Below, piece after piece: positions 1-64,000 of a DNA stretch of 64,000 bases. The number at the start of each line of letters is the position of its first letter. The stretch's first letter is position 1. Position numbers and translations under genes: made by a program. Where the stretch lies: contig OZ024740.1 of assembly GCA_964016885.1 (NCBI GenBank), forward strand, positions 417,198,001 to 417,262,000, given 5' to 3'. The stretch comes from Eledone cirrhosa. Its lineage: Eukaryota. The notes beneath the pieces are model-generated. The model worked only from the letters and a program-made list of their open reading frames with translations. It searched no databases and was not told the origin of the DNA.

Positions 1-2
1 AA

Positions 3-905
3 TTCCAAACATGGAAGCACGGCCTAGAATCAAAAGGCCTTAAAATTAACCTGGCTAAGACTAAAGTTCTAGTTTGTAGGAAAGAAAATAAGGCGGCGGT
101 CCCATCTGGGAAATGGCCATGCTCAGTGTGTAGGAAAGGCGTAGGTAGAAACTCCATTTTATGTCCCAAATGCAAAGTATGGGTGCATAAAAGATGTAGT
201 GGGATCACAGGTAAGCTAACTAAGAACATAGATTTTACATGTGGCCGGTGCTCTGGTGCAATAAGTAGCAGCAAGTGCCCACAAAATACTAGCTCCTTCA
301 ACTGCGCAGAGGGTTCTATAGAAATAGTGGACAGCTTCCGTTATCTGGGTGACAAAATCAGCAGTGGGGGAGGGTGCTCTGAAAGTACAGTAGCTAGAGT
401 CAGAACTGGATGGAAAAAGTTCAGAGAGCTTATACCACTATTAGCCGCTAGAGGGTTCTCCCTAAAAATGAAAGGCAGGTTATACGATGCCTGCATACGA
501 ACAGCAATGCTGCATGGCAGTGAGACCTGGGCATTGTGTGCAGAGGATATACGCAGACTAGAGAGGAACGAAGCTTGCATGCTCCGCTGGATGTGCAATA
601 GTAATATACGTGAACGGCAAAGCATAAACGAACTAAGGAAAAAATTAGAAATAAGAGGGATCAGATGTTGTTTACTCGAGAGAAGGCTACGTTGGTACGG
701 TCACGTGATGCGCATGAAAGACGACAGCTGTATAACAAAGTGCAGGGCAATAAAGATAGACGGTAGCCACGGAGTAGGCAGACCCAGAAAAACATGGGAC
801 GAGCTGATAAATTCCGACCTCACACGCTTACACCTCTCCAAGACAATGTCACTGGACCGAGACCTTTGGCGGTACTCAGTAATAGAGAAGACCCGCCTTA
901 CCTAA
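3..905 (+). CDS. RTE LINE ORF C-terminal part (5'-partial) with Cys/His zinc-finger insertion
   Basis: No stop from the window start to 905; contains CSVC-x10-CPKC-x4-H-x2-C-x14-CGRC. Confidence 0.85.
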   Translation, partial: FQTWKHGLESKGLKINLAKTKVLVCRKENKAAVPSGKWPCSVCRKGVGRNSILCPKCKVWVHKRCSGITGKLTKNIDFTCGRCSGAISSSKCPQNTSSFNCAEGSIEIVDSFRYLGDKISSGGGCSESTVARVRTGWKKFRELIPLLAARGFSLKMKGRLYDACIRTAMLHGSETWALCAEDIRRLERNEACMLRWMCNSNIRERQSINELRKKLEIRGIRCCLLERRLRWYGHVMRMKDDSCITKCRAIKIDGSHGVGRPRKTWDELINSDLTRLHLSKTMSLDRDLWRYSVIEKTRLT

Positions 906-1080
906 ATACAAAGTAAAAACCTACTACAGTCAGTAGGCATCTCTATCAAAACACACCCCCGTCCCACCACCTCCACCCCACCCACACCGCCCCTTTCAAT
1001 GTAAAGTTATGTTGGTCCCACAACATCCAGGCCGAAACAAATGAGATCGTGTAGGTGTCACGACAAAAAACACACAGTCC

Positions 1081-1305
1081 ACGCTGTAAATGTGGCCGTG
1101 TAGGCAACACGGTAAAAACCTCCCAGCCCCACACTGTAAATGTGGTTGGTGTTAGGAAGGGCATCCAGCTGTAGAAAACCCGCCAGACAGTCCACGCTGT
1201 AATGTGGCCGTGTAGGCAACACGGTAAAAACCTCCCAGCCCCACACTGTAAATGTGGTTGGTGTTAGGAAGGGCATCCAACTGTAGAAAACCCGCCAGAC
1301 AGTCC
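1081..1305 (+). repeat. Tandem duplication of a ~113-bp RTE/SINE-derived unit
   Basis: acgctgtaa...gttaggaagggcatcc...cgccagacagtcc begins at 1081 and again at 1194. Confidence 0.85.
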
Positions 1306-1416
1306 TATGCGAGCAAGACAACCACTCTTGCCTCAAGTGGGAAAACCCCCGTCCAAACCCATGCAAGCGTGGAACACGGACGCTAAACCTGATGATGATG
1401 ATGATGATGATATATA

Positions 1417-1495
1417 CAGGGAATCCCTAAAAAATGAATACACACTTCAAAAGAAAGATAATCAAAGTATGTATACATTTTTGGGTGACACCCTG
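1417..1495. mobile_element. Tc1/mariner-type MITE (~80 bp)
   Basis: TA|CAGGG...CCCTG|TA with imperfect terminal inverted repeats; a related copy lies at 19313-19390. Confidence 0.6.
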
Positions 1496-1496
1496 T

Positions 1497-1541
<45 letters not shown>

Positions 1542-1544
<3 letters not shown>

Positions 1545-1669
1545 TCATCATTTAACGTCTATCTTCTACGGTAGCATGGGTTTAGATGGGAATTGTGCCA
1601 CTTGAGGCAAGATTGATTGTCTTGCTCGTATAGGACTGTCTGGCAGGTTTTCTACAGCTGGATGCCCTT

Positions 1670-1672
<3 letters not shown>
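1542..1672 (-). mobile_element. SINE/RTE 3'-tail fragment
   Basis: Reverse complement of the 1265-1410 tail (ggatgcccttcc...catcatcat). Similar fragments occur at ~2960-3190, 6520-6800, 12395-12447, 15515-15950, 16420-16780, 17520-17660 and 19650-19890. Confidence 0.7.
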
Positions 1673-1711
<39 letters not shown>

Positions 1712-1844
1712 CTGGACTGTACACACTACAAAAAAACAAAAAAACAACTACACAACCCACTATATATATATATATATTGGAAAATGTGTGAGAACCTTGG
1801 TACAGTTAGGTATATTTGAAAAAAAGAAAAGAATGACTTCACTT

Positions 1845-2090
1845 TAGTTGGTATTCTAACAAACTACCTGCAACAGTTGTTAGCTGTCGAGACACTGCAT
1901 CCTTTAAAACCGCCACGCTTCCTGAGATTCACCAACACTACACCTGTCCATACACACACACACATGTATTTCATGACTCATACACAGTTCACTTTCCTGA
2001 CATTTGTACATTACCCTATGTACTATACATACACCTTTGATGAGTTGTAGTGCACCTGAGCACTGTACACAATAATTTCATTATTATTAT
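1845..2090 (+). mobile_element. Degenerate CR1/L2-like LINE 3' end
   Basis: Decayed NKLPATVVSCRDTASFK-like terminus followed by a 3' UTR ending aataatttcattattattat. Confidence 0.5.
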
Positions 2091-2463
2091 AAATCTAATA
2101 AGTCCTTTGTTACCTTCGGTTAGATTTACATTACATGTAAAATTAAATTGTTATAGAATACCAACAAGTGAAGTCATTCTTTTCCTTTTATCAAATATAT
2201 ATAATATATGTATGCATAGTGGGTGGTGGTTTTTTTTTAATAGTTTTTTAGTGTGTGCAGTTGATGGTTAGTTAAGAAGATTGAGCTATAGAGAACTGAG
2301 AGGAAGAAGCTAGAATAAAATACAATAAACCAGGTAAAACTTGTTTAAAAAAACTGTAGACATTTTGCCTTTTTTGTTTGTTTAATTGAAGGTAGGGGTG
2401 TAGAAAGATGAGGGAGTTAATGTTAGAATCAGGGTTAGGGTTGATATAACTCACTCTTCTTAC

Positions 2464-2475
2464 CTTGCCATGAAC
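2464..2475 (-). CDS. Candidate 12-nt microexon E (VHGK)
   Basis: tgtagttttttgttAG|GTTCATGGCAAG|GTAAG: strong splice sites, phase 0-0, compatible with exon D. Confidence 0.5.
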
Positions 2476-2522
2476 CTAACAAAAAACTACACATGCAAGC
2501 AAGGAAAAAAAACAGATGTAAA

Positions 2523-2910
2523 ATGGTGGTGGTGGTGGTGGTGATGGTGATGATGGTGATGGTGGTGGTGATGATGGTGATGGTGGTGGTGATGGTGATG
2601 ATGGTGGTGGTGATGATGATGATGATAATGATGGTGGTGGTGGTGGTAGTGGAGTTGGTGGTGGTGGTGGTGATGATGGTGGTGGTGATGATGATGATGG
2701 TGGCGGTGGTAGTGGAGTTGGTGGTGGTTGTGGGGTTGATGATGATGATGGTGGTGGTGGTGGTGATGATGATGATGGTGTGGTGGTGGTGGTGATGATG
2801 ATGATGGTGTGGTGGTGGTGATGATGATGATGGTGGTGGTGGTGATGGTGTGGTGGTGGTGGTGATGATGATGATGATGGTGGTGATGGTGGTGGTGGTG
2901 GTGGTGATGG
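2523..2910. repeat. Compound (GGT/GAT)n microsatellite
   Basis: Direct reading. Confidence 0.95.
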
Positions 2911-3386
2911 GTTAGATTGGTTGTCACATTATGAGTCAATTCAGGTCTTACTCATATGGGTCTGTATTTTGACTTGGCTTCTATGGCTGGATGCCCTTCC
3001 TAATACTAACCACGTTTCAGTGTGGACTGAGAACATTTTATCATGGCACCAACACAACCACGTTATACGGTGAACAGGGCACTTTTTGTCATGTCACCAA
3101 CACAACTACTTTACAGTGTAAACTGGGTACTTTTTCTCATGTCACCAGCACACGCACTTTACAATGTGCAATGGACACTTTTCTCATGTCACTTCCTCAT
3201 TATTAATTTGGTGTTTGGAGCAGAACTTAACAAAGGCTCTTACATAAAATTATGAAGAAAGGTTTTTAAATAAATATAAACATTCTAAAACAAACAATTT
3301 TAGAACTGTGGAACTGTAGAACCTGAGACAGTCTCAAGTGGTTTAGTTTAAAAGGGTTAAATATGAAAGAAAAAACAAAATCTTAC

Positions 3387-3429
3387 CTGTCCTGTGAAGT
3401 TTTTCATAAAATCTACACCAAAATATACT
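3387..3429 (-). CDS. Host gene exon D (43 nt): end of repeat 2
   Basis: Branch point TTCCTTAAC (plus 3441-3449), then 11 nt to an AC acceptor. Joins in frame (AC|A = T): VYFGVDFMKNFTGQ, homologous to YYFGVAL of exon B. Ends CAG|GTAAG. Confidence 0.85.
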
Positions 3430-3682
3430 GTAGTAAAAGGGTTAAGGAATCTAAATAACCATTCCAAGAAACATCAAAGCAATGACATATATCCATAAAT
3501 CAGAACAAGAATCATTTTTTAGTATCTTGTAAAACATATATATGAATAAGAAAGAAATATTTTTAATGCTATGGTAAGGGTAACTTCACTCCAGGCTAGG
3601 TTGTTTGTGGAAGATCAGCAGTCGCCCATGCAGGCAAAGGCCGTCTGATAGTGCTTGGCACCAGTAACATGACGACATTATA

Positions 3683-3865
3683 TGGATTGGCAGTATCGGT
3701 AGTGTTGGACGCCATGCTTTGTAGCACAGTTACGTCCCTTTACGGACTGAGTTCAAATCCTGCAGAGGTTAACTTTGCCTTTCATCCTTACGGGGTCGAT
3801 AAAATAAAGTACCAGTAATACACTGGGATAATTGCTGGCCTTGTGCCAAAAAGTAGAAACAATTA
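3683..3865 (+). mobile_element. tRNA-derived SINE, family 1
   Basis: A-box-like TGGCAGTATCGG, B-box GAGTTCAAATCC and conserved body gcctttcatccttacggggtcgataaaataaagtaccag. Confidence 0.8.
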
Positions 3866-4208
3866 TATACTTACTATATAATACACTACATACACCTTAT
3901 ATACACTACATATGTTGTCTAAAGGAAAGACAAAGGCCAATACAGCTTGGAACCAGTGACATCACAACGTATACATATACAGTATATATACACTATATAT
4001 GATGTTGTCTAAAGGAAAGACAAAGGCCAATACACCCTGGCACCAGTTACATCACAACATATATATATATATATGCAGAGGTTATATTTAATTTGTTGGG
4101 ATTGAACAAGATTAAACATTTTTATAACTGATATAAAGCACTCAACAGCTTAGTGGAGTAAATACACAATATATTAATAAATGGAAACTATATTTATAAA
4201 ATCATATT

Positions 4209-4274
4209 TATTTTATTATATATATTTCAAGGGCAACCAAGGCAAATTATGGTGCGCTTTCATCAGATAAAATA
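4209..4274 (-). ncRNA. Minimal type I hammerhead ribozyme motif
   Basis: TATTTTAT-CTGATGA-(stem II aagcgcacca...tggttgccctt)-GAAA-TATATA-TA|ATAAAATA: perfect stem I, palindromic stem III. Confidence 0.7.
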
Positions 4275-4377
4275 CAGATTTGTTTTATAAATAAATATTG
4301 ACATACCAGGAAGCCCTAACCGTTAAGGTTGTTTTTTTTTTCCGGGTATGTCAATATTTATTTATAAAACAAATCTG

Positions 4378-4443
4378 TATGTTATCTGATGAAAGTGCAC
4401 CATAATTTGCCTTGGTTGCCCTTGAAATATGTATAATAAAATA
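4378..4443 (+). ncRNA. Minimal type I hammerhead ribozyme motif (inverted copy)
   Basis: TATGTTAT-CTGATGA-...-GAAA-TATGTA-TA|ATAAAATA. Confidence 0.6.
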
Positions 4444-4474
4444 AATATGATTTTATAAATATAGTTTCCATTTA

Positions 4475-4597
<123 letters not shown>

Positions 4598-4652
4598 ACA
4601 CACACAGTATGTATACAGTATATATATAAACTATATACATTATATATACTAT

Positions 4653-4842
4653 AGGGCGGTGGATTGGCAGTATCGGTAGAGGGTCGGACGCCATGCTTTC
4701 CAGCATAGTTACGTCCCTTTACGATCTGAGTTCAAATCCCGCCGAGGTTAACTTTGCCTTTCATCCTTACGGGGTCGATAAAATAAAGTACCAGTAATGC
4801 ACTGGTTAATTACTGGCCTTGTGCCTAAAGTAGAAACAATTA
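4653..4842 (+). mobile_element. tRNA-derived SINE, family 1
   Basis: Near-identical to 3683-3865. Confidence 0.85.
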
Positions 4843-5144
4843 TATATACTATATATGATATTGTCCAAAGGAAAGACAAAGGCCAAAACACCCTGGCACC
4901 AGTTACATCGCAACTCATATCTACAACTAAGTGAACTTGCTCAGGGAGACAACACAGCCTGGTCCAGGAACCAAATGCACAACCTCATGACTGCAAGTCC
5001 AACTATCTAACCCCTAAGCCATGCCCCTTCACAAATAATTGAGCTATGGAGACCTTAAGAAATTAACATTTCCTTCTGTTCTTAATAAAACAACAAAATT
5101 CTATATTTGTTGTCAAATATTTCCATGTATGCAGTTCAAAACAT

Positions 5145-5570
5145 CTTTCTCTCTCTCCTTCAATAGTTTCCTCTCTCTCTCTCGCTTTCCTTCAATGTTT
5201 TTCTCTTTCTCTCTCTCTCCTTCAGTGTTTTTCTCTCTCTCTCTCTCTCCTTCAATCTTTTTCTCTCTCTCTCCTTCAATGTTTCTCTCTCTTTCTCTCC
5301 TTCAATGTTTCTCTCTCTTTCCCTCCTTCAATCTTTTCCTCTCTCTCTCCTTCAATGTTTCTCTCTCTCTCTCTTTCTTTCCTTCAATCTTTTCCTCTCT
5401 TTCTCTCCTTCAATCTTTTCCTCTCTTTCTCTCCTTCAATCTTTTCCTCTCTTTCTCTCCTTCAATGTTTCTATCTCTCTCTCTCTTTCTTTCCTTCAAT
5501 CTTTTCCTCTCTTTCTCTCCTTCAATGTTTCTCTCTCTATCTCTCTCTCCATCAATCTCTTTCTCTCACC
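5145..5570. repeat. CT-rich minisatellite (ctctccttcaat units)
   Basis: Direct reading. Confidence 0.9.
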
Positions 5571-5983
5571 CATTTTTCTTTAATATTTTTCTCACCCTCT
5601 CTTAAAGGTCATTTATTACCTAAACTACTCTCTACCGTTTTGTACATCTTTTACCAAAACAAAGTTTTGTGATATTAAATAAATGAGATCTGTCTGTCTT
5701 TCTTCAGAGAAACACTAACAACAACAAAACATTATTTCATTTGACTTCACATCTGAAAATATTGCCTTTTTTAAATTTTTTTATTACAATTATAATAATT
5801 TATAAAAACATAAACAATGACAGTTGCTCTGAAATTTAATAACACAATAAATATAACTGAATATAATCAAGATTTATCACTCAGCATAATCAATGATACA
5901 CTTTCTTCATAGATAAAACAATATTTAATATACTTAGACAATAATAACACCACAAATATATCAGTAGTAAATCTCTTAATATT

Positions 5984-6288
5984 ATCATCATCATCATCAT
6001 CATCATCATCATTTTTCCCTGCTTGCAAGGGTGAGACGGGAACTGATTCTGGCTTGATTTCTACCGCTAGATGCCCTTCCTAACACCAACCTCATTTACA
6101 GTGAGTGCTGGGTGCTTTTTGCCATGGCACCTCCACAACCACTTTGCAGTGGAATGATAGGGACCCCAGTCCCTATCATCTCATTTCTACAGCTGAGTAA
6201 ACTGGAGCAATGTGAAATAAAGTGTCTTGCTCAAAGACACAACACATCACCCGGTCTGAGAATTGAACTCACAACCTTTCGATTGCAA
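5984..6288 (-). mobile_element. SINE family 2 copy
   Basis: Reverse complement of 14953-15240, with (CAT)n tail on the plus strand. Confidence 0.8.
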
Positions 6289-7367
6289 ATATATATATAT
6301 ATATATATATATATAAAGATGCATGAATTACATCTTGATTGCATGGGAGAACCATTGAAATAATTATAAGGAATAAACAATTTATGTAACATCAGCATCT
6401 TTATTAATGTTATTATATATATATATATATATCATGTAATTTTGACCAGGCACCCTTCAGTTGTACCAAAGACATGACAACTTCACTAGTATTGGTGATC
6501 TACACAACAAACACACCCAGTACATGCTATAAAGTGCTTGGTGGTTGGAACAGTATCCAGCCATTGAAAACTTGCCAAACAAAGAGTTTGGAAGATCCTT
6601 CAGCTATGTCAAGGACATGACAATCTCTAGTGTTGGTGCCATGATAAAATACTCTTGATAGAAAGTGGAGCTATATGAGATACTCTCAACCCTAGCCTGT
6701 CTGAGATCAGTGGCCTTGCTTCAGTACAGACTTGGTTTGTGAAGACCTATCCAATCCTTGCTAGAAGGGAAAGTGGATTTTAAATAATGATAATGATGAT
6801 ATAGATAACATTTTTGGTAATGACTATTTTTCTGTGAAAGAGAACTCCATACATAAGTAGATTTATTTTAAATGTTATTACCTGTAATGTTATTACCTTC
6901 TGTAACTAAATTAAATACACACGCCCACACATCCACTCTATACTGCATGGAAAAGCAGACATATTATGATGATGGTTATATATATATACATACATACATA
7001 TATATACATATATATATATACATACATACATACATAGGTTATTCAGTAATTTTGTGGATTACTGGAGGTGGTATCAATATGAAATGTGTATAACTGGTCA
7101 ATAATCAATAAAAACATTTATGTTAAACTTTATCATGTTAAACTTAATTTATACATATATACCTACACACACATATATATATATCATCATCATTGTTTAA
7201 CATCTATCTTCCATGCTAGTATCATCATCATCATTTTATGTTTGCTTTTCCCTGCTTGCAAGGTTGGGACATATATATCCTCATCACCATTTTACGTCTG
7301 TTCTTCCACGCTAGCATGGGTTAGACGGGTTGTCCTGTTGCGAGCAGTGTCTCTTAATATATATATA

Positions 7368-7567
7368 TATTTAATTAGAAAGTGAACAACATAAAATATA
7401 ACTACTCCATTACCAAAGGTTTCTGGATCACAGATGATAATAATATATGTCTGGATTGTTCGTCAGACAGGACGAACGATCCAGACATATATTATTATCG
7501 TCTGTGATCCAGAAACCTTTGGTAATGGAGTAGTTATATTTTGTGTTGTTCACTTTCTAATTAAATA
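7368..7567. repeat. Near-perfect 200-bp palindrome (fold-back)
   Basis: ~97-bp arms with few mismatches around a 6-nt loop (agacag). Confidence 0.9.
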
Positions 7568-7837
7568 GCTCTGTTCTATGCATAGAGCACTCTTTTTTCC
7601 TTTGCTTTTCCTTCAGAATTACCTAACATATATAAATATATAAAAATCAGTTGTAAATCTCTTAATATACATATCTGTTAGTTTAACAATTAAACAATGC
7701 CTTATATTCATCCATAAACAAATTATACTGTATTAGAGACAGAAAGAGATAAACACAGCCTGAAGTATGATTATAAAGACTCCTCACCTTATTAAAAGAA
7801 AGTATAATTTCACAATAGCTAAATATATAAAGGATAT

Positions 7838-8012
7838 GTCTTAAACTTCCCTTTTCTCTTCATATGAATACTAGGGAACAAAAAGCGCATTGCTCGGTTG
7901 CACTGCACACCCCAATATTGTACACCAGGCTCCTCAATTTTCTGTCCCAATAACTGAAGGACCTCATCACGTGAGATACCCATGTCAAAGTCACCAGTCC
8001 AGAAAACAAGTT
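7838..8012 (-). CDS. Host gene exon C (175 nt): second RFX-like/winged-helix-type repeat
   Basis: Acceptor ttttatAG with phase-1 join G|AA = E. Reads LVFWTGDFDMGISRDEVLQLLGQKIEEPGVQYWGVQCNRAMRFLFPSIHMKRKGKFK and ends at U12 donor |ATATCCTTTA. Confidence 0.85.
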
Positions 8013-8213
8013 CTATAAAATAAATCACAATATATTACATGATAAATCTTAAATGGACTCTCTGTATGTGTGTATGTATGTATGTATGTCAGTATAGATA
8101 GATGCATATTTAGGTATCTGTAGCCAGTCCAACTTTAGATATGTAAATATATAACTGTAAAAATGCCCTAAAATGCATAATGAAATAATATAAAGTTAAG
8201 ACTATTTTATAGT

Positions 8214-8260
<47 letters not shown>

Positions 8261-11200
8261 ATCATCATCATCATCATCATTTTACGTCCGCTTTTCCCTG
8301 CTTGCAAGGGTGGGACGTGTCTTATTCAGCACAGCATCTCTCCACTCGTCACGGTCCCTCGTCATCTCCACCGTGAGCTTCAATGATCTGAGGTCTGTTC
8401 TCACCACCTCCGCCCATGTTTTTCGTGGTCTACCTCTACCACGTCTTCCTTCAACTGGCATTTCCTGGCACTTCTTCACCCATCGGTCATCCTCCATGCG
8501 CATCACATGTCCATACCACCGCAGTCTCCTCTCCCGTACACTACATTCTATCCCTCTCAGACACAGTTTCTCTCTCAACACATCCAACGGAGCATGCTTG
8601 CCTCATTTCTCTCCAGCCGTTGCATATCCTCTGCAGTTGCTGCCCATGTCTCACTACCATGCAGCATTGCGCTCCTCACACAGGCATCATACAACCGGCC
8701 TTTCGTACGCAGGGAGAAACCCTTCTTCGTCAACAGAGGAAGCAGCTCCCTAAACTTCTTCCAACCCGTCTTTATTCTAGATACTATGGCCTCGGAACAC
8801 CCTCCTCCCATGCTAATCTGATCTCCTAGGTACCGGAAGCTATCCACCACTTCTATAGCGCCCTCTTGCATTTGAAAAATGTGTCTATCAGTGCGACTTC
8901 TACTGTCTAATTTCCCTGTACATCTACTGCATACATATTTCTCCCTACCTGTTAGTTTGCCTGCTATCCCGCTACATCTCTTGTGTACCCAGTTCCTTTT
9001 CTGCATATCGAACATGGCCATTTCCCTGACGGAATCAGGGTTTTGTCCTCTTTTCTACTCATCAACACTTTTGTCTTAGCTAGATTCACTCTCAGTCCTC
9101 TTGCTTCCAACTGCTGTTTCCATAGCCAGAATTTATTCTCTAGCTCCTCTACTGATTCTGCTATAAGAACCAGATCGTCAGCATAGAGAAGTTCCCATGG
9201 ACAGCCAGTCTTAAACTCCTCTGTTATGGCTTGGAGGACTATAATGAACAGGAGCGGGCTGAGGACCGAGCCCTGATGTAATCTTACTTGTATCTGGAAT
9301 TCCTCACTAAACTCCATTCCTACCCTGACTTTACTGAGAGTACCTCTGTACAAAGTTTGCACTGTCCTCACAAGCCATTCCTCAACACCTAGCTTCCTTA
9401 GGGACCACCAGATGACAGATCGGGGTACCCTATCAAAGGCCTTCTCTAGGTCAACAAAGGCTAAGTATAGTGGCTTATTCTTCTCTAAGAACCTCTCTTG
9501 CATTTGTCTCACCAAGAAGAGGGCATCTGTTGTACTCTTCCCAGGCACAAAACCAAACTGCATCTCATCTAGTTTGACCCTTTCTCTAATTAGTTGTGCT
9601 AAAATCCTTTCTGCCACTTTCATAACCTGATCTATCAGTTTTATACCCCTATAATTGCTCCTCTCCAAAGCATCCCCTTTACCTTTGTAGCAATTTATGA
9701 GAATACTGCTGCACCAGTCTTTGGGTATGACACCACCATATATAGCCTGATTGATGATGCGTGCAACCAGTTTAGTGCCTACGTCCCCTGATGCCTTCAG
9801 CATCTCAGCAACTATTCCCGATGGTCCGACCGCCTTACCATTTTTCATTTCCCTAATCGCCTCTTGGACCCTATATTCGTCAATCTCAATAGCTGGTCCC
9901 TCTGTCGGATCTACCAAGGGTAATTTCTCTCTCTCCCATTCGTTCTCCACATTCATCAGTCTCTCATAATGACATTTCCAGGCCTCCTTTTTCTGATCAT
10001 TCGTGACACTAAGTACACCGGCATCATCCCGGACACATTTATCTCCAACAACATCCTGATTTGCATTGACACACTGCCTTGCAATGTGGAACACCGCACG
10101 CCTCTGATCTTCCCGTCGCAGAACATTGGCAAACCTCCTACTCTCTGCCTCCCTGCGTGCTAAGTACACCTGACGTCTAACTTCTCTCTTAGTGGCTGTA
10201 TATTCTTCCCTACTCCCACCCTTTTTCCAAGCCTTCCATGCTAGTCTTTTGTCTCTAATAGCCTTATCTACTGTGCTGTTCCACCACCAGGTCACTCTCT
10301 GTCTGGTTGGAGCTCTGCTCCAGCCACAGGTTTCATCAGTAGCCTGCAGCAAGTTGTCACGTAAGAAATTCCAGTTATTATCTATGTCATATGTCTCTAA
10401 ATCGTCTTCTTTTTCGTCATATACATCTTGAAGGGCTTTCCTAAATTTGTATTTTAGTGAAAGGTCTTTTAGCTTCCAGACCTTTCTTCTCCACACCTTC
10501 CTATATGTCTCATTCCATCTCTTGCTTACTGAGATATCACTAACAACTAACCTATGCTGTGGGGTACATTCTTCCCCAGGGTATGCCTTGGTATTAAACA
10601 CTATCTGCCTGTCCCGCTGCCTAACTAGCAAGAAGTCAATCTGGCTTATGTGCTCACCAGATTTGTAGGTTATTAGGTGATTGGCAGGTTTCTGGAAGTT
10701 TGTGTTGCAAATAGTCAATGTACTCGCATCACAAAATTCAAGAAGTCTCACTCCTTCTTCATTTCTTGAACCGTAACCGTGCCCACCATGTACCCCAGTG
10801 TAACCATCCTGGAGCTGTCCAACATGACCATTGAAGTCTCCTGCTAGCATAACGATGTCTCCGTCCTCTGTCATTGTGGTTGTTTGCAAAAGTTGCTCAT
10901 AAAAGCAGTCTTTCTCATCTTTGCCTAGGCCTGCTTGGGGAGCATAGACCGAGCTGATTGTCAGTAGTCTCCTACCTACAACTAATCTAAGCTTAATTAT
11001 TCGATTACTAACTCAAACTACCTCTATTGTCTTATTGATCCATTTCTCAGCCAGGAAAATGCCTACTCCCCCTAGCCCATCATCCTTACCTACCCAGAAT
11101 AACTTATAGCTAAGACGCTTGCCTACGACTAGTCTCGCAGAGGCACCTCTCCATCTCACCTCTTGCACGCAGCACACATCCACCTGCCTTCTCTCCAGCA

Positions 11201-11410
11201 TCTCCGCTATTTCAGCAGATCTACCTCTGAGAGTGCCAACATTAAGTGTTGCAACTCTGAGATGCGACGTCTTCATATTTTGTTGTTGTTCCTATTTGCT
11301 GCTGTGCTGATAAGTGTTTTGGCATTGATACACTGGTTGGATGCCCTTCCTAACACCAGCGCCACTTTACAGCATGGACTGGGTGCTTTTATTTGTGCCA
11401 CCAGCACTAG
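8261..11410 (-). mobile_element. Near full-length RTE-clade LINE (APE endonuclease + reverse transcriptase), in the host intron between exons B and C
   Basis: APE motifs ([40 protein letters not shown]), RT motifs (YRGIKL, QFGF, FVDLEKAFDRV, HQGSVLSPLLF, YADD) and a (GAT)n tail at ~8261-8280. Confidence 0.95.
8282..11276 (-). pseudogene. Disrupted RTE ORF: one nonsense codon and two frameshifting deletions
   Basis: ATG at 11276; in-frame TGA at 11015-11013, after which the frame continues VSNRIIKLRL...; frameshifts near 8992 and 8578 relative to the paralogous ORF at 3-905. Confidence 0.9.
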
Positions 11411-11669
11411 AGAGGATGTCTTACTAGACTCAAGGGCCCTCTCTACCCCTCCATTTTACAGCATGGTCATTAAAAAAAGAAAAAAAAAAAAAAAACTTAT
11501 TGACACGACGCACACACAAACACTCACACACCAATACTCATGTATACAAACCACAACCACACACACGCCATACATACCAACACTCATTCATGCATACAAT
11601 CACACACACCACTCACAAACACACATATATATACATATATTACCGACAGTACTGATACAAAATCAAAAT

Positions 11670-11718
<49 letters not shown>

Positions 11719-11770
11719 TATTTACAACATATATATATATATACACACACACACATATATATATATATAA

Positions 11771-11827
<57 letters not shown>

Positions 11828-12028
11828 CATATATATATACATAGATATATATATCATCATCATCATCATCATATATATATACATAGATATATATGTATAT
11901 ATTTATACATAGATATATACAAACATTCATATATATATATATTCTCTGTGTTTAAAAGCCAAGAATTCAGCTTCATACATTCTATATTATATTATGTTAT
12001 ATTTTAATTCATTTTATTTCAATGGTAC

Positions 12029-12159
12029 CTGGTAGAAACTGTAAGATCTTCTCCAAATCCTGAGAAAGATCTCTCAGTGGTTGATAAGTGACATTTTCAG
12101 AATCACTTAGTTCTTCTTGTTCCTGTAATTGCTCTATAAGAGCCACACCAAAATAGTAC
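12029..12159 (-). CDS. Host gene exon B (131 nt): end of repeat 1, linker and start of repeat 2
   Basis: Preceded by U12 branch point TCCTTAAC (plus-strand gttaagga 12171-12178) and an AC acceptor 11 nt downstream. Joins exon A in frame (AA|G = K): YYFGVALIEQLQEQEELSDSENVTYQPLRDLSQDLEKILQFLP. Ends CCAG|GTACC (phase 1). Confidence 0.85.
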
Positions 12160-12446
12160 GTTGTCAGCACGTTAAGGAGAATTAGATCAATAATCAATAA
12201 AAACAAAACAAAACAAAACAAACAAAAATTCAATAAAACAAGAATCAGAAAGGAGGGTTTTTGATATTTCAAACAAATAAAAACCCATAAAAAACAACCC
12301 CAGCTATCAATAATCGTCTTGATTCTTCTGTGACTTTCTTCAGTCATGTAACCCATTGTGTTTGACGATTGTTTTTTTACAAGTTTCAAATCCATTCATC
12401 ATCATCATCATCGTTTAACGTCCATCTTCCACGCTAGCATGGGCTA

Positions 12447-13343
12447 GGCAGTTGTTTCTTACAATAGTTTCTAACCCATTGTGTTTGGCAGTTGTTTCTT
12501 ACAATAGTTTCTAACCCATTGTGTTTGGAAGTTGTTTCTTACAATAGTTTCTAACCCACTGTGTTTGGCAGTTGTTTCTTACAATAGTTTCTAACCCATT
12601 GTGTTTGGCAGTTGTTTCTTACAATAGTTTCTAACCCATTGTGTTTGGAAGTTGTTTCTTACAATAGTTTCTAACCCATTGTGTTTGGAAGTTGTTTCTT
12701 ATAATAGTTTCTAACCCATTGTGTTTGGCAGTTGTTTCTTACAATAGTTTCTAACCCACTGTGTTTGGAAGTTGTTTCTTACAATAGTTTCTAACCCATT
12801 GTGTTTGGAAGTTGTTTCTTACAATAGTTTCTAACCCATTGTGTTTGGCAGTTGTTTCTTACAATAGTTTCTAACCCATTGTGTTTGGAAGTTGTTTCTT
12901 ACAATAGTTTCTAACCCACTGTGTTTGGCAGTTGTTTCTTACAATAGTTTCTAACCCATTGTGTTTGGCAGTTGTTTCTTACAATAGTTTCTAACCCATT
13001 GTGTTTGGAAGTTGTTTCTTACAATAGTTTCTAACCCACCGTGTTTGGCAGTTGTTTCTTACAATAGTTTCTAACCCATTGTGTTTGGAAGTTGTTTCTT
13101 ACAATAGTTTCTAACCCACTGTGTTTGGCAATTGTTTTTTACAATAGTTTCTAACCCACTGTGTTTGGAAGTTGTTTCTTACAATAGTTTCTAACCCACT
13201 GTGTTTGGCAGTTGTTTCTTACAATAGTTTCTAACCCATTGTGTTTGGCAATTGTTTCTTACAATAGTTTCTAACCCACTGTGTTTAGAAGTTGTTTCTT
13301 ACAATAGTTTCTAACCCATTGTGTTTGGCAATTGTTTTTTACA
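12447..13343. repeat. 40-bp minisatellite, ~22 copies
   Basis: ggcagttgtttcttacaatagtttctaacccattgtgttt repeated head-to-tail. Confidence 0.95.
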
Positions 13344-13346
13344 AAT

Positions 13347-13513
13347 GTTTCTTGTGATTACAACACTAAAGTAAGATCAACCACCTATCATACCTGTAGA
13401 ATTTCTTGTGATTACAACACTAAAGTAAGATCAACCACCTATCATACCTGTAGAGTTTCTTGTGATTACAACACTAAAATAAAATCAACAACTTATCATA
13501 CCTGTAGAATTTC
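13347..13513. repeat. 54-bp tandem repeat x3
   Basis: tttcttgtgattacaacactaaagtaagatcaaccacctatcatacctgtaga at 13348, 13402 and 13456. Confidence 0.9.
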
Positions 13514-13604
13514 CTATCATGTTTTGAATACAAACTATTTCAAAGAATGAACTATGAACAATGTGTGTTGTTGAATATTGAGTTCAAACCTTAAACTTCT
13601 CTAT

Positions 13605-13651
13605 AGGTAGTAGTGGTTATAGTAGTAGTAGTAGCAGCAGTTGTAATAGTG

Positions 13652-13705
<54 letters not shown>

Positions 13706-13833
13706 ATGGCGGTGGTAGCAGTAGTAGTGGTGGTGGTGGTAGTAGTGGTAGTAGTAGTAGTAGTAGTGTGATGGTGGTAATGGTAGTAGTTGTGGTAGTA
13801 ATATTAGTAATAGTGGTGGTAGTAGTAGTAGTA
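13605..13833. repeat. (TAG/TGG)n microsatellite
   Basis: Direct reading. Confidence 0.9.
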
Positions 13834-14455
13834 TTCGTAATTCTAAGTGAGCAAATGTTATTTAAAAGTGAGGAGACCTTGCTACTTCAAAGTAAGATTT
13901 AAGGACTTCAAAATGAGAAATAACCACTTGAAAACAAAGACAGAGATTTTCAAAATGGGATTAACACAGAAAAATATATTTAATAGTAAATGTAACACCA
14001 AAGCACCGTTATAACACTTGTAATGTCTACAACACAAACTAGCTGGGTTAAGTAAAAGCTTTCATCAGCTACTTTTGGGTCTTGACTAATCCCCCCCCCC
14101 CCCACACCTGCTTATAAATTTTTCAGGTTTTTTCTACACCTTCTCCTGCTCTTATTCCACCCCATCCACCACCGCTTATTAAATTTTTTGTTAATCTATC
14201 TCCATCGAAATTTTATTTTAAGTCGTAACATATCTGTGACAATTAATTTTCTTTATACATTAAAAACACATTATACATGACAAAGCACATAGGTTGCCCT
14301 GGTAATATATATTTTTAGACGGAATGTCATGTTTAAGGTAGTTATATCTTATTTAATTCTGAAGATTCCTAATATTGAGAGTTTAATATTGAAGATGAAA
14401 CATATGTAAATTCAAATATGATATAGTTAGCAGTGTTTGGTTTTATTTTTCAAAG

Positions 14456-14493
<38 letters not shown>

Positions 14494-14535
14494 AAACACT
14501 GGAAGGTAATATCTGTAGCGATAGAGTACTCAGTC

Positions 14536-14828
14536 CAGTTAGTTCACCATACCGAGAACAATTGATTCACCTTATGCAGATCTTCAGCTCGGACTGGTAA
14601 TGGTTATACGGAACAGGAAGAACTGTATGAATGCGCATGCGCAGAAACGTATCTCTACAAAGCTCCGGATTGAATAACAACATTCTAATTTCCTAATCAA
14701 CTCGGACATTTTAATCCGAGCACTCGCAGTTATCTCCCTTACACTTTTCGTTCGTATATACCATTACCAGTCCGAGCTGAAGATCCACATAAGGTGAAAC
14801 AATTGTTCTCGGTATGGTGAACTAACTG
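14536..14828. mobile_element. Inverted-repeat element (~75-bp arms), Penelope-like
   Basis: cagttagttcaccataccgag...ggtaatgg mirrored by ccattacc...ctcggtatggtgaactaactg. Confidence 0.7.
14772..14812 (+). ncRNA. Minimal type I hammerhead ribozyme motif
   Basis: CCGAG-CTGAAGA-tccacataaggt-GAAA-CAATTG-TT|CTCGG. The inverted copy at 14552-14592 has GAAA changed to GAAT. Confidence 0.65.
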
Positions 14829-14928
14829 TTGTGTTACTACTTACATATATATATATATATATATATATCATCATCATCATCATCATCATCGTTTAACGTC
14901 TATCTTCCACGCTAGCATGGGTTAGACG

Positions 14929-15256
14929 GGCTTAGTGGTTAGAGCATTGGGCTTGCAATCGAAAGGTTGTGAGTTCAATTCTCAGACTGGATGATGTGTT
15001 GTTTACTTGAGCAAGACACTTTATTTAACATTGCTCCAGTTTACTCAGCTGTAGAAATGAGATGACAGGGACTGGGGTCCATATCATTCCACTGCAAAGT
15101 GGTCGTGGAGGTGCCACGGCAAAAAAGCACCCAGCATTCACTGTAAATGAGGTTGGTGTTAGGAAGGGCATCCAGCTGTAGAAATCAAGCCAGAATCAGT
15201 TCCCGTCCCACCCTTGCAAGCAGGGAAAAAGCGGACGTAAAATGAAATGAAATGAA
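14929..15256 (+). mobile_element. tRNA-derived SINE, family 2 (tRNA head + CORE-like body + RTE-derived parts)
   Basis: A-box-like TAGTGGTTAG, B-box GAGTTCAATTC, ttgagcaagacactt body, gttaggaagggcatcc motif, and a 3' end almost identical to the RTE LINE end at 8281-8317. Confidence 0.8.
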
Positions 15257-15575
15257 TATATATAATTGGGCCAGAAATGAAGTGCAGAGTCATATATGAA
15301 ACTATATATATTATTTATAGATCATTTATACAATGTTAAAGATAACGTCAAGGGACAATAGATAGTGTCAAATCAAATATCAGGCTTAAAAGTTTAATTT
15401 GTGTCATTCATAGAGAAATGAATGACACAAAAGCAGATAGCCACATCTGGTTTGATACACAGCTACACAACTAACAGATGCATACACACACTTATGTAGA
15501 CATACATGTATACATCATCATCATCATCATCATCATCATCGTTTTACGTCCGTTCTTCCACGCTAGCATGGGTTA

Positions 15576-15633
<58 letters not shown>

Positions 15634-16421
15634 GGAACCTATAAGACCCCGACAGCTGAGCTCAAGCCGTTTCGACGGCTAATTCTGGACATATAATTCT
15701 GTATATATATATATATATATTATCATCATCATCATCATCACCGTTTTACGTCCGTTCTTCCATGCTAGCATGGGTTAGACGGGTTGTCCTGTTGTGGGCA
15801 GTGTCTGGTCGGCTGACCATGCCTTGCTCATACAGGAACTGATTCTGGCTTGATTTCTACAGCTGGATGCCCTTCCTAACACCAACCTCATTTACAGTGA
15901 GGGCTGGGTGCTTTTTTGCCGTGGCACTTCCACGACCACCTTGCAGTGGGAGGGTGTGGGGGCATATTGTCTATATATATATATATATATGTATGTATAT
16001 ATATAGGGAAAAGCGGATGTAAAATGATGATGATGATGATGATATATATACATACATATATATATATACGTGTATATACATACACACACACACATACATG
16101 CATATATCATCATTATCATTTAACGTTTGTGTATGTAAATATATATACACATATAGATATACATATATATATATATACACACATATATATACACAGACAT
16201 ATCATCATCATTTAAACACATAAAATAATGGTGGTGGTGGTGTGTGTGTAAAATGTAGATATATATATAACTCATATACAACATACATTATTACACAAAT
16301 CTATATTGTAGACATTATATTTATGGTATCTCTTCATTTTATTTTTAGCCTTAATATAAATGAATATACATATCATCATCATCATCACCGTTTTACATGA
16401 TGACACAGCAAAAGCGCTCAC

Positions 16422-16625
16422 CTCACTGTAAAGAGGTTGTGCTGGTGACATGACAAAAAGCACTCAGTACTCACTGTAAAGTGGTTGTGCTGGTGACACG
16501 ACAAAAAGCACCCTGTACTCACTGTAAAGTGGTTGTGCTGGTGACACGACAAAAAGCACCCAGTTCTCACTGTAAAGTGGTTGTGCTGGTGACACGACAA
16601 AAAGCATCCAGTACTCACTGTAAAT
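16422..16625 (+). repeat. 48-bp tandem repeat x4 inside a SINE
   Basis: tcactgtaaagtggttgtgctggtgacacgacaaaaagcacccagtac units, followed by gttaggaagggcattc and the SINE tail. Confidence 0.85.
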
Positions 16626-16854
16626 GAGGTTAGTGTTAGGAAGGGCATTCAGCTGTAGAAACCAAGCCCAAATTACTTGTGTATGTGCAAGACATGGTCA
16701 CCTGACCTAGCATTGCCCACAACAGGACAACCCATCTAACCCATGGTAGCATGGAAAAAACGATGTAATACGGTGATGATGGTACATATATACACACACA
16801 TATATATATATATATACACCACATGTATACATATACATATATGTATACACATGC

Positions 16855-16886
<32 letters not shown>

Positions 16887-16934
16887 ACATGCATACATAT
16901 ATATATATACACATACATTTGTACATATATGTAT

Positions 16935-16966
<32 letters not shown>

Positions 16967-17935
16967 CATATTGAAATATAGTAGGTAAAACCTTACGTTG
17001 TTTTGTTTTATTTCTCATCCTTTACCCTTTATATATTTCTACCACATTATACCGGCTTTTTGAAACTGTACAGTCATTGTTAAAATAATCTTAACAAATA
17101 AAAATGGCTGACATGCTAAAGGCTTTAAAAGCAGGATAAAGTCAGTGATGTCTTCATTTATTCTACAACATTGTTCCAAGCATGTTATCTCTTACAAGTA
17201 ATGGAGTTTGATTCTGTTACCATGTTTGTGAAGAGGGAATGAACACCATTGACAAACAAAAGATTTTACAGAGTGTCAATTCTAGTTAAAAGGCAGCAAA
17301 ATTACACAAGAATTTAGTATTGGAAAACTCATAAAAGATTAGTAAACATGCTTTTTCACATAATTATGTTCAGTATGGTTTCTTTTATTTATGATCAAAT
17401 CAGTTCTCTGAACAGATCAAATAAAATATACCTCAGCTATCTTGCTTGGATAATCAAACTGCAACTTGTTTGTAATATACAATATTATATGCATATGTAA
17501 TATATATATATATATATATCCAGCTGTAAAAATCCCAGCCAAAATACAGTTTCGTTTGAGCAAGGTATGGCATGGCCAGACTTAGCTCAGGACCTGGGCA
17601 ACCAGGCTAACCCATGTAAGCATGGAAAAATAGGCATTAAACAATGATGATGTTGATGATAGACATACAAGCACAAACTTGCTATCTTATAGATAGCAAG
17701 TTTGTCTTGTTACATAGATGTATATGGTGTGATAGCAAAACAGAAATAGATAGAATACACACGTGTATGATTGTATATACAAATATAGTAAAGAAGTGAT
17801 CACTGACTGGGTAGGTGGATTAGGTTTCGAATTAGTGCTCAACTGAAGGAGCTGAGTTATATATAAAGTCTGTGTTCTGAGATCAGGTAGTACCATTGTA
17901 AATCAGGGTAGTACTCTATGCATGGTTAGAAGTGT

Positions 17936-18533
17936 CTTCCTACCACACTGTCTCACTTCCTACCACACTGTCTCACTTATTATCATACTGTTTCACTTCC
18001 TACCGCACTGTCTCACTTCCTACCACACTGTCTCACTTCCTAACTTCCTACCAGTCTCATTTCCTACCAGACTGTCTCACTTCCTAACTTCCTATCACAC
18101 TGTCTCGCTTCCTATCACACTGTCTCACTTCCTAACTTCCTATCACACTGTCTCACTTCCGACCAGACTGTCTCACTTCCTACCAGACTGTCTCACTTCC
18201 GACCAGACTATCTCACTTCCTACCACACTGTCTCACTTCCTAACTTCCTATCACACTGTCTCACTCCCGACCAGACTGTCTCACTTCCTACCAGACTGTC
18301 TCACTTCCGACCAGACTGTCTTACTTCCTATCACACTGTCTCACTTCCGACCAGACTGTCTTACTTCCTATCACACTGTCTCACTTCCTAACTTCCTATC
18401 ACACTGTCTCACTTCCGACCAGACTGTCTCACTTCCTATCACAGTCTCACTTCCTACCAGACTGTCTCACTTCCTATCACACTGTCTCACTTCCTACCAG
18501 ACTGTCTCACTTCCTATCACACTGTCTCACTTT
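17936..18533. repeat. 20-bp minisatellite
   Basis: cttcctaccacactgtctca and variants. Confidence 0.95.
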
Positions 18534-18574
18534 TCCTTCATAATATTGCCCAGACTATTGTTTATACAATCTCT

Positions 18575-19073
18575 TTACTTGTATCTATCACTCTCCTCTA
18601 TCACCTTCCCACTCTTATATCTGTCTATCACTCCCATTCTCTTCCTTTACTCTCTCTCTCTCCTCTATCACCTCTCTCTTGTATCTATCTTTCTCTCTCT
18701 TCTCTCACCTTCCCACTCTTATATCTGTCTATCTCTCTCTCTTCTATCACCTTCCCTCTCTTATATCTCTCTCTCTTCTATCACCTTCCTTCTCTTATAT
18801 CTCTCTTCTCTCACCTTCCCTCTCTTATATCTCTCTCTTCTCTCATCTTCCCTCTCTTATATCTCTCTCTTCTCTCATCTTCCCTCTTATATCTCTCTCT
18901 TCTCTCACCTTCCCACTTTTATATCTGTCTATCTCTCTCTTCTCTCACCTTCTCTCTCTTATATCTCTCTTCTCTCATCTTCCCTCTCTTATATCTCTCT
19001 CTTCTCTCACCTTCCCTCTTATATCTGTCTATCTCTCCCATTCTCTCCCTTTACTCTCTCTCTCCCCTCTCTC
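18575..19073. repeat. CT-rich minisatellite
   Basis: ctctcttatatctctctcttctctcaccttcc-type units. Confidence 0.85.
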
Positions 19074-19312
19074 ACCTTCCTACTCTGTCTCTCTAGTTAG
19101 ATATTCTTCTAAAGTTAGATATACTAAGACATTATAGTAAAACTTCAACATGCTATCAAATGGCTAATATCTCTTGGCTTCTCCAATCAATACTTGTATT
19201 AATTACTAACAGCTGATTCTTAGTTGTTTTTTTTTTACTTTCTTTTAACTCCTTCTTCAACAAGCTATAGAATTTTCTTTTGTTCTGTTTTTCGTATATT
19301 TGTATATTTATA

Positions 19313-19390
19313 CAGGGTGTCCCAAAAAATGTATACACATATTTATTAGAATGCTGTTGAAGTGTGTTTACATTTTGGGGGTACATCCTC
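19313..19390. mobile_element. Tc1/mariner-type MITE (~80 bp)
   Basis: TA|CAGGGTGTCCCAAAAAATGTATACAC...GTGTTTACATTTTGGGGTACATCCTC|TA. Confidence 0.6.
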
Positions 19391-20135
19391 TATTTATATT
19401 TGTATTTTCCACATGCACTTAGTTGGCAAAATAAAACTATAAATAGGAGAAGATTATCTATTTTGCTAGGCATTGGCTCTTGTAGAGAAATTGAGTGATA
19501 AAAACCAAATGAGATATATTAGAAAGCTATGGGTTTCTAAAATGGATAGCTCAAATAAAAAGTAAGAAGAATTAATTGTTGCCATTTGTATGCACCATTA
19601 AACTGCATTTAGAAAATTCTAGAATGTATCATGTGAAATACACCAATGAATCATCATCATCACCATTTAACATCCATTTTTTCAAGCTAGCATGGGTTAG
19701 ATGAGTTGTCCTGTTGTGAGACAAGTCAAATCAGATGACTAGTTTCTATGACTGAATGCCCTTCCTAATGCCAACAAAATTTACAGCATGGACTGAGCGC
19801 ATTTTGTCATGTCACCAACATGTCACTAACATGACCATTTTGCAGTGTGGACTGCGTACTTTTTATTGTGACACCAAAATGATCCCTTTACAGTTTTGCT
19901 CATAAAATCTGTCCAGCAATTCTTTCCTGAAACATTCTAACCACATGTCCATAATATCAGAGCTGCGATCTCTCAATTTAGAGAAGTAGCAGCTCTACCT
20001 CTAGAGATCTTGAGATCCAAATCAGATCACAAGTTTCCAGGAATATTTAATTAGCCATACTGAGTATAACTATAAGTCAAAAACAAATATTGCAAACCAT
20101 TTTGTCTTTTATATCAAACAATCAAGTTCCCTTAA

Positions 20136-21341
20136 CTGGTACAGCCAGTCATTGGGGTGCCACACTAGATGTGCCACTGGTGTAGCCAGTTGTTGGGGTG
20201 CCACACTAGATGTGCCACTGGTGCAGCCAGTTGTTGGGGTGTCACACTAGATGTGCCACTGGTGTAGCCAGTCGTTGGGGTGTCACACTAGATGTGCCAC
20301 TGGTACAGCCAGTTGTTGGGGTGTCACTGGTGTAGCCAGTTGTTGGGGTGTCACACTAGATGTGCCACTGGTGTAGCTAGTTGTTGGGGTGTCACACTAG
20401 ATGTGCCACAGGTGTAGCCAGTCATTGGGGTGTCACACTAGATGTGCCACTGGTGCACCCAGTTGTTGGGGTGCCACTCTAGATGTGCCACTGGTGCAGC
20501 CAGTTGTTGGGTGCCACACTAGATGTGCCACTGGTGCAGCCAGTTGTTGGGGTTCCACACTAGATGTGCCACTGGTGCAGCCAGTTGTTGGGTGACACAC
20601 TAGATGTGCCACTGGTACAGCCAGTTGTTGGGTGACACACTAGACGTGCCACTGGTGTAGCCAGTTGTTGGGGTGTCACACTAGATGTGCCACTGGTGTA
20701 GCCAGTTGTTGGGGTGTCACACTAGATGTGCCACTGGTGTAGCCAGTTGTTGGGGTGTCACACTAGATGTGCCACTGGTGCAGCCAGTTGTTTGGGTGCC
20801 ACTCTAGATGTGCCACTGGTACAGCCAGTCATTGGGGTGCCACACTAGATGTGCCATTGGTGCAGCCAGTTGTTGGAGTGCCACACTAGATGTGCCACTG
20901 GTGCAGCCAGTTGTTTGGGTTCCACACTAGATGTGCCACTGGTGCAGCCAGTTGTTGGTGTGTCATACTAGATGTGCAACTGGTACAGCCAGTTGTTGGG
21001 GTGTCACACTAGATGTGCCACTGGTGTAGCCAGTCGTTGGGGTGCCCCACTAGATGTGCCACTGGTACAGCCAGTCATTGGGGTGCCACTGGTACAGCCA
21101 GTCATTGGGGTGCCACTGGTACAGCCAGTCATTGGGGTGCCACTGGTACAGCCAGTCATTGGGGTGCCACACTAGATGTGCCACTGGTGCAGCCAGTTGT
21201 TGGTGTGCCATACTAGATGTGCCACTGGTGCAGCCAGTTGTTGGGGTGCCACTCTAGATGTGCCACTGGTGCACCCAGTTGTTGGGGTGCCACTCTAGAT
21301 GTGCCACTGGTGCACTCAGTCATTGGAGTGCCACTCTAGAT
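20136..21341. repeat. 41-bp GC-rich minisatellite (~30 units, with 27-bp deletion variants)
   Basis: ctggtgtagccagttgttggggtgccacactagatgtgcca. Confidence 0.95.
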
Positions 21342-21547
21342 ATTTGACTGTGCTCATCATGGCATTTAAGAGGGTCTTAGGAATTTGAATTACTGAAGAA
21401 CTTGTAAAAACATTAAATGAAAGAAGTATTACCAACATCAATATGATATCTTTTGTTTACAGTGATCAGTCTATCTGTTGATCTCAACTGCTCATTTAAA
21501 AAGTGTTAAAACAATTTTAAAATAAAAAAAATTACTGGTTATTTCAA

Positions 21548-21736
21548 CCACCAGGAGACCCCAGGAGTAGACCCTGAGCAACATGGTTGGACAACATCCA
21601 TGAGCTTGGCTGGTCTCACTTGAGGATCCAGCAGGATCAGTTGGAAACAGTTGATTTCAACAGGACCGGCTGGAAAGAGTGTTTGAGGACTCTGCCCTCA
21701 CGACCCTCTCAGGAAAACGTGGGCGAAGAAGAAGAA
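21548..21736 (+). mobile_element. RTE (Rex3/Expander-like) LINE 3' fragment
   Basis: RP*ATWLDNIHELGWSHLRIQQDQLE...WKECLRTLPSRP, then (GAA)n. Confidence 0.6.
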
Positions 21737-22165
21737 AAATTACTGATTCGTTCAAGGATCAAAAATCATAGCAAAAGCAGTGATGTCTTCATTCATGCTA
21801 CGATTTTCTTCTAAGTAAATATTTGTTACCATTGAGGCTGTTTCTGTTACTATGTCTGTGAAGATATAGTGAACACTATTAACAAATTTGAGCACAAAAG
21901 TGAGATTTTACAGTGTATGGCATTGTGCAAGTGCTCTGAAGTCTCCGACTTTTAGCTTTGATTCTCTCACTGAGAAATCATAGAGCTGCATGATCATCAT
22001 ATTATATATCGATGTCTATATATATAGGGAATGTAATGTGCAGTTACTGTAGGTTCACCCGAGTGAACACTCGATGCGTAGTTTCCAGTCTGTAACGAGG
22101 TGTAGAACTAAGCAGAGTGTAATTATAATAAAAGGACGATTTGTTATATCTTCATTACGTTTATT

Positions 22166-22258
22166 GAGTAGTGACACGTGTTTCGCTATTGATCAGCTCA
22201 AGGTTCGATCTGTATCGATCTAGCCTGACTCTGGAATCAAAAGCTCGTCGGACCTCTG
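22166..22258 (-). ncRNA. Degenerate hammerhead motif of a related element
   Basis: CCGACGA-gcttttgat...atcaatagc-GAAA-CACGTG-TC; stem II is homologous to 22427-22518, while the core and stem I are mutated. Confidence 0.45.
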
Positions 22259-22322
22259 CTGTGATAATTTTCTTACTCCCACAACTGTGTCTATTCTACT
22301 CAATAAGCTTCGTCCCATAATT

Positions 22323-22380
<58 letters not shown>

Positions 22381-22426
22381 TATAAGGATAAGGAACAAGG
22401 ATTCAGTGTTGCATCATAATATATTT

Positions 22427-22518
22427 AACATATTACATATGTTTCTCTATCGCTCAGCTCGAGGCAAGATCTATTATAGATCAAACCTGACTCTAATCAA
22501 AAGGTCGTCAGATATGTT
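22427..22518 (-). ncRNA. Type I hammerhead ribozyme motif with extended stem II
   Basis: AACATAT-CTGACGA-(~60 nt stem II region)-GAAA-CATATG-TA|ATATGTT. Confidence 0.7.
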
Positions 22519-22553
22519 TAGTATATGAGTTTGTCTCCAATTCTCATGTACTA

Positions 22554-22647
22554 AGCATATCTGATGACCTTTCGATTACAGAGTCAGGTTCGATCTATAA
22601 TAGATCTTGCCTCGAGCTGATCAATAGAGAAACACATGCAATATGTT
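22554..22647 (+). ncRNA. Hammerhead motif, inverted and probably inactive copy
   Basis: AGCATAT-CTGATGA-...-GAAA-CACATG-CA|ATATGTT; the U of the cleavage triplet is mutated. Confidence 0.5.
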
Positions 22648-22783
22648 AAATATATTATAGTATTATACTCTGCTCTGCGCAAGCATAGAGTGCTCAACCG
22701 GCATACCGCCTACGGACGCATTTTTCATGCAAACAAACAACTATATATATATATATATATATTTATATATTTATATATATTTA

Positions 22784-22834
<51 letters not shown>

Positions 22835-23744
22835 TTTATTATGGTTAGGTAATGAGTCTTGTTATTCTGGAGTTTCACCTGTGTACTCACAGGGTCATCA
22901 CATAAGTCTTGTTTAATAATCCTTTGAGCAAAGGTGAAACTCCTGAGTAACAAGACACATCACAGTGTATGGATCATGGAGAAAAAGAATCAACAATTGT
23001 CACAGGTGTACAATATTGGAAAACTTATAAATCTTTGTAAACATGTTTTTGTGAATATTTATGTAATTAGGTTCAATAAGGCTTCTTTTGTTTATGATGA
23101 GATCATTTATCCAAACAATCGGTTATTTGAACAATGAAATATTACACACATCTCGTTTAGATAATCAAGGTATGGCTGTAAAGTAAATGAAAATATCAAC
23201 AGTCTGTAGCTATTACATAAAAGATATGTATATGCATACATGGAATAAATTGGATGGACTGATGTTAGATGCACCCACCACCCAGTTAAAGATACATTAT
23301 ATGGGTAATTATCCACCCCACAATACACCACAGTTGTGCAATATAATTTCAATGTGTAGGCACAAGTAAGAAATCTAAAGCTTTGTTGAGCATGTCAAAA
23401 CAAAATGGAGTCCTTGAATGTCTGCAAATATACCTACCTGAAGTGGACACAATACAGAAATATTTCTATCAGCATGAGACATGCAACAGGTTGCAGCAAT
23501 AAAGCAACAGATTGCAGCATTAAAGCAACAAAGGAATTTTTTAAAAACCTCATTTAGAGGGTTGAGGTGCAGCTGACCTAGATACAATAGACACAAAGCT
23601 ACATACTTTAATACACAAGGCCACTTAAATACTAAACATCCAGACTGTTGTCCTGTACATATGTAATATAAATTATACTTTTAAATATCTGGGGTCTTTC
23701 ATGACTAACAGAGTAACATCCACCTCCCCTCTTTATTCCTGATT

Positions 23745-23913
23745 CATCTGGCCACATGCATAGAGCGAACACCCCACTCTCTTTTCCTGATAGATCTGGT
23801 CACATGCATAGAACTAACACACCCCACTCTCTTTTCCTGATAGATCTGGCCACATGCATTGAACTAACACCTCACTCTCTTTTCCTGGCAGATCTGGCCA
23901 CATGCATTGAACT
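23745..23913. repeat. ~48-50-bp tandem repeat, ~3.5 copies
   Basis: atctggccacatgcatagaactaacaccccactctcttttcctgatag. Confidence 0.85.
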
Positions 23914-24104
23914 GACAAAAACATCTGACAGCAAATAGATTAGCACACATTAAAATATGTTTTTGTTACTGTGATACAAGAATAAGAAACCAAGATGGAA
24001 ATGTTATCTAATGCTGTTGGTACATTCAAACTCTGTGACACATTAATTGTGCATATAGAGCATAATTTAACATAGTTATATATACAAAAAAGCTAACTTT
24101 AAAG

Positions 24105-24474
24105 CTATGAACAATGCAGAACCCTTGAAAGGATCATGTTAAACATCACTTGGCGAGATTGAAAAACTGCGGAATGGATCTGAGAAAAAGATAAAAGTCC
24201 ACGACATTGCAGAAATCATTAACAAAGCAAAATGGAAGTGGGCAGGACACATTGCTAAAATGACTGACAACAGATGGACCACCTGTGTCACCTTCTGGAC
24301 CACACAAGGTCACACAAAAAACTGAGGCCACCAGAAGACCCGATGGTGAGACAACTTTGAGAAAATTGACAAATTTTGGCCACGAATGGCTCAAGATTGG
24401 GAAACATGGCACAGCTCAGGGAAGGCCTATGTCCAACAACAGACTCTCTAGGGATAAAGATGAGATGAGATGAT
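24105..24474 (+). mobile_element. Degenerate RTE LINE 3' fragment (another family)
   Basis: KAKWKWAGHIAKMTDNRWTT, with a (GATGA)n tail. Confidence 0.7.
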
Positions 24475-24499
24475 ATATACAAAATATCATCCACCAGAT

Positions 24500-24944
24500 A
24501 CCTTAACTCTTCAGTATTTATATATCTATCTATATATACTATTGTATTTTTGCGGTAAAGAATTTATCTCACATAATATTGAATCTATAAGATTTTGATA
24601 TCATCTAATTTGAGAACAATACCTTAACTCTTTAGCATTCATATTACTTGTTATTTACTATTTTATTTTCACAGAAAAGGCTTTACCTCACATAACTATA
24701 TCACATAGTATGGAATCTATGAGATTTTGATATTATTTATTTTGAGAACAATACCTTAAAGTCAGTATAAGGGGCCAATTATGGCTGGTTTGAACAGAAA
24801 GAGGTGAGATAATTCTGGCCGGCTATGGCCGGTTTAAATGCTAATGGGCTAACATCAGTATGAGTAGCCATTACGGCCGTTTTGAACAGAAAGAGGTGAG
24901 AGAATTCTGGCTGGATATGGCCAGTTTAGATACTAAAGGGTTAA
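24500..24944. mobile_element. TTAA-bounded MITE-like element with internal duplications
   Basis: ttaactctttagcatt (24624) pairs with tactaaagggttaa (24931-24944); internal segments are duplicated. Confidence 0.45.
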
Positions 24945-25427
24945 ACCATGGCATAAAATTTTAGGAAAGAATTAGAAGGATAGAAGCAATAACCAAATCG
25001 TCTTATGTGACATCAACCTTTCTAACCTCAAATAGGTGAAGAGCTACATCCTTCTCTTAGGACTAAGATAACATGACTGCTGACAAACAGCTTCTACTTG
25101 ACCTCAGGAGCATGTCATTCAACTCAGATAATATTCTCTGACCATAGAATCATAGAATCAATGATGTATAGTCCAGTCCCCAATAAAAATCACTCCAGCT
25201 CTGTCCAACCTGAATTTTCTACAAAACTCAATGGAAATCAATTAAATGAAATCTTGGTTTGTATATGTGATCCTATTTACCTCACATGTGGCAAACATGT
25301 ATGTGACAAACATGTATCAAACTTTACATGTTTCTAATATAAAAATGTATTGGTCACTGTTTATGTTCTTATTTTTTTGTTTTGTCCTCCAATATGAACA
25401 TAGACAGTAAAACATGCAAAAGTACAA

Positions 25428-25621
25428 TAATTGTTTCTACTTTTGGCACAAGGCCAGCAATTATCCCAGTGTATTACTGGTACTTTATTTTATCGACCCC
25501 GTAAGGATGAAAGGCAAAGTTAACCTCGGCAGGATTTGAACTCAGATCATAAAGGGCCGTAACTCTTTGCTGCAAAGCATGGTGTCCGACCCTCTACCGA
25601 TACTGCCAATCCACCGCCCCA
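25428..25621 (-). mobile_element. tRNA-derived SINE, family 1
   Basis: Reverse complement of 4653-4842. Confidence 0.85.
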
Positions 25622-25675
25622 AAACACAATAATACACACATCTACAAATGTACATATACACACACATGAAGTAAC

Positions 25676-26035
25676 ACACATTGACTAATGCATATCTACA
25701 TACACATTGACTAATACATATTCACACACACACATGGACTACACATATCCACACACACACACATTGACTAATACACATTCACACACACTGACTAATACAC
25801 ATTCACAAACACACATTGACTAATACACATTCACACACACACATTCACACACACATTGACTAATACACATTCACACACACACATTGACTAATACACATTC
25901 ACACACACACACATTGACTAATACACATTCACACACACACATTCACTAATACACATTTACACACACACATTGACTAATATACATTCACACACACACACAT
26001 TGACTAATACACATTCACACACACACACACACACA
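25676..26035. repeat. CA-rich minisatellite (attgactaatacacattcacacac)
   Basis: Direct reading. Confidence 0.9.
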
Positions 26036-26104
26036 TGAACAACACATATCCACATCCACACACATATCCACGCATGTACTAACACACACATTATTGATAA
26101 AGTA

Positions 26105-26557
26105 ATAAATAATTTTCTAACATTGGCACAAGGCCAACACATTTTGGAGGGAAAGGTAAAATTAATTTAAAATAATTATTTAACTGGTACGATTATTTTA
26201 TCAACACACAAAAGGCAAGGGATTGACAGAGTCGGTAGAGCGTTGGACAATGCTTTATGGCATAGAGTTATGTCCCTTTATGCTCTGAGTTCAAATCCTA
26301 CTGAGGTTAATTTTGCCTTCCATCCTTAGGGGGTCGATAAAATAGAGTAACCAGTAATACACTGGGGTTGATTTAATTGACTTTCCCTTCTCCCCCAAAG
26401 TTGTTGGCCTTGTGCCAGAAGCCATTATTTTATCAACCCTGGAAAAATGAAAGACAAAGTTGACCTTGACATGGAATATTACAAGATGTGGAAAATACTG
26501 CAAAGCATTTTGTCCGATGCTCTACCAATCCCGTCAATTCCACCAATCCATTGCCCT
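26105..26557. mobile_element. Nested family-1 SINEs: a + copy (~26218-26422) inside an older - copy
   Basis: Plus copy with B-box gagttcaaatcc, flanked by the two halves of a diverged minus copy that share attattttatcaac at the junctions. Confidence 0.6.
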
Positions 26558-26645
26558 CATAAACTAATAAATAATACATATTATACATTAATAATGCATA
26601 ATTATATTAATTTTTTGTTGTTCCAATGTGGAAGAAAAAGGATAT

Positions 26646-26814
26646 TTCTTGAACTTCCCTTTCCTCTGAGCCATAGTACTAGGAAACTCTTCTCTCACAG
26701 CCTTGTTACATGCAGGTCCCCAATGAACCATTTCAGGAATGTTCAGCAGTATACTAATTTTCTGAAGAAGTAGGTCACGTGATACATAACCTTTAGCACA
26801 GCCAACTAATAACT
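26646..26814 (-). CDS. Host gene exon A (169 nt): first RFX-like/winged-helix-type repeat, N-terminal part
   Basis: Acceptor ttttcAG, then open frame (x)LLVGCAKGYVSRDLLLQKISILLNIPEMVHWGPACNKAVREEFPSTMAQRKGKFK, ending at U12 donor |ATATCCTTTT. Clearly paralogous to the exon at 7838-8012. Confidence 0.85.
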
Positions 26815-27360
26815 CTGAAAATATATTAATAAAGTGAAATTAAACAGCAAAATAAATAATTATGACCTTCCTTCTTTACTTTTTTTATAGTAAATTTTTA
26901 TATTTTTAGCCAATTAACATTTGCTAACATGCTATCTTAAAGATATTTATTTTTACAAAGTGAAGTTTCCTTGATGACTGACTTGATGACTAACAAAACT
27001 AACCACCAGAGAAACTTCAAAGTCACTGTCAACCTTTTCCTTATAAAAATAAATTTTATATCCTACTTATATATATTGAGTGCTTTTTCAATTAATGTTT
27101 CAATGCTGTACATATAATGCACACATTAATATATCTTAAGGACAGTGTGCAGGGATTGACATGGGCTTTCCATTCCCTAACTTTGAGATTAATTCTTAAT
27201 TTCTATAAGTTATCTCCCCTTTGCTTTATGAAAGGATTTTTGTTCTCTTTCACTAAGTGAGAAGGAAATTTTCATTAATTATGAATTATTTGTATAATGT
27301 GGTCAATAATACATCACCATTTAACTTTTATACAGAGAGATTATTTAGTCAATTGACAAC

Positions 27361-27490
27361 GAGCTCAGTGGATAATTAGTAAAAGTAGAGAACACCACAA
27401 GCTCAGCAGCCATATTAGTAAAAGTAGAAAACTGACCATAAGCTCAGCAGGTATATTAGTAAAAGTAGAAAACTGACTACAAGCTCAACA
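27361..27490. repeat. ~39-40-bp tandem repeat x3
   Basis: aagctcagcag...attagtaaaagtagaaaactgac. Confidence 0.75.
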
Positions 27491-28111
27491 GTTGCAGGAA
27501 TGTTAACACTTAAAATAAAATTTTGCTAGAGATAGATTACCAAAATTTAATTAGCTGCGGAGGGGACAGGGGTTTGAAAAAATCTGAAAAATTAATAAGT
27601 GGGGTGACTGGGACAATTATTCAAGACTCGAGAGTACCTCAGCTGTCATTGAACAGACATATGTTGAAAGCATTCCAGAATGATTTTTAAGACTTTTGTT
27701 ACCAACCTGGCCAAAACCTGCTCTGGTTCTATGAAATAAAGTCACCCATTTTTTTCAACTTTTCCAATTTATATTAAAATCTTCCAACATAATTTTATAT
27801 AAGAACATTACATTAATTTACTATCTTACTAATGAAATAATTAATTATTATAATAAATCCCTCAAAATGCTTAATAAATTAATTGAAACAATGTATTTCA
27901 TTAGAAATGTGGTTATGAAAAGGTTAAAGTGTTTTATAATGTCAGAAGTAGATTTTTACTTAAATGAAAAAAAACATAAAGTGAAAAAAATAGTTATTTT
28001 ATCTTAGATATCTCACACAATTGGTAGTATTGTTGTTTTTGTTGTTAATGTCAGCAATAATAGTAAAAGAGACATCTCATGTGGTAGAAAGTATTATATT
28101 ATTTATTAACA

Positions 28112-28749
28112 TTGGTATGGGGGACAAGGTGGAAAGGACTGAAGACAGAGACTTTTCTCTTTGGCCAATCCCTCATCAACCATTTCAAGTTTCACTTAGA
28201 AAGGAAGGTGAGGGTGGAGAGAGAAATGCTGCCCCTCCCCCCCCCCAGTACATTTGCTAAAAGGTGGGTAAATGTGGCAAAAATGGCCCAGGTGAATGGG
28301 CTTACTCTGAGCATGTGGCTATAGGCTGGTTAACTTGAGGAGGAGAGCTGTGCCCTCGAAGCATTGAGTGGTTTAGGATTGGTGTGGTACCAGAGTCACC
28401 CCTGGGTGGTTCTCCCCCCCATTGGGGAATTTTATAATTATAATTATATTGTTAATTGTTTTCGTTAATTTGTTTTTACTTGCTCTTATTGTAACCCCCC
28501 CTTCCTCATTATCCCTGTATTGGCCCCTTTATGTAAGCTCTAGTGGCCAATAAATAAATTATTATTGTTGTTGTTAGTGACCCTCGAATGACTCCGTCCC
28601 TATTAAAGAATCCTCTTTTTTTAACATTGAAAAATCTGTTTACACCCCCCCCCCCCACACACACACACAGTCTATGGGTTTGTCCTGTTGTCATAATGTT
28701 TTCTTGATGTTAACCCCTGTAGTGAATAAAGAAATCATTATTATTATTA
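28112..28749 (+). mobile_element. L1/Tx1-like LINE 3' fragment
   Basis: VWGTRWKGLK...FKFHLERKVRVERE...FAKRWVNVAKM resembles a Tx1 ORF2 C-terminus; the 3' UTR ends aataaagaaatc(att)n. Confidence 0.5.
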
Positions 28750-29165
28750 GGTAGATTGGCAGTATGTCAGACAACATGCTTCACGACATAGAGTCATGGC
28801 CCTTTACGTTCTGAGTTCAAATCCCGTCGAGGTTAGCTTTACCTTTCATCCTTACCGGGTCAATAAGATAAAGTACCAGTCATGCACTGGTATTGATTTT
28901 ATCCCCCCCCAAAAAAAAATTGCTGGCCTTGTGCCTAAATCAGAAATCATTATTATTATTATTATTATGATGATAAGGGCAGTGGTTTGGCAGTATCGGT
29001 ATAGTGTCAGACACCATGCGTGGCAGCATCGAGTTATGACTCTTTACGTTGAGTTCTAACCCGCAGAGGTTAACTTTGCCTTTCATCCTTACAGGGTTGA
29101 TAAAATAAAATACTAGTAATGCACTGGGGTAATTGCTGGCCCTGTGCCAAAAGTAGAAACATTAT
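28750..29165 (+). mobile_element. Two tandem family-1 SINEs
   Basis: Two copies (~28750-28950 and ~28976-29165) separated by (TTA)n. Confidence 0.8.
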
Positions 29166-29380
29166 TGTCATCATCATCAATCACGTCTACCCTCAGAATT
29201 GATCTTAATTCGTGGTTTAGTCAAGATAACAGACCACATCCAGTGGTCTTAGGTTATCATTTCCTTCCTTTTGGTATCTAATATCTTTCAGATGACCCTA
29301 GCTTCCTAACATTTCCTCAAACTTAACCAACAGCAATGCTTGTCAACTAAACTATATATACCCAATAAACCACAACACAT

Positions 29381-29562
29381 TTGATGGCTATATATACCCA
29401 TACTTGGTGGCTATATATACCCATACTTGGTGGTTATATACACCCATTCTTGGTGGCTATATATACCCATACTTGGTGGCTATATATACTCATACTTGGT
29501 GGCTATATACACCCATTCTTGGTGGCTATATATACCCATACTTGGTGGCTATAGCTACCCAT
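29381..29562. repeat. 23-bp minisatellite, ~8 copies
   Basis: ttggtggctatatatacccatac. Confidence 0.9.
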
Positions 29563-29612
29563 TTGTTGATTCAAATGTTTATAGTTATACAGATGATTGT
29601 CAACATTTCTAG

Positions 29613-32600
29613 TTTCTGTCCTATTGTTGACATTCAGTAGTAATGGAGATTCTGTCCTATTATTGTTGACATTCAGTAGTAATGAAGATTGTGTCCTATT
29701 GATGTTAACATTCAGTAGTAATGGAGATTGTATCCTATTGTTGTTGACATTCAGTAGTAATGGAGATTGTGTCCTATTGATGTTGACATTCAGTAGTAAT
29801 GGAGATTCTGTCCTATTGTTGTTGACTTTCAGTAGTAATGGAGATTCTGTCCTATTGTTGTTGACATTCAGTAGTAATAGAGATTCTGTCCTATTATTGT
29901 TGTTGACATTCAGTAGTAATAGAGATTGTCCTATTATTGTTGACATTCAGTAGTAATGAAGATTGTGTCCCATTGTTGTTGACATTCAGTAGTAATGGAG
30001 ATTCTGTCCTATTGTTGTTGACATTCAGTAGTAATAGAGATTCTGTCCTATTATTGTTGACATTCAGTAGTAATGAAGATTCTGTCCTATTGTTGTTGAC
30101 ATTCAGTAGTAATGGAGATTCTGTCCTATTGTTGTTGACATTCATTAGTAGTAGAGATTCTGTCCGATTATTGTTGACATTCAGTAGTAATGAAGATTGT
30201 GTCCTATTGTTGATGACATTCAGTCGTAATAGAGATTCTGTCCTATTGTTGTAGACATTCAGTAGTAATGGAGATTCTGTCCTATTGTTGTTGACATTCA
30301 GTAGTAATGGAGATTCTGTCCTATTATTGACATTTAGTAGTAATGGAGATTCTGTCCTATTGTTGTTGACATTCAGTAGTAATGGAGATTCTGTCCTATT
30401 GTTGTTGACATTCAGTAGTAATGGAGATTCTGTCCTATTATTGACATTTAGTAGTAATGGAGATTCTGTCCTATTATTGACATTTAGTAGTAATGGAGAT
30501 TCTGTCCTATTGTTGTTGATATTCAGTAGTAATGGAGATTGTGTCCTATTATTGTTGACATTCAGTAGTAATGGAGATTCTGTCCTATTGTTGTTAACAT
30601 TCAGTCGTAATGGAAATTCTGTCCTATTGTTGTTGACATTCAGTAGTAATGGAGATTCTGTCCTATTGTTGTTGACATTCAGTAGTAATGGAGATTCTGT
30701 CCTATTATTGACATTTAGTAGTAATGGAGATTCTGTCCTATTGTTGTTGACATTGAGCAGTAATGGATATTGTGTCCTATTATTGTTGACATTCAGTAAT
30801 AATGGAGATTCTGTTCTATTGTTGTTAACATTCAGTAGTAATGAAGATTGTGTCCTATTGTTGTTGACATTCAGTAGTAATGGAGATTCTGTCCTATTGT
30901 TGTTGACATTCAGTAGTAATGAAATTGTGTCCTATTGTTGTTGACATTCAGTAGTAATGGAGATTATGTCCTATTGTTGTTGACATTCAGTAGTAATGGA
31001 GATTGTATCCTATTGTTGTTGACATTCAGTAGTAATGGAGATTGTCCTATTATTGTTGACATTCAGTAGTAATGAAGATTGTGTTATTGTTGTTGACATT
31101 CAGTAGTAATAGAGATTCTGTCCTATTGTTGTTGACATTCAGTAGTAATAGAGATTCTGTCCTATTGTTGTTGACATTCAGTAGTAATGGAGATTCTGTC
31201 CTATTATTGACATTTAGTAGTAATGGAGATTCTGTCCTATTGTTGTTGACATTCAGTAGTAATGGAGATTGTGTCCTATTATTGTTGACATTCAGTAGTA
31301 ATGAAGATTGTGTCCTATTGTTGACATTCAGTCGTAATGGAGATTCTGTCCTATTGTTGTTGACATTCAGTAGTAATGGAGATTCTGTCCTATTGTTGTT
31401 GACATTCAGTAGTAATGGAGATTCTGTCCTATTATTGACATTTAGTAGTAATGGAGATTCTGTCCTATTGTTGTTGACATTCAGTAGTAATGGGGATTGT
31501 GTCCTATTATTGTTGACATTCAATAGTAATGGAGATTCTGTCCTATTATTGACATTTAGTAGTAATGGAGATTCTGTCCTATTGTTGTTGACATTCAGTA
31601 GTAATGGAGATTCTGTCCTATTGTTGTTGACATTCAGTAGTAATGGAGATTTTGTCCTATTGTTGTTGACATTCAGTAGTAATGGAGATTGTCCTATTGT
31701 TGTTGACATTCAGTAGTAATGGAGATGTATCCTATTGTTGTTGACATTCAGTAGTAATGGAGATTGTGTCCTATTATTGTTGACATTCAGTAGTAATGGA
31801 GATTGTGTCCTATTGTTGACATTCAGTAGAAATAGAGATTCTGTCCTACTGTTGTTGACATTCAGTAGTAATAGAGATTCTGTCCTATTGTTGTTGACAT
31901 TCAGTAGTAACGGTGATTCTGTCCTATTGTTGTTGACATTCACTAGTAATAGAGATTCTGTCCTATTGTTGTTGACATTCAATAGTAATGGGGATTGTGT
32001 CCTATTATTGTTGATATTCAGTAGTAATGGAGATTCTGTCCTATTGTTGTTGACATTCAGTAGTAATGAAGATTGTGTCCTATTATTATTGACATTCAGT
32101 AGTAATGGAGATTCTGTCCTATTGTTGTTGACTTTCAGTAGTAATGGAGATTCTGTCCTATTGTTGTTGACATTCAGTAGTAATAGAGATTCTGACCTAT
32201 TATTGTTGACATTCAGTAGTAATAGAGATTCTGTCCTATTGTTGTTGACATTCAGTAGTAATGGAGATTCTGTCCTATTGTTGTTGACATTCAGTAGTAA
32301 TGGAGATTCTGTCCTATTATTGACATTTAGTAGTAATGGAGATTCTGTCCTATTGTTGTTGACATTGAGTAATAATGGAGATTGTGTCCTATTATTGTTG
32401 ACATTCAGTAATAATGGAGATTCTGTCCTATTGTTGTTAACATTCAGTAGTAATGAAGATTGTGTCCTATTGTTGTTGACATTCAGTAGTAATGGAGATT
32501 CTGTCCTATTGTTGTTGACATTCAGTAGTAATGGAGATTCTGTCCTATTGTTGTTGACATTCAGTAGTAATGAAATTGTGTCCTATTGTTGTTGACATTC

Positions 32601-35600
32601 AGTAGTAATGGAGATTCTGTCTTATTGTTGTTGACATTCAGTAGTAATGGAGATTTTGTCCTATTGTTGTTCACATTCAGTAGTAATGGAGATTATGTCC
32701 TATTGTTGTTGACATTCAGTAGTAATGGAGATTGTATCCTATTGTTGTTGACATTCAGTAGTAATGGAGATTGTCCTATTATTGTCGACATTCAGTAGTA
32801 ATGGAGATTGTATCCTATTGTTGTTGACATTCAGTAGTAATAGAGATTCTGTCCTATTGTTGTTGACATTCAGTAGTAATAGAGATTCTGTCCTATTGTT
32901 GTTGACATTCAGTAGTAATGGAGATTCTGTTCTATTATTGACATTTAGTAGTAATGGAGATTCTGTCCTATTGTTGTTGACATTCAGTAGTAATGGAGAT
33001 TGTGTCCTATTATTTTTGACATTCAGTAGTAATGAAGATTGTGTCCTATTGTTGTTGACATTCAGTCGTAATGGTGATTCTGTCCTATTGTTGTTGACAT
33101 TCAGTAGTAATGGAGATTCTGTCCTATTGTTGTTGACATTCAGTAGTAATGGAGATTCTGTCCAATTATTGACATTTAGTAGTAATGGAGATTCTGTCCT
33201 ATTGTTGTTGACATTCAGTAGTAATGGGGATTGTGTCCTATTATTGTTGACATTCAGTAGTAATGGAGATTCTGTCCTATTGTTGTTAACATTCAGTCGT
33301 AATGGAGATTCTGTCCTATTGTTGTTGACATTCAGTAGTAATGAAGATTGTGTCCTATTGTTGTTGACATTCAGTAGTAATGGAGATTCTGTCCTATTGT
33401 TGTTGACATTCAGTAGTATTGGAGATTTTGTCCTATTGTTGTTGATATTCAGTAGTAATGGAGATTGTCCTATTGTTGTTGACATTCAGTAGTAATGGAG
33501 ATTGTATCCTATTGTTGTTGACATTCAGTAGTAATGGAGATTGTGTCCTATTATTGTTGACATTCAGAAGTAATGGAGATTGTGTCCTATTGTTGTTGAC
33601 ATTCAGTAGAAATAGAGATTCTGTCCTACTGTTGTTGACATTCAGTAGTAATAGAGATTCTGTCCTATTGTTGTTGACATTCAGTAGTAATGGAGATTCT
33701 GTCCTATTGTTGTTGACATTCACTAGTAATAGAGATTCTGTCCGATTATTGTAAACATTCAGTAGTAATGAAGATTGTGTCCTATTGTTGTTGACATTCA
33801 GTCGTAATGGAGATTGTCCTATTGTTGTTGACATTCAGTAGTAATGGAGATTCTGTCCTATTGTTGACATTTAGTAGTAATGGAGATTCTGTCCTAATGT
33901 TGTTGACATTCAATAGTAATGGAGATTGTGTCCTATTATTGTTGACATTCAGTAGTAATGGAGATTGTGTCCTATTGTTGTTGACATTCAGTAGTAATGG
34001 AGATTATGTCCTGTTGTTGTTGACTTTCAGTAGTAATGGAGATTCTGTCCTATTGTTGACATTCAGTAGTAATAGAGATTCTGACCTATTATTGTTGACA
34101 TTCAGTAGTAATAGAGATTCTGTCCTATTTTTGTTGACATTCAGTAGTAATGGAGATTCTGACCTATTGTTGTTGACATTCAGTAGTAATGGAGATTCTG
34201 TCCTATTCTTGTTAACATTCATTAGTAGTAGAGATTCTGTCCGATTATTGTTGACATTCAGTAGTAATGAAGATTCTGTCCTATTGTTGTTGACATTCAG
34301 TCGTAATAGAGATTCTGTCCTATTGTTGTAGACATTCAGTAGTAATGGAGATTCTGTCCTATTGTTGTTGACATTCAGTAGTAATGGAGATTCTGTCCTA
34401 TTATTGACATTTAGTAGTAATGGAGATTCTGTCCTATTGTTGTTGACATTCAGTAGTAATGGAGATTCTGTCCTATTCTTGTTGACATTCAGTAGTAATG
34501 GAGATTCTGTCCTATTATTGACATTTAGTAGTAATGGATATTCTGTCCTATTCGACATTTAGTAGTAATGGAGATTCTGTCCTATAGTTGTTGATATTCA
34601 CTAGTAATGGAGATTGTGTCCTATTATTGTTGACATTCAGCAGTAATGGAGATTCTGTCCTATTGTTAACATTCAGTCGTAATGGAAATTCTGTCCTATT
34701 GTTGTTGACATTCAGCAGTAATGGAGATTCTGTCCTATTGTTGTTGACATTCAGTAGTAATGGAGATTCTGTCCTATTATTGACATTTAGTAGTAATGGA
34801 GATTCTGTCCTATTGTTGTTGACATTGAGTAGTAATGGATATTGTGTCCTATTATTGTTGACATTCAGTAATAATGGAGATTCTGTCCTATTGTTGTTAA
34901 CATTCAGTAGTAATGAAGATTGTGTCCTATTGTTGTTGACATTCAGTAGTAATGGAGATTCTGTCCTATTGTTGTTGACATTCAGTAGTAATGGAGATTC
35001 TGTCCTATTGTTGTTGACATTCAGTAGTAATGGAGATTCTGTCCTACTGTTGTTGACATTCAGTAGTAATGGAGATTTTGTCCTATTGTTGTTCACATAC
35101 AGTAGTAATGGAGATTATGTCCTATTGTTGTTGACATTCAGTAGTAATGGAGATTGTATCGTATTGTTGTTGACATTCAGTAGTAATGGAGATTGTCCTA
35201 TTATTGTTGACATTCAGTAGTAATGGAGATTGTGTCCTATTGTTGTGACATTCAGTAGAAATAGAGATTCTGTCCTACTGTTGTTGACATTCAGTAGTAA
35301 TAGAGATTCTGTCCTATTGTTGTTGACATTCAGTAGTAATAGAGATTCTGTCCTATTGTTGTTGACATTCAGTAGTAATGGAGATTCTGTCCTATTATTG
35401 ACATTTAGTAGTAATGGAGATTGTGTCCTATTGTTGTTGACATTCAGTAGTAATGGAGATTGTGTCCTATTATTGTTGACATTCAGTAGTAATGAAGATT
35501 GTGTCCTATTATTGTTGACATTCAGTAGTAATGAAGATTGTGTCCTATTGTTGACATTCAGTCGTAATGGAGATTCTGTCCTATTGTTGTTGACATTCAG

Positions 35601-38600
35601 TAGTAATGGAGATTCTGTCCTATTGTTGTTGACATTCAGTAGTAATGGAGATTCTGTCCTATTATTGACATATAGTAGTAATGGAGATTGTGTCCTATTG
35701 TTGTTGACATTCAGTAGAAATAGAGATTCTGTCCTACTGTTGTTGACATTCAGTAGTAATAGAGATTGTGTCCTATTGTTGTGACATTCAGTAGAAATAG
35801 AGATTCTGTCCTACTGTTGTTGACATTCAGTAGTAATAGAGATTCTGTCCTATTGTTGTTGACATTCAGTAGTAATGGTGATTCTGTCCTATTGTTGTTG
35901 ACATTCACTAGTAATAGAGATTCTGTCCTATTGTTGTTGACATTCAATAGTAATGGGGATTGTGTCCTATTATTGTTGACATTCAGTAGTAATGGAGATT
36001 CTGTCCTATTGTTGTTGACATTCAGTAGTAAAGAAGATTGTGTCCTATTGTTATTGACATTCAGTAGTAATGGAGATTCTGTCCTATTGTTGTTGACTTT
36101 CAGTAGTAATGGAGATTCTGTCCTATTGTTGTTGACATTCAGTAGTAATAGAGATTCTGACCTATTATTGTTGACATTCAGTAGTAATAGAGATTCTGTC
36201 CTATTGTTGTTGACATTCAGTAGTAATGGAGATTCTGTCCTATTGTTGTTGACATTCAGTAGTAATGGAGATTCTGTCCTATTATTGACATTTAGTAGTA
36301 ATCGAGATTCTGTCCTATTGTTGTTGACATTCAGTAATAATGGAGATTCTGTCCTATTATTGTTGACATTCAGTAATAATGGAGATTCTGTCCTATTGTT
36401 GTTAACGTTCAGTAGTAATGAAGATTGTGTCCTATTGTTGTTGACATTCAGTAGTAATGGAGATTATGTCCTATTGTTGTTGACATTCAGTAGTAATGGA
36501 GATTCTGTCCTATTGTTGTTGACATTCAGTAGTAATGAAATTGTGTCCTATTGTTGTTGACATTCAGTAGTAATGGAGATTGTCTTATTGTTGATGACAT
36601 TCAGTAGTAATGGAGATGTTGTCCTGTTGTTGTTGACATTCAGTAGTAATGGAGATTGTATCCTATTGTTGTTGACATTCAGTAGTAATGGAGATTGTCC
36701 TATTATTGTTGACATTCAGTAGTAATGGAGATTGTGTCCTATTGTTGTTGACATTCAGTAGTAATAGAGATTCTGTCCTATTGTTGTTGACATTCAGTAG
36801 TAATAGAGATTCTGTCCTATTGTTGTCATTCAGTCGTAATGGAGATTCTGTCCTATTATTGACATTAAGTAGTAATGGAGCTTCTGTCCTATTATTGTTG
36901 ACATTCAGTAATAATGGAGATTCTGTCCTATTGTTGTTAACATTCAGTAGTAATGAAGATTGTGTCCTATTGTTGTTGACATTCAGTCGTAATGGTGATT
37001 CTGTCCTATTGTTGTTGACATTCAGTAGTAATGGAGATTCTGTCCTATTGTTGTTGACATTCAGTAGTAATGAAATTGTGTCCTATTGTTGTTGACATTC
37101 AGTAATAATGGAGACTCTGTCCTATTGTTGTTGACATTCAGTAGTAATGGGGATTGTGTCCTATTATTGTTGACATTCAGTATTAATGGAGATTATGTCC
37201 TATTGTTGTTGACATTCAGTAGTAATGGAGATTGTATCCTATTGTTGTTGACATTCAGTAGTAATGGAGATTGTCCTATTATTGTTGACATTCAGTAGTA
37301 ATGGAGATTGTGTCCTATTGTTGTTGACATTCAGTAGTAATAGAGATTCTGTCCTATTGTTGTTGACATTCAGTAGTAATAGAGATTCTGTCCTATTGTT
37401 GTTGACATTCAGTAGTAATGGAGATTCTGTCCTATTATTGACATTTAGTAGTAATGGAGATTCTGTCCTATTGTTGTTGACATTCAGTAGTAATGGAGAT
37501 TGTGTCCTATTATTTTTGACATTCAGTAGTAATGAAGATTGTATCCTATTGTTGTTGACATTCAGTCGTAATGGTGATTCTGTCCTATTGTTGTTGACAT
37601 TCAGTAGTAATGGAGATTCTGTCCTATTGTTGTTGACATTCAGTAGTAATGGAGATTCTGTCCAATTATTGACATTTAGTAGTAATGGAGATTCTGTCCT
37701 ATTGTTGTTGACATTCAGTAGTAATGGGGATTGTGTCCTATTATTGTTGACATTCAGTAGTAATGGAGATTCTGTCCTATTGTAGCTAACATTCAGTCGT
37801 AATGGAGATTCTGGCCTATTGTTGTTGACATTCAGTAGTAATGAAGATTGTGTCCTATTGTTGTTGACATTCAGTAGTAATGGAGATTCTGTCCTATTGT
37901 TGTTGACATTCAGTAGTAATGGAGATTTTGTCCTATTGTTGTTGACATTCAGTAGTAATGGACATTGTCCTATTGTTGTTGACATTCAGTAGTAATGTAG
38001 ATTGTATCCTATTGTTGTTGACATTCAGTAGTAATGGAGATTGTGTCCTATTATTGTTGACATTCAGTAGTAATGGAGATTGTGTCCTATTGTTGACATT
38101 CAGTAGAAATAGAGATTCTGTCCTACTGTTGTTGACATTCAGTAGTAATAGAGATTCTGTCCTATTGTTGTTGACATTCAGTAGTAATGGAGATTCTGTC
38201 CTATTGTTGTTGACATTCACTAGTAATAGAGATTCTGTCCGATTATTTTAAACATTCAGTAGTAATGAAGATTGTATCCTACTGTTGTTGACATTCAGTC
38301 GTAATGGAGATTGTCCTATTGTTGTTGACATTCAGTAGTAATGGAGATTCTGTCCTATTGTTGACATTTAGTAGTAATGGAGATTCTGTCCTATTGTTGT
38401 TGACATTCAATAGTAATGGAGATTGTGTCCTATTATTGTTGACATTCAGTAGTAATGGAGATTGTATCCTATTGTTGTTGACATTCAGTAGTAATAGAGA
38501 TTCTGTCCTATTGTTGTTGACATTCAGTAGTAATAGAGATTCTGTCCTATTGTTGTTGACATTCAGTAGTAATGGAGATTCTGTTCTATTATTGACATTT

Positions 38601-41600
38601 AGTAGTAATGGAGATTCTGTCATATTGTTGTTGACATTCAGTAGTAATGGAGATTGTGTCCTATTATTTTTGACATTCAGTAGTAATGAAGATTGTGTCC
38701 TATTGTTGTTGACATTCAGTCGTAATGGTGATTGTCCTATTGTTGTTGACATTCAGTAGTAATGGAGATTCTGTCCTATTGTTGTTGACATTCAGTAGTA
38801 ATGGAGATTCTGTCCAATTATTGACATTTAGTAGTAATGGAGATTCTGTCCTATTGTTGTTGACATTCAGTAGTAATGGGGATTGTGTCCTATTATTGTT
38901 GACATTCAGTAGTAATGGAGATTCTGTCCTATTGTTGTTAACATTCAGTCGTAATGGAGATTCTGTCCTATTGTTGTTGACATTCAGTAGTAATGAAGAT
39001 TGTGTCCTATTGTTGTTGACATTCAGTAGTAATGGAGATTCTGTCCTATTGTTGTTGACATTCAGTAGTAATGGAGATTTTGTCCTACTGTTGTTGATAT
39101 TCAGTAGTAATGGAGATTGTCCTATTGTTGTTGACATTCAGTAGTAATGGAGATTGTATCCTATTGTTGTTGACATTCAGTAGTAATGGAGATTGTGTCC
39201 TATTATTGTTGACATTCAGAAGTAATGGAGATTGTGTCCTATTGTTGTTGACATTCAGTAGAAATAGAGATTCTGTCCTACTGTTGTTGACATTCAGTAG
39301 TAATAGAGATTCTGTCCTATTGTTGTTGACATTCAGTAGTAATGGAGATTCTGTCCTATTGTTGTTGACATTCACTAGTAATAGAGATTCTGTCCGATTA
39401 TTGTAAACATTCAGTAGTAATGAAGATTGTGTCCTATTGTTGTTGACATTCAGTCGTAATGGAGATTGTCCTATTGTTGTTGACATTCAGTAGTAATGGA
39501 GATTCTGTCCTATTGTTGACATTTAGTAGTAATGGAGATTCTGTCCTAATGTTGTTGACATTCAATAGTAATGGAGATTGTGTCCTATTATTGTTGACAT
39601 TCAGTAGTAATGGAGATTGTGTCCTATTGTTGTTGACATTCAGTAGTAATGGAGATTATGTCCTGTTGTTGTTGACTTTCAGTAGTAATGGAGATTCTGT
39701 CCTATTGTTGACATTCAGTAGTAATAGAGATTCTGACCTATTATTGTTGACATTCAGTAGTAATAGAGATTCTGTCCTATTTTTGTTGACATTCAGTAGT
39801 AATGGAGATTCTGACCTATTGTTGTTGACATTCAGTAGTAATGGAGATTCTGTCCTATTCTTGTTGACATTCATTAGTAGTAGAGATTCTGTCCGATTAT
39901 TGTTGACATTCAGTAGTAATGAAGATTCTGTCCTATTGTTGTTGACATTCAGTCGTAATAGAGATTCTGTCCTATTGTTGTAGACATTCAGTAGTAATGG
40001 AGATTCTGTCCTATTGTTGTTGACATTCAGTAGTAATGGAGATTCTGTCCTATTATTGACATTTAGTAGTAATGGAGATTCTGTCCTATTGTTGTTGACA
40101 TTCAGTAGTAATGGAGATTCTGTCCTATTCTTGTTGACATTCAGTAGTAATGGAGATTCTGTCCTATTATTGACATTTAGTAGTAATGGATATTCTGTCC
40201 TATTCGACATTTAGTAGTAATGGAGATTCTGTCCTATAGTTGTTGATATTCACTAGTAATGGAGATTGTGTCCTATTATCGTTGACATTCAGCAGTAATG
40301 GAGATTCTGTCCTATTGTTGTTAACATTCAGTCGTAATGGAAATTCTGTCCTATTGTTGTTGACATTCAGCAGTAATGGAGATTCTGTCCTATTGTTGTT
40401 GACATTCAGTAGTAATGGAGATTCTGTCCTATTATTGACATTTAGTAGTAATGGAGATTCTGTCCTATTGTTGTTGACATTGAGTAGTAATGGATATTGT
40501 GTCCTATTATTGTTGACATTCAGTAATAATGGAGATTCTGTCCTATTGTTGTTAACATTCAGTAGTAATGAAGATTGTGTCCTATTGTTGTTGACATTCA
40601 GTAGTAATGGAGATTCTGTCCTATTGTTGTTGACATTCAGTAGTAATGGAGATTCTGTCCTATTGTTGTTGACATTCAGTAGTAATGGAGATTCTGACCT
40701 ACTGTTGTTGACATTCAGTAGTAATGGAGATTTTGTCCTATTGTTGTTCACATACAGTAGTAATGGAGATTATGTCCTATTGTTGTTGACATTCAGTAGT
40801 AATGGAGATTGTATCGTATTGTTGTTGACATTCAGTAGTAATGGAGATTGTCCTATTATTGTTGACATTCAGTAGTAATGGAGATTGTGTCCTATTGTTG
40901 TTGACATTCAGTAGTAATAGAGATTCTGTCCTATTGTTGTTGACATTCAGTAGTAATAGAGATTCTGTCCAATTGTTGTTGACATTCAGTAGTAATGGAG
41001 ATTCTGTCCTATTATTGACATTTAGTAGTAATGGAGATTGTGTCCTATTGTTGTTGACATTCAGTAGTAATGGAGATTGTGTCCTATTATTGTTGACATT
41101 CAGTAGTAATGAAGATTGTGTCCTATTATTGTTGACATTCAGTAGTAATGAAGATTGTGTCCTATTGTTGACATTCAGTCGTAATGGAGATTCTGTCCTA
41201 TTGTTGTTGACATTCAGTAGTAATGGAGATTCTGTCCTATTGTTGTTGACATTCAGTAGTAATGGAGATTCTGTCCTATTATTGACATATAGTAGTAATG
41301 GAGATTGTGTCCTATTGTTGTTGACATTCAGTAGAAATAGAGATTCTGTCCTACTGTTGTTGACATTCAGTAGTAATAGAGATTGTGTCCTATTGTTGTG
41401 ACATTCAGTAGAAATAGAGATTCTGTCCTACTGTTGTTGACATTCAGTACTAATAGAGATTCTGTCCTATTGTTGTTGACATTCAGTAGTAATGGTGATT
41501 CTGTCCTATTGTTGTTGACATTCACTAGTAATAGAGATTCTGTCCTATTGTTGTTGACATTCAATAGTAATGGGGATTGTGTCCTATTATTGTTGACATT

Positions 41601-44600
41601 CAGTAGTAATGGAGATTCTGTCCTATTGTTGTTGACATTCAGTAGTAAAGAAGATTGTGTCCTATTGTTATTGACATTCAGTAGTAATGGAGATTCTGTC
41701 CTATTGTTGTTGACTTTCAGTAGTAATGGAGATTCTGTCCTATTGTTGTTGACATTCAGTAGTAATAGAGATTCTGACCTATTATTGTTGACATTCAGTA
41801 GTAATAGAGATTCTGTCCTATTGTTGTTGACATTCAGTAGTAATGGAGATTCTGTCCTATTGTTGTTGACATTCAGTAGTAATGGAGATTCTGTCCTATT
41901 ATTGACATTTAGTAGTAATCGAGATTCTGTCCTATTGTTGTTGACATTCAGTAATAAGGGAGATTCTGTCCTATTATTGTTGACATTCAGTAATAATGGA
42001 GATTCTGTCCTATTGTTGTTAACGTTCAGTAGTAATGAAGATTGTGTCCTATTGTTGTTGACATTCAGTAGTAATGGAGATTATGTCCTATTGTTGTTGA
42101 CATTCAGTAGTAATGGAGATTCTGTCCTATTGTTGTTGACATTCAGTAGTAATGAAATTGTGTCCTATTGTTGTTGACATTCAGTAGTAATGGAGATTGT
42201 CTTATTGTTGATGACATTCAGTAGTAATGTAGATGTTGTCCTATTGTTGTTGACATTCAGTAGTAATGGAGATTGTATCCTATTGTTGTTGACATTCAGT
42301 AGTAATGGAGATTGTCCTATTATTGTTGACATTCAGTAGTAATGGAGACTGTGTCCTATTGTTGTTGACATTCAGTAGTAATAGAGATTCTGTCCTATTG
42401 TTGTTGACATTCAGTAGTAATAGAGATTCTGTCCTATTGTTGTCATTCAGTAGTAACGGAGATTCTGTCCTATTATTGACATTAAGTAGTAATGGAGCTT
42501 CTGTCCTATTATTGTTGACATTCAGTAATAATGGAGATTCTGTCCTATTGTTGTTAACATTCAGTAGTAATGAAGATTGTGTCCTATTGTTGTTGACATT
42601 CAGTCGTAATGGTGATTCTGTCCTATTGTTGTTGACATTCAGTAGTAATGGAGATTCTGTCCTATTGTTGTTGACATTCAGTAGTAATGAAATTGTGTCC
42701 TATTGTTGTTGACATTCAGTAATAATGGAGACTCTGTCCTATTGTTGTTGACATTCAGTAGTAATGGGGATTGTGTCCTATTATTGTTGACATTCAGTAG
42801 TAATGGAGATTATGTCCTATTGTTGTTGACATTCAGTAGTAATGGAGATTGTATCCTATTGTTGTTGACATTCAGTAGTAATGGAGATTGTCCTATTATT
42901 GTTGACATTCAGTAGTAATGGAGATTGTGTCCTATTGTTGTTGACATTCAGTAGTAATAGAGATTCTGTCCTATTGTTGTTGACATTCAGTAGTAATAGA
43001 GATTCTGTCCTATTGTTGTTGACATTCAGTAGTAATGGAGATTCTGTCCTATTATTGACATTTAGTAGTAATGGAGATTCTGTCCTATTGTTGTTGACAT
43101 TCAGTAGTAATGGAGATTGTGTCCTATTGTTGTTGACATTGAGTAATAATGGAGATTGTGTCCTATTATTGTTGACATTCAGTAATAATGGAGATTCTGT
43201 CCTATTGTTGTTAACATTCAGTAGTAATGAAGATTGTGTCCTATTGTTGTTGACATTCAGTAGTAATGGAGATTCTGTCCTATTGTTGTTGACATTCAGT
43301 AGTAATGGAGATTCTGTCCTATTGTTGTTGACATTCAGTAGTAATGAAATTGTGTCCTATTGTTGTTGACATTCAGTAGTAATGGAGATTCTGTCTTATT
43401 GTTGTTGACATTCAGTAGTAATGGAGATTTTGTCCTATTGTTGTTCACATTCAGTAGTAATGGAGATTATGTCCTATTGTTGTTGACATTCAGTAGTAAT
43501 GGAGATTGTATCCTATTGTTGTTGACATTCAGTAGTAATGGAGATTGTCCTATTATTGTCGACATTCAGTAGTAATGGAGATTGTATCCTATTGTTGTTG
43601 ACATTCAGTAGTAATAGAGATTCTGTCCTATTGTTGTTGACATTCAGTAGTAATAGAGATTCTGTCCTATTGTTGTTGACATTCAGTAGTAATGGAGATT
43701 CTGTTCTATTATTGACATTTAGTAGTAATGGAGATTCTGTCCTATTGTTGTTGACATTCAGTAGTAATGGAGATTGTGTCCTATTATTTTTGACATTCAG
43801 TAGTAATGAAGATTGTGTCCTATTGTTGTTGACATTCAGTCGTAATGGTGATTCTGTCCTATTGTTGTTGACATTCAGTAGTAATGGAGATTCTGTCCTA
43901 TTGTTGTTGACATTCAGTAGTAATGGAGATTCTGTCCAATTATTGACATTTAGTAGTAATGGAGATTCTGTCCTATTGTTGTTGACATTCAGTAGTAATG
44001 GGGATTGTGTCCTATTATTGTTGACATTCAGTAGTAATGGAGATTCTGTCCTATTGTTGTTAACATTCAGTCGTAATGGAGATTCTGTCCTATTGTTGTT
44101 GACATTCAGTAGTAATGAAGATTGTGTCCTATTGTTGTTGACATTCAGTAGTAATGGAGATTCTGTCCTATTGTTGTTGACATTCAGTAGTATTGGAGAT
44201 TTTGTCCTATTGTTGTTGATATTCAGTAGTAATGGAGATTGTCCTATTGTTGTTGACATTCAGTAGTAATGGAGATTGTATCCTATTGTTGTTGACATTC
44301 AGTAGTAATGGAGATTGTGTCCTATTATTGTTGACATTCAGAAGTAATGGAGATTGTGTCCTATTGTTGTTGACATTCAGTAGAAATAGAGATTCTGTCC
44401 TACTGTTGTTGACATTCAGTAGTAATAGAGATTCTGTCCTATTGTTGTTGACATTCAGTAGTAATGGAGATTCTGTCCTATTGTTGTTGACATTCACTAG
44501 TAATAGAGATTCTGTCCGATTATTGTAAACATTCAGTAGTAATGAAGATTGTGTCCTATTGTTGTTGACATTCAGTCGTAATGGAGATTGTCCTATTGTT

Positions 44601-47600
44601 GTTGACATTCAGTAGTAATGGAGATTCTGTCCTATTGTTGACATTTAGTAGTAATGGAGATTCTGTCCTAATGTTGTTGACATTCAATAGTAATGGAGAT
44701 TGTGTCCTATTATTGTTGACATTCAGTAGTAATGGAGATTGTGTCCTATTGTTGTTGACATTCAGTAGTAATGGAGATTATGTCCTGTTGTTGTTGACTT
44801 TCAGTAGTAATGGAGATTCTGTCCTATTGTTGACATTCAGTAGTAATAGAGATTCTGACCTATTATTGTTGACATTCAGTAGTAATAGAGATTCTGTCCT
44901 ATTTTTGTTGACATTCAGTAGTAATGGAGATTCTGACCTATTGTTGTTGACATTCAGTAGTAATGGAGATTCTGTCCTATTCTTGTTAACATTCATTAGT
45001 AGTAGAGATTCTGTCCGATTATTGTTGACATTCAGTAGTAATGAAGATTCTGTCCTATTGTTGTTGACATTCAGTCGTAATAGAGATTCTGTCCTATTGT
45101 TGTAGACATTCAGTAGTAATGGAGATTCTGTCCTATTGTTGTTGACATTCAGTAGTAATGGAGATTCTGTCCTATTATTGACATTTAGTAGTAATGGAGA
45201 TTCTGTCCTATTGTTGTTGACATTCAGTAGTAATGGAGATTCTGTCCTATTCTTGTTGACATTCAGTAGTAATGGAGATTCTGTCCTATTATTGACATTT
45301 AGTAGTAATGGATATTCTGTCCTATTCGACATTTAGTAGTAATGGAGATTCTGTCCTATAGTTGTTGATATTCACTAGTAATGGAGATTGTGTCCTATTA
45401 TTGTTGACATTCAGCAGTAATGGAGATTCTGTCCTATTGTTAACATTCAGTCGTAATGGAAATTCTGTCCTATTGTTGTTGACATTCAGCAGTAATGGAG
45501 ATTCTGTCCTATTGTTGTTGACATTCAGTAGTAATGGAGATTCTGTCCTATTATTGACATTTAGTAGTAATGGAGATTCTGTCCTATTGTTGTTGACATT
45601 GAGTAGTAATGGATATTGTGTCCTATTATTGTTGACATTCAGTAATAATGGAGATTCTGTCCTATTGTTGTTAACATTCAGTAGTAATGAAGATTGTGTC
45701 CTATTGTTGTTGACATTCAGTAGTAATGGAGATTCTGTCCTATTGTTGTTGACATTCAGTAGTAATGGAGATTCTGTCCTATTGTTGTTGACATTCAGTA
45801 GTAATGGAGATTCTGTCCTACTGTTGTTGACATTCAGTAGTAATGGAGATTTTGTCCTATTGTTGTTCACATACAGTAGTAATGGAGATTATGTCCTATT
45901 GTTGTTGACATTCAGTAGTAATGGAGATTGTATCGTATTGTTGTTGACATTCAGTAGTAATGGAGATTGTCCTATTATTGTTGACATTCAGTAGTAATGG
46001 AGATTGTGTCCTATTGTTGTGACATTCAGTAGAAATAGAGATTCTGTCCTACTGTTGTTGACATTCAGTAGTAATAGAGATTCTGTCCTATTGTTGTTGA
46101 CATTCAGTAGTAATAGAGATTCTGTCCTATTGTTGTTGACATTCAGTAGTAATGGAGATTCTGTCCTATTATTGACATTTAGTAGTAATGGAGATTGTGT
46201 CCTATTGTTGTTGACATTCAGTAGTAATGGAGATTGTGTCCTATTATTGTTGACATTCAGTAGTAATGAAGATTGTGTCCTATTATTGTTGACATTCAGT
46301 AGTAATGAAGATTGTGTCCTATTGTTGACATTCAGTCGTAATGGAGATTCTGTCCTATTGTTGTTGACATTCAGTAGTAATGGAGATTCTGTCCTATTGT
46401 TGTTGACATTCAGTAGTAATGGAGATTCTGTCCTATTATTGACATATAGTAGTAATGGAGATTGTGTCCTATTGTTGTTGACATTCAGTAGAAATAGAGA
46501 TTCTGTCCTACTGTTGTTGACATTCAGTAGTAATAGAGATTGTGTCCTATTGTTGTGACATTCAGTAGAAATAGAGATTCTGTCCTACTGTTGTTGACAT
46601 TCAGTAGTAATAGAGATTCTGTCCTATTGTTGTTGACATTCAGTAGTAATGGTGATTCTGTCCTATTGTTGTTGACATTCACTAGTAATAGAGATTCTGT
46701 CCTATTGTTGTTGACATTCAATAGTAATGGGGATTGTGTCCTATTATTGTTGACATTCAGTAGTAATGGAGATTCTGTCCTATTGTTGTTGACATTCAGT
46801 AGTAAAGAAGATTGTGTCCTATTGTTATTGACATTCAGTAGTAATGGAGATTCTGTCCTATTGTTGTTGACTTTCAGTAGTAATGGAGATTCTGTCCTAT
46901 TGTTGTTGACATTCAGTAGTAATAGAGATTCTGACCTATTATTGTTGACATTCAGTAGTAATAGAGATTCTGTCCTATTGTTGTTGACATTCAGTAGTAA
47001 TGGAGATTCTGTCCTATTGTTGTTGACATTCAGTAGTAATGGAGATTCTGTCCTATTATTGACATTTAGTAGTAATCGAGATTCTGTCCTATTGTTGTTG
47101 ACATTCAGTAATAATGGAGATTCTGTCCTATTATTGTTGACATTCAGTAATAATGGAGATTCTGTCCTATTGTTGTTAACGTTCAGTAGTAATGAAGATT
47201 GTGTCCTATTGTTGTTGACATTCAGTAGTAATGGAGATTATGTCCTATTGTTGTTGACATTCAGTAGTAATGGAGATTCTGTCCTATTGTTGTTGACATT
47301 CAGTAGTAATGAAATTGTGTCCTATTGTTGTTGACATTCAGTAGTAATGGAGATTGTCTTATTGTTGATGACATTCAGTAGTAATGGAGATGTTGTCCTG
47401 TTGTTGTTGACATTCAGTAGTAATGGAGATTGTATCCTATTGTTGTTGACATTCAGTAGTAATGGAGATTGTCCTATTATTGTTGACATTCAGTAGTAAT
47501 GGAGATTGTGTCCTATTGTTGTTGACATTCAGTAGTAATAGAGATTCTGTCCTATTGTTGTTGACATTCAGTAGTAATAGAGATTCTGTCCTATTGTTGT

Positions 47601-50600
47601 CATTCAGTCGTAATGGAGATTCTGTCCTATTATTGACATTAAGTAGTAATGGAGCTTCTGTCCTATTATTGTTGACATTCAGTAATAATGGAGATTCTGT
47701 CCTATTGTTGTTAACATTCAGTAGTAATGAAGATTGTGTCCTATTGTTGTTGACATTCAGTCGTAATGGTGATTCTGTCCTATTGTTGTTGACATTCAGT
47801 AGTAATGGAGATTCTGTCCTATTGTTGTTGACATTCAGTAGTAATGAAATTGTGTCCTATTGTTGTTGACATTCAGTAATAATGGAGACTCTGTCCTATT
47901 GTTGTTGACATTCAGTAGTAATGGGGATTGTGTCCTATTATTGTTGACATTCAGTATTAATGGAGATTATGTCCTATTGTTGTTGACATTCAGTAGTAAT
48001 GGAGATTGTATCCTATTGTTGTTGACATTCAGTAGTAATGGAGATTGTCCTATTATTGTTGACATTCAGTAGTAATGGAGATTGTGTCCTATTGTTGTTG
48101 ACATTCAGTAGTAATAGAGATTCTGTCCTATTGTTGTTGACATTCAGTAGTAATAGAGATTCTGTCCTATTGTTGTTGACATTCAGTAGTAATGGAGATT
48201 CTGTCCTATTATTGACATTTAGTAGTAATGGAGATTCTGTCCTATTGTTGTTGACATTCAGTAGTAATGGAGATTGTGTCCTATTATTTTTGACATTCAG
48301 TAGTAATGAAGATTGTATCCTATTGTTGTTGACATTCAGTCGTAATGGTGATTCTGTCCTATTGTTGTTGACATTCAGTAGTAATGGAGATTCTGTCCTA
48401 TTGTTGTTGACATTCAGTAGTAATGGAGATTCTGTCCAATTATTGACATTTAGTAGTAATGGAGATTCTGTCCTATTGTTGTTGACATTCAGTAGTAATG
48501 GGGATTGTGTCCTATTATTGTTGACATTCAGTAGTAATGGAGATTCTGTCCTATTGTAGCTAACATTCAGTCGTAATGGAGATTCTGGCCTATTGTTGTT
48601 GACATTCAGTAGTAATGAAGATTGTGTCCTATTGTTGTTGACATTCAGTAGTAATGGAGATTCTGTCCTATTGTTGTTGACATTCAGTAGTAATGGAGAT
48701 TTTGTCCTATTGTTGTTGACATTCAGTAGTAATGGACATTGTCCTATTGTTGTTGACATTCAGTAGTAATGTAGATTGTATCCTATTGTTGTTGACATTC
48801 AGTAGTAATGGAGATTGTGTCCTATTATTGTTGACATTCAGTAGTAATGGAGATTGTGTCCTATTGTTGACATTCAGTAGAAATAGAGATTCTGTCCTAC
48901 TGTTGTTGACATTCAGTAGTAATAGAGATTCTGTCCTATTGTTGTTGACATTCAGTAGTAATGGAGATTCTGTCCTATTGTTGTTGACATTCACTAGTAA
49001 TAGAGATTCTGTCCGATTATTTTAAACATTCAGTAGTAATGAAGATTGTATCCTACTGTTGTTGACATTCAGTCGTAATGGAGATTGTCCTATTGTTGTT
49101 GACATTCAGTAGTAATGGAGATTCTGTCCTATTGTTGACATTTAGTAGTAATGGAGATTCTGTCCTATTGTTGTTGACATTCAATAGTAATGGAGATTGT
49201 GTCCTATTATTGTTGACATTCAGTAGTAATGGAGATTGTATCCTATTGTTGTTGACATTCAGTAGTAATAGAGATTCTGTCCTATTGTTGTTGACATTCA
49301 GTAGTAATAGAGATTCTGTCCTATTGTTGTTGACATTCAGTAGTAATGGAGATTCTGTTCTATTATTGACATTTAGTAGTAATGGAGATTCTGTCATATT
49401 GTTGTTGACATTCAGTAGTAATGGAGATTGTGTCCTATTATTTTTGACATTCAGTAGTAATGAAGATTGTGTCCTATTGTTGTTGACATTCAGTCGTAAT
49501 GGTGATTGTCCTATTGTTGTTGACATTCAGTAGTAATGGAGATTCTGTCCTATTGTTGTTGACATTCAGTAGTAATGGAGATTCTGTCCAATTATTGACA
49601 TTTAGTAGTAATGGAGATTCTGTCCTATTGTTGTTGACATTCAGTAGTAATGGGGATTGTGTCCTATTATTGTTGACATTCAGTAGTAATGGAGATTCTG
49701 TCCTATTGTTGTTAACATTCAGTCGTAATGGAGATTCTGTCCTATTGTTGTTGACATTCAGTAGTAATGAAGATTGTGTCCTATTGTTGTTGACATTCAG
49801 TAGTAATGGAGATTCTGTCCTATTGTTGTTGACATTCAGTAGTAATGGAGATTTTGTCCTACTGTTGTTGATATTCAGTAGTAATGGAGATTGTCCTATT
49901 GTTGTTGACATTCAGTAGTAATGGAGATTGTATCCTATTGTTGTTGACATTCAGTAGTAATGGAGATTGTGTCCTATTATTGTTGACATTCAGAAGTAAT
50001 GGAGATTGTGTCCTATTGTTGTTGACATTCAGTAGAAATAGAGATTCTGTCCTACTGTTGTTGACATTCAGTAGTAATAGAGATTCTGTCCTATTGTTGT
50101 TGACATTCAGTAGTAATGGAGATTCTGTCCTATTGTTGTTGACATTCACTAGTAATAGAGATTCTGTCCGATTATTGTAAACATTCAGTAGTAATGAAGA
50201 TTGTGTCCTATTGTTGTTGACATTCAGTCGTAATGGAGATTGTCCTATTGTTGTTGACATTCAGTAGTAATGGAGATTCTGTCCTATTGTTGACATTTAG
50301 TAGTAATGGAGATTCTGTCCTAATGTTGTTGACATTCAATAGTAATGGAGATTGTGTCCTATTATTGTTGACATTCAGTAGTAATGGAGATTGTGTCCTA
50401 TTGTTGTTGACATTCAGTAGTAATGGAGATTATGTCCTGTTGTTGTTGACTTTCAGTAGTAATGGAGATTCTGTCCTATTGTTGACATTCAGTAGTAATA
50501 GAGATTCTGACCTATTATTGTTGACATTCAGTAGTAATAGAGATTCTGTCCTATTTTTGTTGACATTCAGTAGTAATGGAGATTCTGACCTATTGTTGTT

Positions 50601-53600
50601 GACATTCAGTAGTAATGGAGATTCTGTCCTATTCTTGTTGACATTCATTAGTAGTAGAGATTCTGTCCGATTATTGTTGACATTCAGTAGTAATGAAGAT
50701 TCTGTCCTATTGTTGTTGACATTCAGTCGTAATAGAGATTCTGTCCTATTGTTGTAGACATTCAGTAGTAATGGAGATTCTGTCCTATTGTTGTTGACAT
50801 TCAGTAGTAATGGAGATTCTGTCCTATTATTGACATTTAGTAGTAATGGAGATTCTGTCCTATTGTTGTTGACATTCAGTAGTAATGGAGATTCTGTCCT
50901 ATTCTTGTTGACATTCAGTAGTAATGGAGATTCTGTCCTATTATTGACATTTAGTAGTAATGGATATTCTGTCCTATTCGACATTTAGTAGTAATGGAGA
51001 TTCTGTCCTATAGTTGTTGATATTCACTAGTAATGGAGATTGTGTCCTATTATCGTTGACATTCAGCAGTAATGGAGATTCTGTCCTATTGTTGTTAACA
51101 TTCAGTCGTAATGGAAATTCTGTCCTATTGTTGTTGACATTCAGCAGTAATGGAGATTCTGTCCTATTGTTGTTGACATTCAGTAGTAATGGAGATTCTG
51201 TCCTATTATTGACATTTAGTAGTAATGGAGATTCTGTCCTATTGTTGTTGACATTGAGTAGTAATGGATATTGTGTCCTATTATTGTTGACATTCAGTAA
51301 TAATGGAGATTCTGTCCTATTGTTGTTAACATTCAGTAGTAATGAAGATTGTGTCCTATTGTTGTTGACATTCAGTAGTAATGGAGATTCTGTCCTATTG
51401 TTGTTGACATTCAGTAGTAATGGAGATTCTGTCCTATTGTTGTTGACATTCAGTAGTAATGGAGATTCTGACCTACTGTTGTTGACATTCAGTAGTAATG
51501 GAGATTTTGTCCTATTGTTGTTCACATACAGTAGTAATGGAGATTATGTCCTATTGTTGTTGACATTCAGTAGTAATGGAGATTGTATCGTATTGTTGTT
51601 GACATTCAGTAGTAATGGAGATTGTCCTATTATTGTTGACATTCAGTAGTAATGGAGATTGTGTCCTATTGTTGTTGACATTCAGTAGTAATAGAGATTC
51701 TGTCCTATTGTTGTTGACATTCAGTAGTAATAGAGATTCTGTCCAATTGTTGTTGACATTCAGTAGTAATGGAGATTCTGTCCTATTATTGACATTTAGT
51801 AGTAATGGAGATTGTGTCCTATTGTTGTTGACATTCAGTAGTAATGGAGATTGTGTCCTATTATTGTTGACATTCAGTAGTAATGAAGATTGTGTCCTAT
51901 TATTGTTGACATTCAGTAGTAATGAAGATTGTGTCCTATTGTTGACATTCAGTCGTAATGGAGATTCTGTCCTATTGTTGTTGACATTCAGTAGTAATGG
52001 AGATTCTGTCCTATTGTTGTTGACATTCAGTAGTAATGGAGATTCTGTCCTATTATTGACATATAGTAGTAATGGAGATTGTGTCCTATTGTTGTTGACA
52101 TTCAGTAGAAATAGAGATTCTGTCCTACTGTTGTTGACATTCAGTAGTAATAGAGATTGTGTCCTATTGTTGTGACATTCAGTAGAAATAGAGATTCTGT
52201 CCTACTGTTGTTGACATTCAGTACTAATAGAGATTCTGTCCTATTGTTGTTGACATTCAGTAGTAATGGTGATTCTGTCCTATTGTTGTTGACATTCACT
52301 AGTAATAGAGATTCTGTCCTATTGTTGTTGACATTCAATAGTAATGGGGATTGTGTCCTATTATTGTTGACATTCAGTAGTAATGGAGATTCTGTCCTAT
52401 TGTTGTTGACATTCAGTAGTAAAGAAGATTGTGTCCTATTGTTATTGACATTCAGTAGTAATGGAGATTCTGTCCTATTGTTGTTGACTTTCAGTAGTAA
52501 TGGAGATTCTGTCCTATTGTTGTTGACATTCAGTAGTAATAGAGATTCTGACCTATTATTGTTGACATTCAGTAGTAATAGAGATTCTGTCCTATTGTTG
52601 TTGACATTCAGTAGTAATGGAGATTCTGTCCTATTGTTGTTGACATTCAGTAGTAATGGAGATTCTGTCCTATTATTGACATTTAGTAGTAATCGAGATT
52701 CTGTCCTATTGTTGTTGACATTCAGTAATAAGGGAGATTCTGTCCTATTATTGTTGACATTCAGTAATAATGGAGATTCTGTCCTATTGTTGTTAACGTT
52801 CAGTAGTAATGAAGATTGTGTCCTATTGTTGTTGACATTCAGTAGTAATGGAGATTATGTCCTATTGTTGTTGACATTCAGTAGTAATGGAGATTCTGTC
52901 CTATTGTTGTTGACATTCAGTAGTAATGAAATTGTGTCCTATTGTTGTTGACATTCAGTAGTAATGGAGATTGTCTTATTGTTGATGACATTCAGTAGTA
53001 ATGTAGATGTTGTCCTATTGTTGTTGACATTCAGTAGTAATGGAGATTGTATCCTATTGTTGTTGACATTCAGTAGTAATGGAGATTGTCCTATTATTGT
53101 TGACATTCAGTAGTAATGGAGACTGTGTCCTATTGTTGTTGACATTCAGTAGTAATAGAGATTCTGTCCTATTGTTGTTGACATTCAGTAGTAATAGAGA
53201 TTCTGTCCTATTGTTGTCATTCAGTAGTAACGGAGATTCTGTCCTATTATTGACATTAAGTAGTAATGGAGCTTCTGTCCTATTATTGTTGACATTCAGT
53301 AATAATGGAGATTCTGTCCTATTGTTGTTAACATTCAGTAGTAATGAAGATTGTGTCCTATTGTTGTTGACATTCAGTCGTAATGGTGATTCTGTCCTAT
53401 TGTTGTTGACATTCAGTAGTAATGGAGATTCTGTCCTATTGTTGTTGACATTCAGTAGTAATGAAATTGTGTCCTATTGTTGTTGACATTCAGTAATAAT
53501 GGAGACTCTGTCCTATTGTTGTTGACATTCAGTAGTAATGGGGATTGTGTCCTATTATTGTTGACATTCAGTAGTAATGGAGATTATGTCCTATTGTTGT

Positions 53601-56600
53601 TGACATTCAGTAGTAATGGAGATTGTATCCTATTGTTGTTGACATTCAGTAGTAATGGAGATTGTCCTATTATTGTTGACATTCAGTAGTAATGGAGATT
53701 GTGTCCTATTGTTGTTGACATTCAGTAGTAATAGAGATTCTGTCCTATTGTTGTTGACATTCAGTAGTAATAGAGATTCTGTCCTATTGTTGTTGACATT
53801 CAGTAGTAATGGAGATTCTGTCCTATTATTGACATTTAGTAGTAATGGAGATTCTGTCCTATTGTTGTTGACATTCAGTAGTAATGGAGATTGTGTCCTA
53901 TTATTTTTGACATTCAGTAGTAATGAAGATTGTGTCCTATTGTTGTTGACATTCAGTCGTAATGGTGATTCTGTCCTATTGTTGTTGACATTCAGTAGTA
54001 ATGGAGATTCTGTCCTATTGTTGTTGACATTCAGTAGTAATGGGGATTGTGTCCTATTATTGTTGACATTCAGTAGTAATGGAGATTCTGTCCTATTGTA
54101 GCTAACATTCAGTCGTAATGGAGATTCTGGCCTATTGTTGTTGACATTCAGTAGTAATGAAGATTGTGTCCTATTGTTGTTGACATTCAGTAGTAATGGA
54201 GATTCTGTCCTATTGTTGTTGACATTCAGTAGTAATGGAGATTTTGTCCTATTGTTGTTGACATTCAGTAGTAATGGACATTGTCCTATTGTTGTTGACA
54301 TTCAGTAGTAATGTAGATTGTATCCTATTGTTGTTGACATTCAGTAGTAATGGAGATTGTGTCCTATTATTGTTGACATTCAGTAGTAATGGAGATTGTG
54401 TCCTATTGTTGACATTCAGTAGAAATAGAGATTCTGTCCTACTGTTGTTGACATTCAGTAGTAATAGAGATTCTGTCCTATTGTTGTTGACATTCAGTAG
54501 TAATGGAGATTCTGTCCTATTGTTGTTGACATTCACTAGTAATAGAGATTCTGTCCGATTATTTTAAACATTCAGTAGTAATGAAGATTGTATCCTACTG
54601 TTGTTGACATTCAGTCGTAATGGAGATTGTCCTATTGTTGTTGACATTCAGTAGTAATGGAGATTCTGTCCTATTGTTGACATTTAGTAGTAATGGAGAT
54701 TCTGTCCTATTGTTGTTGACATTCAATAGTAATGGAGATTGTGTCCTATTATTGTTGACATTCAGTAGTAATGGAGATTGTGTCCTATTGTTGTTGACAT
54801 TCAGTAGTAATGGAGATTCTGTCCTATTGTTGACTTTCAGTAGTAATCGAGATTCTGTCCTATTGTTGTTGACATTCAGTAGTAATAGAGATTCTGACCT
54901 ATTATTGTTGACATTCAGTAGTAATAGAGATTCTGTCCTATTGTTGTTGACATTCAGTAGTAATGGAGATTGTCCTATTGTTGTTGACATTCAGTAGTAA
55001 TGGAGATTCTGTCCTATTATTGACATTTAGTAGTAATCGAGATTCTGTCCTATTGTTGTTGACATTCAGTAATAATGGAGATTCTGTCCTATTATTGTTG
55101 ACATTCAGTAATAATGGAGATTCTGTCCTATTGTTGTTAACGTTCAGTAGTAATGAAGATTGTGTCCTATTGTTGTTGACATTCAGTAGTAATGGAGATT
55201 ATGTCCTATTGTTGTTGACATTCAGTAGTAATGGAGATTCTGTCCTATTGTTGTTGACATTCAGTAGTAATGAAATTGTGTCCTATTGTTGTTGACATTC
55301 AGTAGTAATGGAGATTGTCTTATTGTTGTTGACATTCAGTAGTAATGGAGATTTTGTCCTATTGTTGTTCACATTCAGTAGTAATGGAGATTATGTCCTA
55401 TTGTTGTTGACATTCAGTAGTAATGGAGATTGTATCCTATTGTTGTTGACATTCAGTAGTAATGGAGATTGTCCTATTATTGTTGACATTCAGTAGTAAT
55501 GGAGATTGTGTACTATTGTTGTTGACATTCAGTAGTAATAGAGATTCTGTCCTATTGTTGTTGACATTCAGTAGTAATAGATTCTGTCCTATTGTTGTTG
55601 ACATTCAGTAGTAATGGAGATTCTGTCCTATTATTGACATTTAGTAGTAATGGAGATTCTGTCCTATTATTGTTGACATTCAGTAATAATGGAGATTCTG
55701 TCCTATTGTTAACATTCAGTAGTAATGAAGATTGTGTCCTATTGTTGTTGACATTCAGTCGTAATGGTGATTCTGTCCTATTGTTGTTGACATTCAGTAG
55801 TATTGGAGATTCTGCCCTATTGTTGTTAACATTCAGTAGTAATGAAGATTGTGTCCTATTGTTGTTGACATTCAGTAGTAATGGAGATTCTGTCCTATTA
55901 TTGTTGACATTCAGTAGTAATGAAGATTGTGTCCTATTGTTGTTGAAATTCCGTATTAATGGAGATTATGTCCTATTGTTGTTGACATTCAGCAGTAATG
56001 GAGATTGTATCCTATTGTTGACATTCAGTAGTAATGGAGATTGTGTCCTATTATTGTTGACATTCAGTAGTAATGGAGATTGTGTCCTATTGTTGTTGAC
56101 ATTCAGTAGTAATGGATATTCTGTCCTATTCTTGTTGACATTCAGTAGTAATAGAGATTCTGTCCGATTATTGTTGACATTCAGTAGTAATGAAGATTGT
56201 GTCCTATTGTTGTTGACATTCAGTAGTGATGGAGATTCTGTCCTATTGTTTTTGACATTCAGTAGTAATGGAGATTCTGTCCTATTATTGACATTTCGTA
56301 GTAATGGAAATTCTGTCCTATTGTTGTTGACATTCAGTAGTAATGGAGATTGTGTCCTATTATTGTTTACATTCAGTAGTAAGGAAGATTGTGTTCTATT
56401 GTTGTTGACATTCACTCCTAATGGAGATTCTGTCCCATTGTTGTTGATATTCAGTAGTAATGGAGATTCTGTCCTATTGTTGTTGACATTCAGTAGTAAT
56501 GGAGATTCTGTCCTATTATTGACATTTAGTAGTAATGGAGATTCTGTCCTATTGTTGTTGACATTCAGTAGTAATGGAGATTGTCCTATTATTGTTGACA

Positions 56601-59600
56601 TTCAGTAATAATGAAGATTGTGTCCTATTGTTGTTGACATTCCGTATTAATGGAGATTATATCCTATTGTTGTTGACATTCAGTAGTAATGGAGATAGTA
56701 TCCTATTGTTGTTGACATTCAGTAGTAATGGAGATTGTGTCCTATTATTGTTGACATTCAGTAGTAATGGAGATCGTGTCCTATTGTTGTTGACATTCAG
56801 TAGTAATAGAGATTCTGTTCTATTGTTGTTGACATTCAGTAGTAATAAAGATTCTGTCCGATTATTGTTGGCATTCAGTCGTAATGGAGATTCTGTCCTA
56901 TTGTTGTTGACATTCAGTAGTAATGGAGATTCTGTCCTATTGTTGTTGACATTCAGTAGTAATGGATATTATGTCCTATTATTGACATTTCGTAGTAATG
57001 GAGATTCTGTCCTATTGTTGTTGACATTCAGTAGTAATGGAGATTGTGTCCTATTATTGTTGACATTCAGTAGTAAGGAAGATCGTGTTCTATTGTTGTT
57101 GACATTCAGTCGTAATGGAGATTCTGTCCCATTGTTGTTGATATTCAGTAGTAATGGAGATTCTGTCCTATTGTTGTTGACATTCAGTAGTAATGGAGAT
57201 TCTGTCCTATTATTGACATTTAGTAGTAATGGAGATTCTGTCCTATTGTTGTTGACATTCAGTAGTAATGGAGATTGTGTCCTATTATTGTTGACATTCA
57301 GTAGTATTGGAGATTCTGTCTATTGTTGTTAACATTCAGTAGTAATGAAGATTGTGTCCTATTGTTGTTGACATTTAGTAGTAATGGAGATTCTGTCCTA
57401 TTGTTGTTGACATCAGTAGTAATGAAGATTGTGTTCTATTGTTGTTGACATTCCGTATTAATGGAGATTATGTCCTATTGTTGTTGATATTCAGTGGTAA
57501 TGGAGATTTTATCCTATTGTTGTTGACATGCAGTAGTAATGGAGATTGTGTCCTATTGTTGTTGGCATTCAGTAGTAATAGAGATTCTGCTCTATTGTTA
57601 TTGACATTCAGTAGTAATAGAGATTCTGTCCTATTGTTGTTGACATTCAGTAGTAATGGAGATTCTGTCCTATTGTTGTTGACATTCAGTAGTAATGGAG
57701 ATTCTGTCCTATTGTTGTTGACATTCAGTAGTAATGGAGATTCTGTCCTACTGTTGTTGACATTCAGTAGTAATGGAGATTTTGTCCTATTGTTGTTCAC
57801 ATACAGTAGTAATGGAGATTATGTCCTATTGTTGTTGACATTCAGTAGTAATGGAGATTGTATCGTATTGTTGTTGACATTCAGTAGTAATGGAGATTGT
57901 CCTATTATTGTTGACATTCAGTAGTAATGGAGATTGTGTCCTATTGTTGTTGACATTCAGTACTAATAGAGATTCTGTCCTATTGTTGTTGACATTCAGT
58001 AGTAATAGAGATTCTGTCCAATTGTTGTTGACATTCAGTAGTAATGGAGATTCTGTCCTATTATTGACATTTAGTAGTAATGGAGATTGTGTCCTATTGT
58101 TGTTGACATTCAGTAGTAATGGAGATTGTGTCCTATTATTGTTGACATTCAGTAGTAATGAAGATTGTGTCCTATTATTGTTGACATTCAGTAGTAATGA
58201 AGATTGTGTCCTATTGTTGACATTCAGTAGTAATGGAGATTCTGTCCTATTGTTGTTGACATTCAGTAGTAATGGAGATTCTGTCCTATTATTGACATAT
58301 AGTAGTAATGGAGATTGTGTCCTATTGTTGTTGACATTCAGTAGAAATAGAGATTCTGTCCTACTGTTGTTGACATTCAGTAGTAATAGAGATTGTGTCC
58401 TATTGTTGTGACATTCAGTAGAAATAGAGATTCTGTCCTACTGTTGTTGACATTCAGTACTAATAGAGATTCTGTCCTATTGTTGTTGACATTCAGTAGT
58501 AATGGTGATTCTGTCCTATTGTTGTTGACATTCACTAGTAATAGAGATTCTGTCCTATTGTTGTTGACATTCAATAGTAATGGGGATTGTGTCCTATTAT
58601 TGTTGACATTCAGTAGTAATGGAGATTCTGTCCTATTGTTGTTGACATTCAGTAGTAAAGAAGATTGTGTCCTATTGTTATTGACATTCAGTAGTAATGG
58701 AGATTCTGTCCTATTGTTGTTGACTTTCAGTAGTAATGGAGATTCTGTCCTATTGTTGTTGACATTCAGTAGTAATAGAGATTCTGACCTATTATTGTTG
58801 ACATTCAGTAGTAATAGAGATTCTGTCCTATTGTTGTTGACATTCAGTAGTAATGGAGATTCTGTCCTATTGTTGTTGACATTCAGTAGTAATGGAGATT
58901 CTGTCCTATTATTGACATTTAGTAGTAATCGAGATTCTGTCCTATTGTTGTTGACATTCAGTAATAAGGGAGATTCTGTCCTATTATTGTTGACATTCAG
59001 TAATAATGGAGATTCTGTCCTATTGTTGTTAACGTTCAGTAGTAATGAAGATTGTGTCCTATTGTTGTTGACATTCAGTAGTAATGGAGATTATGTCCTA
59101 TTGTTGTTGACATTCAGTAGTAATGGAGATTCTGTCCTATTGTTGTTGACATTCAGTAGTAATGAAATTGTGTCCTATTGTTGTTGACATTCAGTAGTAA
59201 TGGAGATTGTCTTATTGTTGATGACATTCAGTAGTAATGGAGATGTTGTCCTATTGTTGTTGACATTCAGTAGTAATGGAGATTGTATCCTATTGTTGTT
59301 GACATTCAGTAGTAATGGAGATTGTCCTATTATTGTTGACATTCAGTAGTAATGGAGATTGTGTCCTATTGTTGTTGACATTCAGTAGTAATAGAGATTC
59401 TGTCCTATTGTTGTTGACATTCAGTAGTAATAGAGATTCTGTCCTATTGTTGTCATTCAGTAGTAATGGAGATTCTGTCCTATTATTGACATTAAGTAGT
59501 AATGGAGCTTCTGTCCTATTATTGTTGACATTCAGTAATAATGGAGATTCTGTCCTATTGTTGTTAACATTCAGTAGTAATGAAGATTGTGTCCTATTGT

Positions 59601-62600
59601 TGTTGACATTCAGTCGTAATGGTGATTCTGTCCTATTGTTGTTGACATTCAGTAGTAATGGAGATTCTGTCCTATTGTTGTTGACATTCAGTAGTAATGA
59701 AATTGTGTCCTATTGTTGTTGACATTCAGTAATAATGGAGACTCTGTCCTATTGTTGTTGACATTCAGTAGTAATGGGGATTGTGTCCTATTATTGTTGA
59801 CATTCAGTAGTAATGGAGATTATGTCCTATTGTTGTTGACATTCAGTAGTAATGGAGATTGTATCCTATTGTTGTTGACATTCAGTAGTAATGGAGATTG
59901 TCCTATTATTGTTGACATTCAGTAGTAATGGAGATTGTGTCCTATTGTTGTTGACATTCAGTAGTAATAGAGATTCTGTCCTATTGTTGTTGACATTCAG
60001 TAGTAATAGAGATTCTGTCCTATTGTTGTTGACATTCAGTAGTAATGGAGATTCTGTCCTATTATTGACATTTAGTAGTAATGGAGATTCTGTCCTATTG
60101 TTGTTGACATTCAGTAGTAATGGAGATTGTGTCCTATTATTTTTGACATTCAGTAGTAATGAAGATTGTGTCCTATTGTTGTTGACATTCAGTCGTAATG
60201 GTGATTCTGTCCTATTGTTGTTGACATTCAGTAGTAATGGAGATTCTGTCCTATTGTTGTTGACATTCAGTAGTAATGGGGATTGTGTCCTATTATTGTT
60301 GACATTCAGTAGTAATGGAGATTCTGTCCTATTGTAGCTAACATTCAGTCGTAATGGAGATTCTGGCCTATTGTTGTTGACATTCAGTAGTAATGAAGAT
60401 TGTGTCCTATTGTTGTTGACATTCAGTAGTAATGGAGATTCTGTCCTATTGTTGTTGACATTCAGTAGTAATGGAGATTTTGTCCTATTGTTGTTGACAT
60501 TCAGTAGTAATGGACATTGTCCTATTGTTGTTGACATTCAGTAGTAATGTAGATTGTATCCTATTGTTGTTGACATTCAGTAGTAATGGAGATTGTGTCC
60601 TATTATTGTTGACATTCAGTAGTAATGGAGATTGTGTCCTATTGTTGACATTCAGTAGAAATAGAGATTCTGTCCTACTGTTGTTGACATTCAGTAGTAA
60701 TAGAGATTCTGTCCTATTGTTGTTGACATTCAGTAGTAATGGAGATTCTGTCCTATTGTTGTTGACATTCACTAGTAATAGAGATTCTGTCCGATTATTT
60801 TAAACATTCAGTAGTAATGAAGATTGTATCCTACTGTTGTTGACATTCAGTCGTAATGGAGATTGTCCTATTGTTGTTGACATTCAGTAGTAATGGAGAT
60901 TCTGTCCTATTGTTGACATTTAGTAGTAATGGAGATTCTGTCCTATTGTTGTTGACATTCAATAGTAATGGAGATTGTGTCCTATTATTGTTGACATTCA
61001 GTAGTAATGGAGATTGTGTCCTATTGTTGTTGACATTCAGTAGTAATGGAGATTCTGTCCTATTGTTGACTTTCAGTAGTAATCGAGATTCTGTCCTATT
61101 GTTGTTGACATTCAGTAGTAATAGAGATTCTGACCTATTATTGTTGACATTCAGTAGTAATAGAGATTCTGTCCTATTGTTGTTGACATTCAGTAGTAAT
61201 GGAGATTGTCCTATTGTTGTTGACATTCAGTAGTAATGGAGATTCTGTCCTATTATTGACATTTAGTAGTAATCGAGATTCTGTCCTATTGTTGTTGACA
61301 TTCAGTAATAATGGAGATTCTGTCCTATTATTGTTGACATTCAGTAATAATGGAGATTCTGTCCTATTGTTGTTAACGTTCAGTAGTAATGAAGATTGTG
61401 TCCTATTGTTGTTGACATTCAGTAGTAATGGAGATTATGTCCTATTGTTGTTGACATTCAGTAGTAATGGAGATTCTGTCCTATTGTTGTTGACATTCAG
61501 TAGTAATGAAATTGTGTCCTATTGTTGTTGACATTCAGTAGTAATGGAGATTGTCTTATTGTTGTTGACATTCAGTAGTAATGGAGATTTTGTCCTATTG
61601 TTGTTCACATTCAGTAGTAATGGAGATTATGTCCTATTGTTGTTGACATTCAGTAGTAATGGAGATTGTATCCTATTGTTGTTGACATTCAGTAGTAATG
61701 GAGATTGTCCTATTATTGTTGACATTCAGTAGTAATGGAGATTGTGTACTATTGTTGTTGACATTCAGTAGTAATAGAGATTCTGTCCTATTGTTGTTGA
61801 CATTCAGTAGTAATAGATTCTGTCCTATTGTTGTTGACATTCAGTAGTAATGGAGATTCTGTCCTATTATTGACATTTAGTAGTAATGGAGATTCTGTCC
61901 TATTATTGTTGACATTCAGTAATAATGGAGATTCTGTCCTATTGTTAACATTCAGTAGTAATGAAGATTGTGTCCTATTGTTGTTGACATTCAGTCGTAA
62001 TGGTGATTCTGTCCTATTGTTGTTGACATTCAGTAGTATTGGAGATTCTGCCCTATTGTTGTTAACATTCAGTAGTAATGAAGATTGTGTCCTATTGTTG
62101 TTGACATTCAGTAGTAATGGAGATTCTGTCCTATTATTGTTGACATTCAGTAGTAATGAAGATTGTGTCCTATTGTTGTTGAAATTCCGTATTAATGGAG
62201 ATTATGTCCTATTGTTGTTGACATTCAGCAGTAATGGAGATTGTATCCTATTGTTGACATTCAGTAGTAATGGAGATTGTGTCCTATTATTGTTGACATT
62301 CAGTAGTAATGGAGATTGTGTCCTATTGTTGTTGACATTCAGTAGTAATGGATATTCTGTCCTATTCTTGTTGACATTCAGTAGTAATAGAGATTCTGTC
62401 CGATTATTGTTGACATTCAGTAGTAATGAAGATTGTGTCCTATTGTTGTTGACATTCAGTAGTGATGGAGATTCTGTCCTATTGTTTTTGACATTCAGTA
62501 GTAATGGAGATTCTGTCCTATTATTGACATTTCGTAGTAATGGAAATTCTGTCCTATTGTTGTTGACATTCAGTAGTAATGGAGATTGTGTCCTATTATT

Positions 62601-64000
62601 GTTTACATTCAGTAGTAAGGAAGATTGTGTTCTATTGTTGTTGACATTCACTCCTAATGGAGATTCTGTCCCATTGTTGTTGATATTCAGTAGTAATGGA
62701 GATTCTGTCCTATTGTTGTTGACATTCAGTAGTAATGGAGATTCTGTCCTATTATTGACATTTAGTAGTAATGGAGATTCTGTCCTATTGTTGTTGACAT
62801 TCAGTAGTAATGGAGATTGTCCTATTATTGTTGACATTCAGTAATAATGAAGATTGTGTCCTATTGTTGTTGACATTCCGTATTAATGGAGATTATATCC
62901 TATTGTTGTTGACATTCAGTAGTAATGGAGATAGTATCCTATTGTTGTTGACATTCAGTAGTAATGGAGATTGTGTCCTATTATTGTTGACATTCAGTAG
63001 TAATGGAGATCGTGTCCTATTGTTGTTGACATTCAGTAGTAATAGAGATTCTGTTCTATTGTTGTTGACATTCAGTAGTAATAAAGATTCTGTCCGATTA
63101 TTGTTGGCATTCAGTCGTAATGGAGATTCTGTCCTATTGTTGTTGACATTCAGTAGTAATGGAGATTCTGTCCTATTGTTGTTGACATTCAGTAGTAATG
63201 GATATTATGTCCTATTATTGACATTTCGTAGTAATGGAGATTCTGTCCTATTGTTGTTGACATTCAGTAGTAATGGAGATTGTGTCCTATTATTGTTGAC
63301 ATTCAGTAGTAAGGAAGATCGTGTTCTATTGTTGTTGACATTCAGTCGTAATGGAGATTCTGTCCCATTGTTGTTGATATTCAGTAGTAATGGAGATTCT
63401 GTCCTATTGTTGTTGACATTCAGTAGTAATGGAGATTCTGTCCTATTATTGACATTTAGTAGTAATGGAGATTCTGTCCTATTGTTGTTGACATTCAGTA
63501 GTAATGGAGATTGTGTCCTATTATTGTTGACATTCAGTAGTATTGGAGATTCTGTCTATTGTTGTTAACATTCAGTAGTAATGAAGATTGTGTCCTATTG
63601 TTGTTGACATTTAGTAGTAATGGAGATTCTGTCCTATTGTTGTTGACATCAGTAGTAATGAAGATTGTGTTCTATTGTTGTTGACATTTCGTATTAATGG
63701 AGATTATGTCCTATTGTTGTTGATATTCAGTGGTAATGGAGATTTTATCCTATTGTTGTTGACATGCAGTAGTAATGGAGATTGTGTCCTATTGTTGTTG
63801 GCATTCAGTAGTAATAGAGATTCTGCTCTATTGTTATTGACATTCAGTAGTAATAGAGATTCTGTCCTATTGTTGTTGACATTCAGTAGTAATGGAGATT
63901 CTGTCCTATTGTTGTTGACATTCAGTAGTAATAGAGATTCTGTCCGATTATTGTTGACATTCAGTAGTAATGAAGATTGTGTCCTATTGTTGTTGACATT
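29613..64000. repeat. 39-bp satellite array (>34 kb, roughly 880-900 monomers, runs off window end)
   Basis: Consensus ttgacattcagtagtaatggagattctgtcctattgttg, with 36-, 37- and 38-bp variants. No interspersed elements seen. Confidence 0.98.

Follow-up and report, generated by a model that had tools for sequence, protein, structure and literature searches.

A 64,000-nt stretch of the Eledone cirrhosa genome (GCA_964016885.1, contig OZ024740.1), referred to here as the window, encodes parts of two similar repeats that a preliminary description read as tandem RFX-like winged helices of a family it could not name. The question raised by this locus is whether the repeats are RFX domains and, if so, from which branch of the family they derive. 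To our knowledge, RFX DNA-binding domains do not occur two to a protein. Published accounts portray these domains as highly conserved, their contact residues being largely invariant (PMC2873420).

The four peptide segments given in the preliminary description are all encoded on the minus strand. Through splice sites that preserve the frame, exons A to D yield 174 residues. A total of 171 of the 174 match identically in proteins of Octopus sinensis and O. bimaculoides. Exon A matches protein P0004 in tblastn, exon B is identical to it in 44 of 44 residues, and the 57-aa translation of exon C is 100% identical to it. The originally proposed interval, 7838-26814, contains exons A to C and omits exon D, and with it the last strand of repeat 2. 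A tblastn search of the window with the 1085-aa octopus protein gives no further credible exon among the matches listed, and the window covers only a part of the gene. Intron 2 contains a LINE (~8575-11291) that has frames for an endonuclease and a reverse transcriptase.

Table 1. Exons and introns of the tandem-repeat gene in the window.
Feature	Positions	Strand	Length (nt)	Content and signals
Exon A	26646..26814	-	169	most of repeat 1, strand S1 to wing; AG acceptor in phase 1, ATATCCTT donor in phase 2
Intron 1, U12-type AT-AC	12163..26645	-	14,483	donor at 26645; branch site near 12177; tandem AC acceptors, exon B starting at 12162 or 12159
Exon B	12029..12162	-		last strand of repeat 1, acidic linker, first helix of repeat 2
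Intron 2, GT-AG (phase 1)	8013..12028	-	4,016	
Exon C	7838..8012	-	175	most of repeat 2; AG acceptor, ATATCCTT donor
Intron 3, U12-type AT-AC	3433..7837	-	4,405	donor at 7837; branch site TTCCTTAAC at 3449-3441
Exon D	3387..3432	-	46	last strand of repeat 2; followed by GT donor

The U12-type consensus comprises an RTATCCTT donor, a TCCTTAAC-type branch site close to the 3' end and an AC terminus. Introns 1 and 3 both display all of these features, and only two such donors occur in the 64 kb, one at each of the two exon ends; each repeat is interrupted at the same place by one of these AT-AC introns, in phase 2. At each wing junction, two AC acceptors lie 3 nt apart. A Thr follows the split codon in both repeats of all 20 two-repeat proteins examined, so the upstream AC is required. 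The splicing first proposed used the downstream AC at both junctions; its shorter junction 1 is represented by RefSeq isoform X2 (P0223, P0228) in two Octopus species, where isoforms X1 and X2 account for the two acceptors, and no shorter form of junction 2 is seen in the proteins compared. Truncation, read-through or mis-splicing at the U12 introns affects 10 of 24 named database models, and 41 of 99 wing motifs in the tandem-domain family read through into Y-P. The protein may have stayed hidden in part because minor introns break gene models.

Homologues of the tandem-repeat protein are found in molluscs and in the brachiopod Lingula. At ~720-1500 aa, the full protein combines two repeats of ~80 aa with three to five C2H2-type fingers. 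Judged by these sequences, the two repeats are homologous, and they are placed at the C-terminal end of a zinc-finger protein conserved in mollusc and brachiopod. Exons A and C are 42% identical, and a profile comparison of repeat 1 with repeat 2 gives a probability of 99.7 (E 8.8e-26). In a tree, a branch at 96/94 separates 15 repeat-1 sequences, including that of Lingula, from the rest. The wing R-K-G-K-aromatic-K and the helix start W-x-x-x-C-N are nearly invariant across molluscs and Lingula.

In databases, these homologues are called "uncharacterized" or "C2H2-type domain-containing", or carry a spurious kinase name; the last, "serine/threonine-protein kinase DDB_G0282963", is discarded, as Pfam scans contain no kinase domain. 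No characterised orthologue explains the repeats. Pfam Actin_micro matches are discarded as well because their positions coincide with the zinc fingers. As far as the literature outside subscription journals was searched, the protein is not described, and six accession ids retrieve no paper.

The AlphaFold models of the repeats were compared with 48,161 representative chains, and RFX5 and RFX1 head both lists. Repeat 1, which reaches a pLDDT of 94 when modelled alone, aligns with RFX5 at Z 10.3 (rmsd 3.0, 80 aligned) and with RFX1 at Z 9.1 (rmsd 2.5, 72 aligned), the next non-RFX row being at Z 6.4. Repeat 2 aligns with RFX5 at Z 10.1 (rmsd 2.9, 80 aligned) and with RFX1 at Z 8.4 (rmsd 2.7, 72 aligned), followed by a non-RFX row at Z 7.3. 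RFX5 is also the top Foldseek match for both models (TM ~0.7), in searches neither of which reached E 0.001. An RFX-type fold of the repeats is very likely on these models, and the tandem winged-helix reading of the preliminary description is supported; the U12 introns, the zinc fingers and the link to RFX5/7 had been missed. No fixed orientation between the two domains is predicted by AlphaFold (pTM 0.47). ESM Atlas searches with exon C and the tandem region return no usable match, which says nothing on absence or novelty.

Because the fold output reports nothing but the two end residues of each alignment, the register presupposes a last strand free of gaps. In all four superpositions, the end offsets align the split codon with RFX5 K158 / RFX1 K66; for repeat 1, an invariant Arg falls on RFX5 K110 / RFX1 R19 by the start offsets. 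Both positions are named as DNA contacts (PMC12311785). MAFFT sets a two-residue gap on the opposite side of the intron site from that in the superposition register. Across 20 of 20 proteins, neither repeat varies at the positions matching K110, R140, R150 and G152, and a motif-anchored mapping retains ~6 of 9 contacts per repeat when K/R swaps are allowed. The changes are Q for R149 in repeat 1, T for K158 in repeat 2 and T for Y159 in both, and neither repeat has a clear R154 equivalent. The change of R149 to Gln weakens human RFX5 (PMC12311785).

The identity of the repeats to 13 RFX5/7 domains is 7-20%, and 12-18% in the superpositions on RFX1 and RFX5. The criteria for RFX membership include X-box binding, at least 40% identity to a known domain and conservation of nine contact residues (PMC2873420), and both repeats fall short in identity and in contacts. 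The Pfam RFX_DNA_binding profile, suggested earlier as a check, matches only 2 of 14 members in one scan (best E 0.0012) and 2 of 17 in another (best E 0.0067), and the two scores listed for PF02257, 16.2 and 13.6 bits, lie below the cut-off of 27. Among single exons, A and C match no Pfam family, and exon B has one weak HTH_52 match (E 0.16). Global hhalign of the full domains against RFX gives a probability of <1, local profile probabilities of 35 and 90 extend over 18 columns only, and PDB sequence searches with both repeat profiles retrieve no RFX entry. With an RFX5/7 profile, the repeats weakly outscore their own reversed controls (the best 31 rows are all forward). In 19 full-length homologues, there is no match to RFX5_N (PF18326), which is matched by a Haliotis RFX5/7 control, and no Pfam match to the ARID domain at E 0.1. 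A tree with RFX5/7 as its only RFX-type rows has a saturated family branch of >7 changes per column, too long to place the family inside RFX. From its sequence, the tandem-repeat protein is not a canonical RFX factor.

The intron at the wing provides evidence of another kind. In both repeats, the phase 2 U12 intron lies in the wing codon equivalent to K158, an equivalence that depends on the superposition end offsets. The minor-intron files include mouse Rfx5 and Rfx7, each with AA ahead of its U12 donor, but not Arid2, Rfx1 or Rfx3; Rfx6 has a weak, mouse-only call in a different exon context (PMC6717393 supplements). Of 16 metagenome loci with an RFX wing plus donor, 15 are RFX coding exons, under a DNA search pattern that required a donor at the wing position and with the 15 loci amounting to about seven distinct sequence types. 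In all 15, the donor continues with TT past the search pattern, and five show a branch site and the next exon. Additionally, 85 of 99 RFX matches carrying the wing motif read through as K-Y-P. It is likely that RFX5/7 genes carry a U12 intron at the wing position equal to that of the repeats. A second in-domain intron of RFX5/7 (phase 2, helix 2; seen as an acceptor in the RFX loci) is absent, exons A and C being unbroken there, and the phase 1 intron of the tandem gene is not seen in the RFX loci, most of which cover the downstream exon only. Because the repeats are predicted to fold like an RFX domain and have a minor intron at the likely RFX5/7 position, an offshoot of RFX5/7 is likely, and we consider this origin of the domain well favored.

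We lean toward the explanation that the exons encode two RFX-type winged helices of an RFX5/7-derived zinc-finger protein, a predicted single-chain DNA-binding pair. A copy of the RFX5/7 DNA-binding domain, with its own minor intron, would have diverged inside a C2H2-finger protein, and the exon pair would then have been duplicated internally before the mollusc-brachiopod split. The retained RFX contacts, namely the N-terminal Arg of helix 2, the Lys/Arg and Arg of helix 3 and the Arg-x-Gly of the wing, would grip DNA, and the ~20-residue acidic flexible linker may stand in for the dimerisation of RFX1-4/6 over two half-sites. Base reading would differ through the shorter wing and the replacement of Tyr by Thr. 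Sequence-specific DNA binding by the pair is reasonably likely, and its site is probably other than the X-box. Only tentatively, with the odds slightly against it, can the protein be regarded as an undescribed RFX branch, known to date from molluscs and one brachiopod. It would be an RFX5/7 derivative with zinc fingers that is pre-dimerised in a single chain, reads a DNA motif of its own, depends on two minor-spliceosome events for its two heads and, by tandem AC acceptors, tunes the wing of the first head by one residue.

An unlikely alternative keeps the RFX5/7 origin, but has the pair bind chromatin with little sequence preference, on the DNA backbone or nucleosomes, with the linker on histones and targeting by the zinc fingers or partners. 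Of the five RFX5 contacts that are not given as salt bridges to the backbone, two, R154 and Y159, lack a like equivalent here, and RFX5 uses an acidic surface to bind nucleosomes. The linker is acidic (4-10 D/E in 24 residues; pLDDT <50), and 10 of 29 proteins have an AT-hook-like GRP[RK] motif downstream of repeat 2. However, the motif is missing in octopus, and the nearly invariant wing and W-x-x-x-C-N fit a precise recognition surface. As a link to RFX5, the AT-hook was dropped, the motif being present in 0 of 11 RFX5/7 proteins checked.

Descent from the RFX-like domain of ARID2, a PBAF subunit, or from an older RFX-like stock is quite improbable. ARID2 has C2H2 fingers. Its divergent RFX-like domain has 29% identity to RFX1 and 5 of 9 contact residues (PMC2873420), and an ARID2 origin is compatible with the absence of this domain from the fold lists. 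However, Arid2 is missing from the minor-intron gene files (PMC6717393 supplements), the homologues have two repeats and no detected ARID domain, and the RFX5/7 profile ranks the repeats, weakly, over the reversed controls. It is very improbable that the repeats are generic winged helices for protein or RNA binding with a convergent RFX likeness: other winged helices do reach Z 5.5-7.3 (kleisin, ESCRT-II, Cdt1, the P4 origin-binding domain), a Z of 7-8 is frequent by chance according to the tool's own note and RFX identity is at noise level, but two RFX structures stand above every other row in both lists, the invariant residues coincide with RFX DNA-contact positions, and a rare intron class in equal phase at an aligned codon would need coincidence.

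Among the closest known systems, RFX5/RFX7 (PDB 8ZJR) give the best structural match for both repeats and share with them the phase 2 U12 intron in the wing Lys codon, ~6 of 9 contact positions with Lys/Arg swaps and the lack of a detected dimerisation domain. In contrast to RFX5/RFX7, the protein has two domains instead of one, C2H2-type fingers and no RFX5_N, with an identity of 7-20%; its wing is two residues shorter, Thr replaces Tyr159, W-x-x-x-C-N replaces D-F-G, the helix-2 intron is missing, and five mollusc species have a separate, Pfam-positive RFX5/7 in addition to the tandem-repeat gene. RFX1-4/6 (PDB 1DP7) are the second-best structural match (Z 8.4-9.1), and their dimers cover two half-sites, which the tandem could mimic; they differ in having a single DNA-binding domain with dimerisation domains (PMC2873420) and in the minor-intron files (Rfx1 and Rfx3 unlisted, Rfx6 weak and mouse-only; PMC6717393 supplements). 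The phage P4 alpha origin-binding / poxvirus D5-type winged helix is RFX-like (1KA8, Z 5.9-6.2), but its scores are clearly lower, and the gene described here belongs to animals, is conserved and spliced, has minor introns and encodes neither a primase nor a helicase.

The shared position of a minor intron traces homology here at ~14% identity, and minor introns can hide a domain from gene models, as in the 10 of 24 faulty ones. The tandem protein is a candidate lineage-specific regulator of molluscs and brachiopods, and a conserved, re-engineered tandem, if true, would be a natural experiment on how RFX specificity can change.

A six-frame scan of the window locates the four peptide segments of the preliminary description on the minus strand, as exons A to D, with repeat 1 encoded by A and the start of B and repeat 2 by the end of B together with C and D. 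The intervening introns 1, 2 and 3 are 14,483, 4,016 and 4,405 nt long. The spliced product is identical at 171 of 174 positions to both Octopus sinensis P0004 and O. bimaculoides P0224, so that the window is octopus DNA and the reading frame is intact. Introns 1 (A/B) and 3 (C/D) are AT-AC U12-type introns by the U12 consensus. Just two RTATCCTT donors occur in the whole 64 kb, both at these exon ends; chance would give approximately 1.2 per strand in the first 29 kb, so the weight lies not on their number but on the matching branch sites and on the two donors splitting equivalent codons of repeats 1 and 2. Two ACs, 3 nt apart, are present at the 3' end of each U12 intron, and the threonine after the split codon is kept in 20/20 two-repeat proteins examined, which requires use of the upstream AC. 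The shorter first junction originally proposed corresponds to RefSeq isoform X2 in O. sinensis and O. bimaculoides, but it is not the form that yields this threonine. Both intron 1 acceptor isoforms are annotated in these two species.

Coding exons and other features of the window
Feature	Position	Strand	Description
Exon A	26814-26646	minus	starts after AG, phase 1; ends in phase 2 before ATATCCTT
Exon B	12162-12029	minus	preceded by TCCTTAAC branch site and AC
Exon C	8012-7838	minus	starts after AG, phase 1; ends in phase 2 before ATATCCTT
Exon D	3432-3387	minus	preceded by TCCTTAAC branch site and AC
Tandem acceptors	12159-12162	minus	ACs of U12 intron 1; isoforms with or without Thr at the RFX Y159 position
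LINE	8575-11291	minus	endonuclease and reverse transcriptase, broken into several frames
Tandem repeat	29381-29562		23-bp unit, ~8 copies, adjoins satellite
Satellite array	29624-64000		39-bp unit, at least 893 copies, 89% matches

The LINE lies within intron 2 in the same orientation as the gene. The satellite array, upstream of exon A, shows signs of kilobase-scale higher-order repeats and probably sits within an intron of the same gene that is more than 37 kb long.

The sequence evidence for kinship with RFX is weak. The repeats are 7-20% identical to RFX domains, and the suggested comparison with the Pfam RFX profile succeeded for 2/14 and 2/17 members and left all others unmatched. The hhalign probabilities against RFX are 35 and 90 in local mode, over 18 columns, and below 1 in global mode. 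With a profile of 11 RFX5/7 domains, 31/34 forward repeats scored above every reversed control, and in the reverse search 11/11 RFX domains scored above their own reversals, with E values in both searches of only 0.003 to ~4. The AlphaFold2 model of the O. sinensis tandem region contains two compact alpha/beta domains (pLDDT mostly ~90, pTM 0.47) joined by an acidic linker of low confidence. Among 48,161 chains, repeat 2 best matches RFX5 (Z 10.1, rmsd 2.9, 80 aligned) and then RFX1 (Z 8.4, rmsd 2.7, 72 aligned), with the next row at 7.3; repeat 1 of the homologue P0006, modelled alone (pLDDT 94), gives RFX5 at Z 10.3, RFX1 at 9.1 and the next row at 6.4. Foldseek places RFX5 at the top for both models (TM ~0.7, E 0.013 and 0.0012, neither below 0.001). 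The predicted models support the proposal that the repeats are RFX-like winged helices, and the tandem repeats in the window are a real observation.

Repeat 1 superposes through residues 2-82 on RFX5 85-169 and through 9-81 on RFX1 1-76, which places the invariant Arg27 at K110/R19 and the split Lys71 at K158/K66; repeat 2 has the same end register. The offset shifts by four residues, the sum of a two-residue deletion before helix 3 and another of two residues in the wing; motif counting, with the wing spacing taken from the RFX sequences of the 7-20% identity alignment, predicts the same. This register is inferred from the ends of the superposition ranges rather than from a residue-level alignment, and MAFFT places the wing gap differently. 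Nine DNA contacts of RFX5 and their RFX1 equivalents are named in PMC12311785. On the range-end register, in 20 proteins, the K110 position is R in both repeats (20/20), the K137 position is K or R, the equivalents of R140, R150 and G152 are invariant, and the Y159 position is T throughout. The R149 position is Q in repeat 1 and K in repeat 2 (19/20 each), the K158 position is K in repeat 1 (20/20) and T in repeat 2 (19/20), and R154 has no clear equivalent in the shorter K-F/Y-K loop. An RFX transcription factor as defined in PMC2873420 has an identity of 40% or more and the full set of nine residues; on that definition the new family falls outside this class and is RFX-like.

In RFX5/7 and in both repeats alike, five residues separate the split codon from the conserved Gly in the last strand. 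Metagenome contigs were scanned with a degenerate pattern that joined the RFX-wing motif to AA and the donor, so that the donor position was required by the pattern. Of the 16 loci, 15 are RFX exons, of approximately seven sequence types, and L005 was dismissed as a chance match; the donor runs on by TT past the pattern in 15/15, and a branch site and a next exon starting Y-C/F-Y-x-G are visible in five. The intron termini are AT-AA in the RFX5/7-type loci L012, L013, L015 and L016 and GT-AG in L006. Independently of the donor pattern, K-Y-P read-through is seen in 85/99 RFX proteins with the wing motif, against 10 spliced and 4 other sequences; these 99 are from the 120 of 490 matches listed, the remaining 21 being without the wing motif used. 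In the new family, the 99 wing motifs comprise 41 with read-through into Y-P, 54 that stay in frame and 4 with K-L-V, which shows the introns to be a conserved feature of the family. The genomic fragments P0071, P0072, P0101 and P0102 have K-K-L-V in place of K-K-Y-P, a peptide that would be expected if a GT-type donor had replaced the U12 donor there.

RFX5 and RFX7 are described as minor-intron genes without a dimerisation domain in bioRxiv 10.64898/2026.08.20.745718. In the supplements of PMC6717393, U12 donors preceded by AA are recorded for mouse and human Rfx5 and for mouse Rfx7, and Rfx6 is a weak call, in mouse only and in a different context. An ARID2-type origin of the domain is a rival, ARID2 being RFX-like too; a term search of the same supplements did not find Arid2, Rfx1 or Rfx3. 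Convergence with RFX is another rival, and the helix-2 intron of RFX5/7, not common to the new family, counts against the link. It is unlikely that so rare a type of intron arose independently in the same phase of the aligned codon, and descent from RFX5/7 is therefore taken as the best origin. Five species, Haliotis cracherodii, Argopecten irradians, Ylistrum balloti, Mizuhopecten yessoensis and Pomacea canaliculata, possess both a new-family gene and a separate RFX5/7-type protein (PF02257 and PF18326), so the former is a paralogue rather than the mollusc RFX5/7 itself; the 120 of 490 matches listed include none from an octopus. The repeat-1 sequences, Lingula included, lie on one side of a branch (96/94), and the repeat-2 sequences do not group firmly (two changes are required, and a single one suffices in 17% of bootstraps). 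This branch, with the identical exon/intron pattern of both repeats, points to internal duplication of the exon pair in an ancestor common to molluscs and brachiopods.

Among 194 candidates, 36 proteins matched a profile built on exons A and C, and a search of 1.84 billion representatives with a profile of the tandem region gave 69 proteins at E <= 0.001, two of them (P0078 and P0080) dismissed as unrelated linker matches. Named members come from cephalopods, gastropods, bivalves, a chiton and the brachiopod Lingula, though the family may extend further; a profile made from 17 divergent single domains brought in no further named taxon. Full-length members measure ~720-1500 aa and carry three to five C2H2-type finger motifs ahead of repeats spaced 101-112 residues apart, and Pfam on 19 of them gave weak zinc-finger matches and nothing else. 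The transcript-type record P0095/P0096 has a single domain and a related finger region; in this single-domain member (with P0076), a genomic-type record reads through the wing without an intron. An AT-hook-like GRP[RK] motif lies 22-28 residues past repeat 2 in 10/29 homologues (bivalves, Haliotis, Lingula) and was not found in the octopus member, and the two-repeat P0027 has an additional, globular-looking C-terminal segment of ~100 aa without a Pfam match. Database names are uninformative or wrong, and 10/24 named models from the exon A and C search are broken at a U12 intron, as in Pinctada, where two models end and resume at intron 1; these breaks partly account for a domain without a Pfam family. 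No earlier description was found in the available portions of the literature searched.

Many RFX sites are inverted repeats occupied by a pair of RFX molecules, according to PMC10530576. A rival reading is that the tandem domains bind chromatin non-specifically. In the preferred reading, as sequence-reading domains, the two tethered units would cover two half-sites as a single chain, the linker would allow freedom of half-site spacing, and the altered wing would read another sequence.
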